Assembly: GCA_964386185.1 (NCBI GenBank)
Contig: CAYLRJ010000003.1
Location: forward strand, 1 to 54,694
DNA: 54,694 nt
Reading direction: 5' to 3'
Source: an uncultured Anaerolineaceae bacterium
GTDB lineage: Bacteria > Chloroflexota > Anaerolineae > Anaerolineales > DRMV01
The translations under genes were made by a program, and so were the position numbers. Within the stretch, counting starts at the first letter, position 1, and the number at the start of each line of letters is the position of its first letter. This document shows, piece by piece, positions 1 to 54,694 of this stretch. The notes beneath the pieces were generated by a model. That model had not been told where the DNA came from, ran no database searches, and was given only the letters and a program-made list of their open reading frames with translations.

Positions 1-193
1 CTACATTCGGACGACGGATGTAACAGGGACGATCAAATTGCCGGACGGGGTAGAGATGGTGATGCCCGGGGACAATGTGAACCTGGAAGTGGAACTGCTG
101 AAGCCGGTTGCGCTGGAGCAAGGGAGCAAATTTGCCATCCGAGAGGGTGGTTTGACCGTCGGTGCCGGTGTGGTCACCGAGATTCTGGACTGA
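1..193 (+). CDS. tuf: Elongation factor Tu, C-terminal fragment (5' truncated by window)
   Basis: Frame from base 2 reads YIRTTDVTG...[10 protein letters not shown]...[20 protein letters not shown], which is EF-Tu domain 3; lies directly before rpsJ. Confidence 0.97.
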
Positions 194-201
194 GGTGCAA
201 T

Positions 202-510
202 ATGGCGAAGCAGCGAATTCGCATCCGTTTGAAGGCCTACGATCATCGGGTCCTTGACCAATCGGCCAAACGCATTGTTGAAGCCGCGGAGCGTACAGGT
301 GCGCGGGTGGTTGGCCCTGTGCCCCTACCGACCAAAATTGAGCGCTTCACTGTGCGGCGTTCGACCTTCATTGACAAAGATTCGCACGAACATTTTGAAA
401 TCCGCACCCACAAACGGCTGATTGATGTTTTGGACCCTGACGCCAAAACCATTGACATGCTGATGCGCTTGAACCTGCCTGCGGGTGTGGATATTGAAAT
501 TAAACTTTAG
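202..510 (+). CDS. rpsJ: 30S ribosomal protein S10
   Basis: [15 protein letters not shown]...GPVPLPT...[12 protein letters not shown]. Confidence 0.98.
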
Positions 511-518
511 AAGAAACA

Positions 519-547
519 TAGACAATCTGCTTCACATCGGGTAGAAT
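519..547 (+). promoter_or_regulatory. Sigma70-type promoter between rpsJ and rplC
   Basis: TAGACA (519-524), 17 bp spacer, TAGAAT (542-547). Confidence 0.7.
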
Positions 548-553
548 TGACGG

Positions 554-816
554 GCTTTGCCTTAAGTCTGTCATGCTGGGGAGGGCGCCGCAGCAGGCGC
601 TCTCCCCGGCAGAGTGCATACCACTGGCACAGGCAACAGCAGCAGGGTTCCTGCTGGTGTGAGTTCCCCCTGAGTAAGAGCAGCACCGACGCGCGAGCGC
701 ACAGACCAGCGCCTTATCGCTCGCGGCGGGCTGTTGACTGCTGAGGGGCGGGATGATGCGGCTCAAGCCCAGGCCGACAGTCCCGAGAAACTTTGAGAAG
801 AAGGAGAACAACCGAG
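554..816 (+). other. Long structured 5' leader of rplC (candidate cis-regulatory RNA)
   Basis: Hairpins at 575-610 (15 bp), 640-656, 692-699/718-725 and 749-753/781-785; no credible protein ORF. Confidence 0.5.
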
Positions 817-1446
817 ATGTTCAAAGGGCTCATTGGCAAGAAGATCGGCATGACCCAGATCTTCGATGAAGATGGCGCGGCCATTCCCGTGACCCTCATC
901 GAGGCTGGGCCTTGCTACGTTACCCAGGTGCGCCGCCCGGAGAAGGATGGTTACTCCGCGGTGCAATTGGGCTTTCAAGAGGTCAACCCCAAACGGTTGA
1001 CCGGCGGACAGTTGGGTCACCTGAAGCGAGCCGGTGTGCCGCCGGTGCGTTATTTGCGGGAGTTTCGGGTCAAAGACCCGGACGTCAAAGAAGGTGACGT
1101 GGTGACGGTGGAGCGGTTCGCGGTTGGCGAGCGCGTGGATGTCACCGGCACCAGCAAGGGCCGAGGTTTTCAGGGCGGCGTGAAGCGCTACGGCTTCGCG
1201 GGCGGCCCCAAGACCCACGGTCAATCGGACCGCTGGCGCGCGCCTGGTTCGCGTGGCGCCACCTCGACCCCAGGTCGCACCCTGAAGGGCACCCGAGGCC
1301 CCGGCCACATGGGCAACGCCCGTGTGACGGTGATGGGCCTTGAGGTGGTCCTGGTGGATCCGGAACGCAATCTGTTGGCCGTGAAGGGTGGAGTGCCTGG
1401 CCCCAAAGGTGGCCTGGTGCTCATCCGTGAGGCCCGGAAGAATTAG
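817..1446 (+). CDS. rplC: 50S ribosomal protein L3
   Basis: [35 protein letters not shown]; start set at ATG 817 after the AAGGAG SD. Confidence 0.98.
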
Positions 1447-1463
1447 GGATTCGGAGCAGAGCC

Positions 1464-2105
1464 ATGAAAGTGGATGTGTATAACATGGAAGGGCAAAAGG
1501 TGCGCGAGGTCGAACTGCCCGCGTCCATCTTCGAGGCCCCCATTCGGCCAGATTTGATGCATCAGGCGTACGTGCGCCAAATGGCCAACGCCCGCTTGGG
1601 CACCCATAGCACCAAAACGCGCGGCGAAGTGTCGGGCGGCGGGCGCAAGCCCTGGCGCCAAAAGGGCACCGGCCGCGCCCGGCAGGGCTCCATCCGCTCG
1701 CCGCAGTGGGTCGGCGGTGGCAAGGTGCACACGCCCAAGCCGCGCAAATATACCCTGGATATGCCCAAAAAGATGCGTCGGGCGGCCTTGCGTTCCGCCC
1801 TCTCGGTCAAGGCGGCAGAGGCCAGCATCGTGGTGGTGGACGACCTCAAACTCGACGAGCCAAAAACCAAAGCCATGGACCAGGCCCTGAAGCAGTTGGT
1901 CGGCGAAGACGCCACCGCATTGATTCTGCTGCCCGAAAGCCCCAGCCGCAGCGAGCAATACGACATTGTGGCCCGCTCGGCCAACAACTTGCCGTACGCC
2001 AAGACGCTGGTGGCCAATTACCTCAACATCCGTGACCTGCTGGGCTACGACAAAGTCGTGATGCCCGTCGCAGCCCTGGATGTGATTACCGCGTTCTTGG
2101 GATGA
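1464..2105 (+). CDS. rplD: 50S ribosomal protein L4
   Basis: [39 protein letters not shown]. Confidence 0.98.
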
Positions 2106-2115
2106 GGAGGGCGAA

Positions 2116-2418
2116 ATGACCACGATTTACGACGTCTTGCGTCGCCCGATTATCACCGAAAAATCCAACTACCAGCACAAGGCCCTCGGCCAATACGTGT
2201 TCGAGGTTGCCGAAGACGCCACCAAGCCAATGATCAAAGAGGCGGTGGAGACGCTGTTTGATGTGACGGTGGAAAAAGTTCGGGTGATGAACATGCCGGC
2301 GAAGCGAACCCGGCGGTGGCGCAGCCGCCGCATGGGCATTCGCCGCCGCGGCTATAAAAAAGCCATTGTGACCTTGGCCCCCGGTGAGACGATTGACATC
2401 TTTGAAGGGGTGAAGTGA
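2116..2418 (+). CDS. rplW: 50S ribosomal protein L23
   Basis: RPIITEKS...YVFEV...KKAIVTL; position in the S10 cluster. Confidence 0.97.
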
Positions 2419-3254
2419 TGGGTATCAAGAAATTCAAGCCGATTACGCCCGGCCGCCGTGGCATGTTGGGCTATACCTTTGAGGAAATCACCAAGACCAA
2501 ACCAGAGCGCTCGTTGATTGAGCCGCTCAAGAAACACGCGGGTCGGAACGCCTACGGGCGGGTGACCGTGCGCCATCGCGGCGGCGGAAACAAGCGCTAC
2601 TACCGCATCATTGACTTCAAGCGTGACAAGCGCGGCATCCCCGCCAAAGTGGCCGCGATCGAATACGACCCCAACCGCACAGCCCGCATCGCCTTGCTGC
2701 ACTATGCCGATGGCGAAAAGCGCTACATCATCGCCCCCCTGGGGCTCAACGTCGGCGACGTGGTCATGGCAGGCCCTGAGGCTGAAATTCGCCCTGGCAA
2801 CGCCATGCCCATCGCCAACATCCCCACGGGCACCATGATCCACAACATCGAACTCTACCCCGGCAAAGGCGGCCAATTGGTGCGGGCAGCGGGTTCCTCC
2901 GCGCAACTGTTGGCCAAAGAGGGCGACTACGCGCACATCCGCCTGCCCTCGGGCGAAGTGCGCTTGGTGCGCCAAGAATGCTACGCCACCATTGGCCAAG
3001 TGGGCAACGTGGAACACAGCAACATCAAATTGGGAAAGGCCGGCCGCAAGCGCCATATGGGCATCCGCCCTACCGTGCGCGGCTCCGCGATGTCGCCGCG
3101 GGACCATCCCCACGGCGGTGGCGAAGGCCGTCAGCCCATTGGCTTGCCTGGCCCCAAATCGCCCTGGGGTAAGCCCACCCTGGGCGCAAAGACCCGCCGA
3201 AACAAAAAGACCGATAAATACATCGTGCGTCGGCGCAGCAAGAAACGCCGCTAA
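2418..3254 (+). CDS. rplB: 50S ribosomal protein L2
   Basis: [36 protein letters not shown]. Confidence 0.98.
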
Positions 3255-3283
3255 GCGCGTGGGTTTGGTTGGAGGTTGAAACT

Positions 3284-3562
3284 ATGGGACGTTCCCTAAA
3301 GAAAGGGCCTTACGTAGACCCGAAGTTATTGCGCAAGATCGAAGAGATGAACGCCCGCGGCGAAAAGAAGGTCATTCGCACCTGGAGCCGCGATAGCACC
3401 ATCTTTCCCCAAATGGTAGGGCATACCATTGCGGTGCACAATGGCCGCCGCCACGTGCCGATTTACATCACCGAAAACATGGTCGGCCATAAATTGGGTG
3501 AGTTTGCCCCCACGCGGACCTTCCGTGGGCACATCGTCGAGAAAAAGAAGAAGAGGAGATAG
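3284..3562 (+). CDS. rpsS: 30S ribosomal protein S19
   Basis: [12 protein letters not shown]...[15 protein letters not shown]. Confidence 0.98.
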
Positions 3563-3565
3563 GCT

Positions 3566-3916
3566 ATGGCGATCGATGTCCGCGCAAAGGCGCGTTACGT
3601 GCCTGTTTCACCCTATAAAGCGCGCCGGGTCATCAACCTGGTGCGGGGCAAGGACGCACAAGAAGCGTTAGACATCCTGCGCTTCATGCCGCACAGCGCG
3701 GCGCGTCCGGTGTATAAACTCATCGCTTCGGCCATCGCGAACGCCGAAGAAAACTTCGGTTTGAACCGTGAGGACCTTTACATCTATCGCATCTTTGCAG
3801 ATGAAGGCCCTACCCGCAAGTGGCGACGCTTCGGCGCTCGGGGGCGCTTTAAACCCATTCTCAAGCGCTCCTCGCACATCACCGTGATCCTGCGCGAGCA
3901 CGAAGAAGAGGTATAG
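3566..3916 (+). CDS. rplV: 50S ribosomal protein L22
   Basis: [15 protein letters not shown]...SAIANAE...KRSSHITV. Confidence 0.97.
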
Positions 3917-3926
3917 GAGTCATTTT

Positions 3927-4607
3927 ATGGGTCGCAAAGTACATCCGATTGGCTTTCGTCTGAAGATCAACAAAACCTGGGAAGCCCGCTGGTATGCGGA
4001 AGGCCCCCAGTACGCGGAGCAACTCCATCAGGATTTGGCCATCCGCAAACTCATCCGCCAACAAGCGCCCCGGGCTGGCATTTCGCGCATTGAAATCGAG
4101 CGCTTCCCGGCCAAGACCAAAGTGACGGTGCATACCGCCAAACCGGGGATCTTGATCGGCCGCAAAGGCGCCACCATCAAACAACTGCGCGCCGCGCTGG
4201 AAAGCCTGGTGGGCTCCAAAGTGGATGTGGACATCAAAGAAATCAAAAACCCCGACCTGGATGCCTACCTGGTTGCCCACAACATCGCCGACCAGTTGGA
4301 GCGGCGGGTGAGCTACCGCCGGGCGATGCAACGGGCCATCCAGCAGGCCATGCGTCAAGGCGCCAAGGGGATCAAAATCCAAGTCTCGGGGCGTTTGGCT
4401 GGTGCGGAAATGGCGCGCACCGTGTGGCTGCGCGACGGCCGCGTGCCGCTGCAAACCCTGCGGGCTGATATTGACTACGCCAAGGCGGAAGCCCTCACCA
4501 CGTACGGCCGCATCGGCGTCAAAGTGTGGATTTACAAAGGTGATGTGCTGCCCGAGGTCGAAGAAGAAGCCCCTGTGGCGACCGAAGGCGTGTATGTGAG
4601 CGAGTAA
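3927..4607 (+). CDS. rpsC: 30S ribosomal protein S3
   Basis: [46 protein letters not shown]. Confidence 0.98.
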
Positions 4608-4641
4608 CGGCGGTGTTGCCGCTGAAGAGGAGTGAGAAATC

Positions 4642-5064
4642 ATGTTGATGCCCAAACGCGTCAAATACCGCAAGCAGATGCGCGGCCGCATGAAGGGCAA
4701 AGCCTCGCGGGGCGCAGAGGTGCACTTCGGCGACTACGGCCTTCAGGCCTTAGAGCCGGGTTGGATCTCCGCCCGCCAAATCGAGGCCGCCCGCCGGGCG
4801 ATGGTGCGCCACATGCGCCGCCGTGGTAAAATCTGGATTCGCATTTTCCCCGACAAGCCGGTGACCAAAAAGCCGGCCGAAACCCGCATGGGTTCCGGCA
4901 AAGGGAATGTGGAACTCTGGGTGGCGGTGGTCAAACCGGGACGGATTATGTTCGAAATCGCCGGGGTGCCCGAGTCGGTGGCCCGTGAGGCCCTGCGGCT
5001 GGCTTCCCACAAACTCTCGGTGAAGACCAAAATCGTCGTCCGAGAAGGGTTGGAGGAAGCATGA
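4642..5064 (+). CDS. rplP: 50S ribosomal protein L16
   Basis: [15 protein letters not shown]...[13 protein letters not shown]. Confidence 0.98.
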
Positions 5065-5276
5065 AAGCCTCAGAGATTCGCAAACTCTCAACCGAGGAAA
5101 TCGAGGCGCGGCTGGCTGAAGCGCGGGAAGAGCTCATGCACCTGCGCTTTCAGAAAACCACCGGCGAACTGGTGGATACCAATGCCTTGCGCCGGACCCG
5201 TCGCCTGATTGCCCGCTACCTCACCATCTTGCGAGAGCGGGAACTGGAAGCATACGCAGAGGAAGGTGAAGCATGA
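5061..5276 (+). CDS. rpmC: 50S ribosomal protein L29
   Basis: [10 protein letters not shown]...ELMHLRFQ...[11 protein letters not shown]; position. Confidence 0.96.
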
Positions 5277-5557
5277 ACAAGCGTCGGCGACTAACGGGTG
5301 TGGTCATTTCCGACAAGATGGATAAAACGGTTGTGGTGCGGGTAAGCCGCTCCTACCGGCACCCCTTGTATAAAAAGGTGGTGCATACCCACAAGAACTA
5401 CAAGGCCCACGACGAACTGGGAGCCCAAGTGGGCGATCAGGTGCGCATTGTGGAAAGCCGCCCGATTTCCAAGACCAAACACTGGGTGGTAGAAGCCATC
5501 GTGCGCCGCGCCCGCGGCAATGAAGATGTCGTGGTCCAGCAGGAGGCCGAGGCATGA
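5273..5557 (+). CDS. rpsQ: 30S ribosomal protein S17
   Basis: [14 protein letters not shown]...HPLYKK...[11 protein letters not shown]. Confidence 0.97.
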
Positions 5558-5925
5558 TTCAGCAAGAATCGCGCTTGAAGGTTGCTGATAACACCGGCGC
5601 CAAAGAAATTTTGGTGATCCGCGTGTTGGGCGGTTCCAAGCGCCGCTACGGTCGCGTGGGCGACGTGGTGGTGGCGACGGTCAAATCGGCCACCCCCAAC
5701 GGCTCTGTCAAAAAGAGCGACATCGTGCGGGCAGTCATCGTGCGGTGCGCCAAAGAATGGCGCCGCGAAGACGGTTCCCACATCCGCTTCGACGACAACG
5801 CCGCCGTCATCCTTGACAACGACGGCGTCAACCCCAAGGGAACCCGCATTTTCGGGCCGGTGGCGCGGGAACTGCGCGAAAAAGGCTTTATGAAAATCGT
5901 CTCCCTGGCCCCTGAAGTGTTGTAA
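5554..5925 (+). CDS. rplN: 50S ribosomal protein L14
   Basis: [17 protein letters not shown]...FDDNAAV...[15 protein letters not shown]. Confidence 0.98.
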
Positions 5926-5937
5926 GGAGTGTGAGCC

Positions 5938-6261
5938 GTGAAGGTGAAGATTCGAAAAGGCGACACGGTAGAAGTCATCACCGGCCGCGACAAAGGCAAA
6001 CGGGGCGAGGTGATTCGCGTGCTTCCCAAAGAAGGGCGCGTGGTGGTCCAGGGCGTCAATATTCGCAAAAAGCACCAGCAGCAGGTGCAGGCCCAGGGGC
6101 GCACCATCACCCCCGGCATCATTGAATTCGAAGCCCCTGTGGATATTTCGAACGTGATGTTGGTGTGCCCGAAATGCGACGAGCCCACGCGGGTGGGCGT
6201 TCGCCGCACCGATGGCATCGTAGAACGCATCTGCAAGCGTTGTGGCGCGGTGATTGATTAG
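5938..6261 (+). CDS. rplX: 50S ribosomal protein L24 (CxxC...CxxC form)
   Basis: [20 protein letters not shown] (KOW motif), [13 protein letters not shown]...CKRC. Confidence 0.97.
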
Positions 6262-6283
6262 GCCGGTGAAGGAGAGAGAAACC

Positions 6284-6829
6284 ATGATGCGCTTGGAAGA
6301 AAAATACCGAAACGAAGTGGTGCCGGCCTTGATGAAATCGTTGAACTTGAGCAACATCATGCAAGTGCCGCGCATCACAAAGATCGTGGTCAATATCGGC
6401 CTGGGCGAGGCCCTGGATAACCCCAAGGCCTTGGACTATGCCGTCCAAGATCTGATGACCATCACCGGGCAAAAGCCCATCATCACCAAAGCCCGAAAGA
6501 GCATCGCAGCCTTCAAACTGCGTGAAGGGCGCCCCATCGGCGTCAAGGTGACCCTGCGAGGCGATCGCATGTGGGCTTTCTTAGACCGGTTGATGAACGT
6601 CGCCCTGCCTCGGGTGCGCGACTTTCGGGGCGTTTCCCCCAACGCCTTCGATGGCCGCGGCAACTACACCTTAGGCATTCGGGAACAACTCATCTTCCCC
6701 GAAATTGACTACGACAAAATTGACAAAGTGCGCGGCATGGAGGTCACCATTGTGACCACAGCCCGCAACGACGAAGAAGGCCGGCAATTGTTGTCCTTAT
6801 TGGGTATGCCGTTTAGGAAGGAAGGGTAG
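6284..6829 (+). CDS. rplE: 50S ribosomal protein L5
   Basis: [35 protein letters not shown]. Confidence 0.98.
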
Positions 6830-6831
6830 CC

Positions 6832-7014
6832 ATGGCCAAGAAGTGCATGATTTATCGCGAACAACGCCGGAAGTACCCCACCCGGGTGCGCAACCGCTGC
6901 CGCATTTGCGGCCGCCCCCGTGGCTACATGCGCAAATTTGGGGTGTGCCGGATTTGTTTCCGCGAACTGGCCTTAGAGGGTAAAATCCCCGGCGTGACCA
7001 AGGCATCTTGGTAG
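6832..7014 (+). CDS. rpsN: 30S ribosomal protein S14, zinc-binding type Z
   Basis: 60 aa; [10 protein letters not shown]...CRICFRELA. Confidence 0.97.
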
Positions 7015-7033
7015 TCGGGCGGAGGTGGTAACG

Positions 7034-7450
7034 ATGACGATGACCGATCCCATTGCGGATATGTTGACGCGCATTCGCAACGCGCAAATGGCGGGGCATG
7101 CCCAGGTGGAAATGCCCAGTTCCAAAATGAAGGTGGCCATTGCCCGCATCCTCAAGGAAGAGGGCTATATCGAAGGCTACCAGGTAATCCAAGACAAAGA
7201 CCGCCCCAGCCACAAAACGCTGCGGATTCGCCTGAAATACGTTGGGGAACGCCGCAACCGGCGCCCGGTGATTGAAGGCCTGGAGCGTGTGAGCAAGCCG
7301 GGCCGACGGGTGTATGCCGGCAAGCGGGAACTGCCGTGGGTCCGTTCGGGCCTGGGCATTGCCATTGTGAGCACCCCCAAGGGTGTGATGACCAGCGAGC
7401 GAGCCCGCAAACTGGGTGTGGGCGGCGAAATCATCTGCAAAGTTTGGTAG
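7034..7450 (+). CDS. rpsH: 30S ribosomal protein S8
   Basis: [37 protein letters not shown]. Confidence 0.98.
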
Positions 7451-7514
7451 ATCCCACATTTCGGAACGACCTGGCGCGCCCCGCGCGACGCCAGTGGCCG
7501 AAAGGAGGTTGAGC

Positions 7515-8069
7515 GTGTCTCGTATTGGACGGTTGCCCGTACCTGTGCCCGACAACGTGCAGGTAGAAGTGAAGGGCTCGCACGTCCGGGTGAAGGGGCC
7601 CAAAGGTGAATTGGCGCAGACCTTCCCCGCGGCGATGAAAATAACCTACAAGCCCGAAGAAAAAGTCATTACCGTTGAGCGCCCCACGGACGAGCGGCAG
7701 CATCGGGCCTGGCATGGCATGACCCGCGCCCTCATCAACAACATGGTGGTGGGCGTGAGCCAGGGCTTTGAAAAAGTGTTGGAAGTCCACGGCGTGGGCT
7801 ATCGGGCTGAAATGAAAGGTCAAGACCTGGTTTTGCATGTGGGGTTCTCCCACCCGGTCCAGGTCTCCCCGCCCGAAGGCATCGCCTTTGAGGTGGATAC
7901 CAAATCCCGCCCGATGCGCATTATCGTTCGGGGTTACGACAAGCAAAAGGTCGGCCAGGTGGCCGCGGACATCCGCAAAGTGCGCCCGCCCGAACCATAC
8001 AAGGGCAAGGGCATTCGCTACGCGGGCGAACATGTCCGCCGCAAGGCCGGTAAGGCTGGCAAGGTGTAG
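7515..8069 (+). CDS. rplF: 50S ribosomal protein L6
   Basis: GTG start after AGGAGG; [27 protein letters not shown]. Confidence 0.98.
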
Positions 8070-8085
8070 TGGAGCGAGGTTGAAA

Positions 8086-8451
8086 ATGGCTAAGAAAACC
8101 CGACGAGAGGCACGAATTCGGCGCCACCTGCGGGTGCGCAAAAAGGTGCACGGGACGCCTGAACGGCCGCGGTTGAACGTCTTTCGCAGCTTGGGGCACA
8201 TTTACGCCCAAGTGATTGACGACGAAGCCGGCCACACCCTGGTTTCGGCTTCGACCATTGACAAAGCACTGCGGGCGCAAATGGAAGGCCTGACGAAAAC
8301 CGAACAAGCGCGTTTGGTAGGGAAAGCCATTGCCGAGCGCGCCCGAGCGGTGGGCATCACCACAGTGGTGTTCGACCGTGGCGGCTACAAATACATTGGC
8401 CGGGTCAAAGCCCTGGCCGACGGCGCCCGTGAAGGCGGCTTGGAATTCTAA
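8086..8451 (+). CDS. rplR: 50S ribosomal protein L18
   Basis: [47 protein letters not shown]. Confidence 0.98.
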
Positions 8452-8466
8452 GGCGAGGAGAACGCT

Positions 8467-9006
8467 ATGGCTCAGTATCAACCTGCTGTACAAGCAGAAG
8501 ACGAACTGGAAGAGCGCACCGTTGAAATCGCCCGTGTGGCAAAGGTGGTGAAAGGTGGTCGGCGGTTTACCTTCCGCGCCACCGTGGTGGTGGGCGACCG
8601 CCGCGGCCGCGTGGGCATTGGCGTGGGCAAAGCCGGCGCCGTGCCTGACGCCGTGCGCAAAGCCTCGGAACGCGCCCGCCGCAATCTGAAAAAGGTCAAC
8701 CTGTATGACACCACCATCCCGCACGAGGTGATTGGCGAAGTGGGCGGCGCGCGCGTCCTGCTCAAGCCGGCTTCCCCTGGTACCGGCGTGATTGCAGGCG
8801 GCGGCGTGCGTGCCGTGCTCGAGGCTGCCGGCGTGCGCGACATCCTGACCAAATCGCTGGGAAGCAACAACCTGCTCAACGTGGTCAAAGCCACCATGCA
8901 GGCCCTGGAGCAACTCAGGTCAGTAGAAGAAGTCGCAGCCGAGCGCGGCAAAAACCCCGAAGACGTGCTGCCCTTCTGGGACCGGAGGAAGAAGCGCCAT
9001 GACTAA
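8467..9006 (+). CDS. rpsE: 30S ribosomal protein S5
   Basis: [33 protein letters not shown]. Confidence 0.98.
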
Positions 9007-9187
9007 GAAAACATTGCGCATTACCTTAGTGAAGAGCCCCATTGGGTATGCCAAACGCCAAAAAGGCACCCTGCGGGCCCTGGGCTTGCGCCGGATGAAC
9101 CAGACGGTGGAACACGAGGACACCCCGGTCATTCGGGGCATGGTCGCCAAAGTGCGCCATTTGGTCCGCGTGGAGGAGAGTGCGTAA
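8999..9187 (+). CDS. rpmD: 50S ribosomal protein L30
   Basis: ITLVKSPIG...TLRALGLRR...[12 protein letters not shown]. Confidence 0.97.
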
Positions 9188-9188
9188 G

Positions 9189-9638
9189 ATGAAACTACAC
9201 GATTTGCGACCCAACCGCGGTGCCAAAAAAGCGCGGAAGCGTGTTGGCCGAGGGATTGCCGCGGGCCAAGGCAAAACGGCCGGCCGCGGCACCAAAGGCC
9301 AAGGCGCGCGCGCGGGTGGTGGCACCCGGCTTTACCACCAGGGCGGCAACCTGCCTTTCTTCCGCCGCCTGCCCTTCAAGCGCGGTTTCACCCCCATCAA
9401 CCGCGTGGAATACAACGAGGTCAACCTGGAGCGCTTGGCCAACTTCCCTGCCGAAAGCGAAATCACCCCCGAAGTGTTGGCCGACTTGGGCATCATCAGC
9501 GAACCGAAGAAGCCGGTGGTCATCCTTGGCCGGGGCGAAATTACGGTGCCGCTGAAGGTCAAAGTCCATCGCATTTCCAAAAGCGCTCGCGCCAAAATCG
9601 AAGCCGCGGGCGGCTCGGTGGAAATCATAAAACTCTGA
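9189..9638 (+). CDS. rplO: 50S ribosomal protein L15
   Basis: KRVGRGIAAGQGKTAGRGTKGQ, RRLPFKRGF. Confidence 0.97.
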   Translation: MKLHDLRPNRGAKKARKRVGRGIAAGQGKTAGRGTKGQGARAGGGTRLYHQGGNLPFFRRLPFKRGFTPINRVEYNEVNLERLANFPAESEITPEVLADLGIISEPKKPVVILGRGEITVPLKVKVHRISKSARAKIEAAGGSVEIIKL

Positions 9639-9672
9639 GCCCCAGGGCGACCCCTCTGCAAAGGAGCCTCGC

Positions 9673-11022
9673 ATGAAGCGTTCGGCTTGGCGCTATTTAT
9701 GGATGGCACCGGATATCCGCCGCAAGTTGCTCATCACCCTGGGCATCTTGTTGATTTACCGCTTGGCAGCCCATGTGCCTGTGCCCGGTGTGAACCACAA
9801 CGTCCTCTCGCAAATCCTCAACGCGGGAGGCGCCCAGGGCGCCTTTGTGGGCTTGCTGGACATGCTCTCTGGCGGTACGGTGTCCCAATTTTCTGTGCTG
9901 GCGATGGGGGTGTACCCCTACATCACCGCGCAGATTATCTTGCAAATTTTGGTGCCCATCATCCCTTCGTGGAAAGCCCGCATGGAAGAAGACCCGCGCG
10001 AAGGCCAAAAATGGATGGAGCGCTGGACCTACATCTTGGCCATCCCCATGGCGGCCCTGCAAGCCGTGGGGCAAATCAGCCTCTTCTCTGCCTTCGCAGG
10101 CGGCCAGCAAGTGCTGCGCAACTATGGTTGGAGCGGCGCCAACTTGCTGCCCACCATCACGGTGATTTTGGCCATGACCGCGGGCACCATGTTTGCCATT
10201 TGGCTGGGTGAACTGATTTCGGAATACGGCCTCCGCAATCAGGGGCTTTCCCTCATCATCTTTGCCGGTATCGTTGCCCGGATGCCCGCCAACTTTGCCC
10301 GGCTGATGGCCGACGAGCAACACCGCTGGGCCTATTTGATTATCTCCATCATCGTCACCGTGGCGACCATCTTCCTGATTGTGTACGTCCAACAGGGGCG
10401 GCGCAACGTGCCGGTGATGTACCCGGGGCGCCGCATCGGCACCCGAATGTCTATGCCGGTGAAGGGCACCTTCCCGCTGATGGTCAACATGGCCGGCATG
10501 ATCCCCCTGATCTTCGCCCAATCGTTGTTGGCGTTGCCGGGGATTGTGGCTGGCTTTTTCCTGGATTCGAGCACCCCGTGGCTCGCCAATTTGGCGAGTT
10601 CCATGCAGCGGATTTTCGCGCCAACCAGTGGTTGGTATTGGCTGACCTACTTCCTGATGGTGGTGCTGTTTACCTTCTTCTACACCGACGTGCTCTTCAT
10701 GCAGCAAAACTACGGCGAGCAATTGAAGCGCGCGGGTGCGAAAATCCCAGGGGTGCCACCGGGTGAAAAGACCCAACAATACCTGATGAGCGTCCTGCGG
10801 CGGATTACCCTGCCAGGAGCCCTGTTCTTGGGCTTTGTGGCCGTGCTGCCCTACCTGCTCACACTGTTGGTGCCAGGGCTGGCGGCCGCGGGGCAATCGG
10901 GCTTGCTGCTGATTTCTTCGGCAGGGCTGCTCATCGTGGTCGGTGTGGTGCGAGACGTCTTCTTCTTCATTGACGCCGAACTGCGCCTGCACGGCTACAC
11001 AGATACCTTGCTGGTCCGGTAA
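9673..11022 (+). CDS. secY: Preprotein translocase subunit SecY
   Basis: FSVLAMGVYPYITAQII, GLSLIIFAGIV, GIMP-like AGMIPLIFA, multiple TM segments; position. Confidence 0.97.
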   Translation: MKRSAWRYLWMAPDIRRKLLITLGILLIYRLAAHVPVPGVNHNVLSQILNAGGAQGAFVGLLDMLSGGTVSQFSVLAMGVYPYITAQIILQILVPIIPSWKARMEEDPREGQKWMERWTYILAIPMAALQAVGQISLFSAFAGGQQVLRNYGWSGANLLPTITVILAMTAGTMFAIWLGELISEYGLRNQGLSLIIFAGIVARMPANFARLMADEQHRWAYLIISIIVTVATIFLIVYVQQGRRNVPVMYPGRRIGTRMSMPVKGTFPLMVNMAGMIPLIFAQSLLALPGIVAGFFLDSSTPWLANLASSMQRIFAPTSGWYWLTYFLMVVLFTFFYTDVLFMQQNYGEQLKRAGAKIPGVPPGEKTQQYLMSVLRRITLPGALFLGFVAVLPYLLTLLVPGLAAAGQSGLLLISSAGLLIVVGVVRDVFFFIDAELRLHGYTDTLLVR

Positions 11023-11097
11023 CGGGCTGACAAACGCCGTTCGTTGTTGGTCGGGAGCACAAACGACCGGCCGCCCCGTTGACCTTGGAGGTTCGTC

Positions 11098-11763
11098 GTG
11101 TCGGTGTTTATCGTGCTGTTAGGCGCGCCTGGCGCGGGCAAGGGCACCCAAGCCAAAATCCTTTCGCAGAAGACGGGGTTGCCCCAAATCTCTACGGGTG
11201 ACATCTTCCGTGAGCACCTGAAAAACCAAACCGAACTGGGCAAACTGGCTCAGCAATACATGAGCAAAGGCGAGCTGGTGCCCGACGACGTCACCGTCGC
11301 GATGGTGCGGGAACGCCTCTCGCGGCCGGATTGTGCGCGCGGCGCCATCCTGGATGGCTTCCCGCGCACACCCGCTCAAGCCGAAGCCTTGGATACCATC
11401 CTGGCTGAGTTGGGCGGCAAAGTGGGCATCGTGCCTTTCATCAAAGTGCCCGAAGACGAGTTGGTCGAGCGCCTTTCAGGGCGGCTCATCTGTCGGGCGC
11501 AGGGGCACATCTTCCACAAAAAATTCCACCCGCCCAAAGTGCCCGGCATTTGCGACTACGACGGCTCAGAACTTTATCAGCGCGAAGACGATCGCCCCGA
11601 AGTGGTTCGCAATCGCATTCGCGTCTACCTGGAGCAGACCCAGCCCCTGGTGGCCTATTACCGAAAAAAGGGCGTGTTGGTCGAAATTGACGGCACCCAG
11701 CCCATCGAAAAGGTCACCGAGGCGATTTGGGCTGCCCTTCCCGAGGAAGTCAAACACGCATGA
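11098..11763 (+). CDS. adk: Adenylate kinase
   Basis: GAPGAGKGTQA P-loop, ISTGDIFR, ILDGFPRT, YQREDD. Confidence 0.97.
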   Translation: MSVFIVLLGAPGAGKGTQAKILSQKTGLPQISTGDIFREHLKNQTELGKLAQQYMSKGELVPDDVTVAMVRERLSRPDCARGAILDGFPRTPAQAEALDTILAELGGKVGIVPFIKVPEDELVERLSGRLICRAQGHIFHKKFHPPKVPGICDYDGSELYQREDDRPEVVRNRIRVYLEQTQPLVAYYRKKGVLVEIDGTQPIEKVTEAIWAALPEEVKHA

Positions 11764-12533
11764 GTTGGGATCGCCAAATCATCCTCAAGAGCCCGAAAGA
11801 GATAGCCATCATGCGGGAGGCGGGGCGCATCAACGCGCTGGCGTTGCAGGCCGTCCGGGAAGCCGCCCGCCCAGGCATCACCACAGCCGAACTGGACGCG
11901 ATTGCGGAGGAAGTCATCCGAAGCCACGGTGCAGTACCGGCGTTCAAGGGGTATCCGGGTCCTTACCCCTACCCCGCCACCATCACGGCCAGCATCAACG
12001 AAGAACTGGTGCACGGCATTCCCAGTGATAAACGTCGCCTGCGGGAAGGCGACATCGTTTCGATTGATTGTGGCACGATTTACAAAGGCTATGTAGCGGA
12101 CTCGGCGTTCACCATGGGCATTGGGAACATCTCTCCCGAAGCCCAGCGGTTGCTGGAGGTGACCGAGCGCGCGCTGTATGTCGGGATTGACAAACTGCGC
12201 GCGGGCAACCGGGTTGGGGATGTCTCCGCGGCAATCCAACACTATGTGGAATCGCACGGTTACCATGTAACCCGCGAATACACCGGCCACGGCGTAGGGC
12301 GCGAGATGCACGAAGGCCCTTCCGTGCCCAACTATGGGCTGCCGGGGCGCGGGGTAATGTTGCGGGTGGGCATGGTCATCGCGTTGGAACCCATGGTGTT
12401 GATAGGCACCCCCAAGACCCGCGTCTTGCCTGATCGGTGGACGGTGGCCTCGGCCGATGGCAGCCTCACCGCCCACTTTGAGCATACGGTCGCCATCACC
12501 GAGGATGGCCCAGTCATCCTCACAGTGGTTTGA
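11760..12533 (+). CDS. map: Methionine aminopeptidase type I
   Basis: SINEELVHGIP, GDIVSIDCG, YTGHGVG, ALEPM, AHFEHT. Confidence 0.97.
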   Translation: MSWDRQIILKSPKEIAIMREAGRINALALQAVREAARPGITTAELDAIAEEVIRSHGAVPAFKGYPGPYPYPATITASINEELVHGIPSDKRRLREGDIVSIDCGTIYKGYVADSAFTMGIGNISPEAQRLLEVTERALYVGIDKLRAGNRVGDVSAAIQHYVESHGYHVTREYTGHGVGREMHEGPSVPNYGLPGRGVMLRVGMVIALEPMVLIGTPKTRVLPDRWTVASADGSLTAHFEHTVAITEDGPVILTVV

Positions 12534-12572
12534 AGGCTGCCACCCCCGGACAAGAGAAAACGACCAACACTC

Positions 12573-12601
12573 TGGACGAGAGAGAAAGTGCCTGGTATAA
12601 T
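12573..12601 (+). promoter_or_regulatory. Promoter of the rpmJ-rpsM-rpsK-rpsD-rpoA-rplQ (alpha) unit
   Basis: TGGACG, 17 bp spacer, extended TGG-TATAAT (12596-12601). Confidence 0.8.
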
Positions 12602-12646
12602 CTAAACTTTGCTGGGCACGAATCGAGGACGTAAGGAGAGCAAACC

Positions 12647-12760
12647 ATGAAAGTATCTGCGTCGGTCAAAAAGCGCTGCTCGAAGTGCAAAATCGTGCGG
12701 CGTAAAGGGCGGGTCTATGTGATCTGCGAAAATCCCAAACACAAACAGCGACAGGGGTAG
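12647..12760 (+). CDS. rpmJ: 50S ribosomal protein L36 (not in the ORF track, 37 aa)
   Basis: Hand translation: [37 protein letters not shown]; AAGGAG SD. Confidence 0.98.
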
Positions 12761-12764
12761 TACG

Positions 12765-13154
12765 ATGGCGCGTATTGAAGGCGTTGATTTACCACGGAAC
12801 AAACGCATTGAGATTGCCCTGACCTACATCTATGGCATTGGCCGGTCGCGGGCAAAGGAAATTTTAGCTGCCACCCAGGTAAACCCCGACACGCGGGTGA
12901 AAGACCTCACCGACGAGGAAATCGCCCGCCTGCGCGAGTTTATCAGCAGCAACTACAAAGTCGAAGGCGATCTGCGCCGCGAAGTGCAGATGAACATCAA
13001 GCGTCTGATTGAAATCGGCAGTTACCGGGGTTTGCGCCATCGCATGGGTTTGCCCGTGCGTGGGCAGCGCACCCGCACCAACGCGCGGACCCGCAAAGGC
13101 CCCAAGAAGACGGTGGCCGGTCGTGGCCGCCGCCGCGGCGCCAAGAAGAAGTAA
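12765..13154 (+). CDS. rpsM: 30S ribosomal protein S13
   Basis: [40 protein letters not shown]. Confidence 0.98.
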
Positions 13155-13220
13155 ATCGTGACCTGTGGGCGCGCGGCTTCCCCGCGGCTCATGCCAGTCT
13201 GAACAGGAGAAGTGAGGTCT

Positions 13221-13622
13221 ATGGCGAGGAATACTCGTTCCCGACGGCGCAGCAGCGCCAAAAAAGTCAAGCGGCATCTGCCTCGTGGCCATGTGCATAT
13301 CCATGCCACGTTTAACAACACCATTATCACCGTGACCGACGAGCACGGCAACGTGGTCACGTGGGCCAGCGGCGGCACCGCGGGCTTCAAAGGCTCGCGC
13401 AAAAGCACGCCCTTCGCAGCCCGCCTGGCCACCGAGCAGGCTGTCAAGGCCGCAATGGATATGGGGATGCGCGAAGCGCACGTCTTCGTCAAAGGCCCCG
13501 GCCCCGGCCGTGACGCCTCGTTGCGCGCCTTGATGGCCATGGGCTTGAAAATTCTCTCCATTTCCGACGTCACCCCCGTACCCCACAACGGTTGCCGCCC
13601 GCCGAAAAAGCGGCGTGTCTAA
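13221..13622 (+). CDS. rpsK: 30S ribosomal protein S11
   Basis: [41 protein letters not shown]. Confidence 0.98.
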
Positions 13623-13649
13623 ACTCTGGGGATTGATTGAGGTAGATCT

Positions 13650-14291
13650 ATGGCTAAGTATCTGGGACCTGTTTGCAAACTCTGTCGCCGTGAAGGCGAA
13701 AAATTGTTCCTCAAGGGAGAGAAGTGCTTCACCAGCAAGTGCCCGATGGAGCGCCATCCCTACCCGCCCGGTGAACACGGGCGCATGGCGCGCTTTAGCC
13801 GCCGTCGCGAATCCGACTATGCCAAACAGCTGCGCGCCAAGCAGCGCGCCCGTCGGATCTACGGCGTGCTGGAGCGCCAATTCCGCCGCTACTACGAAGT
13901 GGCCCTCCAACGCCGCGGCATGACCGGTTTGAACTTGCTTCAAATCCTCGAATCGCGGCTGGACAACGTGGTCTATCGCCTGGGCTTCGCGCGAAGCCGC
14001 GCCGAAGCCCGCCTTTTGGTCACCCACGGCCATTTCACCGTCAACGGCCGACGGGTGGATGTCCCCTCGATGTTGCTGCGCCCCGGCGATGTCGTGGCCG
14101 TGCGGCCTGAATCTCGCCGCCGCAGTTTCTTCAAACAGGTGTTGCCCGAATGGGCTGAAAAGCAAACCCCGCCGGCATGGCTCAGCCGCGACCTGGACAA
14201 CCTCTCCGGGCGGGTCGAGCGCATGCCCGAACGCGGCGAAATTGACAGCAACATCAACGAGCAACTGATCGTGGAATACTACTCGCGCTAA
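13650..14291 (+). CDS. rpsD: 30S ribosomal protein S4 (four-Cys zinc form)
   Basis: [45 protein letters not shown]. Confidence 0.98.
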
Positions 14292-14327
14292 TGTCTTGGG
14301 TTTTAGCGCCCAGGGAAGGGGTGAACA

Positions 14328-15296
14328 GTGGTCGGTTTGGGTAACATGGTGACACCGCGAATTGAGCGCGATTTGGAAGCGCTCAATTACAGCCGTTTCG
14401 TCATCAGCCCCTTAGAACGGGGCTATGGCGTGACCCTGGGGAACGCCTTGCGTCGGGTGTTGCTTTCATCGTTGGAAGGCGCTGCCGTAACCTCGGTGCG
14501 AATTTCCAACGTCTTACATGAGTTTAGCGCCATCCCCGGGGTGCGCGAAGATGTTTTGCAAATCAGCCTGCAGCTGAAGCAATTGCGCTTCAAACTGCAC
14601 GACGTAGACACCGCGCGCCTCTATCTGGAAGTGCGCGGTGAGGGCATCGTCACCGCAGCCGACATCATCGCCCCGCCCGAGGTAGAAATCGTCAACCCCG
14701 ACCTCTACCTCTTTACCGTGGACGACCCCGACGCCACCTTAGAAATGGCCATGACGGTGGAGCGCGGCCGTGGCTATTCCCCCGCGGTGGAACGCAGCCG
14801 TCAACTGCCCATCGGTGAACTCGCTGTAGACGCCATCTTTACGCCGGTGCGTCGGGTCAACTGGGAAGTGGGCTCGGCCCGGGTCGGCCAAAGCACCAAC
14901 TACGACCGCCTGGTGTTGGAAATTTGGACCGACGAAACCATCACGCCCGAAGAGGCCCTCAAAACCGCGGCCCAGATTTTGGTGGCCCACTTTGGCTACA
15001 TCGCCGGCGTCAGCGAAGAAGGCCTGAGCGCCGTGGCCCCCGCACCCAAAGAAAAATCGTGGCGCAGCGGGCTCACCAGCGAAATGATGGAAACCCCCCT
15101 CGAAGAACTGGACCTTTCGGTGCGGGTCTTCAATTCCCTCAAACGCGCGGGCGTCACCACGGTGGGCGAGGTGTTGGACTTGCTGGGCAAAGGCGAAGAA
15201 GCCATGCTCTCCATTCGAAACTTTGGCGAAAAGAGCCTGGATGAACTTCTGACCAAAATGCGCGAAAAAGGCTTCCTGCCGGAAGAAGAGGAATAA
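14328..15296 (+). CDS. rpoA: RNA polymerase subunit alpha
   Basis: PLERGYGVTLGNALRRVLLSS, HEFSAIPGVREDV, LDLSVRVFNSLKRAG; start may instead be ATG 14346. Confidence 0.97.
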   Translation: MVGLGNMVTPRIERDLEALNYSRFVISPLERGYGVTLGNALRRVLLSSLEGAAVTSVRISNVLHEFSAIPGVREDVLQISLQLKQLRFKLHDVDTARLYLEVRGEGIVTAADIIAPPEVEIVNPDLYLFTVDDPDATLEMAMTVERGRGYSPAVERSRQLPIGELAVDAIFTPVRRVNWEVGSARVGQSTNYDRLVLEIWTDETITPEEALKTAAQILVAHFGYIAGVSEEGLSAVAPAPKEKSWRSGLTSEMMETPLEELDLSVRVFNSLKRAGVTTVGEVLDLLGKGEEAMLSIRNFGEKSLDELLTKMREKGFLPEEEE

Positions 15297-15317
15297 GCGC
15301 ATCACGGAGTGAGAACT

Positions 15318-15728
15318 ATGCGACATAAAGTTGCCGGAAAGAAACTCAGCCGTTCCAAAGACGCCCGCAAGGCGTTGCGGCGGAATCTGATTAAGCAATT
15401 GTTTTACCATGAACGCATCCGCACCACGCGGGCCAAAGCCCAGGCTGTCCGCAGCGAAGCCGAACGGCTGATTACCATTGCCAAGCGTGGCAATGAGGCC
15501 GGTGGTGCCGCGATGGTTCACGCTCGCCGCGTGGTGGCGGCCCGCTTGGGCACGCCCTACCTTGGCGGCGGCGAAGACGAAGAACGGATCAACGTGGTCA
15601 ACAAATTGTTCGACGACATTGCCCCGCGTTATGCTGACCGCCCGGGCGGCTACACCCGCGTGCTCAAACTGGGACCCCGCCTGAGCGACGGCGCGGAAAT
15701 GGTCTTGTTGGAGTTGGTCGAAGAGTAA
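15318..15728 (+). CDS. rplQ: 50S ribosomal protein L17
   Basis: MRHKVAGKKLSR, IRTTRAKA, RPGGYTRVLKLG. Confidence 0.97.
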   Translation: MRHKVAGKKLSRSKDARKALRRNLIKQLFYHERIRTTRAKAQAVRSEAERLITIAKRGNEAGGAAMVHARRVVAARLGTPYLGGGEDEERINVVNKLFDDIAPRYADRPGGYTRVLKLGPRLSDGAEMVLLELVEE

Positions 15729-15807
15729 CTTTCGGGCCTGTGCCACAACAAGGCACGTTCATCGCTCACTGTGGTACACGGCGCGTGGCGTGGCACAGGG
15801 CACAATC

Positions 15808-16605
15808 ATGGCACTTTACCAGGCAATCCTCGCATACGACGGTACCGACTTCCTGGGCTTCCAACGGCAAGCCCAAGGGCGTACCGTGCAGGGCGAAGTG
15901 GAAACCAGCCTGCGGCAATTGGGCTGGCAAGAAGAAGCCATCCGCTACGCGGGCCGAACCGATCGCGGGGTCCACGCCCGTGGCCAGGTGATTGCGTTTG
16001 ACCTGGCGTGGCGTCATTCCCCCGAGGCGCTTCAAAAGGCCCTCAACGCCCTGCTGCCTGCCGACATCGCGGTGGACAATGTGCGTCCTGCAGCGGCCGA
16101 TTTCCACCCCCGTTACGCGGCCGTGGCGCGGCGTTACATCTACTACCTCTACACCGCACCCGTGCGCCATCCCTGGTGGCGACGCTACGCCTGGCAGGTG
16201 CAAGGGGCGCTGTCGGCCGAGGCCCTGACATCGGCCGCGGCGGCCTTCCTCGGGCGGAAGGATTTCGCCGCCCTGGGCACCCCGCCCAACCCCCACGGCA
16301 CCACCGTGCGGACGGTGTATAAGGCCGCCTGGGCGCGCCTGGGCCCGCAGGCCTGGGCGTTTGACGTGGTGGCCGACGCCTTCCTCTATCGGATGGTGCG
16401 GCGCATGGTCGCCCTGCAAGTGGCCGTCGCCCAAGGGCGGATGCCGGCGTGGGCCTTCCAGCAAGCGCTGGAAACGCCCCCCAAAGCCCCCTTGCAAGGG
16501 CTGGCCCCGCCCCAAGGGCTCTTCCTGGAGGCGGTGTGCTATGACCAGACGAGCTTGCAAGCCTGCTTGCAGGCGCAACCCCGCTGGATAGGCGGCCCGC
16601 CCTGA
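15808..16605 (+). CDS. truA: tRNA pseudouridine(38-40) synthase
   Basis: YDGTDFLGFQRQ, AGRTDRGVHARGQ, AFLYRMVRRMV; start uncertain (15790 or 15808). Confidence 0.95.
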   Translation: MALYQAILAYDGTDFLGFQRQAQGRTVQGEVETSLRQLGWQEEAIRYAGRTDRGVHARGQVIAFDLAWRHSPEALQKALNALLPADIAVDNVRPAAADFHPRYAAVARRYIYYLYTAPVRHPWWRRYAWQVQGALSAEALTSAAAAFLGRKDFAALGTPPNPHGTTVRTVYKAAWARLGPQAWAFDVVADAFLYRMVRRMVALQVAVAQGRMPAWAFQQALETPPKAPLQGLAPPQGLFLEAVCYDQTSLQACLQAQPRWIGGPP

Positions 16606-16669
16606 AACGTGAGGATGCCTTCCCCCTGTGCAGTTTACTGCTACGGATTCTTGTTTGGAGAGGTCAACG

Positions 16670-17098
16670 GTGAAAACTTATTATCCGAAACCCGCTGAAA
16701 TCACCCGCGAGTGGCTGCTGGTGGATGCCAACGACCAAAATTTGGGTCGGCTGGCCACCCGCATCGCGGCCCTGTTGTTGGGCAAACACAAGCCCAACTA
16801 CACCCCTGGCGTGGATATGGGCGACTACGTCGTGGTCGTCAACGCTGAGCGTGTGCGGGTCACGGGCCGGAAATTGGACCAGAAGAAATATTATCGGCAC
16901 TCCGGTTACCCCGGCGGTTTGCGGGAAGTCACCCTGCGCGAGCAACTCAAGCGCTACCCCGAGCGGGTCATCCGCTCGGCCGTGTGGGGCATGTTGCCCA
17001 AAAACGCGTATGGCCGCAAACTGATCAAGAAACTCAAGGTCTATGCCGGGCCGGATCATCCCCATGAAGCGCAAAAGCCCCGCCGCATCGAACTGTAA
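16670..17098 (+). CDS. rplM: 50S ribosomal protein L13
   Basis: WLLVDA...LGRLAT...[30 protein letters not shown]. Confidence 0.98.
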
Positions 17099-17130
17099 GC
17101 GGCGCAGGGATACGAAGGAGGTTGGATTTT

Positions 17131-17526
17131 ATGGCAGTGCGTTACTATGAAGGCATTGGGCGCCGCAAGGAAGCCACCGCGCGCGTGCGCATTATGCAGG
17201 GCTCGGGTAAGTTCATCGTCAACGGCAAGCCGGTGGAGGAATATTTCCCCCGCATCGGCGATTTGGACAACGTCTTGCTGCCCTTCACCGTGTTGGGTGA
17301 GCCGCGCGAGAAATACGATGTCACCGTGGTGGTGAAAGGCGGCGGCGTGACCGGCCAAGTAGGCGCGGTGCGTCTGGGGTTGGCGCGGGCTTTTGTCAAA
17401 TACAACGAGGAATTCGGCCCCGCGCTCAAGAAAAAAGGCTTGCTCTCGCGCGACCCGCGCGTCAAAGAGCGCAAAAAGCCCGGCCTCAAACGCGCCCGCA
17501 AGGCCCCGACCTACACCAAGCGCTAA
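17131..17526 (+). CDS. rpsI: 30S ribosomal protein S9
   Basis: GRRKEATARV, GGGVTGQVGAVR, RDPRVKERKKPGLKRARKAPTYTKR. Confidence 0.98.
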   Translation: MAVRYYEGIGRRKEATARVRIMQGSGKFIVNGKPVEEYFPRIGDLDNVLLPFTVLGEPREKYDVTVVVKGGGVTGQVGAVRLGLARAFVKYNEEFGPALKKKGLLSRDPRVKERKKPGLKRARKAPTYTKR

Positions 17527-17769
17527 ACCGCACCTCGCGTGTGGCTGTTGGCAACGCGTTCCCCTGCTGGTTTGGCAGGGGCGTGTTGCGTTAACCCCCC
17601 TCAATGACTCATGCCTTGACCCGGGCCGCACCGCTGGCCCCGCACGCACGGCTGGCGGGGCAAGGGCTGTTGTGGCGCCTTGTAAACCCTTTGCGCGCGC
17701 CGGGCTTCGCTTCCCGCCCCCTGCGCGCTGACAGGCCCAGGCAAGGCAACCCTTTTTCGGAGAATTCCT

Positions 17770-19215
17770 ATGCCTTCTCTCACTCTGCTTGGCTTAGGTC
17801 CCGGCGACCCTCGGCATTTGACCCGCGAAGCCTGGGAAGTGTTGACCACCACGGATGAAATTTATCTGCGCACCGGCAAACACCCCACCGTGGCCGGCTT
17901 CCCCCCCACGCTGCAAATTCACACCTTCGACCACCTTTACGAACGCGCCGACACCTTTGAGGCAGTGTATCAGCAGATTGTCGAAGAGGTGCTGGCTTTG
18001 GCGCAGCGCCCCCAGGGCGTGGTGTATGCCGTGCCGGGGCACCCTTTTGTGGCCGAGGCAACCGGGCAGGCGCTTGCTCGGCGGGCTCGCGAAGCGCAAA
18101 TTCCCCTGCGGGTGGTCGAAGGATTGAGCTTTGTGGAACCTACCCTGCGGGCTTTGGGCTGTGACGCTTTCCCCCACACAGCCTTGGCCGACGCGTTGGA
18201 ACTTGCAGCCAAACACGTGCCGCCGTTCCCCCCTTCCGCGCCTGCCTTGGTGGCGCAACTTTACGACCGCACCGTGGCCTCAGAAGTCAAATTGACCCTG
18301 ATGGCCGTCTATCCAGATGAGCACCAAGTGGCGTTGGTGCATGGCGCGGGCACGCCTGATGAAACTGTGCGTTGGCTCCCCCTATATGAGATAGACCGTG
18401 ACCCGCACATCGGCTTGCTCACCAGCCTTTACATCCCGGCCTTGGCGCCCGACGCCTCTTTTGAGGCCTTCCAGGAAGTGGTCGCCCGCCTGCGGGCCCC
18501 CGATGGCTGCCCCTGGGACCGCAAACAAACCCACCGTTCCCTGCGCAAATATTTGCTGGAAGAGTCTTACGAGGTGTTGGAAGCCATCGACGCGGAAAAT
18601 TGGGACGCGCTGGCCGAGGAGCTGGGCGATGTGTTGCTTCAAGTTTTGCTCCACGCGCAAATCGCCTTTGAAGAGGGCGAATTTACGATGACCGATGTCT
18701 TGCAGCGCATCCACCGCAAGATGGTGCGGCGACACCCCCATGTGTTTGGCGATGTGCAAGTGGCCGATGCCGATGAGGTGGTGCGCAATTGGGAAGCCAT
18801 CAAAGCCCAGGAAAAAGGCCACCCCGCGCCCCAAAGCGTGTTGGATGGCATCACCAAAGGGCTGCCTGCCTTGATGGAAGCCCAAGAAATCCAGAAAAAA
18901 GTGGTCAAGGTTGGCTTCGATTGGCCTGACATCCAAGGCGTGTGGGATAAACTGGCCGAAGAGCTGGAAGAAGTGCGGCAGGCCCAAACCCTTGCGGAGA
19001 AAGAGGCCGAAATCGGCGATGTTCTCTTTGTGGTGGTCAATTTGGCCCGTTGGTTGGGCGTGGATGCCGAGTTGGCCTTGCGAGAGGCCAACGCCCGCTT
19101 CCGCCGTCGGTTTGCTGCCATTGAGCAGACGGCAAAGGCCCAGGGCAAACCGGTGGCGGCCTTGACGCTGGACGAGATGGAAGCCGCCTGGCAGCAAGCC
19201 AAACAAGAGGAATAG
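17770..19215 (+). CDS. mazG: YabN-type fusion of a tetrapyrrole-methylase-like domain and MazG NTP pyrophosphohydrolase
   Basis: N-terminal LGLGPGD...YAVPGHP; C-terminal LRAPDGCPWDRKQT, EESYE, EELGDVL, KMVRRHPHVF, GFDW. Confidence 0.92.
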   Translation: MPSLTLLGLGPGDPRHLTREAWEVLTTTDEIYLRTGKHPTVAGFPPTLQIHTFDHLYERADTFEAVYQQIVEEVLALAQRPQGVVYAVPGHPFVAEATGQALARRAREAQIPLRVVEGLSFVEPTLRALGCDAFPHTALADALELAAKHVPPFPPSAPALVAQLYDRTVASEVKLTLMAVYPDEHQVALVHGAGTPDETVRWLPLYEIDRDPHIGLLTSLYIPALAPDASFEAFQEVVARLRAPDGCPWDRKQTHRSLRKYLLEESYEVLEAIDAENWDALAEELGDVLLQVLLHAQIAFEEGEFTMTDVLQRIHRKMVRRHPHVFGDVQVADADEVVRNWEAIKAQEKGHPAPQSVLDGITKGLPALMEAQEIQKKVVKVGFDWPDIQGVWDKLAEELEEVRQAQTLAEKEAEIGDVLFVVVNLARWLGVDAELALREANARFRRRFAAIEQTAKAQGKPVAALTLDEMEAAWQQAKQEE

Positions 19216-19349
19216 CGCAGCGCCCAGGGGGAAGGGGGCTTTTGGGGCGCGCTGTGGGCGCGAGCCGCCTTGCTTTTGAGGTAAAACTTCGCCCCCACGC
19301 CATTGTGTGCGTGGGGGCGAGTGAGTTTTGGAAGCGCCACGCTGGAAGG

Positions 19350-20090
19350 TCACGGCGTGGGGGTGGGCGTCACCAAGTTGACGGGCACAATGAGAATTTG
19401 CCCGGCATAGATGGGGTCGGTGGGGCTTTCGAGCGCGTCGTTGGCTTCGACAATGGCATCCACCGTGCTGTTGAATTTGGCTGCAATGGCTTGCAGGGTG
19501 TCGCCAGGCAGCACAAAGTATTGGATTTCATACCCCTTGGGCATGAACGTCGGCAACGGGGTGGGGGTGGGGCGTTTGGTGCTCGGCGCGGGGATGAGGA
19601 TGGTTTGCCCCACATAGAGGGGAGTTTCGTTGTTCATGTTGTTGATGAGCATCAAGGTGATGAGGTCCACCTTGAACTTTTTGGCAATGGTATAGAGGCT
19701 ATCGCCTTCTTCGACGGTATATTCGAAAGGCTCCGAAGGTGTGGGGGTTGGGGTGGTCGTTGCCGTGGGCGTGATGGTGGGCGTGGCCGTGGCCGTGGGG
19801 GTGATGGTTGCGGTGGGTGTGGGCGTCTCAGTGGCCGTAGGCGTTGCCGTGGGTTTGCTGAGCAGGGGGATGCTTTGCCCCTCGCTCATGAAGGCAAAAA
19901 CCAAAACCACGCCGACAACCACAAACACTACAGAAAGCGCGCCCAACAAAAACGGCAGCCAAGCCTGCATGGCAGATTTTTCGCCTTCTGGGGGCGTTTG
20001 AGGCGCAGCTTCGGGCGTGGGGGTTTGCCCAGGGGGAGGCATCGCTTGCGGTTCTTGGGGGGTGGGTGTTCCTTGGGAATCTTCGCTCAT
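19350..20090 (-). CDS. Membrane-anchored protein with a Thr/Pro-rich linker and two LysM domains
   Basis: One TM segment, PT repeats, YTVEEGDSLYTIAKKFKV and YFVLPGDTLQAIAAKFNST; start at MSEDSQ after a GAGGTG SD. Confidence 0.9.
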   Translation of the reverse strand: MSEDSQGTPTPQEPQAMPPPGQTPTPEAAPQTPPEGEKSAMQAWLPFLLGALSVVFVVVGVVLVFAFMSEGQSIPLLSKPTATPTATETPTPTATITPTATATPTITPTATTTPTPTPSEPFEYTVEEGDSLYTIAKKFKVDLITLMLINNMNNETPLYVGQTILIPAPSTKRPTPTPLPTFMPKGYEIQYFVLPGDTLQAIAAKFNSTVDAIVEANDALESPTDPIYAGQILIVPVNLVTPTPTP

Positions 20091-20418
20091 AACACACCTC
20101 GTTGGTGAGAAATGCCAAACCGGGGTCAATGCAGGGGTATTCTACCGCGCTTTCGCGCGTCTTTCTCATTATAACCGTTTCTTGGCGCCCAGAAGGCCGA
20201 TTGGGTGGGGTCGTGTGGGGGGAAAGCGATGGTGAAGGGGCGCGGCCGTGGCGGGGCTTGGCCCGGTGACATTGGGGGGCCAAGGCAGCAAGGGCAGTTT
20301 CCCTGCCCAGCACCAGATGCAGCCCAAAGAGCCTTCCTTTTGGCGCCCCTTGTGGTATAACAAAGAGCAATCCTCGGCGCGGCGGGTGCGCTGCGTGAGA
20401 TATTTCCATAAGGTGGTC

Positions 20419-21363
20419 ATGGCCCTTCTTTCACCGCCCTCTGCGGGGCAGCGTTTTCCGATTTTGGTGACCGGCGCTCACCGGGCAGGCACGACATGGA
20501 TAGGGCGCACGTTGTCGGCCGGTGGTGAAGCCGCGTATATCAACGAGCCTTTGAGCCGCATTCATCGCCCCGGGGTGTTTGGCGCGCAGGTGCCGCAGTG
20601 GTATTTTTATTTGTGCGCCGAAAACGAAGCCCCGTTTTTAGAGCCCTTTCGGCAGATGTTGGCGTTTCGTTACGGATGGGGGCGCGAATTGCGAGCCGTG
20701 CGTTCCCCGCGCGATGTAGCTCGCATGGGGCGTGATGGCTTCCGCTTTGTGTGGGCGCGGCTGAAACATCAGCGCCCTTTGCTCAAAGACCCTTTTGCGG
20801 TGTTTTCGCTGCCCTGGTTTGTGGCGCGTTGGGGGGCGCAGGCCGTGGTGGTGGTGCGGCATCCTGCGGCGGTGGTCAGCAGTTGGCTGCGGCTGGGGTG
20901 GGTGGTGCCGCCGCGGGCTTTGCTTCGTCAGCCTTTGCTGTTGAACCACGTTCTCACAGCCGATGAAATTGCCGCGTTGGAAAGCGCCCAAAGCGCGGCG
21001 CCATTGGTGCAGGCTGCTTTGTTGTGGCGGGTGATTTACCGCGTCGTCGCGGAGTATCGGGCGACAGAGCAAGCCATCGTGGTGCGTCACGAAGATTTGG
21101 CCCTCGCGCCGGTGGAAAGGTTCCGCACCCTCTACGGCGCGTTGGGGCTGCGCTTCACCCCGCGCGTGCAGCGCCTCATCGAGAAAACCACCGGCGGCAA
21201 AGCCGGAGAAACCGACCCAAAACACCCTCACAGGGTACAATTGAATAGCAAGGCCGTGACGCGGGCGTGGCGTCAGCGGCTCGCACCAGAACAAATTGCA
21301 CACATTCGGGCGTTGACCGAACCTGTAGCATCGCAGTTCTATACCGAGGCCGATTGGGCATGA
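20419..21363 (+). CDS. Sulfotransferase family protein
   Basis: PAPS-binding-like ILVTGAHRAGTTW, YINEP, LLKDP, VVRHPAAVVSS, VRHEDL; start set at ATG 20419. Confidence 0.8.
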   Translation: MALLSPPSAGQRFPILVTGAHRAGTTWIGRTLSAGGEAAYINEPLSRIHRPGVFGAQVPQWYFYLCAENEAPFLEPFRQMLAFRYGWGRELRAVRSPRDVARMGRDGFRFVWARLKHQRPLLKDPFAVFSLPWFVARWGAQAVVVVRHPAAVVSSWLRLGWVVPPRALLRQPLLLNHVLTADEIAALESAQSAAPLVQAALLWRVIYRVVAEYRATEQAIVVRHEDLALAPVERFRTLYGALGLRFTPRVQRLIEKTTGGKAGETDPKHPHRVQLNSKAVTRAWRQRLAPEQIAHIRALTEPVASQFYTEADWA

Positions 21364-21388
21364 TGGCCCGACGGGCGAAGGAGGCACA

Positions 21389-22372
21389 ATGACACACCGT
21401 TGGCGAGAACTTTTGTTTCGCCCCCCTTCGTTGGAAGATCTCATCGGGGTGTTGCGCGCCTGGCGCTGGTGGGTGTTGATGGGCTTATTGGGCGCCCTCT
21501 TGGGCGCGGTGGCCTTTTGGGTGACGCCCTCGCCTTATCGCGCCAGGGCCGAAGTTGTGGTGGACTACAATTTGGAAGAAGCCGTGCCGGCCGGTACAGA
21601 CCGGCAGTTGTTCTACTTCTTGGGGCGAGAGAACAAAAAATTGCGAGATTTGGCTTTTAGCGATGCTGTGCTCGGCCAAATGGCGCAAACTTTGGGGGAG
21701 CCCGTGGACCCCGCCTGGCGCACAGGGGTGTTGTTGTTGCGCGAGGAAAAGGATGGCGCGTGGCATTTTTGGGCTGAGGCTTCCACGCCTGCACGGGCTC
21801 AGGCCCTGGCCGCGGCTTGGGCGCAGGCTTTTGTGCAGGTCGCACAGGAAAAAATCAGCGTAGCACGGCGGATTCAGAGCCTTTGGGAAGGCATCTTTGC
21901 CTTGCGCAAACAGCAAGCCGCGCTGGAAAACGGTTGCGCAGTGGCTGCCCAAGCCTTGGAAGTGTTGCCGCAGTGGCAACCACCTACCACGCCCTGGGAA
22001 GCCTGGCGCCTCGAAGAGGTTTTGGCATGGTTAGACCAAAGCGGGCTGCCCCTGCCACTGACCACCGAAGGCACGCTGGGCCCTGATGCCATTCAGACCG
22101 CAGAGGCCGTCGCGCGGGATCGTTTGGCCCAATGCGAGCAAGTAAAACCCCAGTTGATTCAGCAAGAGCAGCGCCTGCAAACCCAGTTAGACGCGCTCAT
22201 GCCCCAAAGCGGCGGCCTTTCGCCCCGCACAGAAGTGGTGCTTTCGCAAACTCAAAATCTGCCGGTGCAGCGTGTGGCCTCGCGCACTGCGTTCATCTTA
22301 GCTGGCGCGCTGCTGGGCGTGTTGGTGGCCTTTTTGCTGGGGCTGTTTTGGGGAGGGCAGCGTGATGCGTAA
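21389..22372 (+). CDS. Wzz-like polysaccharide chain-length regulator / co-polymerase-like membrane protein
   Basis: N- and C-terminal TM segments around a coiled region; begins DLIGVLRAWRWWVLMG; Y.ARAEVVV. Confidence 0.6.
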   Translation: MTHRWRELLFRPPSLEDLIGVLRAWRWWVLMGLLGALLGAVAFWVTPSPYRARAEVVVDYNLEEAVPAGTDRQLFYFLGRENKKLRDLAFSDAVLGQMAQTLGEPVDPAWRTGVLLLREEKDGAWHFWAEASTPARAQALAAAWAQAFVQVAQEKISVARRIQSLWEGIFALRKQQAALENGCAVAAQALEVLPQWQPPTTPWEAWRLEEVLAWLDQSGLPLPLTTEGTLGPDAIQTAEAVARDRLAQCEQVKPQLIQQEQRLQTQLDALMPQSGGLSPRTEVVLSQTQNLPVQRVASRTAFILAGALLGVLVAFLLGLFWGGQRDA

Positions 22373-23768
22373 ACCCTCAGTGCAAACGATAGCCCGTGGG
22401 CTATGGGCTTTGGTGATGCTGACTTTGCCCATCACCAGTTTTCGTTATTACCCCCACATTTTCGGCACCACGCAAGTCAAACCTTTGGCCTTTTTGCCTT
22501 TGGCTGCCTATTTGCCTTTGGGGCTGTGGCTGGCGTGGCGGGAACGCCGCTGGCGTTGGCTGGGCGCGTTAGTGCCCTTGGTGGCCTTTGGCTTGGCTGC
22601 CTTGTTGAGCACGGTGTGGGGCTGGGTGCATAGCCCATTGCCCTTGTTTGGCATTGGCTATCTGGGGCGCACCCTGCGAGCCTGGATTAGTTTTGGGGTG
22701 GGCTTGAGTTTCTTTTTGGGCGCGCTATTGGCCCATCGCAACGAAGAAGACATTCGCTGGAGCCTGCAATGGCTGTATGCGGGGTTTGTGGTAGCGGCGC
22801 TTTGGGGCACGTTGCAGGTTTTGGCCATCAAGGTGTATCGTCCTTTGTGGCCGGTGTTGAATCGGGCGCAAAAGCTGTTTTCCATTCAGGGGATGATGCC
22901 GCGCCGTATCTCGGGCATGGCTTATGAGCCTTCCTGGTTTGCCGACCAGTTGGTGAGTTTGTATTTGCCTTGGTTGGTGGCGGCTTTGTTGAGTGGTTAT
23001 GCGCTGTTTCGGCGCTGGTGGTGGACGGCATTGTTGTTGGCCTGGGCGGGCATTTTGTTGGTGTTTACCTATTCTCGCAGTGGTGTGTTGGTCGCGGTGG
23101 GCGCGGCTGGGGCTGTGGTTGTGTTGGGCGCGCTGCGTTGGGGTGGGCAGCGCTTAAAAGCCGAGACCTTGGCGCGGGCCTGGCGGCGGAGTTTGGCGGC
23201 CATCGCCGTGGCCGCGTTGTTGGTGTTGGTGGGTGGGGCGGTGTTGATGCAAAATTCTTATTTCGCCAGCCTCTTCCAGCGCAAGCCAGGCCAAAGTTGG
23301 GTGGATTATTTCGTCAGCGCCCGCAGCGGAGCCCGCTTGGCGTATGCTTGGGCGGCTATGGCCTCGTTTGACCGTTCGCCCTGGTTGGGTGTGGGTTTGG
23401 GGGCCAGCGGCTTCAATCTCTACGCCGATTTGCCCGAATGGTCGGCTACGCTGCCCGAAATTGCTCGCTATACCAGCCCTTATTACCACGTCTTCCCCAA
23501 CCCGAAAAATATGTACATCCGTTTGCTGGCCGAGACGGGCATGGTGGGTTTTTTGACATTTTTGGGTTTTGTTTTGTATGTCTTGGGGCAAGCGTTGGCC
23601 TGGTGGCGGGCGGAGACGCCGTACGCGCGTTTTATGGGCATGGCCGGCGTGTGGATTTTGGCCGCGGTGGTGCTGCGCTGGTTTACGCAGGATTCATTGG
23701 CCATGCCCAACGTTTGGCTGGGGTTGGGCATGATGTTGGGGCCAATGATGGAACGGCACGGCGAGTAG
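22365..23768 (+). CDS. O-antigen ligase/Wzy-like polytopic membrane protein
   Basis: About 12 TM segments; RISGMAYEPSW, LVFTYSRSG, SPWLGVGLG, NPKNMYIRLLAETGMVG. Confidence 0.8.
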   Translation: MRKPSVQTIARGLWALVMLTLPITSFRYYPHIFGTTQVKPLAFLPLAAYLPLGLWLAWRERRWRWLGALVPLVAFGLAALLSTVWGWVHSPLPLFGIGYLGRTLRAWISFGVGLSFFLGALLAHRNEEDIRWSLQWLYAGFVVAALWGTLQVLAIKVYRPLWPVLNRAQKLFSIQGMMPRRISGMAYEPSWFADQLVSLYLPWLVAALLSGYALFRRWWWTALLLAWAGILLVFTYSRSGVLVAVGAAGAVVVLGALRWGGQRLKAETLARAWRRSLAAIAVAALLVLVGGAVLMQNSYFASLFQRKPGQSWVDYFVSARSGARLAYAWAAMASFDRSPWLGVGLGASGFNLYADLPEWSATLPEIARYTSPYYHVFPNPKNMYIRLLAETGMVGFLTFLGFVLYVLGQALAWWRAETPYARFMGMAGVWILAAVVLRWFTQDSLAMPNVWLGLGMMLGPMMERHGE

Positions 23769-24030
23769 CCTGGTTTGCCCTGGGTGGTCTGCGCGGCCTG
23801 GGGGCTTTCACGCTTTCGTCTTTGGGCTGGGGAAGCAGGCGCGCGCCCTGGCGGGTTCCTGGCGCGGGGCGCGCGTGGGTTTTGCGGCCAGGGTGAAGAG
23901 GCGGCAAAGCGGGCAGCCGTGCCCGAGGCTCTCGCAGCCAGGTGAGGGGATGAATTATGGGGGCGCTGAACGTTGCAATTTGACCATGATTTTCAAACGA
24001 AACTTTTATGCAAAAGAAAAGTGGCTTCAT

Positions 24031-24036
24031 TATAAT
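24031..24036 (+). promoter_or_regulatory. -10 box in the AT-rich region upstream of the SipW operon
   Basis: TATAAT about 64 bp upstream of ATG 24100; -35 is weak (TATGCA-like). Confidence 0.5.
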
Positions 24037-24099
24037 TTTGCGCAGAATTGCTTTGGAAGCGTTCCGATTTTTCCTGCATCCTTTTGTTGGAGGTCCCCC

Positions 24100-24504
24100 A
24101 TGCGTCGCAAGTCCCGTATTATTTTCTTGGTTGTTATTTTGGCATTGTTGGCCGTGTTGGCCTATGGTTTTGCCGCCCAAAACACGGTGGATAGCTCCTA
24201 CGCCGGTGATGGTTGGGCGGGAGTGAGTGGTTACTACGTCAAAAACATTCAATACACCCTTGACAGCGCTGACCCCAGCCTGGTAGCCAGTGTGAGTTTT
24301 TCCTTGCAAGACAGCGCTGGCAATGATTTGCCTGCGACGACCGTCTATGCTGCGGTGGCTGACGACAACGCCGGCACGCCGGGCACGTGGACTTGGTCTA
24401 ACGCATGCACCCAAGACGCGACCACGCTGGTGTGGTCGTGCAGTTGGGGCACCGAGCCCGCTGTGGTCAACATCTACTATTTCCGGGTATCCGCCGGGCA
24501 GTAA
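24100..24504 (+). CDS. Secreted protein (134 aa), candidate SipW-processed fibre subunit
   Basis: GGAGG SD; basic and hydrophobic N-terminus ending AYGFAAQNTV; beta-rich mature part with two Cys. Confidence 0.75.
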   Translation: MRRKSRIIFLVVILALLAVLAYGFAAQNTVDSSYAGDGWAGVSGYYVKNIQYTLDSADPSLVASVSFSLQDSAGNDLPATTVYAAVADDNAGTPGTWTWSNACTQDATTLVWSCSWGTEPAVVNIYYFRVSAGQ

Positions 24505-24547
24505 CGAGCCTGACTACATTGACGCAAACATTGACGGCGGATTGAAA

Positions 24548-24576
24548 AAGGCGCGGCGGAAGCCGCGCCTTGCTTT
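24548..24576 (+). terminator. Intra-operon hairpin (partial terminator or mRNA stabiliser)
   Basis: AAGGCGCGGC-GGAA-GCCGCGCCTT followed by a weak T tract. Confidence 0.55.
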
Positions 24577-24593
24577 GTGTGAGGATAGGCTCG

Positions 24594-26792
24594 ATGGGCT
24601 GGAAGCGCCGCCTACAGTGGCTGAGTGTGTTGGTGCTGTTGGCCGTGGCCGGGGTGGTGTTGGCCCCTGCTCGGTTGGGCGGCGACATGTACTACGTCAT
24701 GCTCACCGGCCCCAGCATGGAGCCCCATTTCCACCTGGGCGATTTGGTGTTGGTGCGGCGGGCAGCCTTTTATCAGCCCGGCGATATTGTGCTCTATCGG
24801 CACCCGGAAATTGGCTACGTCTTCCATCGCATCATTGGTTTTGATGTGCACGGCCGCTATCGCTTGCAAGGCGATAACAACACCTGGGAAGACCCCTACC
24901 ATCCAACCCAAGATGACATCTTGGGAAAATTTGTGTTGCGAATTCCCAAAGCCGGCAAGATTTTGCAAACCGCCCGCCAGCCGTGGGTGATTGCCCTGCT
25001 GGTGGTTTTGCTGGGGTGGCTTCTCCTCTCCATCCCTGAAGATGCCACCCAAGATGAACTGGGAAGGTTCCCCATGTTGCAGAACGATACGCTCAAAGAT
25101 TGGTTGTTGGTTTGGGCTGCTTTTTTGCTGGCGGCTCTGGTGTTGGGCTTGGTCGCGTGGACGCGGCCTGCGACGGTCCAGGTTCAGGAGCCCCTCCCTT
25201 ACCAACAAGTGGTGGATTTTTCCTACACCGCGCGGGCCCCGCAAGGCTTGTATGACCAGCCCCAGGTGCAGCCGGGTGAGCCCATTTTCACGGAGCTCAT
25301 CGGGACCCTGACCGTCTCTGCCCATTACGGCTGGCAGGCTGAGGTGCCCTATCGGGTGCAAGGCACCTATCAGGTGTTGGCGCGGGTCAGCGACAATACC
25401 GGCTGGAAGCGCACCGTGCCCCTCACGCCAGTGACTGCCTTCGAGCAGGGGTTTGACGTCCAAAACACGGTGGATTTGCAAACGTTCAAAGACTTCGTGC
25501 AAATCATGGAAGATGAGACCGGTGTGCGTCACAACCTTTACACCCTTTCGGTGGTGATTCATGTCAACGCGCAGGGCACGGTAGGCCACTTCCCTGTGCG
25601 GGTGGTGGCGGACCCCGCGTTGAACTTCCAGTGGGACGGGCGGGCGCTGGTGCTTCTTGCCCCCAGCAATGGCCCCGGCCAGCCCAAAGCCGACCCTTTG
25701 CACTGGGTGCACGAAGGGGTGGTTGTGCAAGAGACAACCCAGGTCAACCGTTTGACCCTTTTGGGGCTGGATGTGCCCGTGCCGTTGGCCCGTCAGGTTT
25801 CGGTGGGCGTGGGTGGGTTGGCGTTGGTGCTGCTGTTGCTGACCTGGTGGCTGGCCGAGCGTCGCGCGGCGGTGGACCCTGTGGCCCGTCTGCAGTGGGC
25901 GTTTGACGTGGCGGTGATTCCGGTTGAAATGATGCCGCGGGTGGAGCAGCCGTGGGTGCCGGTGGCCCAACCGGATGATTTGGGCAAGCTGGCTGTTTTG
26001 CAGCGTTTGCCGATCTTTGTCTGGCAGGAACACGGCCAGCAGCGGCTGTGGGTCCAGACGGGAGAGGCGGCGTTTTATTACGAAACTGGTGCGCTTGTGC
26101 CCGCGTGGCTGCGCTCGGTGGTGTCGTTGCCTGCGCGGCGGGGGCGGAGCCGCCGTGGCGCTTTGCCCTGCGAGCGGCTTTTGGAAGGCTGGGCTCAAGC
26201 GGTGGATGCTCAAAGCGTTGGCGACCCCGCACACTCTCGGCGGGTCGCGGCTTTGGCCGTGGCTCTGGGGCGGTTGATGGGCTTGCCAGAGGCCACCTTG
26301 GCCGATTTGCGCCGCGCAGCTTTGATTCATGGTTTGGGGCTCATGAGCCTTCCTGAAGAACTCGCCCGCAAGCCCGACGCCCTGAACAAACAAGAGCGGA
26401 CTTTGTTGCAAGCGCATCTCCAATATCTGGAAACGCACCTGGCTACTTTGGATGACCTGCGCCCTGCCCTGCGCATTGCCTACTACCATCATGAACGCTG
26501 GGACGGCAGCGGCTATCCGCAGGGTTTGAGTGGCGAAGACATCCCGCTTGAGGCGCGCATTTTGGCGGTGGCCGACGTTTGGGATTCCCTGCGCCATCCA
26601 CGCCCTTATCGTTCGGCTTGGCCTTTCCAGACGGTGCGGCAGTTTATGCAGCAAAAGGCCGGCATTTGGTTTGACCCCCAAGTGGTGGATGCACTGCTCA
26701 CGCTCTTGAAAGACGAACACGACGAGCAGTTGCTTTGGCAGCCTGTCGAAGCGGAGGTATCCCATGAGGAGATGGCGTCGTTGGAGGCGTAA
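24594..26792 (+). CDS. Fusion of an S26 SipW-type signal peptidase, a DUF5305-like domain and a degenerate HD-GYP domain
   Basis: GPSMEP (Ser), VFHRII (His), QGDNN; four TM segments; HHERWDGSGYPQGLSGEDIPLEARILAVADVWD; HD is replaced by HG (ALIHGLG). Confidence 0.8.
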   Translation: MGWKRRLQWLSVLVLLAVAGVVLAPARLGGDMYYVMLTGPSMEPHFHLGDLVLVRRAAFYQPGDIVLYRHPEIGYVFHRIIGFDVHGRYRLQGDNNTWEDPYHPTQDDILGKFVLRIPKAGKILQTARQPWVIALLVVLLGWLLLSIPEDATQDELGRFPMLQNDTLKDWLLVWAAFLLAALVLGLVAWTRPATVQVQEPLPYQQVVDFSYTARAPQGLYDQPQVQPGEPIFTELIGTLTVSAHYGWQAEVPYRVQGTYQVLARVSDNTGWKRTVPLTPVTAFEQGFDVQNTVDLQTFKDFVQIMEDETGVRHNLYTLSVVIHVNAQGTVGHFPVRVVADPALNFQWDGRALVLLAPSNGPGQPKADPLHWVHEGVVVQETTQVNRLTLLGLDVPVPLARQVSVGVGGLALVLLLLTWWLAERRAAVDPVARLQWAFDVAVIPVEMMPRVEQPWVPVAQPDDLGKLAVLQRLPIFVWQEHGQQRLWVQTGEAAFYYETGALVPAWLRSVVSLPARRGRSRRGALPCERLLEGWAQAVDAQSVGDPAHSRRVAALAVALGRLMGLPEATLADLRRAALIHGLGLMSLPEELARKPDALNKQERTLLQAHLQYLETHLATLDDLRPALRIAYYHHERWDGSGYPQGLSGEDIPLEARILAVADVWDSLRHPRPYRSAWPFQTVRQFMQQKAGIWFDPQVVDALLTLLKDEHDEQLLWQPVEAEVSHEEMASLEA

Positions 26793-27276
26793 AGCGCGGT
26801 GGTGGGTGGTGTTGGCGGTGTTGGGGTTGTGGGCTGTCAGCGTGACGGCATACAGCGCCCAAAACAGTGTGCCCCCCACGCGGTTAGACGACCAGGTGCA
26901 AGGGGTTTCTTTGCAGCAGTTTGTGCCCCCGGAATGCGCGGGCATCGTGATTGAAAACATCATTGTTGCAGGAAGCGGACGGCGTTGGGTGTATGGCACC
27001 GACGGCAATGATTTGATTTTGGGTAACGATCGGGTCAATCGCATTGACGGCCTGGGCGGCGATGACTGCATCGTAGGCGGCGCGGGCAGCGAAGGCTGGT
27101 GGCTGTGGGGCATCATCCCGCTGGCGGCTTATTTGCGCGGCGGCGATGGCAACGACGTCATCTTGGGCGGCGCTGGGAACGACATCATCCTCGGCGATGC
27201 AGGCACAGACGTCATCTACGGGGGCACGGGCACCGATTATTGCGATGGGGAAGTAACTTATGAATGCGAGTGGTGA
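26764..27276 (+). CDS. Secreted protein with hemolysin/RTX-type Ca-binding glycine repeats
   Basis: Signal ending TAYSAQNSV; GGDGNDVIL, GGAGNDIIL, GDAGTDVIY, GGTGTDYC repeats; GGAGGT SD. Confidence 0.8.
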   Translation: MRRWRRWRRKARWWVVLAVLGLWAVSVTAYSAQNSVPPTRLDDQVQGVSLQQFVPPECAGIVIENIIVAGSGRRWVYGTDGNDLILGNDRVNRIDGLGGDDCIVGGAGSEGWWLWGIIPLAAYLRGGDGNDVILGGAGNDIILGDAGTDVIYGGTGTDYCDGEVTYECEW

Positions 27277-27316
27277 GGGGCGCTAAAGCACCTTGGCGCC
27301 CCGCTTCTGGGGGCGC

Positions 27317-27345
27317 TTGACACTCACGCTGCTTGCCGTTATAGT
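27317..27345 (+). promoter_or_regulatory. Sigma70-type promoter of the GT2-HAD unit
   Basis: TTGACA, 17 bp spacer, TATAGT. Confidence 0.75.
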
Positions 27346-27412
27346 TAGGCCGCCGCGTAACCTTTCGGAGCGGCCTGTGTTGTCGTGTGTGAAACGCGTG
27401 AGGAGCCCATCC

Positions 27413-28135
27413 ATGAGCGAAGCCAACGCTTCCCTAAAGCCCTATACCGTGACCGTGGTCGTGCCTGCGTATAACGAGCAACAGACCATTCGCGAAATCC
27501 TTCAGCACGTCGCCGCCACAGGCGTGCCCGATGAGATCATCGTGGTGGACGACGGCTCTACCGATGGCACGCGAGAAATTTTGGCCGCCTTAGAGGCCGA
27601 GGGGGAGATTCCCAACCTGCGGGTGTTTTATCACGATCATAACCAGGGCAAAGGCGCCGCGCTGCGGACGGGCTTTCAGCATGCAACGGGCGACATCATC
27701 ATCATCCAAGACGCCGATTTGGAATACGACCCGCGCCATTACCCCCAATTGCTCAAGCCCATCGAAGAGGGGTTGGCCGACGTGGTCTATGGCTCTCGCT
27801 TCCTGGGCGCACCGCGGCGACCCATTTTGTTTTGGAACATGGTGGCCAACAAAATTTTGACCTTGATTACCAACATCCTCTACAACACCATCTTGTCAGA
27901 TATGGAAACAGGCTACAAAGTGTTCAAACGAGAAGTGGTCGCCGAAATGCCCTTGCACGCCCGCAGCTTTGATTTTGAGCCCGAGTTTACGGCCAAGGTG
28001 CTCAAACGAGGGTATCGCATCTTCGAAGTGCCCATTGCCTTCAACCCCCGCGACTATACCGAAGGGAAGAAAATCAAGGCCAAAGACGGCCTGATTGCCT
28101 TGTGGACTTTAATCAAATATCGTTTTGTGGATTGA
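27413..28135 (+). CDS. Glycosyltransferase family 2 (polyprenol-phosphate mannose synthase-like)
   Basis: [47 protein letters not shown]. Confidence 0.92.
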
Positions 28136-28143
28136 GGGGCTTG

Positions 28144-28812
28144 ATGGCTTGGTTCTGGTTCTTCGATTTGGATGGCACCCTCTACGACGCTCAAAGCGGT
28201 TTGTGGCCGGCAATCAAAGAGCGTATCACCCTTTTCGTTCAACAACACCTCAATCTCACGCGGCGCGCAGCCGAAGCCTTGCGACAGCAATGGGTCGCCC
28301 AATATGGCACCACGTTGCGCGGACTGCAACACGCCGACCCCGCGTTGGACGCCCGAGCCTATTTTGCTTTCGTGCATGACCTGCCCTTGGAAGATTACAT
28401 CCACCCTGACCCGCGTTTGGCTGCAGTGTTGGCGGCCTTGCCCGGTCGGAAGTGGGTGTTGACCAACGCTGACGCAGCACACGCCCAACGGGTGTTGCAA
28501 CGGTTGGGCGTTCGGGAGCACTTCGTGGGTGTCATTGATTTGTTTGCCTTGGGAGAAATCCCCAAACCCCTGCCCGAGGCCTATCGGCGTGCTTTAGCGC
28601 TGGCAGGAAGCCCCCCACCCGCGCAATGCGTGTTGGTTGACGACCAACCGCGCAATGTGGCTGCGGCGCAAGCGTTGGGAATGCGCACGGTATGGATAGC
28701 GCCGGTGGCTGCTCCAGACGGGCCAGGGGATGCGCACGTGACCGAGATTTACCAACTGCCTGCCGTGTGGCAGCGTTGGGCGCAAGAGGGCCAAGGAGGG
28801 AAGGATGCTTAA
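28144..28812 (+). CDS. HAD-superfamily hydrolase, pyrimidine 5'-nucleotidase-like
   Basis: FFDLDGTLY, YGTTLRGL, LTNAD, KP, LVDDQPRN. Confidence 0.85.
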   Translation: MAWFWFFDLDGTLYDAQSGLWPAIKERITLFVQQHLNLTRRAAEALRQQWVAQYGTTLRGLQHADPALDARAYFAFVHDLPLEDYIHPDPRLAAVLAALPGRKWVLTNADAAHAQRVLQRLGVREHFVGVIDLFALGEIPKPLPEAYRRALALAGSPPPAQCVLVDDQPRNVAAAQALGMRTVWIAPVAAPDGPGDAHVTEIYQLPAVWQRWAQEGQGGKDA

Positions 28813-29071
28813 AGCCTTGCTCTGGGGGCTGGGAGCCTTCGTGGGCATCGCGTTGGCGACGGCACTGGTGGCTTATTTCCTCTACCATCACCATCGAAGC
28901 ACCCATCTGCAAATTCGGATTTTTCGGAAAGTATTGCGCCGCGCCCGTTCGCCCTGGGCGCACGAAGATGCCGCGTGGGAGCGGCTCGCCCAAGCCGTGG
29001 CGCGAATTCCCGAAGATTTGCAACCCCCACGGGAACCCACCCCGCCGTCCGAACCCGCAGACGAAGATTGA
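28805..29071 (+). CDS. Small membrane-anchored hypothetical protein
   Basis: GGAGG SD, overlap with the upstream stop, N-terminal TM segment. Confidence 0.6.
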   Translation: MLKALLWGLGAFVGIALATALVAYFLYHHHRSTHLQIRIFRKVLRRARSPWAHEDAAWERLAQAVARIPEDLQPPREPTPPSEPADED

Positions 29072-29214
29072 GCCATACCGCTTGTGGCGGCTTCCTGCGG
29101 GGCATCTTGGCTGTGCATAACCCGAAACCCATAGGATGTTGTATAATAGAAATATCCTAATCCTTCCCATTCGCTGAATGGGTAACTTGAAAGTTTTTCG
29201 TGAGGAGGAACGAG

Positions 29215-29910
29215 ATGGATTTCGGTAAGGCTTTTTCTTTCGTTTTCGAAGATGATGGCTGGATTTCCAAACTGGTGATTGGCGGCCTTCTTTTGTTGAT
29301 CCCAATTGTTGGCGCATTGGTCGTGTTAGGGTGGGCGTTGGAAATTGGCCGCCGCGTGGCTTCGGGGCAAGAAAGCGACATCTTGCCCGATTGGAGCGAT
29401 TTTGGTACCTATTTGGTGCGGGGTCTCAAAGCTTTTGTGGTGATGTTTGTGTACGCGCTGCCCGTCATCATTTTGGAAAGCTGCCCGGTGGCCTTGGCAG
29501 CGTTGGCTTCAGGCACCGACAGTCAGAGCTTGGCCTCGCTTGCTCAGGCCATCAACTTGTTCGTGTATTGCATTGTCTTCGTGTATGAGATTTTCCTGCT
29601 CTTCATTGCCCCTGCAGCCTTGATGCGCTTCACCATGCAAGGCGACGACATCAAAGCCGGCTTGGCCTTTGGCGAAATCTTGGGCTTGGTCAAGGCCAAC
29701 GTGGGTGTGTATTTGATGGTGGTTTTGGGGCAAATTGTGGCTTATTTCGTGGGCGGCTTGGGCATCGTTGCCTGCGTGATTGGCCTGCTCTTCACCATTC
29801 CGTATGCTTACGCTGTGGTGGGCCACTTCTACGGCCAAGCCTATCGTGAGGTGGAAGGCGGCAACATTGTGAACGGCACCGCTGCCCCCGCTGGCGACTG
29901 GGTCGGCTAA
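29215..29910 (+). CDS. DUF4013-like membrane protein
   Basis: MDFGKAFSFVFEDDGWISKLVIGGLLLLIPIVG...LPDWSDFG...GLK pattern. Confidence 0.8.
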   Translation: MDFGKAFSFVFEDDGWISKLVIGGLLLLIPIVGALVVLGWALEIGRRVASGQESDILPDWSDFGTYLVRGLKAFVVMFVYALPVIILESCPVALAALASGTDSQSLASLAQAINLFVYCIVFVYEIFLLFIAPAALMRFTMQGDDIKAGLAFGEILGLVKANVGVYLMVVLGQIVAYFVGGLGIVACVIGLLFTIPYAYAVVGHFYGQAYREVEGGNIVNGTAAPAGDWVG

Positions 29911-29936
29911 TCGGCGCATCATTGCCATACCTTGAC

Positions 29937-29964
29937 AGCGCCCGCCTTGAGCGGGCGCTTTTTT
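29937..29964 (+). terminator. Intrinsic terminator
   Basis: AGCGCCCGC-CTTGA-GCGGGCGCT then TTTTT. Confidence 0.85.
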
Positions 29965-29965
29965 G

Positions 29966-29994
29966 TTGACGCGGTTCCACCTTTTTGATACAAT
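29966..29994 (+). promoter_or_regulatory. Promoter of rplI
   Basis: TTGACG, 17 bp spacer, extended TGA-TACAAT. Confidence 0.8.
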
Positions 29995-30070
29995 CCCTGC
30001 GCTTTGGCGTTGTACCCTTCGCCAAAGCCCGCGCACAGCGGAATCTCTCTTTTAGAAAGGGCTTGAAGCG

Positions 30071-30679
30071 ATGAAGGTGTTATTACTCAAAGACGTGTAC
30101 AAGTTAGGCCGAGCCGGCGAAGTGAAAAAGGTTGCCAATGGCTATGGCCGCAATTATCTCATCCCGCAAGGGTTGGCCATTCCCGCCACGCCCTCCGCGT
30201 TGAAAATGGCCGAGCGCATCAAAATCGAGGCCGAAAAGCAACGCAAGGTGCTCAACAAAGAATACAGCGGTTTGGCCGAACAGTTGGAAGAGACGGTCAT
30301 TTATTTTGCCGTCAAAGCCAGCGAACAAGGCAAACTCTACGGCTCGGTCAATGCGCAGCGGATTGCCGAAGCCCTCAATGAGCAACTGGGGCTGGAAGGC
30401 GAGCAGGCCATTCTCAAGCGGCAAGTGGATGTGCAACCCATTCGCTTTTTGGGCGAATACAAGGTGCCCATCCGCCTGACGATGGACTTGGTGCCGGAAA
30501 TCACGGTCATTGTCTATCGCGAAGGCGAAACGCCGCCGCAAGTTGGCGATTTTGCTGCGGCCGAAGCTGCGGCCGAGGCCGAAGCCGAAGCGGCTGCGGC
30601 TGCTGCCGAAGCCGCCCAAGAAGCCGAGGAAGCGATTGCCGAGGCTGGGCCTGCGGAAGAAACTTCGGAGACCGAGTAG
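30071..30679 (+). CDS. rplI: 50S ribosomal protein L9 with an acidic C-terminal tail
   Basis: [41 protein letters not shown]. Confidence 0.97.
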
Positions 30680-30691
30680 CCCTCACCCACC

Positions 30692-30720
30692 AAAACCGGC
30701 CTGAGCCCAGGCCGGTTTTT
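30692..30720 (+). terminator. Intrinsic terminator after rplI
   Basis: AAAACCGGCCTG-AGCC-CAGGCCGGTTTTT. Confidence 0.75.
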
Positions 30721-30727
30721 GCCTCTT

Positions 30728-32035
30728 ATGCCCTCTCAAATCGGTTTGTCTTTGCGAAAAGCCCGTCTGGCGCGTGGCCTCACGTTGGAACAGGCCGCTC
30801 GGGCTGTGCACATTAAGGCGCATTATCTCCAGGCTTTAGAAGAAGAGCGCTGGGAGAATCTGCCCTCGCGCGCGCAAGGACGGGGCTTTTTGCGTTTATA
30901 TGCCGATTTTTTGGGGTTAGATGCCGGCGCTTTGCTGCAGGCTTGGCCGACGCAGGCCGCAGCCCCGCCTGCCTCGGAGCCGGCCGAACCACCCAAGGCT
31001 GACGCGCCCGCCTCGGCCCCTGAGGCCCCTCAACCCACAGACGCAGCCGCCCCCGCTCCTTCCCCCCCGCCCGACCCCGCGCGCCCCATCTTCCTGGAAA
31101 TTGGCCGCACCTTCCGCCAGCAGCGCGAACAATTGGGGCTGGCCTTGGAAGAAGTGGAGCGCTACACCCACGTCAAACGCCACTACCTCCAAGCCATCGA
31201 AGACGGCCGTTTAGACGACCTCCCTTCGCCTGTACAAGGGCGGGGGATGTTGCTGCACTATGCGCGTTTTTTGCAGCTGGACCCAGAACCGCTGCTTTTG
31301 CAATTTGCCGAAGCCCTGCAAGCCCGCCATCGGCAGCGGCAGGCCCCACCTCAGAAGCGAAGGGTGGGGGTCAACGGCACCTGGTTGCGCAAAGCCCAAG
31401 CCTTCTTTGCCGATCGGCTGCTGGTTTGGCTGGTGGTGTTGATCCTGGTGGCCGTGGTGGGCGTTGGGGGGTGGCAGGTGGTTCGGGCCACACGCGCGCA
31501 ACCCGTTCAGCCCACGCCGCCCAACGTCATGGATGTGCTTTTCCCGTCGCCTACGCTTTCCCCAACGCCGGTGCCGCCCACGGCCACGCCCACCCCGCCG
31601 GTGCCCGGCCTGGCGCCGCCAGGCGGCGAACAGCCTGCCCCCGCAACAAACGAGCCGAACCAAGTGCCGCAGACCAACGCCCCCGTTCAGGTGTTTTTCG
31701 TGGCGCAACATCGCGCCTGGGTGCGTGTGATTGCCGATGGCGAAACCGTCTTTCAGGGGCTGGTTGTGCCGGGCGCTTCGTACAACTATACCGCACAGAC
31801 CCGTTTGGAACTCCTCACCGGCGACGGCAGCGCCCTCCAAGTGATTTACAATCAGCAAAATTTGGGGCTGCTTGGGCGTCTGGGCGAAGTGGTGGATCGG
31901 GTGTTTACCCCTCTGGGCGTCCAAACGCCAACGCCAACGGTGACCCCCACCCCGACAATTACCCCGACCCCCACCATAACCCCCACCCCGACCGTGACGC
32001 CCTCGCCGACGGCCACGGTAGGCACATTGCCGTAA
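30728..32035 (+). CDS. RodZ-like protein with two N-terminal HTH domains, a TM segment and a DUF4115-like domain
   Basis: Two LRKARLARGLTLE/FRQQREQLGLALE...YLQALE...RGFLRLYA-type repeats; AWVRVIADGETVFQG; lies before rimO. Confidence 0.8.
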   Translation: MPSQIGLSLRKARLARGLTLEQAARAVHIKAHYLQALEEERWENLPSRAQGRGFLRLYADFLGLDAGALLQAWPTQAAAPPASEPAEPPKADAPASAPEAPQPTDAAAPAPSPPPDPARPIFLEIGRTFRQQREQLGLALEEVERYTHVKRHYLQAIEDGRLDDLPSPVQGRGMLLHYARFLQLDPEPLLLQFAEALQARHRQRQAPPQKRRVGVNGTWLRKAQAFFADRLLVWLVVLILVAVVGVGGWQVVRATRAQPVQPTPPNVMDVLFPSPTLSPTPVPPTATPTPPVPGLAPPGGEQPAPATNEPNQVPQTNAPVQVFFVAQHRAWVRVIADGETVFQGLVVPGASYNYTAQTRLELLTGDGSALQVIYNQQNLGLLGRLGEVVDRVFTPLGVQTPTPTVTPTPTITPTPTITPTPTVTPSPTATVGTLP

Positions 32036-32044
32036 GGTGTTTTT

Positions 32045-33382
32045 ATGAAAACTTTTTCTATTGTGTCGCTGGGTTGCGCGAAAAACACCGTTGATGCCGA
32101 TTCAATGGCGCAATTGCTCCACCGCGAAGGCTACCGCCCCACAGATGAGCCCGCAGAAGCCGACGTCGTCATCGTCAACACCTGCGGCTTCATCCAAGCC
32201 GCGCGGGAAGAGTCGCTGGATGTGCTCCAAACATTCGCCCAAGCCAAACGGCCGGGGCAGTTCCTCATTGCCGCAGGCTGCCTGACCCAACGCTATGGCG
32301 CCGACGTGGCGCGCCAAGTGCCCGGCGTGGATGCCATTTTGGGCACACGGCGTTGGATGGACATCGTTGACGTGGTGCGCCGCTTGGGGCGTCAGGGGCA
32401 CCCCAAACCTTTGTTCCACCTCCCTGACGCGCCCACCGTGGGCCGCGACGAACGGGGAACCGCCCGGGTGACCATCCAAGGCGGAAGCGCCTATCTCAAA
32501 ATCGCCGATGGGTGCCGCCGAAAATGTGCTTTTTGCGCCATCCCTCTTATCAAGGGCACGCTGGTCTCACGGCCGAAGGAAGCCATCTTGGAAGATGCGC
32601 GGCTGTTGCAAGAGCACGGCGTGCAGGAAATTGTGCTCATCGCACAAGATACCACCGATTACGGCCACGACCGCGGTGAGCGCGACGGCCTGGCTTCCCT
32701 TTTGGAAGACCTGGTGGCCGCTGTGCCCGACGTGCCCTGGATTCGGGTGATGTATGCCTTCCCTGGCTATGTCACCGATCACCTCATCGAGGTGATGGCT
32801 TCGCACCCCCAAATCGTGCCTTATTTGGATTTGCCGTTGCAGCACGCCCACCCCGCCACCTTGCGGCGCATGCAGAGGCCGGCAAACTTGGCATGGGTGG
32901 ATCGGACTTTGGAAAAGGTGCGGCAAGCCATGCCAGACGTGGCCTTGCGCACCACATTCATCGTGGGCTATCCGGGAGAGACCGAAGAGGAATTCCAAAC
33001 ATTGCTGGATTTCATCACCGAGGTGCGTTTCGACCGGTTGGGCGCGTTTCAATTTTCTTTTGAGCCGGGCACGCCCAGCGAACCTTTGGGCGACCCCATC
33101 CCCGCGGAGGTCAAACAAGCCCGTTGGGAAGCCCTCATGGCGCGGCAGCAAGAAATCTCGCTGGCTAAAAATCAGCAGTTTGTTGGGCGCACGCTGGCGG
33201 TGCTGGTGGAAGGATACGACGCCGAGGCAGGCATTTCCATCGGCCGCACCTATCGGGATGCGCCGGAGATTGACGGGCTGGTCTTGGTCGAGGGGAAGTT
33301 GCCGGTGGGGCAGTTGGCCTCGGTGCGCATTACGGGCGCCATGCCCTATGATTTGACCGGCGTGCCCCAAGAGGAAGTTTGA
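32045..33382 (+). CDS. rimO: Ribosomal protein S12 methylthiotransferase
   Basis: SLGCAKNTVD, NTCGFI, AYLKIADGCRRKCAFCAIP, LDLPLQH, APEIDG (TRAM domain). Confidence 0.95.
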   Translation: MKTFSIVSLGCAKNTVDADSMAQLLHREGYRPTDEPAEADVVIVNTCGFIQAAREESLDVLQTFAQAKRPGQFLIAAGCLTQRYGADVARQVPGVDAILGTRRWMDIVDVVRRLGRQGHPKPLFHLPDAPTVGRDERGTARVTIQGGSAYLKIADGCRRKCAFCAIPLIKGTLVSRPKEAILEDARLLQEHGVQEIVLIAQDTTDYGHDRGERDGLASLLEDLVAAVPDVPWIRVMYAFPGYVTDHLIEVMASHPQIVPYLDLPLQHAHPATLRRMQRPANLAWVDRTLEKVRQAMPDVALRTTFIVGYPGETEEEFQTLLDFITEVRFDRLGAFQFSFEPGTPSEPLGDPIPAEVKQARWEALMARQQEISLAKNQQFVGRTLAVLVEGYDAEAGISIGRTYRDAPEIDGLVLVEGKLPVGQLASVRITGAMPYDLTGVPQEEV

Positions 33383-33402
33383 GGTAAACAATCGGGAGGT
33401 GG

Positions 33403-34395
33403 ATGGTGAATTTTTCTTCCGTCGAAGTCCGCTTTGCGGTGGAAGCCGCGCGGGCGGCTGCGGGGTTGGTGCAGCGCATTCAGCGCGATTTGGCTGCCGA
33501 GGCCCTGACCAAGAACGACCGCTCGCCCGTTACGGTAGCCGATTTTGCCGCGCAAGCCGTGGTGGCGGCCAAGTTGGCCGAGGCTTTCCCGCAAGAGACG
33601 TTGGTAGCCGAAGAGGCATCCGCAGCGCTGCGCAGCCCCGACCATGCCGACGTGACGGCCAAGGTGGTGGCTTATGTGCAGTCGCTGTTTCCCCAGGCCG
33701 ATGCTGAGACCGTGTTGCAGTGGATTGACCGTGGGGCAGCCCCGGCGCGGGGGCGGTTTTGGGTGTTGGATCCCATTGATGGCACCAAGGGCTTTTTGCG
33801 CGGAGATCAATACGCGGTGGCGTTGGCGCTGGTGGAAGAAGGGCAGGTGACGCTGGGAGTGTTGGCGTGCCCCAATTTGGAGGCGGGGCGCGAGCCCGCG
33901 AAGCACGGCGAAGGTACCCTGGCGCTGGCGGTGCGCGGGGCAGGGGCGCGCTGGGCGCCTTTGCAGCACCCGACCTCGTGGCAGCCGTTGCGGGTTTCTG
34001 ATGAAGATGACCCCGCTCGGGCGCGTTTGCTGCGTTCTTTCGAGAGCAGCCACACCAACGCAGGCCAAATTGAAGCCGTGGCTCGGGCATTGGGCACCCA
34101 GGCGGAGCCCGTGCGGATGGATAGCCAAGCCAAATACGCGGTGTTGGCCGCGGGCGGCGCCGAGGTTTATTTGCGTTTGCTTTCGCCCGCCAAACCCGAT
34201 TATCGTGAGAAAATTTGGGACCAGGCCGCGGGCGCACTGCTCGTAGAAGAGGCCGGGGGCCGAGTGACCGATTTGGATGGCAAGCCTTTGGACTTCTCGG
34301 CTGGGCGTCGTCTGGAGCGCAACCGCGGCGTGGTAGCGACCAACGGCCTTTTGCACGCGGCGGTGTTAGAAGCCTTGCGTGCTGTGGGCGCGTGA
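33403..34395 (+). CDS. 3'(2'),5'-bisphosphate nucleotidase, HAL2/SAL1-type (inositol monophosphatase superfamily)
   Basis: KNDRSPVTVADFAAQA, WVLDPIDGTKGFLRGDQYAV, RMDSQAKY, EKIWDQAAG. Confidence 0.88.
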   Translation: MVNFSSVEVRFAVEAARAAAGLVQRIQRDLAAEALTKNDRSPVTVADFAAQAVVAAKLAEAFPQETLVAEEASAALRSPDHADVTAKVVAYVQSLFPQADAETVLQWIDRGAAPARGRFWVLDPIDGTKGFLRGDQYAVALALVEEGQVTLGVLACPNLEAGREPAKHGEGTLALAVRGAGARWAPLQHPTSWQPLRVSDEDDPARARLLRSFESSHTNAGQIEAVARALGTQAEPVRMDSQAKYAVLAAGGAEVYLRLLSPAKPDYREKIWDQAAGALLVEEAGGRVTDLDGKPLDFSAGRRLERNRGVVATNGLLHAAVLEALRAVGA

Positions 34396-34422
34396 ATTGG
34401 CTTTTGACCAAGGTGAGCAGGT

Positions 34423-35967
34423 ATGGCGCTGAAGCAGTTTTTGCGCGCGTACCGCTGGGAGGCCGTGGCGCTGTTGTGGAGCGTCATCGCGGTCGCGGGG
34501 TCGCTGTGGGTGTCGGCCCAGGTATATGAAGGCTTGCCTCACCTGGAAGACGAAATCGCGTATTGGTGGCAGGCGCAAGTCGTTGCCCACGGCCAGCTCA
34601 CTGCGCCGACACCTCCCGGAGACCCCCAGAGCTTCCTCATCCCCTTTGTGGTGGATGTGCATGGCCGGCGGTTTGCGAAATATCCTTTGGGGTGGCCAGT
34701 GGTGTTGGGGCTGGGGATGCGTTTGGGCCATCCGGCTTGGGCCAACGCGTTGCTGGCCGGCTTGGCCGTATGGCTGACGTTTCGTTTGGGGGCGCTGTTA
34801 TGGCGGCCCGAAGTGGGTGTGTTGGCCGCTGCGCTGACGCTGACATCGCCGTTTTTTTGGGTCAACAGTGGATCGTTGCTTTCGCATCCGTTGGGGCTGG
34901 CGTTGAGTGCGGCGTTTGCCGTGCTTTGGCTCTCGTGGGCGCGGGCCGAGGTTGAGGCTTTCCCGAGATGGATGCCGTGGCTGACGGGTGCGACGTTGGG
35001 CGCATTGGCGTTGACGCGGCCGTGGACGGCGGTTGGGGTGGCGCTGCCGTTTGTGTTTCACGGCCTGTGGTTGTTGTGGCGCGGCCCGCGCGCAAAGCGG
35101 AAGGCGGCTTTGCAAGTGGCCGCTGTTGCAGCGGCTGTGGCCGGCCTGCATTTTGTGTGGCAGTGGGCTGTCACAGGCAACCCGTGGTGCAACCCTTACA
35201 CTTTGTGGTGGCCTTATGATAAAGTGGGGTTTGGCCCCACGGTTGGCGTCAGTGGGCATACCTTGCATCAAGCCTGGCTCAACACCCGCTTTAGCTTGGA
35301 AGTGGGCCTGGGCGATTTGTTTGGTTGGGGCCGCTTTTCGTGGATTTTCATCCCATTTGGCCTGTGGGCGGCGCGACAAAAGCCCGACGCGTGGCCGGTG
35401 TTGGCCGTCTTCCCTGCTTTGGTGTTGGTGTATGGGGCCTATTGGGTGGGTGCGTGGCTGTTCGGACCGCGGTATTATTATGAAGGCTTGTATAGCCTGA
35501 CATTGCTCACCGCGGTCGGCATCTTTTGGTTGGCTGGGTGGCCGCTGCGTGTGGCCCGCAAAGCCGCGGCCGCGTTCCCTCGCCGCAGGGCGGCGGTTTG
35601 GCGCTCGGCGGTGGTGGTAGGGCTGGTGGGTTTTTTGGTGGCTGCCAATGCTCTGTGGTATTTGCCGCGCCGTTTGGAAATGATGCACGGCCTTTATGGC
35701 ATCACCCGCGAACGCTTGGCGCCTTTCCTGACCCCAGAAGCCCAGGCGTTGACGCCCGCGGTGGTGCTGGTCGAAACCGACCATTGGATGGCTTATGGCG
35801 CGTTGCTTTCTCTGGAAGACCCTTGGTTGACCACGCCTTTCATTTTTGCTTGGAGTCGGGGGCCTTCCGCCGATGCCCGAGTGCGGGCTGCGTTTCCTGA
35901 GCGTCGCGCGATTCGTTATAATCCTGATTATCCGTACCGTTTTGTGCTGATTGTTCCTCCTTCGTGA
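34423..35967 (+). CDS. GT-C fold membrane glycosyltransferase (ArnT/PMT-like)
   Basis: Acidic HLEDEIAY loop after TM1, many TM segments, GPRYYYE. Confidence 0.7.
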   Translation: MALKQFLRAYRWEAVALLWSVIAVAGSLWVSAQVYEGLPHLEDEIAYWWQAQVVAHGQLTAPTPPGDPQSFLIPFVVDVHGRRFAKYPLGWPVVLGLGMRLGHPAWANALLAGLAVWLTFRLGALLWRPEVGVLAAALTLTSPFFWVNSGSLLSHPLGLALSAAFAVLWLSWARAEVEAFPRWMPWLTGATLGALALTRPWTAVGVALPFVFHGLWLLWRGPRAKRKAALQVAAVAAAVAGLHFVWQWAVTGNPWCNPYTLWWPYDKVGFGPTVGVSGHTLHQAWLNTRFSLEVGLGDLFGWGRFSWIFIPFGLWAARQKPDAWPVLAVFPALVLVYGAYWVGAWLFGPRYYYEGLYSLTLLTAVGIFWLAGWPLRVARKAAAAFPRRRAAVWRSAVVVGLVGFLVAANALWYLPRRLEMMHGLYGITRERLAPFLTPEAQALTPAVVLVETDHWMAYGALLSLEDPWLTTPFIFAWSRGPSADARVRAAFPERRAIRYNPDYPYRFVLIVPPS

Positions 35968-36013
35968 CCGTATCTTCCAGCGCAAATCGGCGTCCTAATA
36001 GGTAGGAAGTCCT

Positions 36014-36577
36014 ATGGCACAACAACCCGATGAAGCACAATTACTCCGTGCTGCCCGTTCGTGGGATATGGATGCGTTGGCCACAATTTACGATGTTTAT
36101 AGCCCGATGATTTACCGCTATGCGATGCGGTTGTTGGGCTCAGAAGACCTGGCAGAAGAATGTGTGGCCGAGACATTCGCTCGGTTCCTGCAGGCGCTTC
36201 GCAATGGCGGAGGCCCCAAGGAACATCTCAAAGCTTACCTTTATCGGGTGGCTCACAATTGGATTACCGATTACTACCGCCGTCAACCCCCGCCGCAAGT
36301 GGATTTGGATTTGCTGGACAATGTCTTGACCGACACCGATGAGTCCTTAGGTGGGCGTGTGGCGGCGCAAGAGGAGCAAGAGCGGGTTCGAGCCGCTCTG
36401 CGCCTGTTGACACCGGATCAGCGTCAGGTGATTGTGCTGAGATTTTTGGAAGAATGGAGTCTGAAGGAAGTGGCCGAAGCCTTGCAAAAGCCCGTGGGCG
36501 CCGTCAAAGCGTTACAACATCGGGCCTTGGCCGCTTTGCGCCGCGTGCTTTCAGAGGAGGAACTGCATCATGGCTGA
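36014..36577 (+). CDS. ECF RNA polymerase sigma factor
   Basis: 187 aa; IYRYA...AEECVAETF, AYLYRVAHN, LTPDQRQVIVLRF...VKALQHRALAALRR. Confidence 0.93.
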   Translation: MAQQPDEAQLLRAARSWDMDALATIYDVYSPMIYRYAMRLLGSEDLAEECVAETFARFLQALRNGGGPKEHLKAYLYRVAHNWITDYYRRQPPPQVDLDLLDNVLTDTDESLGGRVAAQEEQERVRAALRLLTPDQRQVIVLRFLEEWSLKEVAEALQKPVGAVKALQHRALAALRRVLSEEELHHG

Positions 36578-38279
36578 TGAACTTGATCCCCGCTTGCGTG
36601 CCCACCTGGAAGCCCTGCGAGACGTTCCCCCGCGGGACCCTGAACGCGCGGTGCAGGGCAGGGCACAATTCCTGCGCCTGGCAGAGAGCATGAAGCCCGC
36701 CCACCTGCCCAATCAGGCCGCTTCTTCCCAAAAAGCCGTATCCTCAGGGCTTTTTGGGCGTCTAAAAGGGTGGATAGAGCAAACAAACCACCCACGAAAG
36801 GAGGGCCTGAAAATGGCTAATCTACTCGTTGCTATCCTCATGGCAATCAGTGTAATTTTTGGTGGCGGTGCTGCGACCGCCTACGCGTCGCAAGATGCGC
36901 TTCCGGGCGACGCTTTGTATCCCGTCAAGACGATGGTTGAGCAGGCTGAATTGATGCTCACCACCGACCCTCAACAGAAAGCGGAACTCCATGTGGAGTT
37001 TGCCCAACGCCGAGTGGCTGAAATTCAAGCGCTGGTGGCCGAAGGCCGGTTGGATATGGTGCCGGAGGTCAGCCAAAACTTGGAACAGCACCTGCAGAAA
37101 GCCGAACAACTGGCGACCCAACTGGCCAAGGAAGGCCATCCTGATGCTGCCGCTCGGGTAGCCGTCATGCTGGCCAACACCAGCCGCATGGTCGAACGAG
37201 TGGCCGAACAGGCACCGCCTCAGGCCCAAAGCGCGATGCGCTATGTGGAACAGATGACCAACCAGGTCACCGAGCGGGTTCGCACCGAAGCCCAAAAGAT
37301 GTCGGCAATGGCCCAGACGTTCCACATCAACGGGGCTGTGGAAGCCATCGAAGACGGTGCCTGGGTTGTGAACGGCCAAACCATCATCGTCAACGATCAG
37401 ACGAACATCGAAGGTGAATTCCAGGTTGGCGATTCGGTTGCAGTGAGCGGCTATGTGGATCCTGAAGGCCAATGGATCGCCGTGCAAATCCGCCCTGCCA
37501 ACCCCATGCACCAGAGCCCCGCGACCGTCCACTTCAGCGGCATCATCGAAGACATCACCGACACCCAATGGACGATCGCCGGCCAGCAAGTGACCATCGT
37601 GCCTGAAACCAAGATCAAAGGCGAATTCCAGGTTGGTGACACCGTGAGTGTGGAAGCCGCTGTGGACCCCGACGGCACCCTGGTGGCCATCGCCATCAAA
37701 CCTGCCGGCGAAGCCAAACCGCAACCCAAGATGATCTCCTTCCAGGGTGCAGTTGAAGCCCAAAACGACGGCGAGTGGATTGTGGACGGCAAGAGCGTGG
37801 CCATCACCGCTAACACCAAGATGCAAGATGGTATCCAGGTTGGCGACACCGTGATGGTGGTCGCAAGCGAAAACGCCGACGGCACGCTGGAAGCCAAATC
37901 CATCATGCTGATCGCTCACCGTGAGAAACACGAAAACCAAGGCGAAACCCCCTCGCCGATGCCCACCCAAAAACCGAATACGCCGACCGAAAAACCCACT
38001 GAAAAACCCACCGAAAAACCCCGCTCGCAGATGACCATCAAAGGTGCCCTGATGGCACAAAACGGCGACACCTGGATCGTGAATGGCTACACCGTCAAAG
38101 TGACGGCCCAGACCCAAATGCTGAACAGCGTGCGCCTGGGCGACCAAATCAGCGTGGTAGCGCTCGACAACGGTGATGGCACCTACACAGCCCTGAGCGT
38201 TGCCCTGATGGGCGGCATGGACAATCACAGCAGCACCTCGACGCCCACTGAAATGCCCCACGACGGGATTCACCACTAA
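36570..38279 (+). CDS. Probable anti-sigma factor with a TM segment, a DUF5667-like domain and four DUF5666-like repeats
   Basis: Overlaps the ECF stop; ALPGDALYPVK...E; four ~60-aa G.VE.I...W.V.G...T.I...QVGD.V.V repeats. Confidence 0.8.
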   Translation: MADELDPRLRAHLEALRDVPPRDPERAVQGRAQFLRLAESMKPAHLPNQAASSQKAVSSGLFGRLKGWIEQTNHPRKEGLKMANLLVAILMAISVIFGGGAATAYASQDALPGDALYPVKTMVEQAELMLTTDPQQKAELHVEFAQRRVAEIQALVAEGRLDMVPEVSQNLEQHLQKAEQLATQLAKEGHPDAAARVAVMLANTSRMVERVAEQAPPQAQSAMRYVEQMTNQVTERVRTEAQKMSAMAQTFHINGAVEAIEDGAWVVNGQTIIVNDQTNIEGEFQVGDSVAVSGYVDPEGQWIAVQIRPANPMHQSPATVHFSGIIEDITDTQWTIAGQQVTIVPETKIKGEFQVGDTVSVEAAVDPDGTLVAIAIKPAGEAKPQPKMISFQGAVEAQNDGEWIVDGKSVAITANTKMQDGIQVGDTVMVVASENADGTLEAKSIMLIAHREKHENQGETPSPMPTQKPNTPTEKPTEKPTEKPRSQMTIKGALMAQNGDTWIVNGYTVKVTAQTQMLNSVRLGDQISVVALDNGDGTYTALSVALMGGMDNHSSTSTPTEMPHDGIHH

Positions 38280-38324
38280 ACCACCAAGGTTTATCCCCCC
38301 ACACGGTCTGCTTCTCCCCTACGG

Positions 38325-38360
38325 AACAACCGCCTCCTCACCGGAGGCGGTTGTTTTTTT
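38325..38360 (+). terminator. Intrinsic terminator of the ECF operon
   Basis: AACAACCGCCTCC-TCACC-GGAGGCGGTTGTT then TTTTT. Confidence 0.85.
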
Positions 38361-38373
38361 GGCCCAATGCAAC

Positions 38374-38482
38374 GCCCCCAGACAGGCAACCCGACGGCAC
38401 CCAACGGATCCTCCTTAGGGCTGCTTCCTTTCGGACCTGACCCGGTTCGGAGGGCGTTGCCGCGTCGGACCCATCCGGGGGC
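38374..38482 (-). ncRNA. ffs: Signal recognition particle RNA (small 4.5S type)
   Basis: Minus strand contains the domain IV core GGGTCAGGTCCGAAAGGAAGCAGCCCT; ends GCCCCCGGATGGG and CCTGTCTGGGGGC pair. Confidence 0.93.
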
Positions 38483-38488
38483 CCCCCA

Positions 38489-38518
38489 AGCATACCGCAA
38501 AGCGTGGCTTTTTGTCAA
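38489..38518 (-). promoter_or_regulatory. Promoter of the SRP RNA
   Basis: TTGACA, 18 bp spacer, TATGCT on the minus strand; predicted start matches the SRP 5' end. Confidence 0.75.
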
Positions 38519-38548
38519 TCCCTGCGCCCAGTTTCCCCGCCGATTTCA

Positions 38549-38577
38549 TGGACGAATTCCCAGCCTCATGATATACT
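38549..38577 (+). promoter_or_regulatory. Promoter of rpsB-tsf
   Basis: TGGACG, 17 bp spacer, extended TGA-TATACT. Confidence 0.8.
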
Positions 38578-38609
38578 CTTCCCGCTTCCACGTCTGGTGG
38601 AAAGCCATC

Positions 38610-38700
38610 TCGCACGCTTCCTGACTCGCCGGGGCGTGCCAGGCAGAGGGCCGCTGCCTGGTGCCGCGCGAGGACGACGGAAGCGGAGGAAAAACGCTAA
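38610..38700 (+). promoter_or_regulatory. Probable S2 (rpsB) autogenous leader RNA
   Basis: CGCTTCC/GGAAGCG closing stem followed by GAGG, inner CCAGGCAG/CTGCCTGG hairpin; position matches known rpsB leaders; not covariance-checked. Confidence 0.55.
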
Positions 38701-38709
38701 GGAGGTTTT

Positions 38710-39675
38710 ATGGCTCTGGTTTCAATGAAAACCATGCTGGAATGTGGCGTGCATTTCGGGCATCGCACCCGCAAATTGCACCCCAAAATGCGCCCGTATG
38801 TCTTTACGGAGCGGAATGGCATCCACATCCTCAACCTGCAAATCACCCAAAAAGCCTTGCGGCAGGCTTATGACCTGGTGCGCAAAACCGTGGCCGAAGG
38901 CGGCACGGTGCTCTTTGTGGGCACCAAACGCCAAGCCCAAGAGACCATCGCGGAAGAAGCCAACCGCTGTGGCATGCCCTATGTCAACTACCGCTGGCTG
39001 GGCGGCACCTTGACCAACTGGCGCACCATTGGCCAGCGCGTGCGCTATCTGGAAGAGCTGGAACGCCGCCGCGACGCAGGCGAATTTGACCGCTTGCCCA
39101 AAAAAGAAGCCTTGCGCCTCAACCGCCAGATTGAACGCCTGCGCCAGCGGGTGGGCGGCTTGCGCACCATGAAAGGCCTGCCTGATTTGGTCTTCGTGGT
39201 GGATGTTTGCCGCGAAGAAACGGCCATCAAAGAAGCCAACCGTTTGGGCATCCCGGTCATCGCAGTGGTGGATTCCAACTGCGACCCCAGCCGGGTGGAT
39301 TATGTCATCCCTTCCAACGACGATGCAATTCGCGCCATCAAATTGATCGTGGGCAAAATTGCCGACGCGGTTTTGGAAGGCAAAGCCATCCGCGAAAAAG
39401 AACAAGCCGAAGCAGAAGAAGCCGCGGCCCAGGCTGCTGCTGAGGCGGTAGCGATTCCCGAAGCACAAGACGAAGCCCAGGCCGAACTGTCTGACGAAGA
39501 GCTCCTGGGCGCTGCCACGCTGGAAAAAATCCAGCAAATGGAAGCCGCGGACGCGGCCCCAGAGGCAACCGCCGAGGCCGACGCGCCCGCCGAAGCGCCG
39601 GCGGCCCAGGAAGAGGCCGCGGCAGAGGCCGCAAGCGAAGAGGCCGAGGCCGAAAGCCAGACCGAAGAAGCCTGA
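38710..39675 (+). CDS. rpsB: 30S ribosomal protein S2 with a long Ala/Glu tail
   Basis: [44 protein letters not shown]. Confidence 0.98.
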
Positions 39676-39759
39676 TTACTCGACCCCCGACACCAAGACC
39701 ACGCAGGCATGGCCCCCCCATGCCTGCGTGCCATGCCACCAGATTGAAGGAGAACAACG

Positions 39760-40392
39760 ATGGCTGTGACCATGGACCAAATCAAAGAACTCCGCGCGGC
39801 AACGGGCGCGGGCATCATGGATTGCAAAAACGCGCTCGTCGAGGCCGATGGCGATTTCGACAAAGCCGTGGAAATTTTGCGCAAGAAAGGCCTTGCCAAG
39901 GCTGCCAAGCGGGCCAACCGTGAAGCCTCGGAAGGCGTGATCGAACTCTACTCCCACGGCGATGGCCGAGTGGGCGTGATGGTCGAAGTGAACTGCGAAA
40001 CCGACTTCGTGGCCCGCTCTGAGGCGTTCCGCAAATTTGCCCACGAGGTCGCATTGCAAATCGCGGCCATGTCGCCCCAATACGTCTCGGAAGAAGACAT
40101 CCCCGAAGATGTCTTGGCCCGTGAGCGCGAAATTGCCCGCGAACAGGCCCTGCGCGAGGGCAAACCCGAGAAAATCGTGGAACGCATCGTCGAAGGCCGC
40201 CTCAAGAAATTCAAAGACGAGGTTTGCCTGCTCAACCAAGCCTATATCCGCGACGACAAAATCACCATCCGTGACTTGCTCAACCAAAACATTGCCGCGA
40301 TTGGTGAAAACATCGTGATTCGGCGCTTCGTGCGCTGGGAACTCGGCGAGTTCAGTGCTGCCGACGCCAACAAAGAGGAAGCGGCGGCGTAA
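39760..40392 (+). CDS. tsf: Elongation factor Ts (short form, 210 aa)
   Basis: IKELRAATGAGIMDCKNAL, EVNCETDFVA, IRRFVRWELGE. Confidence 0.97.
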   Translation: MAVTMDQIKELRAATGAGIMDCKNALVEADGDFDKAVEILRKKGLAKAAKRANREASEGVIELYSHGDGRVGVMVEVNCETDFVARSEAFRKFAHEVALQIAAMSPQYVSEEDIPEDVLAREREIAREQALREGKPEKIVERIVEGRLKKFKDEVCLLNQAYIRDDKITIRDLLNQNIAAIGENIVIRRFVRWELGEFSAADANKEEAAA

Positions 40393-40407
40393 CCCCGACC
40401 GTCTCTC

Positions 40408-40436
40408 AAAGCCAACCCCCCAGGGTTGGCTTTTTT
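40408..40436 (+). terminator. Intrinsic terminator after tsf
   Basis: AAAGCCAACCC-CCCA-GGGTTGGCTTTTTT. Confidence 0.8.
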
Positions 40437-40438
40437 GA

Positions 40439-41197
<759 letters not shown>

Positions 41198-41409
41198 AAA
41201 AGCCGTCAGGTGACGGGGGCGCTTCTGTGCGCAGGCAAAGCCCAGGAAGCGCCAAAAAGGCAGCGGGGCGCGTTCCCTGGCAGTTGGGAAACCGCTCGGC
41301 TGTGACGCGCCGGCTGGCCGTTGGGCGGCCGAGGCAAGCCCGTACTTCGTGCAGATTTCTTGGCTGCTGCTCAAGCAGCATGGTATAATTGCGCCCTGCA
41401 AGGGCAGAC

Positions 41410-41504
<95 letters not shown>

Positions 41505-41511
41505 GTGTGAA

Positions 41512-41540
41512 AAAGCGCCCGCAAAAAATGCGGGCGCTTT
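41512..41540. terminator. Hairpin terminator, probably bidirectional
   Basis: AAAGCGCCCGCA-AAAAA-TGCGGGCGCTTT between converging units. Confidence 0.75.
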
Positions 41541-41563
41541 GGTTTTGGGCTGTTTTCTCGAAA

Positions 41564-42928
41564 CTACGGAAGCCATTGTGGCATGACCGCGTTGGCGACC
41601 ACCAAAGTGCTCTGGCCGGTCTGAAGGTCATAGAGCCATACTTCGGGCGGCTGGGTCAAATCAACCTGGTTGGTACGGGTGTAGGCCAGCAGCGTTGCGT
41701 TGGGATGCCAGGCGAAATCCAGGTGGTTGTAATTGGCCGCGTGGGTGACTTGGAACGCGCCTGTGCCGTCAGGGTGCATCAGCCAGAGCTGGCGTCCGGG
41801 CGTCCAGTGCTCTGGGTCCAAGGCCTTGCGCCCGAAGGCCAACCATTGCCCATCGGGGGAAAAGGACGGTGTAGCGTCTTCCAAATTGGGGTCTTTTGTA
41901 AGGTCGGCCGGCTGAAAGTGGGTGCCCAGCCGATAGCGCCAGAGATGGGCGGCCAAGTAGGGCGCTTGGGAAGGGGCCTGTGTGGCCGCGGGGGTGCCTT
42001 CCAAGAGCAACGCCACGGCAATCAGGCTGTGGCCATCGGGTGACCAGGCCGCGCTTTCCCCAGTGTCATTGGCGAAAAAGGCAACTTCTTGGCCGTCTTG
42101 AGGTTGTACCACCACGTAACCTCGGCGGGTGGCATCGTAGTAGGCCAACAGCCCCTCAGAAGACCACAGGGGGCTGTAGGTGACATGCGTAGCCGGGATG
42201 ATGGGGTTTTCGCTCTGGTCGTTTAGAGCCAGCAGGTGAACCCGAGTTGCCCCGTGGGGGCCGTCGCTGCGCTCGTAAGCCAGCCAATGGCCCTCGGGCG
42301 AGGGGCGGGGGTTGAGGCATTGGTCGTTTTGGCACGCCAGCAAGCGCTGCGCCTCGGGCACGGCTTCCCCTTGGATGCTTAGCCGGTCAACGACGAAAAT
42401 GTCGGCCCCTAAACCGTTAGAGGCGCTGAAATACACAAAGCGGCCGTCCGCGCTGACTGCATAGCCGCGCACGCCCCCCGTGGCTGTCAGCCGTTGGGTG
42501 GCATCCGTGGTGAGGTCGCGCGCATACACGTCGGGGTTGTCGGCCGGCCAGAGGTAAGCCAGCATCACCTCCGCTACGGTGAATTGCCACTTTTCCCCCT
42601 GCAGCAAAGGCAGGCCATTGGCGCCTTTGAGCCCTGCCAGCACCTCTACGGTGACTTGTTGGCCGGGGTCCCAAGGTTGGGTGGGGGTGAAAACGGCCTG
42701 TTTGCCTTCCACTTGCCAATGGCCGGGCACGTCGGGGGTGAAACGGACGTGGGTTGCCAGGCTCTCAAGCCGCACAGGGCGTGAAAACGTCAGCCGCACA
42801 GGCACCGCGCCGCTGGGTACATCGTCTTGCTGGGGGAAGACCGCCACCAAACGGGGCGCAGCCCACCATCCTGCTAAAAGGGCCACCAAGACCCCAACGC
42901 CTATCAAACCTGCTAATCGGCGTAGCAT
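41564..42928 (-). CDS. Membrane-anchored Ig-like (SbsA/Big_5-like) plus TolB-like PD40 beta-propeller protein
   Basis: N-terminal TM segment; RLTFSRPV...FTPTQPW; repeated SPDG/FSPDGQWLAF/WSPDG. Confidence 0.75.
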   Translation of the reverse strand: MLRRLAGLIGVGVLVALLAGWWAAPRLVAVFPQQDDVPSGAVPVRLTFSRPVRLESLATHVRFTPDVPGHWQVEGKQAVFTPTQPWDPGQQVTVEVLAGLKGANGLPLLQGEKWQFTVAEVMLAYLWPADNPDVYARDLTTDATQRLTATGGVRGYAVSADGRFVYFSASNGLGADIFVVDRLSIQGEAVPEAQRLLACQNDQCLNPRPSPEGHWLAYERSDGPHGATRVHLLALNDQSENPIIPATHVTYSPLWSSEGLLAYYDATRRGYVVVQPQDGQEVAFFANDTGESAAWSPDGHSLIAVALLLEGTPAATQAPSQAPYLAAHLWRYRLGTHFQPADLTKDPNLEDATPSFSPDGQWLAFGRKALDPEHWTPGRQLWLMHPDGTGAFQVTHAANYNHLDFAWHPNATLLAYTRTNQVDLTQPPEVWLYDLQTGQSTLVVANAVMPQWLP

Positions 42929-42931
42929 GGC

Positions 42932-43426
42932 TCAATCCCTTTGGGGGGCAGGGGTCGCAAAGGTGCTGATTTCCAGTTGGGGGAGGGCTTGTTGGAGGAC
43001 GTCGGGCGTGAGGATGATGGCCGCCTTGAACACGCCAGCGCCCATTGAGAGTTCGGGTTGCTGGAAGATGCGTTCGTCGGCCAGAATGCGGATGGGCGTG
43101 GGAAGCCCCAAAGGGCACACCGTGCCCACGGGGTAGCCGGTCACGTCTCGGACTTCTTCAGGGGTGGCCATGGTAATGCGCCGCTGCCCTAAGTAGCGGC
43201 GGAGGGTTGGCCAGTGGGCTCGATAGCCGCCAGGAATGAGCACCATCACGAACGAGCCGTCTTCCAGCCGAAAGAGCAAACTGCGGACGACTTGTTCGGG
43301 CTTTTGCCCGCGCAGGGCCGCGGCTTCGGGCGCGCTTTTGGGGTGATGGTCGTGTTGCACCACCCGATAGGGCAGCCCCAGCGCGTCCAGGGTTTGGGTT
43401 GCGGGGGTTTGAATGGGGGTTTCCAT
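42932..43426 (-). CDS. YbaK/EbsC family aminoacyl-tRNA deacylase
   Basis: VVRSLL, TGYPVGTVCPLG, SMGAG. Confidence 0.85.
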   Translation of the reverse strand: METPIQTPATQTLDALGLPYRVVQHDHHPKSAPEAAALRGQKPEQVVRSLLFRLEDGSFVMVLIPGGYRAHWPTLRRYLGQRRITMATPEEVRDVTGYPVGTVCPLGLPTPIRILADERIFQQPELSMGAGVFKAAIILTPDVLQQALPQLEISTFATPAPQRD

Positions 43427-43453
43427 GTGGTTATCTTACCACAAGCCACGGCG

Positions 43454-43486
43454 AAAAGAAAAAGCCCCGCCTGGCTTCGCGGGGCT
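43454..43486 (-). terminator. Terminator after the CAT tRNA
   Basis: Minus strand AGCCCCGC-N8-GCGGGGCT then TTTCTTTT. Confidence 0.75.
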
Positions 43487-43490
43487 AAGG

Positions 43491-43562
43491 TGGCGAGGGA
43501 GGGATTTGAACCCACAACCAAGGGCTTATGAGTCCCCTGCTCTACCATTGAGCTACCTCGCC
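43491..43562 (-). tRNA. tRNA with CAT anticodon (elongator Met or Ile2; not initiator)
   Basis: GGCGAGG/CCTCGCC acceptor, CTCATAA loop, TTCAAAT T loop, A73, CCA not encoded; G1-C72 paired. Confidence 0.88.
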
Positions 43563-43570
43563 GCCCGCAA

Positions 43571-43599
43571 AGTATACGCGCGGGCGGGAGGTTTGTCAA
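43571..43599 (-). promoter_or_regulatory. Promoter of the CAT tRNA
   Basis: TTGACA, 17 bp spacer, TATACT on the minus strand. Confidence 0.85.
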
Positions 43600-43631
43600 T
43601 ATTTCGGCGGTGACTTTTTCTGCAAAAGCTT

Positions 43632-45512
43632 TCACACGCGGTTGAGTTGTTGGATGGCTATTTCCAGGCCGTCGAGGGTGCCCAGCAGGGTCATGTGGTC
43701 GCCCAAACGGAGGCGCGTGTTGCCGTGGGGGATGATGAAGGCGTCGTCGCGGCGGATGGAGAGCACCAACACATCGGGCGGGAGGGGCAAGTCGCGGAGG
43801 CGTTTGCCATCCAGGTGGGGGTTGTCAATGAGGCATTCGCAGACGTCTTGGTTGTCTTTGGAGGCTGTGAGGAGGTGGACGAAATCAGGGTTGCGCACCA
43901 ACAAGGTGAGCATGTTGGCGATGAGCATGGTGGGCGAGTAGGTTCTGACGCCCATGGCGCGGAGGCGTTTGCCGGCCGAGGGGCCGGGGGCCAGGGCGAT
44001 GACATTTTCCATGCCCAATTGGCCGCGCGCGATGCGGCAGACTTCCAAGGCTTGGGCTTCGTCGCTGTGGGCGCAGACCAGGGCGCGGCTTTCGGCGAGG
44101 TGGGCTTCCAGGGCTTCTGGCGTGGCCACGTGCAGGGTGTGCAGGCCGCGTTCTTGGGCGCGGGCCACGCGTTTGGGGTCGGGGTCGAGCAGCAGGTGGG
44201 GCTCTCCGTGGTCGCGCAGGATCTCCGCGACCTGAATGCCCACCGTGCCTGCGCCTGCGATGGCAATGGGGCGGCGTCGGATGCGCTCCCGACGGTTCCC
44301 CATCATGCGGCTGAAGATGAGCGGCGCGCCTGTGACCGTAATCATGGCTACCAGGATGATGGCCATGACCACCGTATCGGAAAGCACCCCCAAATCGCGG
44401 CCGATTTCTGCAGCCGCGATGATGAGCGAAAGCCGAGCCGAGAGCAGCGCCCCACCGGCCAGGCTTTCGCGCCACGAAAAGGCTTTGCGAAAGAGCAGCG
44501 CCGGCAGGCTTTTGACCAAAATCGCCCCCGCCAGCAGGAAGAGCACCAGCGCAATGGCTTCGGCAGAGCCAAAAACCGCACCGACATCAAATTTGACCCC
44601 GACCATGATGAAGAAAATCGGGATGAAAAAGCCATAGCCCATGGCTTCCAGTTGGTGCATGAGGGTGTGGTCTTCGGGGTCTAAGAGCAGCGCCACCAAC
44701 AAACCCGCCAAAAATGCCCCCAAGATGACTTCCACGCCCAAAAATTCGGCCAGCGCCACAAAGAAAAACATCAGGAAGAAGGAAAGGCGCATTTTGGCCT
44801 GGCCAGTGGCGTGGCTCATTTCGTCCAAGAGCGGGGTCAGCCCCGGAAGCATAAAGGTGCCCAGCCGGTAAAACGCAAACAGCACCACGAAGAGCACGCT
44901 GATGAGCAGGATATCTACGGTCAGGCCATAGGAAACCACCGCGACTTCAAAGGTGATGAGGAGCATGGTCACAAAATCGGCGATGAGGGCAGAAAGCAGC
45001 AAGGTTTGCCCATAGCGCCCGCCGATGAGCCCGGTCTCTTTGAGCACTGGCACGACCACGCCCAGCGATGTAGTCGAGAGGATGAGGGCCATGAGGAAGA
45101 TGTCGCTCACCAACCCCAATTTCCAGAGGAAGAGGGCAACCCCCGCGGCCAGCAACAAGGTGAGGGCAAAGTGTGCAGCCGCCAAGATGAGGGGGCTGTT
45201 TTTGTCGCGGGTGCCGCCTTTTTGAACGGCCGCGCCAAACCCCAAACTGGTGAGGTCAATTTCCATGCCGGCCAGGAACATGAGAAAAACAAAGCCAAAT
45301 TCCGAGAGAAAGGTGAGCGTGGGGTCGTCTTGAGGCACCCATTGGAGCCCACTGCGCCCCACGATGATGCCGGCCAAGATTTCGCCGACCATGATGGGCA
45401 ACGAGAGGCGTTTGAGCCGCCCCAGCAAAAGTGGTACCGCGGCGGCCAGTGTGACAACCAACAACAGGGGCACCAAAGAAGAGGTGTTTTCGGCAACGGG
45501 AGCAAAATGCAT
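43632..45512 (-). CDS. CPA2 monovalent cation:proton antiporter with TrkA-N and TrkA-C (RCK) domains
   Basis: GEILAGII.G, MFLAGMEID, TSLGVVVPVLKE, GAFLAG, PIFF; C-terminal GAGTVG and PHGNTRLRLGD. Confidence 0.9.
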   Translation of the reverse strand: MHFAPVAENTSSLVPLLLVVTLAAAVPLLLGRLKRLSLPIMVGEILAGIIVGRSGLQWVPQDDPTLTFLSEFGFVFLMFLAGMEIDLTSLGFGAAVQKGGTRDKNSPLILAAAHFALTLLLAAGVALFLWKLGLVSDIFLMALILSTTSLGVVVPVLKETGLIGGRYGQTLLLSALIADFVTMLLITFEVAVVSYGLTVDILLISVLFVVLFAFYRLGTFMLPGLTPLLDEMSHATGQAKMRLSFFLMFFFVALAEFLGVEVILGAFLAGLLVALLLDPEDHTLMHQLEAMGYGFFIPIFFIMVGVKFDVGAVFGSAEAIALVLFLLAGAILVKSLPALLFRKAFSWRESLAGGALLSARLSLIIAAAEIGRDLGVLSDTVVMAIILVAMITVTGAPLIFSRMMGNRRERIRRRPIAIAGAGTVGIQVAEILRDHGEPHLLLDPDPKRVARAQERGLHTLHVATPEALEAHLAESRALVCAHSDEAQALEVCRIARGQLGMENVIALAPGPSAGKRLRAMGVRTYSPTMLIANMLTLLVRNPDFVHLLTASKDNQDVCECLIDNPHLDGKRLRDLPLPPDVLVLSIRRDDAFIIPHGNTRLRLGDHMTLLGTLDGLEIAIQQLNRV

Positions 45513-45599
45513 GAGAGGTTATCTCCAAAGCGCAAGATGTTGGTCAGGCCATACCCCGCACCCTGGCCAAAACAAGAAGGGGCGCCGCGCGCCCCGACG

Positions 45600-45824
45600 T
45601 TATTTGAGCCAACGAGCCAGCAAGTTGAGGATGACGGTCAGCGCCACCGAAACCAGAATGGACGTCGCCAAAGGGAAGACGCACGTCACGTTGCCTCGCC
45701 GAAACACAAAGTCGCCGGGTAGATGCCCCAGCGGAAAGCCCCAGCGGGCCAACAACACCAGCAATCCGCCGATGAGGAAGAGAAGCGCACCCAAGAGCAT
45801 GAGCCAACGACCGAGGGGTTCCAT
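45600..45824 (-). CDS. DUF2905-like small membrane protein
   Basis: LGHLPGDFVFRRGNVTCVFPLATSILVSVALT. Confidence 0.8.
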   Translation of the reverse strand: MEPLGRWLMLLGALLFLIGGLLVLLARWGFPLGHLPGDFVFRRGNVTCVFPLATSILVSVALTVILNLLARWLK

Positions 45825-45940
45825 CGTACGTTTCCTTTCAGCCTGGGTTTCAGCCTGGGTGGGTTGGCACAGGGCTTTGCTTGGCAGCAGCCCCTTGGTG
45901 TGTCGCGCGTGTGCCAAACGCGCGGGTTGTGCTTGCGAGG

Positions 45941-46963
45941 TTAGAACAGCCGAGATTGCTGCTCGTCGGGGTAGGGGATGCCTAAATGTTCGTAGGCTGC
46001 GCGGGTGGCGATGCGGCCTTGGGCTGTGCGTTCCAAAAAGCCCAAGCGGAGCAGATAAGGCTCGACGACTTCCATGATGGTATCGGGGGCTTCGCTGACC
46101 GAAGCCGCGATGGTGTTGAGGCCGACGGGCCCGCCGTGGTATTTTTCGATGATGGTGTGGAGCACGCGGCGGTCCACGTCATCCAGCCCTAAGGGGTCCA
46201 CGTTGAGCAAATCGAGGGCTTCGCGGGCGACCTGGTCGGTGATGACGCCCTGGGCGCGCACTTGGGCGTAATCGCGCACCCGCCGCAGCAGGCGCAAGGC
46301 CACGCGCGGGGTGCCGCGGGCGCGGCGGGCAATCTCGGCGATGCCTTCTTCTGTGGCCTCGACGCCCAGGGCCTGGGCTGCCCGGCGCACGATGGTTTGC
46401 ATGGCGGCTTGGTCGTAATAATCCAGCCGATAGACCGCACCGAAGCGAGCCCGCAACGGCGCGGTGACCAGCGCCAGGCGCGTAGTCGCCCCAACCACGG
46501 TAAAGCGGGGAAGGCGCAGGCGCACCGAGCGTGCCGCTGGGCCCTTGCCGATGACGATATCCAGCGCAAAATCTTCCATCGCAGGGTAGAGCACTTCTTC
46601 CACCGCCCGCCCCAAGCGATGCACTTCGTCAATGAAGAGGATGTCGCCAGCGCGCAAATTGGTCAAAATGGCAGCCAGATCGCCGGCGCGTTCGATGGCA
46701 GGCCCCGACGTGACTTTGATGTTGACGCCCATTTCGTTGGCCAAAATGTGGGCCAGCGTGGTCTTCCCCAGCCCTGGCGGGCCATAGAAGAGGACGTGGT
46801 CTAAAGGCTCCCCGCGCTGTTTGGCCGCGGCGATGAGGATGGCCAAATTTTCTTTGACCTGCGTTTGGCCAATGAGGTCCGCGAGTTTGCGGGGGCGCAG
46901 GGCATAATCGTTGGGGTCGCCGGCTTGAGGTTCTGGGCTTACCACCCGCTGGTCGGTGTTCAT
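45941..46963 (-). CDS. ruvB: Holliday junction branch migration ATPase RuvB
   Basis: [42 protein letters not shown]. Confidence 0.97.
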
Positions 46964-47145
46964 GGTGCTGATTATATCAGGAATGCGCGCGGTCGGGTGG
47001 GCTTTCTGCAGGGGGAGGTGTGGGCAGGGGGGCAGGCCAGGGGAGGGGGGCAGTTGCGGGCGTTTTCCCGCCGGGGCAAAAGCGCCGCGGCCGCGCTTGC
47101 GTTGTGCGGCCGCGGAAGTGGGTGAAGGTTTAAGGGCCAAGCCAC

Positions 47146-47174
47146 TTGACAAACATTTGCTAAATTTCTATAAT
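47146..47174 (+). promoter_or_regulatory. Consensus sigma70 promoter of the LacI/ABC operon
   Basis: TTGACA, 17 bp spacer, TATAAT. Confidence 0.9.
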
Positions 47175-47183
47175 GAAAGCGCC

Positions 47184-47201
47184 TTCCAAAACGTTTTGGA
47201 A
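47184..47201. promoter_or_regulatory. LacI-family operator
   Basis: Perfect 18-bp palindrome TTCCAAAACGTTTTGGAA with central CG, just downstream of the -10 box. Confidence 0.85.
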
Positions 47202-47238
47202 AGCCCCATTCCCCCTCTTTTGCAGAAAAAGTTGCTTT

Positions 47239-48258
47239 ATGGCTGAGTCGGTAACGATTAAAGACATCGCCCAGCGGGTGGGCAAATCGGTGACCACGGT
47301 CTCTCGGGCCTTGCATGGCTATTCTGACGTGGCCCCCGAAACCCGTGAATTGGTGCAGGCTGTGGCGCGCGAGATGGGCTATATCCCCAACGTCATGGCC
47401 CAGCGCCTCCAAAAACAGCGCACGGAAACCTTGGGCTTGATTTTGCCCACATTCGGCCCCCGTTTTTCGGACCCGTTTTTCAGCGAGTTTGTCGCCGGCG
47501 TGGGAAATCAGGCCGCAGAACGTGGCTACGATTTGTTGCTCTCGACCCGTTCGCCCGGCGAAGAGGAAATCGCTGCCTACCGCCAAATGGCGTTGGGCCG
47601 TCGGGTGGATGGCTTCCTCATCATCCGCACCCGCCAGCACGATGAGCGCATCCGTTTCTTGCAAGAGGTGGGCTTCCCCTTTGTCGCTTTTGGCCGCACC
47701 GAGCCGCCGTGCGATTTCCCGTACGTGGATGAAGACGGCCAAGAAGGAATGCGCCAAATGGCACACCACCTGGCCGATTTGGGCCATCGCAAGATCGCCT
47801 ACCTCTCTCCGCCCTTGGATTTGATGTTTGCCCGCTATCGTTTGGCGGGCCTCAAACAAGGGCTGGCTGAGCGTAATCTCGTTTTGGCTGAGGAAAACTT
47901 GCGTGTGGGGTCGTTGACCGAACACAGCGGCTACGTTTTGGCGCACGAGCTGCTCACGCGGGAAGATCGCCCCACAGCCTTGGTTTGCGGCAACGATTTG
48001 ATGGCCATCGGCGCGATTCGGGCAGCCCAAGAGCGCGGGCTCAAAATTGGCGTTGACCTCGCAGTGACAGGGTTTGACGACATCCCCTTGGCGCAACATA
48101 CCTTTCCCCCCTTGACTACGGTGCATCAGCCCATCTATCGCATTGCCAAACAAGTGACCACCATGTTGATTGACTTGGTTGAAGGCAAACCCCTGGAACA
48201 CCCGCATGTGTTATTGAAACCCCAATTGGTTGTGCGGGAATCAACCCGCCCCCGCTGA
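47239..48258 (+). CDS. LacI-family transcriptional regulator
   Basis: VTIKDIAQRVGKSVTTVSRAL, Y.PN..AQRL, TALVCGNDLMAIG, VTGFDDI, LTTVHQP. Confidence 0.95.
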   Translation: MAESVTIKDIAQRVGKSVTTVSRALHGYSDVAPETRELVQAVAREMGYIPNVMAQRLQKQRTETLGLILPTFGPRFSDPFFSEFVAGVGNQAAERGYDLLLSTRSPGEEEIAAYRQMALGRRVDGFLIIRTRQHDERIRFLQEVGFPFVAFGRTEPPCDFPYVDEDGQEGMRQMAHHLADLGHRKIAYLSPPLDLMFARYRLAGLKQGLAERNLVLAEENLRVGSLTEHSGYVLAHELLTREDRPTALVCGNDLMAIGAIRAAQERGLKIGVDLAVTGFDDIPLAQHTFPPLTTVHQPIYRIAKQVTTMLIDLVEGKPLEHPHVLLKPQLVVRESTRPR

Positions 48259-48344
48259 AAGGAGGTGTGTCGCACAAAAATTTTTTGTTTGCTGCTCGTG
48301 CTATCCTTGATTTCCGGTTTGGAGAGCCTAAGGAGGAAAGCCCC

Positions 48345-49790
48345 ATGAAACGCAAGATTTTCGCCCTGTTAGGTTTGCTGCTGGTGTTGAGCATGGTTTT
48401 GGTGGCCTGCGGCTCGCAGGAACCCGTCGTGGTCACCAAAGAAGTCAAAGAAGTGGTAACCCAAGTGGTGACGCAAGAAGTGGTGGTTACCCAAGAAGTG
48501 CAGGTCAAACCGACCCACGTGATTGAATTTTGGACGACCGACAACGAAGAAGAACGGGTCAAGCGCTATGAGGAAGTGGCAGCCCGTTACATGGCTGAGC
48601 ATCCGGATGTGGAAATCCGCATCGTGCCCATTGACGAAGCAACCATCAGCCAGCGCATTGCCACCGCGCAAGCGGCCAACCGTTTGCCCGACATTGTGCG
48701 GATGGGCGTTGAGCGCGTGGCTGCCTTTGCCGCCGATGGCATTTTGGATGAAGATTTGGCCACCAAAGCCATTGACGAAATCGGCAAAGACGACTTCCGC
48801 GCCGGCCCGTTGCAGATGGTCACAGACCCCGCGACGGGGAAATACGCCGCCGTGCCCTACGATGGATGGATTCAAGCCATCTGGTACCGCAAAGACATTT
48901 TCGACCAATTAGGGCTGAAGCCGCCGATTACGTGGGATGACATCAACGCGGCGTGCGATCAACTGCCCGGCAAAGACAACCTTCTGTATGCCTTGGTGCT
49001 GCCTACCGACCCCGGGCAAAACTATCCGCATCAGGTATTTGAACAGGTGGCCATGTCGAACGATGCTTGGCCGTTCGACGACCAGGGCAACGTGACCATG
49101 AATTCCCCGAACATGGTCGAAGCCCTGAAGTTCTACACCGGGCTTCAGCGTTGCGCGGCCCCGGGGCCGCAATATTGGCGGGGTGCGCGGGAAATGTACG
49201 AAACCGCACAATCGGGGATGTTGTTCTACTCCACCTACATCATGGATGACCTGGTCGAAGGCTCGGGCATGGAAGGCGGCGGCAAGGTGCAACTTGCAGT
49301 GCCCGACCTGGCCAAGAAGACCGGCTTCGCTCCGGTGATGCAAGGCCCCAACGGTGAAGCCACTTACGGCCAGCTGGTCACCCTGGGCATCATGAAAGGC
49401 GCCGACCCTGTGGCTGTGGACGTGGTCAAGTTTTTCATGACCGACCAAAACTATTTGGACATCTTGGCCTTGGCGCCTTTCGGCAAGGTGCCTGTGCTCA
49501 AGAGCGCTGTGGATGGGTGGAAAGGCTTGAGCGATTACTTCAAGTATTACGACTCCGAAACCCTGGATCAAATTGCCAACGGTTTTGACTACATGCAGCG
49601 CTGGTTGTTCCGCCCAGACTACAACGCGGTGGAACGCGCCGTGATTGGGGATATCGAAGGGCGGTTGCTCATCCCGCAGGTGATTAGCAACATCGCCTTG
49701 GAAGGGAGCATGACCCCCGAAGAAGGCGCCGAGTGGTTGCAGCAGCAAGTGGAACAACTGTACGCGGATCGTCAAAAGCAAAGTCAGTAG
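48345..49790 (+). CDS. Sugar ABC transporter substrate-binding lipoprotein
   Basis: Lipobox LVAC, AANRLPDI, YAAVPYDGWIQAIWYRKD. Confidence 0.9.
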   Translation: MKRKIFALLGLLLVLSMVLVACGSQEPVVVTKEVKEVVTQVVTQEVVVTQEVQVKPTHVIEFWTTDNEEERVKRYEEVAARYMAEHPDVEIRIVPIDEATISQRIATAQAANRLPDIVRMGVERVAAFAADGILDEDLATKAIDEIGKDDFRAGPLQMVTDPATGKYAAVPYDGWIQAIWYRKDIFDQLGLKPPITWDDINAACDQLPGKDNLLYALVLPTDPGQNYPHQVFEQVAMSNDAWPFDDQGNVTMNSPNMVEALKFYTGLQRCAAPGPQYWRGAREMYETAQSGMLFYSTYIMDDLVEGSGMEGGGKVQLAVPDLAKKTGFAPVMQGPNGEATYGQLVTLGIMKGADPVAVDVVKFFMTDQNYLDILALAPFGKVPVLKSAVDGWKGLSDYFKYYDSETLDQIANGFDYMQRWLFRPDYNAVERAVIGDIEGRLLIPQVISNIALEGSMTPEEGAEWLQQQVEQLYADRQKQSQ

Positions 49791-49885
49791 CCCTGCTTGG
49801 TGCGGGGGAGGCGCCTCAAAGCAAGGGGGCGCCTCCCCCTTGGGCGTGATGTTGGCCAACCGCGGCCGCCCTTGTGAGGTGAACC

Positions 49886-50821
49886 ATGAGCGTTTTTTCT
49901 CGCTGGCGTTCCCTGCGGGCTCGCGAAGCCCGCTTGGGGTGGGCATTGCTTTCACCAACCTTGTTGATTGTGTTTGGGTTGGTCTTGTTCCCGGCCTTTT
50001 TCAGCATTTGGATTAGCTTTCACCAGGTCGGTTTGTATAACCTGAACGACGTCTTCCATGCACCTTTTGTGGGGTTGGAAAACTACAAGCGCGTGGTGAC
50101 CGATTTCGCGTTCAAGTATCACAGCCTGGAAAACATGGGCGCCGCGCTCACCAGCATTGTCTATTCGTTTAGCGCGACCGCGCTGGCGCTAATCGGGGGG
50201 TTGATCGCCGCGTTGATCATCAACCGCCCCTTTCGGGGCCGTGGTGTGGTGCGCGCTATTTTCCTCATCCCCTATGTGGCCCCGATTGTGAGCGTGGCGT
50301 TTGTATGGCGTTGGATTTTAGACCCTCGCCCTTCAGGGGTGGTCAACGACATCTTGCTCCGTTTAGGAGTGATTGACGCACCCATGGCCTACCTTTCTCA
50401 ACGCGGCTTGGCCCTCATCATGGTGATTTTGCTCGACGCGTGGCGTTATTTCCCCTTTGCCATGTTGATGGTGTTGGCGCGCTTGCAAGCCATTGACCAA
50501 AGCCTCTATGAGGCCGCAGAAGTGGATGGCGCAAACACTTTGGAGCGTTTCCGCTACATCACCTTGCCTGAAATTCGCTACGTCTTGGGCGCAGTGTTTT
50601 TGCTGCGCTTGATTTGGACCTTCAACAAGTTTGACGACATCTTCCTCTTGACTGGCGGCGGCTTTGGCACCAAGGTCTTGCCTATTTTGATTTACGAGTT
50701 TAGTTTTCGGATGCGCGATTTTGGCCGTGGTGCCGCAGCAGCGATGATTTTGATTGCCTTTTTGGTGGTGTTTATCGTGCTTTATTTGCGTTTTGTGATG
50801 CGTTCCGAAGAAGAAGCCTGA
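49886..50821 (+). CDS. Sugar ABC permease (MalF-like)
   Basis: AW...PFAMLMVLARLQAIDQSLYEAAEVDGAN..RF..ITLP (EAA motif). Confidence 0.93.
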   Translation: MSVFSRWRSLRAREARLGWALLSPTLLIVFGLVLFPAFFSIWISFHQVGLYNLNDVFHAPFVGLENYKRVVTDFAFKYHSLENMGAALTSIVYSFSATALALIGGLIAALIINRPFRGRGVVRAIFLIPYVAPIVSVAFVWRWILDPRPSGVVNDILLRLGVIDAPMAYLSQRGLALIMVILLDAWRYFPFAMLMVLARLQAIDQSLYEAAEVDGANTLERFRYITLPEIRYVLGAVFLLRLIWTFNKFDDIFLLTGGGFGTKVLPILIYEFSFRMRDFGRGAAAAMILIAFLVVFIVLYLRFVMRSEEEA

Positions 50822-50834
50822 GGAGCAACAGACC

Positions 50835-51749
50835 ATGACCGTGACAAGCCCTTCCCCCCGACGCGGCAACGTCTTGGATTACCTCGCCCGTCGTTTGAAT
50901 TTGTGGCAATTGCTTTGGCTCATTGGCTTGACGTTTTTCTTGGTGGGGGTGTTGTTCCCCTTTTATTGGATGGTCTCTTCCTCGTTCAAGAGCCAAGCCG
51001 AAATCGCGGGACGTCACCCCGTGTATGTGCCTCACAGCCTGCGGCTGGATGCTTATAAAGAGCTGTTTGACCCCAACGCTCCGCATTATCAAGACTTTGG
51101 CAAAAACATCGTCAACAGCATTCGGGTGTCGGTGCCGACGGCTTTGATTGCCGTCGTGTTGAGCGTTTTAGGCGCGTACGCCATTGCCCGCTTGCGTTTT
51201 CGAGGCAAGGAATTGATGCTCAATGGTGTGTTGGCTGTGTATCTCATCCCGGGGGTGTTGTTGATTATTCCGCTTTTTGCCATGCTGGCCAAAGCGGGGG
51301 ATGCTTTGGGGTTTGAAGTGCAAGATAACCTGAGCGTTTTGGTGGTGACGTATTTGGCCCAAACCCTGCCGGTGGCATTGTATATGCTGACCAATTATTT
51401 TCGGACCATTCCCGACGAAATTGAGCAAGCCGCATTGATTGATGGATGCAATCGGATGGAAGTGATTTGGCGGGTGACGCTTCCCCTTTCTATCCCTGCC
51501 ATTGTGTCGGTGTTTGTTTACACTTTTATGATTGCTTGGAATGAATTTCTGTATGCGTTTGTGTTTCTCAACGACCGCGATCTGTTTACGATGCCCATCA
51601 AAATTCAAGCCATTTATAGCGACCCCAGCCCTCGTCCCCATGTGGTCATGGCGGCTTCGACGATTATGACCGTGCCAGTGGTGTTGCTCTTTTTGACTTT
51701 GGAGCGTTTTCTGGAGCAAGGTCTGACGGCCGGGGGCGTCAAGGGCTGA
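50835..51749 (+). CDS. Sugar ABC permease (MalG-like)
   Basis: IPDEIEQAALIDGCN, IAWNEFLYA, MAASTIMTVP, GLTAGGVKG. Confidence 0.93.
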   Translation: MTVTSPSPRRGNVLDYLARRLNLWQLLWLIGLTFFLVGVLFPFYWMVSSSFKSQAEIAGRHPVYVPHSLRLDAYKELFDPNAPHYQDFGKNIVNSIRVSVPTALIAVVLSVLGAYAIARLRFRGKELMLNGVLAVYLIPGVLLIIPLFAMLAKAGDALGFEVQDNLSVLVVTYLAQTLPVALYMLTNYFRTIPDEIEQAALIDGCNRMEVIWRVTLPLSIPAIVSVFVYTFMIAWNEFLYAFVFLNDRDLFTMPIKIQAIYSDPSPRPHVVMAASTIMTVPVVLLFLTLERFLEQGLTAGGVKG

Positions 51750-51850
51750 TGGCGCGATGTCACAGGATGCTGAGATGCGCGGGGCTGCGTTCCCTGTGGA
51801 AGCGGTAGCCTGGGGGAATTCGCTGCCTCGCGGCAAGAAGGCCGACGCAT

Positions 51851-51878
51851 GCAGCCCCGCCTGAGATGGCGGGGCTGT
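51851..51878. terminator. Hairpin between the convergent ABC and parB units
   Basis: GCAGCCCCGCC-TGAGAT-GGCGGGGCTGT; no strong T tract. Confidence 0.55.
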
Positions 51879-51928
51879 GGCTTTTGATGGCAAGCAGCGG
51901 CTGGTTGGCTTGGGCGCAAGTTGGTTGA

Positions 51929-52795
51929 TTAGAGGGCGTCTTCGACCCCCAAACGGCGGAGCAGCGCTTCCAGCTCTTCATCCGAATAGTAGTAGATGGT
52001 GAGGCTTCCGCCTTTGCGGGTGTGCGTCAGGCGCACTTTGGTGCCCAACGCGCTTTCCAGGCGGGTTTCCAGCGCGCGCACTTCTGGCGCGGGGGCGGGT
52101 TTGGGCTTGACCGCGGGGCGTTCACCGTTGAGCCTGCGGACCAGGGCTTCGGTTTGGCGCACGGTGAGCCCCAGGTTTTCCACGGTGTGGAGCGCCGCGG
52201 CTTGGGCCTGATGCGAGGCCAGGCCCAGCAGCGCTCTGGCGTGGCCTTCGCTGATGCGGCCTTCTAAGAGGGCGGCGCGCACTTCGGGGGCCAGTTTGAG
52301 CAGGCGGAGGGTGTTGCTCACCGCGGCGCGGCTCTTGCCCACCCGTTGCGCGATTTCCTCGTGCGAAAGCCCAAACACTTCGTGGAGTTGGCGGTAGGCT
52401 TCGGCGGTTTCCAAGGGGTTGAGGTCTGCCCGTTGGATGTTTTCGATGAGCGCCAGCTCCAACAACTGTTGTTCGCTGGCCTCGCGAATGATGGCCGGCA
52501 CTTGGGTAAGCCCGGCTTGCTGCGCGGCCTGCCAGCGCCGTTCGCCAGCGATGAGGATGTAGCCCTCGCCTTTGGGGTCGCGCGCCAACACCAGGGGCTG
52601 GATGACGCCATGCTCGCGGATGGATGCGGCGAGCTCGGCCAGCGCTTCAGGGTCCATGCGGCTGCGCGGCTGGCGGGGGTTAGGGCGGATGGCATCCACG
52701 GGCACGTGCGCGACCCGATCGCCGGGGAGGTGGCTTTCTCCACCGGGGATGAGGGCGTCGAGCCCTTTGCCAAGGCCAGAGCGTTTGCGGGGCAT
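51929..52795 (-). CDS. parB: Chromosome partitioning protein ParB/Spo0J
   Basis: GLGKGLDALIP, PNPRQPR, GVIQP, LIAGERRWQAA, ENIQRADLNPLE, VGKSRAAVSNTLRLL. Confidence 0.96.
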   Translation of the reverse strand: MPRKRSGLGKGLDALIPGGESHLPGDRVAHVPVDAIRPNPRQPRSRMDPEALAELAASIREHGVIQPLVLARDPKGEGYILIAGERRWQAAQQAGLTQVPAIIREASEQQLLELALIENIQRADLNPLETAEAYRQLHEVFGLSHEEIAQRVGKSRAAVSNTLRLLKLAPEVRAALLEGRISEGHARALLGLASHQAQAAALHTVENLGLTVRQTEALVRRLNGERPAVKPKPAPAPEVRALETRLESALGTKVRLTHTRKGGSLTIYYYSDEELEALLRRLGVEDAL

Positions 52796-52797
52796 GT

Positions 52798-53613
<816 letters not shown>

Positions 53614-53639
53614 GGGAACTCCGCAATCGTCGGGATGGG

Positions 53640-54461
53640 TTAGGGGAGGGCTTGTTGGATTTCGTCTGCGGTGGGGATGGCCTCAAGGCCAGGGCGTTGC
53701 ACCGAGGCCGCGGCCAGTGCGGTGGCGAAGCGCGCGGCTTCCAATGGGTCGCGGGTGTGATAAAGGCGGATGAAGAATGCCGCGGCGAAGATGTCGCCGG
53801 CGCCGGTGGCGTCCACTTCGGGGGTGGCAGGGGCGGGAATGTGCCGCCGTTCACCCTGCCAGTAGAGGGTAGCGCCTTCGCTGCCGCGGGTGACCACCAG
53901 CACAGGCACGGCCTCGGCCCAGGCTTGGGCGGGGCTTTCATCGCCGCCCAAGTCTTCCAGGCTGAGGACGGCGGCGGTGGCCACTGCCAGCACGGCGGTC
54001 GCGTCTTCCCACGGCGCGGGGGTTACTTCGCCAGTGGCATCCCATTGCCGCAGCCACCCTTGAGGCGTGAGCCCGACGAACCGCCCGCGAAACCGCAAGG
54101 CCAGCGCGGTGGGGATTTCTCGGGCGATGGGCGCGAGGTGGATGATGGGCGCCCGCCGCCAAGCCGCTGGGATGTGTTCCCACGCGAGGGGCTCGGCGCG
54201 GTGCAGGAGGCGCAGCCGCCGGCCGTGGGGGGTGTTTTCCAGCGCAAACGTGGTGGAGGCGGCCGCGGGCACGTTGTGGCAGGCTATGTCGCTCAGCGGC
54301 GTGAGGTCAACGTCGGGGCCGTGAGAGGTGACCATGCCCGCCCGCAGCCCCAGGGCTTGGGCGGTAAGGGTGGCAAAGGCCACGCTGCCGCCCAGCCGCG
54401 GGCCTTGGGGGGTGAGGTCTCGGCTGAGATGGCCAATGGCGAGGTAGTCGGGTGTCAACAC
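53640..54461 (-). CDS. PfkB-family carbohydrate kinase
   Basis: GGSVAFAT, VVTRGSEGA, DATGAGDIFAAAF; start set at GTG 54461 (uncertain). Confidence 0.85.
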   Translation of the reverse strand: MLTPDYLAIGHLSRDLTPQGPRLGGSVAFATLTAQALGLRAGMVTSHGPDVDLTPLSDIACHNVPAAASTTFALENTPHGRRLRLLHRAEPLAWEHIPAAWRRAPIIHLAPIAREIPTALALRFRGRFVGLTPQGWLRQWDATGEVTPAPWEDATAVLAVATAAVLSLEDLGGDESPAQAWAEAVPVLVVTRGSEGATLYWQGERRHIPAPATPEVDATGAGDIFAAAFFIRLYHTRDPLEAARFATALAAASVQRPGLEAIPTADEIQQALP

Positions 54462-54546
54462 ATGAAAATTATACACGATTCGTTTCAGGTGTGGGCAGGC
54501 ACACGCCTTAAAGAGGAAGCGGCCGGCAGGCACCGGCCGCTGAAGG

Positions 54547-54694
54547 TCATTTGCCCAGGCGGGCGCGTTCTTCTTCGACGATGCTTTCGTCCAGCCGTTT
54601 GAACAGCGGTTTGGGCTTGGCAAAGGGGCGGCCGGCTTCCAGGCGTTCGGCTTCCCAGCGGCCGACGGCTTCGCCGGGCAGGTAGCGCAGCACG
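54547..54694 (-). CDS. metG: C-terminal fragment of a probable methionine--tRNA ligase (5' part outside window)
   Basis: Hand translation: VLRYLPGEAVGRWEAERLEAGRPFAKPKPLFKRLDESIVEEERARLGK*; P.PLFK.LD is typical of the end of the MetRS anticodon-binding domain. Confidence 0.65.
   Translation of the reverse strand, partial: VLRYLPGEAVGRWEAERLEAGRPFAKPKPLFKRLDESIVEEERARLGK

Follow-up and report, generated by a model that had tools for sequence, protein, structure and literature searches.

A conserved three-gene cassette of Chloroflexota encoding a signal peptidase fusion and two secreted proteins, a candidate surface fibre or matrix module

The window analyzed here is a 54,694-nt stretch of DNA from an uncultured Anaerolineaceae bacterium, which was represented by this one contig (CAYLRJ010000003.1). 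Three adjoining open reading frames (ORFs) of the same orientation were found on its + strand, confirming the three co-oriented genes claimed in an earlier note on this DNA. These were g1 (24100–24504), encoding a 134-aa secreted protein; g2 (24594–26792), encoding a 732-aa membrane protein in which HMM matches, motifs, and alignments revealed a signal peptidase, a DUF5305-like module, and an HD-GYP domain; and g3 (26764–27276), encoding a 170-aa secreted RTX protein. The region upstream of g1 on the same strand (23941–24099), delineated by composition and motif positions, is AT-rich, with a GC content of 42.8% compared with 60.4% for the window; it includes a perfect TATAAT at 24031–24036 and one of the two 150-nt stretches with the lowest GC content in the window. 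The AT-richness given in the earlier note was reproduced, whereas its promoter was not called by a consensus sigma-70 scan of 23941–24099, and because of this we only infer a promoter role for the region. The g1 start is preceded by GGAGG (24089–24093) followed by N6-ATG. Between g1 and g2, a terminator-like stem-loop with 10 pairs, eight of them G-C, and the tail GCTTTGTGTG lies on the + strand at 24548–24571; the same kind of hairpin was present 3′ of g1 in 28 of 82 related loci, compared with 2.2% of random windows. The mechanical ORF of g2 begins at TTG 24570 (740 aa), and the likely start is ATG 24594, with GAGGA upstream, which yields the 732-aa protein.

The AF2 model, family alignment, and conservation profile divided the g1 product into a signal helix (aa 1–25, 24100–24174) with a basic n-region and a hydrophobic helix at residues 3–26, an invariant N-terminal extension (aa 26–45, 24175–24234; AQNTVDSSYAGDG...VSGY), and a beta-sandwich of seven strands (aa 46–134). 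The start Met is common to 12/12 close homologs, and the mature part is very acidic (computed pI of about 4.05) and contains two conserved Cys residues. In the monomer model (pLDDT 91.4), the sandwich was predicted confidently and residues 27–45 were unstructured. Conservation was 3.02 bits per column for residues 23–45, 2.67 for the C-terminal strand, and 1.70 for the sandwich core, and N28 was kept in 99% of 142 family members in an independent g1 alignment. The family comprises at least 1424 cluster representatives at 50% identity. A 615-aa protein type (P0262) carries a g1-like domain and RTX blocks in one chain.

Sequence, profile, and fold searches gave no Pfam, NCBIfam, or PDB match for g1. 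PF12389 and DUF1102 were matched by none of the 142 family members, a profile search of PDB sequences with the g1 family returned nothing relevant, and Foldseek of the g1 model against the PDB retrieved only generic Ig/FN3/CBM-like sandwiches (best E = 0.055), with no TasA, AbpA, Tafi, thread, or chaperone-usher pilin among the 50 matches listed. These results agree with the earlier impression that the subunits are not TasA-like. The model for SipW-cognate signal peptides, TIGR04088, to which the earlier note had pointed, did not match g1 of the window and matched only one of the 142 family members (E = 0.0017). Assignment of g1 to the TasA superfamily (camelysin/Peptidase_M73, AbpA, AbpX, TafE, thread) was rejected for want of sequence or fold similarity. 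A type IV pilin, which would have a class III signal peptide (short leader, G/A-F-x-x-x-E) cut ahead of the hydrophobic helix by a prepilin peptidase, was also rejected, as the conserved motif follows the hydrophobic helix instead of preceding it and the adjoining peptidase is of the S26 type. Two to four tandem g1 paralogs were found at other loci (L015, L021, L029, L044, L047, L056, L066, and L071). Because of its own AT-rich upstream region, the terminator-like hairpin after it, and these tandem paralogs, g1 looks like an abundant subunit, in line with the role of major subunit proposed earlier for the gene at 24100.

The g2 product has four hydrophobic segments (aa 10–28, 130–148, 170–195, and 398–420). 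Its N-terminal region (24600–25034, + strand) matched TIGR02228, the model for archaeal/ER-type signal peptidase I, with 72.8 bits against a cut-off of 51.85 (residues 11–155 of the 740-aa ORF). The catalytic columns, namely Ser41 in GPSMEP (24708–24725; 37/38 homologs), His78-Arg79 in FHRI (24822–24833; 38/38 homologs), and GDNN (24870–24881), were conserved in 37–38 of 38 homologs. Judged from these residues and from comparison with the catalytic residues and His-Arg pair of TafD (PMC11821415), g2 is a SipW/TafD-type (ER/archaeal, S26B) signal peptidase I with a Ser/His pair, the second residue being His and not Lys, as had been claimed. It was rejected as an equivalog of Bacillus SipW (NF046067), scoring 42.1 bits against a cut-off of 190. 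An extracytoplasmic DUF5305-like domain (25119–25880, + strand), recognized with an HMM built from homologs, lies between hydrophobic segments 3 and 4. The DUF5305 label of the earlier note is borne out indirectly, through full-length homologs of about 50% identity: PF17231 (DUF5305) was matched above its 29-bit gathering score by P0019 (34.5), P0028 (38.0), and P0025 (31.3), of which P0019 is 50% identical to g2 over 96% of the query, whereas g2 of the window gave no match to it even at E ≤ 10.

At the C-terminus of g2, a cytoplasmic HD-GYP domain (26232–26684, + strand) was identified by PF13487 (E = 2.3e-39, 135 bits), adding a third part to the protein that had been read as a signal peptidase fusion without it. 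Alignment with canonical HD-GYP proteins showed that the HD motif reads IHGLGL (26325–26342), so that the dyad is HG, with Asp replaced by Gly, and that HHERWDGSGYP (26487–26519) is intact. An HD-GYP domain with both an intact metal-binding HD dyad and HHExxDGxGYP was rejected on account of this HG. In a motif survey, close relatives were found to lack HHE as well, having RTE or RSE instead. From general knowledge of HD-GYP active sites, we presume that the domain of g2 is catalytically inactive. A c-di-GMP-type domain occupied the same C-terminal position in 30 of 81 cassettes (16 HD-GYP and 14 EAL), mostly with loss of the catalytic motifs, and the other 51 had none. At locus L085, a g2-like gene without such a domain is followed, two genes downstream, by one for GGDEF-HD-GYP. 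The literature searched contained no description of HD-GYP or EAL fused to a peptidase of this kind. These sequence features make a c-di-GMP input into the cassette possible.

The g3 product comprises an N-terminal signal-like helix (aa 1–31; AF2), an N-terminal extension (aa 32–49) that has A-x-N-[TS]-V-P in common with g1, and a Ca-binding RTX beta-roll (aa 60–170), which was matched by PF00353 (E = 1.2e-14) and seen in the AF2 model (pLDDT 90.2). It contains four Cys residues. Nearly all Foldseek matches to the model were RTX beta-rolls or other proteins with Ca2+-dependent beta-helix repeats, including 5cvw (rmsd 1.4 over 86 columns). Secretion of g3 by a type I system was rejected, since the protein has an N-terminal signal-like helix and genes for type I secretion (ABC/MFP/OMP) were absent from the flanks of the cassette, both in the window and at the loci examined; substrates of such systems have a C-terminal secretion signal and no N-terminal signal peptide. 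The g3 gene overlaps g2 by 29 nt and has GGAGG (26753–26757) followed by N6-ATG; it looks like the gene of a minor partner whose translation is coupled to that of the peptidase, as the role given to the gene at 26764 in the earlier note would have it. The subunit families of the cassette were found in none of the curated libraries or solved structures searched.

The folded domains of g1 and g3, a new small beta-sandwich and an RTX beta-roll, are unrelated. Their N-termini are homologous: hhalign aligned 44 N-terminal columns of the two families with a probability of 97.7% (E = 1e-12). Two proteins cut by the same dedicated peptidase would be expected to have such a signal-peptide and N-terminal module in common. 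The logo of this module was registered by motif pattern, so that the Asn anchor appears in all matched members by construction. Most likely, g2 cuts both proteins after [G/A]-x-A. The predicted cleavage region also fits the ordinary small-x-small rule, and a housekeeping peptidase could therefore cut g1 and g3 as well.

To place the cassette in other genomes, a scan with the g1 peptide motif alone retrieved 78 loci, of which 77 were titled Chloroflexota or a taxon taken to belong there and one (L015) was titled "bacterium" only. The g2 gene was directly downstream of g1 in all motif loci except L022 and those cut by contig ends. A g3-family ORF followed g2 in 72 of 81 cassettes; six more were cut by contig ends, leaving three without g3 among the 75 assessable ones. 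The g1-g2-g3 order was thus kept in about 75 species-level genomes amid unrelated flanks; flanking genes differed between loci and were shared with the window only by its nearest relative, L006. The carriers include cultured organisms, among them Tepidiforma flava YIM 72310 (L044), and one locus (L062) contains two complete cassettes in tandem, which argues for dedicated pairs and not for a housekeeping peptidase. Failure of the three genes to be co-conserved had been named beforehand as grounds for refutation; the trio proved to be co-conserved across Chloroflexota in varied contexts.

Taken as a whole, the analysis makes it somewhat probable that the cassette is a self-contained module for a surface fibre or matrix, which follows the dedicated-peptidase scheme of TasA and Tafi but has new subunits and may receive a c-di-GMP input. 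In the proposed mechanism, g1 and g3, with their unusual common N-terminal module, would be exported by Sec, and the Ser/His peptidase of g2, fused to its DUF5305-like accessory module, would cut both to leave the new N-terminus A-x-N-T-V-P-x-[S/T].... By analogy with TasA and Tafi, g1 would then polymerize. The exposed segment of g1 would enter the beta-sandwich of the next g1 as a donor strand, lying beside the conserved C-terminal strand; no other part of g1 is as strongly conserved, the monomer model leaves this segment without structure, and the acceptor groove is putative. The proposed donor segment is Gly-rich (AGDG.G..SG), and its amphipathic character is not obvious. With the same N-terminal segment and a Ca2+-binding beta-roll in place of the acceptor domain, g3 may, like TapA with TasA, insert into the groove of a terminal g1 and serve there as a nucleator, cap, anchor, or adhesin. 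The cytoplasmic HD-GYP domain without the dyad Asp could serve as a c-di-GMP sensor, tying subunit maturation to the second messenger. A bolder version, possible but not probable in our judgment, is that g1 represents a new class of self-assembling, strand-donating fibre fold widespread in Chloroflexota and that the catalytically degenerate HD-GYP or EAL domain binds c-di-GMP and switches cleavage on or off, freeing subunits from their membrane anchor for polymerization. If true, g2 would be the first signal peptidase under the control of a second messenger, and inside-out signalling like that of LapD/LapG would be built into the processing enzyme.

Dedicated maturation might also occur without polymerization, if g1 and g3 act as monomers at the surface or after secretion, for example as a small coat protein or adhesin and its Ca2+-binding partner, and A-x-N-T-V-P serves only as a recognition or cleavage determinant, an N-terminal sorting signal. 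This explanation, which we regard as rather unlikely, accounts equally well for the co-conserved genes and their common N-terminal module; in structure, g1 resembles no known strand-donating pilin, and the P0262 type resembles a conventional multidomain adhesin. However, a recognition motif leaves unexplained the approximately 20 conserved residues past the cleavage site and the conserved C-terminal strand, and neither the tandem g1 paralogs nor the signals of major-subunit stoichiometry, such as the hairpin 3′ of g1, follow from it. Moreover, the experimentally studied SipW/TafD-type systems found in the literature searched, TasA and Tafi, form filaments (PMC11821415, PMC12337348, PMC10151520).

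It is improbable that g2 is mainly a transmembrane c-di-GMP phosphodiesterase or receptor, for which g1 and g3 would be extracellular ligands, sensed or processed by its extracytoplasmic peptidase and DUF5305-like module, so that regulated proteolysis feeds second-messenger control. Two phosphodiesterase-type folds at the same position in the 30 cassettes, the GGDEF-HD-GYP gene at L085, and the precedent of LapD/LapG, in which proteolysis of an RTX surface protein is coupled to c-di-GMP (PMC3032545, PMC3032553), would fit such a signalling module. The 51 domain-free cassettes nevertheless keep g1, g2, and g3, and hence the core function does not need the domain; in addition, its catalytic residues are lost in the window and many relatives, and the features of g1 are those of an abundant structural protein. 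Very improbable is a meaningless adjacency, with g2 the general signal peptidase of the carriers and g1 and g3 ordinary Sec substrates or uncleaved signal-anchored membrane proteins. The generic small-x-small site is compatible with it, whereas the gene order conserved amid unrelated flanks, the tandem cassettes of L062, and the homology of the N-terminal modules, unexpected for generic signal peptides, speak against it.

Sediments, hot springs, soils, and wastewater sludge harbour abundant Chloroflexota, many of which are filamentous and help to structure flocs and biofilms. No description of their matrix or surface proteins was found in the literature searched, and the cassette, compact and widely conserved, is a candidate for a structure of this sort. 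If g1 polymerizes, the principle of TasA and Tafi, a dedicated peptidase combined with strand donation, would extend to a fold for which no relation to the TasA superfamily could be detected. With HD-GYP or EAL repeatedly fused to the peptidase, a link between c-di-GMP and the maturation of proteins at the membrane can be tested directly.

The cassette resembles tapA-sipW-tasA of Bacillus in that the gene of a dedicated Ser/His peptidase of the ER/archaeal type lies with those of a major secreted subunit and a minor partner, the roles proposed here for g1 and g3. The mature N-terminus of TasA is A-F-N-D-I, after W-A, and resembles A-x-N-T-V after F-A in the cassette. The minor-partner gene overlaps the peptidase gene in both, tapA with sipW (PMC10151520) and g3 with g2. 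TasA subunits polymerize via their own N-terminal strands, and the filament is started by a strand that TapA contributes from its N-terminus to TasA (PMC10151520); the common N-terminal segment of g1 and g3 is comparable. In contrast, g1 is an 89-residue beta-sandwich without a PF12389 or Foldseek match to the TasA/camelysin jelly-roll of roughly 200 residues, the TIGR04088 and NF046067 models do not recognize g1 and g2 of the window, the peptidase is fused to a DUF5305-like module and HD-GYP, and g3 is an RTX beta-roll, unlike the Ig-fold TapA.

In the Tafi pili of haloarchaea and euryarchaea, small beta-rich subunits (the pilins TafA and TafE) are cut by a dedicated peptidase and assembled by strand donation; TafD is needed for TafA processing and pilus formation, and a DUF5305 protein (TafG) is encoded alongside (PMC11821415, PMC12337348). 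Tepidiforma (Chloroflexota) is among the bacteria reported to fuse the peptidase with DUF5305 (PMC11821415, PMC12337348), and Anaerolinea thermophila E8MZY1 is cited as another such fusion (bioRxiv 10.64898/2026.01.04.697558), both being noted in passing (PMC11821415; bioRxiv 10.64898/2026.01.04.697558). The description of the system as new in the earlier note thus applies to the unmatched subunit families but not to the pairing of DUF5305 with a dedicated peptidase, an archaeal pilus module that has been studied by experiment. The four hydrophobic segments and two extracytoplasmic domains of g2 correspond to the architecture described for TafD (PMC11821415), and TafD works with a DUF5305 protein (TafG), as the peptidase of g2 would with its DUF5305-like module. 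The cassette differs in that a single polypeptide contains both, often with HD-GYP or EAL in addition, export is of the Sec type and not the Tat type, the subunits have no sequence match to the DUF1102 or TafE families, and there are three genes and not five to seven, without a TafB regulator or TafC/TafF. Loci of the AbpX type likewise have acidic secreted subunits, a dedicated signal peptidase, a role of calcium, and a DUF5305 accessory protein, comparable to the DUF5305-like module of g2, and the bacterial ones have HD-GYP and diguanylate cyclase genes nearby (bioRxiv 10.64898/2026.01.04.697558). However, their peptidases are described with ten membrane helices, compared with four hydrophobic segments in g2, and AbpX is a jelly-roll of roughly 160 residues, whereas the calcium element of the cassette is a separate RTX protein.

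The likeness to LapD/LapG, by analogy only, lies in a cytoplasmic, catalytically degenerate c-di-GMP-type domain of a membrane protein that is linked to extracytoplasmic N-terminal proteolysis of an RTX surface protein (PMC3032545, PMC3032553). The GGDEF-EAL receptor LapD is separate from the cysteine protease LapG, whereas g2 is a peptidase fused to a putative sensor, and LapA is a giant type I secretion adhesin, whereas the substrates in the cassette are small and Sec-exported. Chaperone-usher pili have no significant fold match in g1, and their chaperone and usher genes have no counterpart in the cassette; what they would share with it is the proposed principle, in which the N-terminal extension of one subunit completes the Ig-like fold of its neighbour by pairing with the C-terminal strand.

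The three ORFs at 24100–27276, all on the + strand, had been read in the earlier note as a SipW-dependent surface fibre operon. The operon observation was confirmed with corrections: an HD-GYP domain had been missed, and DUF5305 could be assigned via homologs only. The first gene, g1 (24100–24504, +), encodes a secreted protein of 134 aa and has an ATG start after GGAGG-N6, the start Met being the same in 12 of 12 aligned close homologs. The second, g2 (24594–26792, +), encodes a signal peptidase fusion of 732 aa; judged from the sequence, its start is most plausibly the ATG at 24594, after GAGGA-N8, rather than the mechanical TTG at 24570. The third, g3 (26764–27276, +), encodes a secreted RTX-repeat protein of 170 aa; it shares 29 nt with g2 and starts at an ATG with a GGAGG-N6 of its own. 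An ORF of 834 aa lies antisense to g2 (24612–27116, −), and we suspect that it is a by-product of the high G+C coding sequence, not a gene.

The 159 nt 5′ of g1 (23941–24099) have a GC content of 42.8%, compared with 60.4% for the window, and hold one of its two lowest-GC 150-nt stretches. A perfect TATAAT is present in this AT-rich region at 24031, and a scan for consensus sigma-70 promoters gave no call in 23941–24099. The second strongly AT-rich stretch (29111–29280, 38.7% GC) lies immediately 5′ of a gene for a DUF4013 membrane protein (29200–29910) and extends into its start. A strong terminator-like stem-loop with 10 pairs, eight of them G-C, and a T-rich tail is located 3′ of g1 at 24548–24571. 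Strong hairpins of this kind were found 3′ of g1 in 28 of 82 loci, compared with 2.2% of random windows, and in 12 of the 16 loci of the HD-GYP clade.

One genome per species was scanned with the exact g1 peptide pattern YGFAAxNTV, derived from a 20-sequence alignment, and loci were annotated with HMMs built for this analysis. The scan yielded 78 loci, a lower bound for the distribution that is uninformative on other phyla, and all but one (titled "bacterium") had record titles naming Chloroflexota or a taxon taken as such. The taxa included Anaerolineales, Chloroflexia, Tepidiforma (including the isolate T. flava), Kouleothrix, Thermobaculum, and Nitrolancea, some of which we take to be Chloroflexota. 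Apart from L022 and loci truncated at a contig end, every locus had the peptidase–DUF5305 gene directly 3′ of g1, in the same orientation. An ORF of the g3 family followed g2 directly in 72 of 81 cassettes; six of the others were at a contig edge and three had no g3. Independent look-ups starting from g2 homologs found the same trio beside ribosomal, transporter, redox, and other unrelated genes. This recurrence of the trio clearly rules out a lack of co-conservation among its genes, which the earlier note had named first among its refuting conditions.

Several loci had two to four tandem g1 paralogs; in L021 (5027–6360) and L056 (4900–6300), three or four of them were placed 5′ of one g2. The L062 locus contained two complete g1-g2(EAL)-g3 cassettes in tandem (1520–8867). 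Outside Chloroflexota, a g2-like gene of Actinomycetales (L084) was found at a contig end with its upstream side missing. In a metagenomic locus of unassigned taxon (L085, 4469–9323), a divergent g1 (AYAFTASNT...) precedes a g2-like gene of 590 aa, which has no phosphodiesterase-type domain and is not followed by g3. This may hint that the g1 family extends beyond the Chloroflexota motif variant. A separate GGDEF-HD-GYP protein, encoded two genes downstream, may supply the c-di-GMP link in trans.

The cassette is flanked by polysaccharide-type genes: those for a sulfotransferase (20248–21363), a suspected chain-length-determinant-like protein without a family match (21389–22372), and a Wzy/O-antigen-ligase-like protein (22362–23768) on one side, and that for a family-2 glycosyltransferase (27293–28135) on the other. 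These exopolysaccharide genes were common only to the nearest relative, L006, and the flank was rejected as part of the system for this reason. A LysM gene abuts g1 in L001 (about 250 nt), and a LysM match lies approximately 700 nt upstream in L008 and L009; from these positions, the upstream trio of the window may have been inserted after the LysM gene and before the cassette. In translations inspected by eye, the product of 19350–20129 (−) has LysM-like motifs and that of 30719–32035 (+) appears RodZ-like, and both have long Thr-Pro repeat linkers (TPTPT...ITPTPT).

The N-terminal domain of g2 matched TIGR02228 (archaeal/ER-type signal peptidase I) with 72.8 bits (cut-off, 51.85), which bore out the peptidase assignment of the earlier note; the Bacillus SipW equivalog cut-off was not reached (42 vs 190 bits). 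The catalytic Ser41 (GPSMEP), a His-Arg pair (FHRI), and GDNN are kept in 37–38 of 38 g2 homologs, and this conservation indicates that the enzyme is a Ser/His peptidase like SipW and TafD. Hydropathy predicted four membrane segments (aa 10–28, 130–148, 170–195, and 398–420). With this topology, residues 421–732 would be cytoplasmic, and the peptidase domain would lie outside the cell together with a second domain of roughly 200 residues. The earlier note had named the second domain DUF5305. The g2 of the window did not match PF17231 (DUF5305), including in a Pfam search of its middle region, but homologs aligning over nearly the full length did so above the gathering score, and the outside domain is thus a putative DUF5305 domain by transitive evidence.

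At its C-terminus, g2 has an HD-GYP domain (PF13487, E=2e-39). Alignment with canonical HD-GYP proteins showed that its HD dyad is HG (IHGLGL) and that HHERWDGSGYP is intact; the clade closest to it also lacks HHE, having RTE or RSE instead. Since loss of the Asp of the HD dyad should abolish catalysis, this domain is probably a sensor. Among 81 g2 genes, 51 stop after the DUF5305 module; at one and the same C-terminal position, 16 have HD-GYP and 14 have EAL. Both HD and HHE are retained in some HD-GYP copies (L010, L013, L036, L041, and L066); others have HG, HK, or HA, with RTE or QHE replacing HHE. The nine EAL copies displayed retain EAL/EAF, Asn, and K-I-D, with DDFGTG replaced by D[N/E]F[A/S] and EGVE by QGVE (KGIE in L002). 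In a motif search of 15 EAL copies, DDFG was absent from all, AEGVE was kept in three (two in L062 and one in L070), and Asn or K-I-D was not detected in a few. From the presence of two unrelated c-di-GMP-specific folds at one position and the repeated catalytic loss, we infer that c-di-GMP would be a ligand of g2 that is sensed rather than turned over.

No Pfam or NCBIfam family matched g1, and 142 diverse members of its family gave only scattered, chance-level matches. TIGR04088, which the earlier note had brought in, was touched by one of the 142 (E=0.0017). An exhaustive profile search collected 1424 cluster representatives at E<=0.001, of which 673 reached E<=1e-10. Almost all of the 1424 are 115–145 aa long. 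The family consensus is ...AYGFAA.NTVP.S.AGDG.G.ISGYTV.N..YTL...DP..I..V.F.L...C...W.C...LRVVA.Q, and cluster look-ups of diverse members returned only "hypothetical protein" names. The AlphaFold2 model (pLDDT 91.4) consists of a helix (3–26), an unstructured segment (27–45), and a seven-strand beta-sandwich (46–133). The PDB matches from Foldseek were generic sandwiches only, Ig/FN3/CBM21-like (best E=0.055); subunits of TasA, AbpA, Tafi, or threads were absent from the matches listed, and a sequence-profile search of the PDB gave no informative relative. The earlier impression that the subunits do not resemble TasA thus stood.

Conservation in g1 was highest in residues 23–45 (3.02 bits per column), followed by the C-terminal strand (2.67) and the sandwich core (1.70). 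Asn28 is 99% conserved in the 142-member alignment (Asn28-Thr29 at 24181–24186), 82% of the logo-registered members have Thr at position 29, and Lys is not conserved. The last residue, Gln134 (24499–24501), is Gln in at least 90% of 13 close homologs. Covalent cross-links between subunits have been reported for some other surface filaments; such a bond in g1, for example a Thr-Gln ester or an Asn-based bond, is pure speculation.

The g3 protein carries RTX repeats (PF00353), and its model (pLDDT 90.2) has a layout like that of g1: a helix (2–33), an unstructured segment (34–49), and then a beta-roll. The Foldseek matches of the g3 model were nearly all RTX beta-rolls or other beta-helix repeat proteins that depend on Ca2+. 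For its family (681 matches), the consensus reads ...TA.AA.NTVP.TR......LKPPECAG..., after which come RTX blocks and conserved Cys. In a profile-profile comparison, the g1 and g3 families aligned over their first 44 columns (probability 97.7%, E=1e-12) and nowhere else. Registered on Asn, which anchors the pattern and is present in every matched member by construction, both families read [G/A]-x-A-A-x-N-T-V-P-x-[S/T]. According to the classical small-x-small rule for signal peptidases, the likeliest cut is after [G/A]-x-A, and it would leave A-x-N-T-V-P as the new N-terminus. The strong acidity of the two mature proteins (computed pI about 4.05) and their conserved Cys pairs fit an extracytoplasmic location. 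Two metagenomic proteins of 615–617 aa (P0262 and P0401) join the g1 and g3 families in a single chain: a g1-like signal, N-terminal segment, and domain come first, followed by another g1-like domain and g3-like RTX blocks, with the conserved segment at the true N-terminus only. Both g1 and g3 begin with Arg-Arg; Tat export was rejected, as the pair is not conserved in homologs.

The interpretation in the earlier note is supported in part. Taken as a dedicated peptidase–substrate module, the trio is well supported, and we consider this reading likely. The further step of the earlier note, a fibre of g1 subunits, would by analogy involve assembly by strand donation; it is a reasonable proposal, to which we give an even chance. 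Its main rival keeps the dedicated maturation and assigns it to surface proteins that do not polymerize. Readings as type IV pilin, chaperone-usher, or type I secretion systems were rejected by membership tests.

Several known systems resemble the module. In Haloarcula, deletion of TafD blocks processing of the TafA pilin and abolishes Tafi pili; the DUF5305 protein TafG is a proposed TafD helper, and a few bacteria, Tepidiforma among them, have peptidase–DUF5305 fusions (PMC11821415). Strand-donation assembly is seen in the structure of Natrinema Tafi (PMC12337348). In the AbpX preprint, TasA, AbpA, AbpX, Tafi, threads, and cannulae are grouped into one superfamily, with DUF5305 as a signal-peptidase accessory subunit and Anaerolinea thermophila E8MZY1 as a fusion; bacterial loci are noted to have genes for HD-GYP proteins and diguanylate cyclases nearby (10.64898/2026.01.04.697558). 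TapA initiates TasA filaments via N-terminal strand donation, and tapA overlaps sipW (PMC10151520). With these precedents in Tafi, AbpX, and TasA/TapA, the cassette is, in its logic, of a known kind. Three elements were not found in the literature searched: the g1 family, the g3 mini-RTX partner with the N-terminus of g1, and a peptidase fused to HD-GYP or EAL. For the c-di-GMP-type domain on g2, the nearest functional analogy is LapD/LapG, in which a degenerate cytoplasmic c-di-GMP receptor governs the cleavage of an RTX adhesin at its N-terminus, outside the cytoplasm (PMC3032545, PMC3032553).

Follow-up and report, generated by a model that had tools for sequence, protein, structure and literature searches.

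The plus-strand ORF at positions 24594–26792 of the window (the whole stretch of DNA analysed, 54,694 nucleotides in length) joins a signal peptidase I, a DUF5305 module, and a degenerate HD-GYP domain in a single polypeptide of 732 aa, and it lies between the genes of two small secreted proteins. This architecture and its conservation, the pattern of degeneracy in the HD-GYP domain, the conserved gene trio, and a motif shared by the two flanking proteins are directly established; they suggest that the two neighbouring secreted proteins may be cleaved or assembled under the control of a second messenger of biofilm formation. The peptidase-DUF5305 fusion itself is known; the C-terminal domain (HD-GYP here, EAL in relatives) is not mentioned in the literature found. 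The features of the locus are as follows.

24100–24504, plus strand: 134-aa secreted protein (P0121), putative main substrate or subunit (signal-peptide helix, motif, and six-strand beta-sandwich)
24548–24571, plus strand: terminator-like hairpin between the P0121 gene and the fusion gene (10 bp stem with 8 G-C pairs, T-rich tail; pattern match only)
24594–26792, plus strand: 732-aa ORF of the fusion protein (signal peptidase I and DUF5305 module, followed by a degenerate HD-GYP domain)
24678–24980, plus strand: residues 29–129, external domain of a signal peptidase I of the SipW/archaeal type (Pfam, NCBIfam, and catalytic residues)
25086–25163, plus strand: TM3 (hydropathy and AlphaFold2 model)
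25164–25778, plus strand: external beta-sandwich between TM3 and TM4, about residues 191–395 (194–395 in the AlphaFold2 model)
25779–25874, plus strand: TM4 (hydropathy and AlphaFold2 model)
25878–26087, plus strand: cytoplasmic alpha/beta domain, residues 429–498, covered by the DUF5305 model at its C-terminal end (AlphaFold2 and homologue mapping)
26091–26159, plus strand: disordered linker of ~23 residues, 500–522 (pLDDT <50, in-frame indels, dN 0.647)
26166–26738, plus strand: cytoplasmic HD-GYP domain, residues 525–715 (Pfam HD_5 and Foldseek)
26764–27276, plus strand: secreted protein of 170 aa containing Ca-binding repeats of the RTX type (AYSAQNSVP motif after the signal peptide)

The reading frame is unbroken from the ATG at 24594 to the stop codon at 26790–26792, as the initial annotation had it. 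This ATG is the likely start, because an alternative in-frame TTG at 24570, which was rejected, sits in the terminator-like hairpin and the orthologues begin at, and align from, the ATG (MGWK...). An antisense ORF of 834 aa (24612–27116) was also rejected as a GC-rich shadow frame without homology support. Kyte-Doolittle hydropathy yielded exactly four hydrophobic segments (residues 10–28, 130–148, 170–188, and 402–420), and the AlphaFold2 model (pLDDT 82.8) contains helices at residues 3–23, 130–145, 165–190, and 396–427. The two predictions agree with each other and with the four-TM topology proposed earlier, giving the domain order TM1, external peptidase, TM2/TM3, external beta-sandwich, TM4, cytoplasmic alpha/beta domain, linker, and HD-GYP domain.

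The peptidase fold is predicted by hydropathy and AlphaFold2 to lie between TM1 and TM2, with a basic N-terminus (KRR) preceding TM1. Pfam Peptidase_S24, which belongs to the same Pfam clan as signal peptidase I, matched residues 29–113 (E 9.5e-10; 38.6 bits vs a gathering threshold of 23.3). The original label of S26 peptidase was correct and can be refined to the S26B/SipW type, because NCBIfam TIGR02228 (archaeal/ER-type signal peptidase I) scored above its cutoff over residues 3–147 (72.8 bits vs 51.85). The NCBIfam SipW model also matched (E 6.6e-11, under its own cutoff), and Foldseek returned weak matches to SipA/SPase and to the C-terminal domain of the lambda repressor (E 4e-3 to 1e-2). 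The catalytic triad is intact (Ser41 [24714–24716] in SMEP, His78 in FHRI, and Asp94 in GDNN), so that the residues are Ser-His(-Asp), where LepB-type enzymes have Ser-Lys. Among 35 family members, His78 and Asp94 do not vary and Ser41 is at least 90% conserved. The residues listed for TafD (Ser40, His83, and Arg84) correspond. Judged from the residues and the predicted topology, the domain is probably an active, outward-facing, SipW-type peptidase.

The DUF5305 module consists of the external beta-sandwich, TM4, and the cytoplasmic alpha/beta domain. Pfam DUF5305 (PF17231) did not match the window protein itself even at E ≤1. The same model was matched by 42 of the 45 family members at E ≤1e-3, is present in the precomputed annotation of orthologues P0003–P0010, and scores >29 bits in P0012, P0013, P0015, and P0027. 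Membership of the window protein was assigned by homology and not by a direct match, because the Pfam hits exist only in its homologues. An external DUF5305-like domain had been proposed in the initial annotation: the module is present, but it is not purely external, because the matches of the relatives, which map to window residues ~271–496, span the C-terminal half of the ectodomain, TM4, and the cytoplasmic alpha/beta domain. Foldseek searches with the beta-sandwich gave weak, generic matches (the TMEM106B luminal domain and ApaG). The AlphaFold2 model fits the published description of DUF5305, in which a sandwich and a TM helix are combined with an alpha/beta domain in the cytoplasm (bioRxiv 10.64898/2026.01.04.697558).

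Assignment of the C-terminus to a cytoplasmic HD-GYP domain held up against both profile and fold searches. Pfam HD_5 (PF13487) matched residues 547–697 (E 2.2e-39; 135.3 bits vs a gathering threshold of 27.2), and the top Foldseek match was DvhD's HD-GYP domain with bound c-di-GMP (9rbz, E 8e-10), followed by PA4781 and PmGH (E 5e-9 to 2e-8) and, more weakly, V-cGAP3 (4e-4). Alignment to PmGH and V-cGAP3 showed that the HD dyad reads H579-G580 (26328–26333) and that the catalytic Lys of HDxGK is replaced by Leu583; throughout the window clade, D222 is changed to G or A and K225 to L (PmGH numbering). The HHExxDGxxGYP motif is intact (H632-H633-ERWDGSGYP642; 26487–26519), and six of the seven His/Asp metal ligands are kept (H547, H579, H608, H632, H633, and D661), the missing one being the HD-dyad Asp. 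Seven of nine canonical-site positions of DvhD are identical or conservative in the window protein (L597, R602, Y641, L666, R670, Y672, and R673), four of these being invariant across all 11 orthologues (11/11), and the two that are not kept align Y523 with G543 and E668 with K688. The best match in the PDB by sequence is V-cGAP3, a cGAMP-specific enzyme, and the identity of the ligand (c-di-GMP vs cGAMP) is therefore uncertain. Compared to P0002, dN is 0.097 in the HD-GYP domain, 0.072 in the peptidase, 0.209 in the ectodomain, and 0.647 in the linker, values that are to be read relative to one another, given that dS is saturated (about 1 to >3) and dN/dS ratios are unreliable. By this measure, the degenerate HD-GYP domain is under constraint and about as conserved as the peptidase. 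Because the HD-dyad Asp and the catalytic Lys are lost, the domain probably senses a nucleotide rather than turning it over.

To place the fusion among its relatives, a core-profile search was run over 1.84 billion representatives, which gave 2736 matches at E ≤1e-30. The best 150 of these 2736 matches were analysed and all are peptidase-DUF5305 fusions, of which 28 carry EAL, 8 carry HD-GYP, and 114 carry neither at the C-terminus; neither GGDEF nor PilZ occurs in any of these best 150. EAL, a c-di-GMP-specific domain of unrelated fold, occupies the same C-terminal position as HD-GYP, and members with either domain are scattered over the core tree (Fitch minimum of 24 changes). This recurrent, apparently independent fusion of EAL or HD-GYP (36 of the 150 best representatives) is strong comparative evidence of a functional link. 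Relative to the initial annotation, in which HD-GYP domains act on c-di-GMP and related cyclic dinucleotides, the link to cyclic-di-GMP is strengthened by EAL at the same position in relatives, but the HD-dyad Asp and the catalytic Lys are lost. The nucleotide-type domain is a dispensable add-on, because 114 of the 150 best representatives function without one.

The degenerate HD-GYP domain might instead bind no nucleotide at all and serve as a docking or dimerisation domain (e.g., recruiting a GGDEF cyclase or a different partner via the GYP motif) or as an oligomer stabiliser. Such a role would agree with the GYP motif being the best-conserved part of the domain, with a flexible linker that suits a tethered module, and with the disappearance of two DvhD ligand contacts. 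It is at odds with the invariance of the RPxR and Leu positions, which in DvhD make contact with c-di-GMP, and with the parallel EAL fusions. These keep exactly the c-di-GMP-binding residues (E175, R179, N233, E265, K316, E355, and Q372 are nearly invariant), often lose the catalysis-specific E268, D296, and E352, and in no case have a canonical loop 6, a pattern that would be difficult to account for if no nucleotide were bound. We therefore regard a purely structural role as unlikely.

Residual activity is a separate matter. The HD-GYP domain could still be an active phosphodiesterase, perhaps weak or metal-shifted, that acts as a local c-di-GMP/cGAMP sink and whose activity might be set from outside the cell by substrate load or assembly state (outside-in signalling). 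Catalysis appears possible in some family members, because P0141 and P0146, both far from the main clade on the tree, have a fully canonical HD-GYP domain and two of 27 EAL fusions keep all 12 catalytic residues; moreover, P0001 and P0002 both retain six of seven metal ligands and the complete HHERWDGSGYP. In the window protein, however, the metal-ligating HD-dyad Asp and the conserved Lys are replaced (G580 and L583), and orthologues P0003–P0009 have also lost the HH pair without the domain ceasing to be conserved. With comparable losses, DvhD hydrolyses no c-di-GMP. Non-fused HD-GYPs of Chloroflexota, the 15 closest among the matches listed, differ from the fusion in keeping the HD dyad (15/15), HHERWDGSGYP (15/15), and, with one exception, the Lys (14/15). 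This comparison set was taken from a scan in which the alignment of the orthologues was run against the GTDB genomes, a scan dominated by the generic pattern ERWDGSGY that contained one peptidase-DUF5305 locus (L005) among the matches listed. An active enzyme is quite unlikely on this evidence, and we favour a receptor that does not hydrolyse its ligand.

The genes on either side point to what the fusion may process. In each of the seven loci examined, a P0121-family gene lies upstream of the fusion gene, whose 3′ end is overlapped by a downstream gene; in the window, the latter is the RTX gene, with an overlap of 29 nt. The trio is kept in loci of the HD-GYP type, the EAL type, and the type with no extra domain. 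Residues 22–38 (YGFAAQNTVxxSYAGDG), directly after the signal helix, form the most conserved segment of P0121, with Y[GA]FAAQNTVxxSYAGDG invariant. A motif of this type (...YGFA-AQNTV...) is common to both flanking proteins, is located at the predicted cleavage site, and is absent from every other ORF of the 54.7-kb window. In the monomer model of P0121 (pLDDT 80), residues 22–38 are disordered ahead of the six-strand sandwich, which is consistent with a donor strand. The P0121 family comprises at least 1438 clusters, has no Pfam domain, and is named only ‘hypothetical’. We did not assign P0121 to the TasA-superfamily pilins, given that it had no significant match in Pfam and NCBIfam, none in the PDB by sequence or by profile, and a best Foldseek E-value of 0.24 to unrelated beta-sandwiches, with no detectable likeness to TasA, AbpA, AbpX, or TafE. 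From gene context, it is plausible that the substrates are matrix subunits.

The hairpin between the P0121 gene and the fusion gene may act as an attenuator that sets the stoichiometry of subunit to enzyme; terminator-like sites in the region do not exceed the count in shuffled sequences. When the whole window was scanned with Rfam at the gathering threshold, no riboswitch (c-di-GMP or other) turned up ahead of the operon. The same scan identified an SRP RNA and two tRNAs elsewhere in the window. Among the larger window ORFs scanned, there was no diguanylate cyclase or other c-di-GMP gene.

A general housekeeping signal peptidase, with neighbours that are not its specific substrates and an HD-GYP tail that regulates secretion globally, is very improbable. 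The three-gene unit with its overlapping or coupled genes is kept across very divergent loci, the motif shared by the neighbours is found at the predicted cleavage site and nowhere else in the window, and SipW/TafD-type enzymes are dedicated in the systems studied.

Ten full-length orthologue clusters (731–746 aa, 34–76% identity) share the architecture of the window protein. They come from independent NCBI, ENA, JGI, and Logan assemblies, and several clusters contain 4–8 members from independent assemblies. The initial annotation had flagged the junction that corresponds to the linker, allowing for separate genes in relatives and a recent stop-codon loss or assembly error in this genome; what was found are fused orthologues down to 34% identity in many assemblies. 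A fusion created by stop-codon loss, frameshift, or mis-assembly of two genes is thus hardly credible, even though junction residues 500–522 are poorly conserved, since the linker indels among orthologues are all in frame and EAL uses the same fusion point in relatives.

We propose a peptidase/assembly machine that is coupled in cis to a non-hydrolysing cyclic-dinucleotide receptor and dedicated to the two flanking secreted proteins, a reading to which we give slightly less than an even chance. In this model, the peptidase and the DUF5305 module would face outward and jointly serve the two flanking proteins, which share a hydrophobic helix followed by YGFA|AQNTV..., with predicted cleavage at the marked position. 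The HD-GYP domain would be a receptor for c-di-GMP, or possibly 3′3′-cGAMP, and ligand binding, probably through HD-GYP dimerisation, would alter the state of the membrane complex, so that the flanking proteins would be cleaved or assembled according to the level of the second messenger. The steps that we infer here are nucleotide binding, signalling direction, which proteins are the substrates and where they are cut, and the formation of fibres or matrix. Rigid-body transmission from inside to outside is unlikely, because the linker is disordered and poorly conserved, in contrast to the rigid signalling helices of LapD and DvhD. A more specific version, possible but doubtful, is that signal-peptide cleavage itself is c-di-GMP-gated, and that the fusion family represents a new class of c-di-GMP effector, which would mature a large, unannotated family of secreted ~125-aa beta-sandwich proteins and an RTX partner. 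In filamentous Chloroflexota, these proteins might donate N-terminal strands to one another and so build Ca-dependent surface fibres or matrix.

The known routes by which c-di-GMP controls matrix production are three: it acts on transcription, it activates polysaccharide synthases allosterically, and, in the Lap/Dvh systems, it works via a periplasmic protease that is sequestered. If the model is true, release of a secreted subunit from its signal peptide would be a fourth control node, and the small, self-contained three-gene unit makes the link directly testable. Such a test would also provide a handle on the function of DUF5305, on a Pfam-less secreted-protein family of at least 1400 clusters, and on surface biology in Chloroflexota of the Anaerolineae type, common but little-studied inhabitants of sludge, sediments, and hot springs.

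The closest described relatives of the core are TafD/TafG of the haloarchaeal Tat-fimbriae and the AbpX loci. In the pilus loci of Tafi and AbpX, DUF5305 (TafG) has been proposed as an accessory subunit of signal peptidase I. Natural fusions of SPase I with DUF5305 exist, for example in Anaerolinea thermophila (E8MZY1) and Tepidiforma (WP_158065712.1), and c-di-GMP genes are reported to adjoin bacterial abpX loci. The window locus resembles these systems in its archaeal/ER-type Ser-His peptidase, its DUF5305 module, the four TM helices of the fused form, and adjoining genes whose small, secreted products bear SPase I signal peptides. It differs in the ~230-residue cytoplasmic linker plus HD-GYP domain (EAL in relatives) and in its neighbouring 134-aa protein, which is not detectably a homologue of TasA, AbpX, or TafE. 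The initial annotation knew of no characterised protein with this architecture; none was found in the literature searched either, but the peptidase-DUF5305 half has been described as the peptidase and accessory subunit of TasA-like pilus loci. The literature found on these fusions does not mention the C-terminal HD-GYP/EAL addition, and the Chloroflexota loci had no match in the supplement of the AbpX preprint.

LapD/LapG of Pseudomonas fluorescens and DvhD/DvhG of Desulfovibrio vulgaris are inside-out systems in which a c-di-GMP receptor controls a periplasmic protease. Like DvhD (HD-GYP) and LapD (EAL), the window protein is a membrane protein whose cytoplasmic PDE-type domain has lost catalytic residues, and the HD-GYP/EAL duality of these two receptors recurs within its family. 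Their domain governs an extracytoplasmic protease that acts on a secreted RTX-type protein, and the window locus also encodes an RTX protein. DvhD has been shown experimentally to be a non-catalytic HD-GYP receptor of c-di-GMP that controls a periplasmic protease (PMC13090378); the window HD-GYP keeps more metal ligands than DvhD. Unlike in LapD/DvhD, where a separate calcium-dependent cysteine protease is sequestered, the protease here belongs to the same polypeptide and is a signal peptidase of the Ser-His kind, and a disordered linker takes the place of a HAMP, PAS, or S-helix stalk. The window protein is at most a functional analogue, and not a member, of the LapD/DvhD family, because the rigid helical transmission module is absent and residues 500–522 are disordered and poorly conserved.

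In the tapA-sipW-tasA operon of Bacillus subtilis, the gene of SipW, a dedicated ER-type signal peptidase, lies between the genes of its two substrates, both secreted matrix proteins. The region in which TasA is cleaved (...TWA|AFND...) is similar to the predicted one of the window proteins (...GFA|AQNT...). SipW is about 190 aa in length, has two TM helices, and is regulated transcriptionally with its operon; unlike the window protein, it contains neither DUF5305 nor a nucleotide-related domain. Among canonical HD-GYP proteins, PmGH (4MCW), PA4781 (4R8Z), V-cGAP3 (5Z7C), and RpfG have the fold and the HHExxDGxGYP and RPYR motifs in common with the window domain, which differs from canonical HD-GYP phosphodiesterases in having Gly for the HD-dyad Asp and Leu for the Lys of HDxGK. 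Canonical HD-GYP phosphodiesterases are joined to REC, GAF, or PAS inputs, whereas the HD-GYP domain of the window protein is joined to a secretory peptidase.

ORF translation gave one uninterrupted 732-aa frame on the plus strand (ATG 24594 to stop 26790–26792), the product of which contains exactly four hydrophobic segments by hydropathy (residues 10–28, 130–148, 170–188, and 402–420). These results and an AlphaFold2 model (alignment of 35 family members; pLDDT 82.8, pTM 0.51) uphold the single frame, domain order, and topology proposed in the initial annotation. The start was placed at 24594, because an in-frame TTG (24570) lies inside a strong hairpin (24548–24571) and alignment of the orthologues begins at the MGWK... 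Met. An 834-aa antisense ORF (24612–27116, minus strand), longer than the real gene, lacks support from homologues; it is a shadow frame of the kind usual in DNA of 60% G+C, and an ORF caller could wrongly choose it.

Segments of the fusion protein in the AlphaFold2 model
residues 3–23, TM1
residues 32–117, peptidase β-domain
residues 130–145, TM2
residues 148–163, acidic disordered loop
residues 165–190, TM3
residues 194–395, β-sandwich
residues 396–427, TM4
residues 429–498, small α/β domain
residues 500–522, disordered linker (~23 residues)
residues 525–715, helical HD-GYP domain

Pfam identified Peptidase_S24 (residues 29–113) and HD_5/HD (residues 547–697, E 2e-39), and the N-terminus belongs to NCBIfam TIGR02228, the archaeal/ER-type signal peptidase I (72.8 versus a curated cutoff of 51.85 bits). 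Judged by its residues, the Ser-His-Asp signal peptidase is intact and predicted to be active. Pfam did not detect DUF5305 in the window protein itself, but found it in orthologues and, across the family, in 42 of 45 members, with matches corresponding to window residues ~271–496. The DUF5305-like domain had been proposed to be external, which holds for the β-sandwich but not for the whole of DUF5305, which also covers TM4 and the cytoplasmic α/β domain. In every orthologue, the TM2–TM3 loop (25037–25085, residues 148–163), predicted to be cytoplasmic, is disordered and strongly acidic (e.g., DEEEEN), which is unusual by the positive-inside rule; the loop marks the place where the formerly separate peptidase and DUF5305 proteins were joined.

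A search of 5.8 billion proteins returned ten further clusters with the same full-length fused architecture (731–746 aa, 34–76% identity), several of them with 4–8 members each from independent NCBI, ENA, JGI, and Logan assemblies. The linker region flagged as a suspect junction (about 26050–26200, residues 486–536) varies in length among orthologues and is always in frame. The orthologues, labeled 'signal peptidase I [Chloroflexota bacterium]' at NCBI (NPA92903.1, HFC10437.1), do not show the separate genes or recent stop-codon loss considered in the initial annotation, and the fusion is real and conserved.

Seven loci were compared: the window, L001, L002/L003, and L085 (HD-GYP type), L004 and L086 (EAL type), and L087 (no extra domain). 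In all seven, a gene for a ~120–134-aa protein precedes the fusion gene, and a gene for a ~130–190-aa protein, usually with RTX Ca-binding repeats, follows it with a start overlapping the fusion gene 3′ end. Both neighbor proteins start with a basic stretch and a hydrophobic helix, and then have a common motif (AAANTV or AATNTV variants in EAL-type and plain loci), a combination present in no further ORF of the 54.7-kb window:

24100–24504, upstream small secreted protein, motif ...AYGFAAQNTVDSSYAGDG...
26764–27276, downstream RTX protein, motif ...VTAYSAQNSVPP...

The trio is conserved and translationally coupled, with a common motif. In the small protein, the segment following the signal helix (Y[GA]FAA[QA]NTV) is the most conserved stretch and is disordered between this helix and a six-strand β-sandwich (AlphaFold2 monomer, pLDDT 80), as would be expected if it held a cleavage site with a donor strand after it. 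We keep the donor-strand reading conditional, since comparison with TasA, AbpA, and TafE-type pilins revealed no significant sequence or fold similarity. The small-protein family comprises at least 1438 clusters (90% identity) from Anaerolineales and Chloroflexi (including P0121–P0133 and P0302–P0408), all named 'hypothetical protein', with no Pfam domain or PDB relative. The hairpin at 24548–24571, which separates the small gene from the fusion gene, is terminator-like (10-bp stem with 8 G-C pairs, T-rich tail) and may be an attenuator that allows high structural-subunit and low processing-enzyme expression; terminator-like sites in the region are no commoner than in shuffles. The downstream RTX proteins (window 26764–27276; L001 10198–10776) share a conserved C-terminal tail that contains Cys (...YECEW, ...SNCEW), and a further conserved Cys follows their N-terminal motif; this pattern is suggestive of disulfides or of a specific C-terminal signal. 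Locus L086 (1438–4224, 7923–12254) also encodes a second small-protein paralogue, a 739-aa TadE-domain protein, and a downstream 1444-aa protein, which may serve the same system as further subunits, anchor, or adhesin.

Polysaccharide-type genes (sulfotransferase, Wzy_C, GT2 glycosyltransferase, HAD hydrolase) surround the trio in the window and L002/L003, but the trio is the conserved unit because these genes are missing from L001. Together they might form a sulfated-glycan or glycosylation module specific to the lineage, and a 327-aa protein of unknown kind with a faint chain-length-determinant match lies among them. Elsewhere in the window (36014–38279), an ECF-type sigma-70 gene and the gene after it, which overlaps it and encodes a 569-aa DUF5667/DUF5666 protein, resemble a sigma/anti-sigma pair. 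The window belongs to the core chromosome: genes for a MazG-methylase fusion, LysM, and ribosomal proteins S2 and L9 lie near the SRP RNA and tRNA genes, in a region syntenic with L001–L003.

20248–23768, polysaccharide-type gene block
27293–28812, polysaccharide-type gene block
38377–38476 (minus), bacterial small SRP RNA
41410–41501 (plus), tRNA
43491–43562 (minus), tRNA

Alignment of the HD-GYP domain to PmGH (4MCW) and V-cGAP3 (5Z7C) showed that the window protein has Gly in place of the HD-dyad Asp (H579-G580) and Leu583 in place of the HDxGK Lys, but keeps H547, H579, H608, H632/H633, D661, and the ERWDGSGYP motif. The HH pair is also replaced, by RT or RS, in orthologues P0003–P0009, catalytic residues are lost further still in P0010 and P0156, and the complete set exists only in P0141 and P0146, both outside the main clade. 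Among the matches listed, LLHD(I/M)G...HHERWDGSGYP occurs in 15/15 of the closest non-fused Chloroflexota HD-GYP proteins and the Lys after Gly in 14/15; because these relatives retain the residues, the loss is derived and belongs to the fused clade. Relative to the 76%-identical orthologue, dN was 0.072 for the peptidase, 0.097 for HD-GYP, 0.209 for the ectodomain, and 0.647 for the linker (relative dN replaces dN/dS because dS is saturated); despite its catalytic losses, HD-GYP shares with the peptidase the strongest constraint in the protein. The EAL fusions follow the same degeneracy pattern (RocR numbering): E175, R179, N233, E265, K316, E355, and Q372, the c-di-GMP- and first-metal-binding residues, are present in 25–27 of 27, E268, D296, and E352 are often replaced, canonical DFG(T/A)GYSS loop 6 occurs in 0/27, and just two of the 27 keep all twelve positions.

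The top structural match of the model was 9RBZ ('DvhD, HD-GYP domain, c-di-GMP-bound'; E 8e-10). The DvhD domain, with SQ replacing the HD dyad and MN the HH pair, needs no metal to bind c-di-GMP (Kd about 99 nM), does not hydrolyze it, and dimerizes on binding; from the cytoplasmic side, the LapD-like DvhD controls DvhG, a periplasmic protease (PMC13090378). Its canonical-site contacts were transferred by gap-free HMMER alignment.

DvhD contacts and window counterparts
L577, L597: identical, invariant in 11 orthologues
K582, R602: conservative
Y621, Y641: identical (GYP Tyr)
M646, L666: conservative, invariant in 11 orthologues
R650, R670: identical, invariant in 11 orthologues
Y652, Y672: identical
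R653, R673: identical, invariant in 11 orthologues
Y523, G543: not conserved
E668, K688: not conserved

This residue pattern fits, short of proof, retained nucleotide binding. The ligand could be 3′3′-cGAMP, because the best PDB sequence match is a cGAMP-specific enzyme; the EAL parallel favors c-di-GMP. The initial interpretation is partly supported: its link to this messenger is strengthened by the EAL relatives, but with the catalytic residues lost the domain is probably a sensor rather than an enzyme.

The peptidase–DUF5305 core profile had 2736 matches at E ≤ 1e-30 among 1.84 billion representative proteins. The best 150 of these 2736 are all peptidase–DUF5305 fusions (480–840 aa), and by domain classification 114 have no extra C-terminal domain, 28 EAL, and 8 HD-GYP, with no GGDEF or PilZ seen. 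EAL and HD-GYP are unrelated folds, and their sole common property is specificity for c-di-GMP-type nucleotides; their occurrence at the same scaffold position is therefore the strongest argument for a functional messenger link. On a neighbor-joining core tree (480 columns, without support values), the window falls in a clade of 13 HD-GYP members with P0011 and P0183 nearby, HD-GYP members P0141 and P0146 are distant among domain-less proteins, and EAL members fall into several interspersed groups. Fitch parsimony requires at least 24 gains/losses; EAL and HD-GYP fusion is recurrent.

We tentatively favor, at somewhat less than an even chance, a sensor-coupled peptidase: the signal peptidase would cleave both neighbor proteins after ...GFA or ...YSA, HD-GYP would bind c-di-GMP, and binding would alter processing or assembly of the secreted proteins. 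Ligand-induced dimerization or docking of cytoplasmic domains is favored over a LapD-type rigid piston or helix rotation, because the linker to the membrane module is disordered; the LapD EAL domain, like the DvhD HD-GYP domain, dimerizes on binding. A nucleotide-independent docking role for HD-GYP is unlikely beside the retained contact residues and the EAL parallel. Residual phosphodiesterase activity, or outside-in signaling, is quite unlikely for a protein with a substituted HD dyad; some family members may be true phosphodiesterases, because P0141 and P0146, peptidase–DUF5305 proteins outside the window clade, hold the complete catalytic set. A housekeeping peptidase is highly improbable given the conserved trio, and the chance of an artefact is negligible with ten fused orthologue clusters. 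The system that we interpret as a sensor-coupled peptidase is conserved, recurrent, compact, and testable.

DUF5305 is TafG of the haloarchaeal Tat-fimbriae, a proposed helper of the dedicated signal peptidase TafD, which TafA processing needs (PMC11821415, PMC12337348). Natural SPase I–DUF5305 fusions (Anaerolinea thermophila E8MZY1) and diguanylate cyclase and HD-GYP genes near bacterial abpX loci are already recorded (bioRxiv 10.64898/2026.01.04.697558). Our search of a limited literature collection found no mention of HD-GYP or EAL fused to a peptidase and no characterized protein of this architecture, in agreement with the initial annotation; the SPase I–DUF5305 half is known and the whole apparently unreported. 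The recorded fusions share the scaffold of the window protein, and its proposed logic resembles that of LapD and DvhD, whereas its own cytoplasmic module is joined to the membrane part by a disordered ~23-residue linker.
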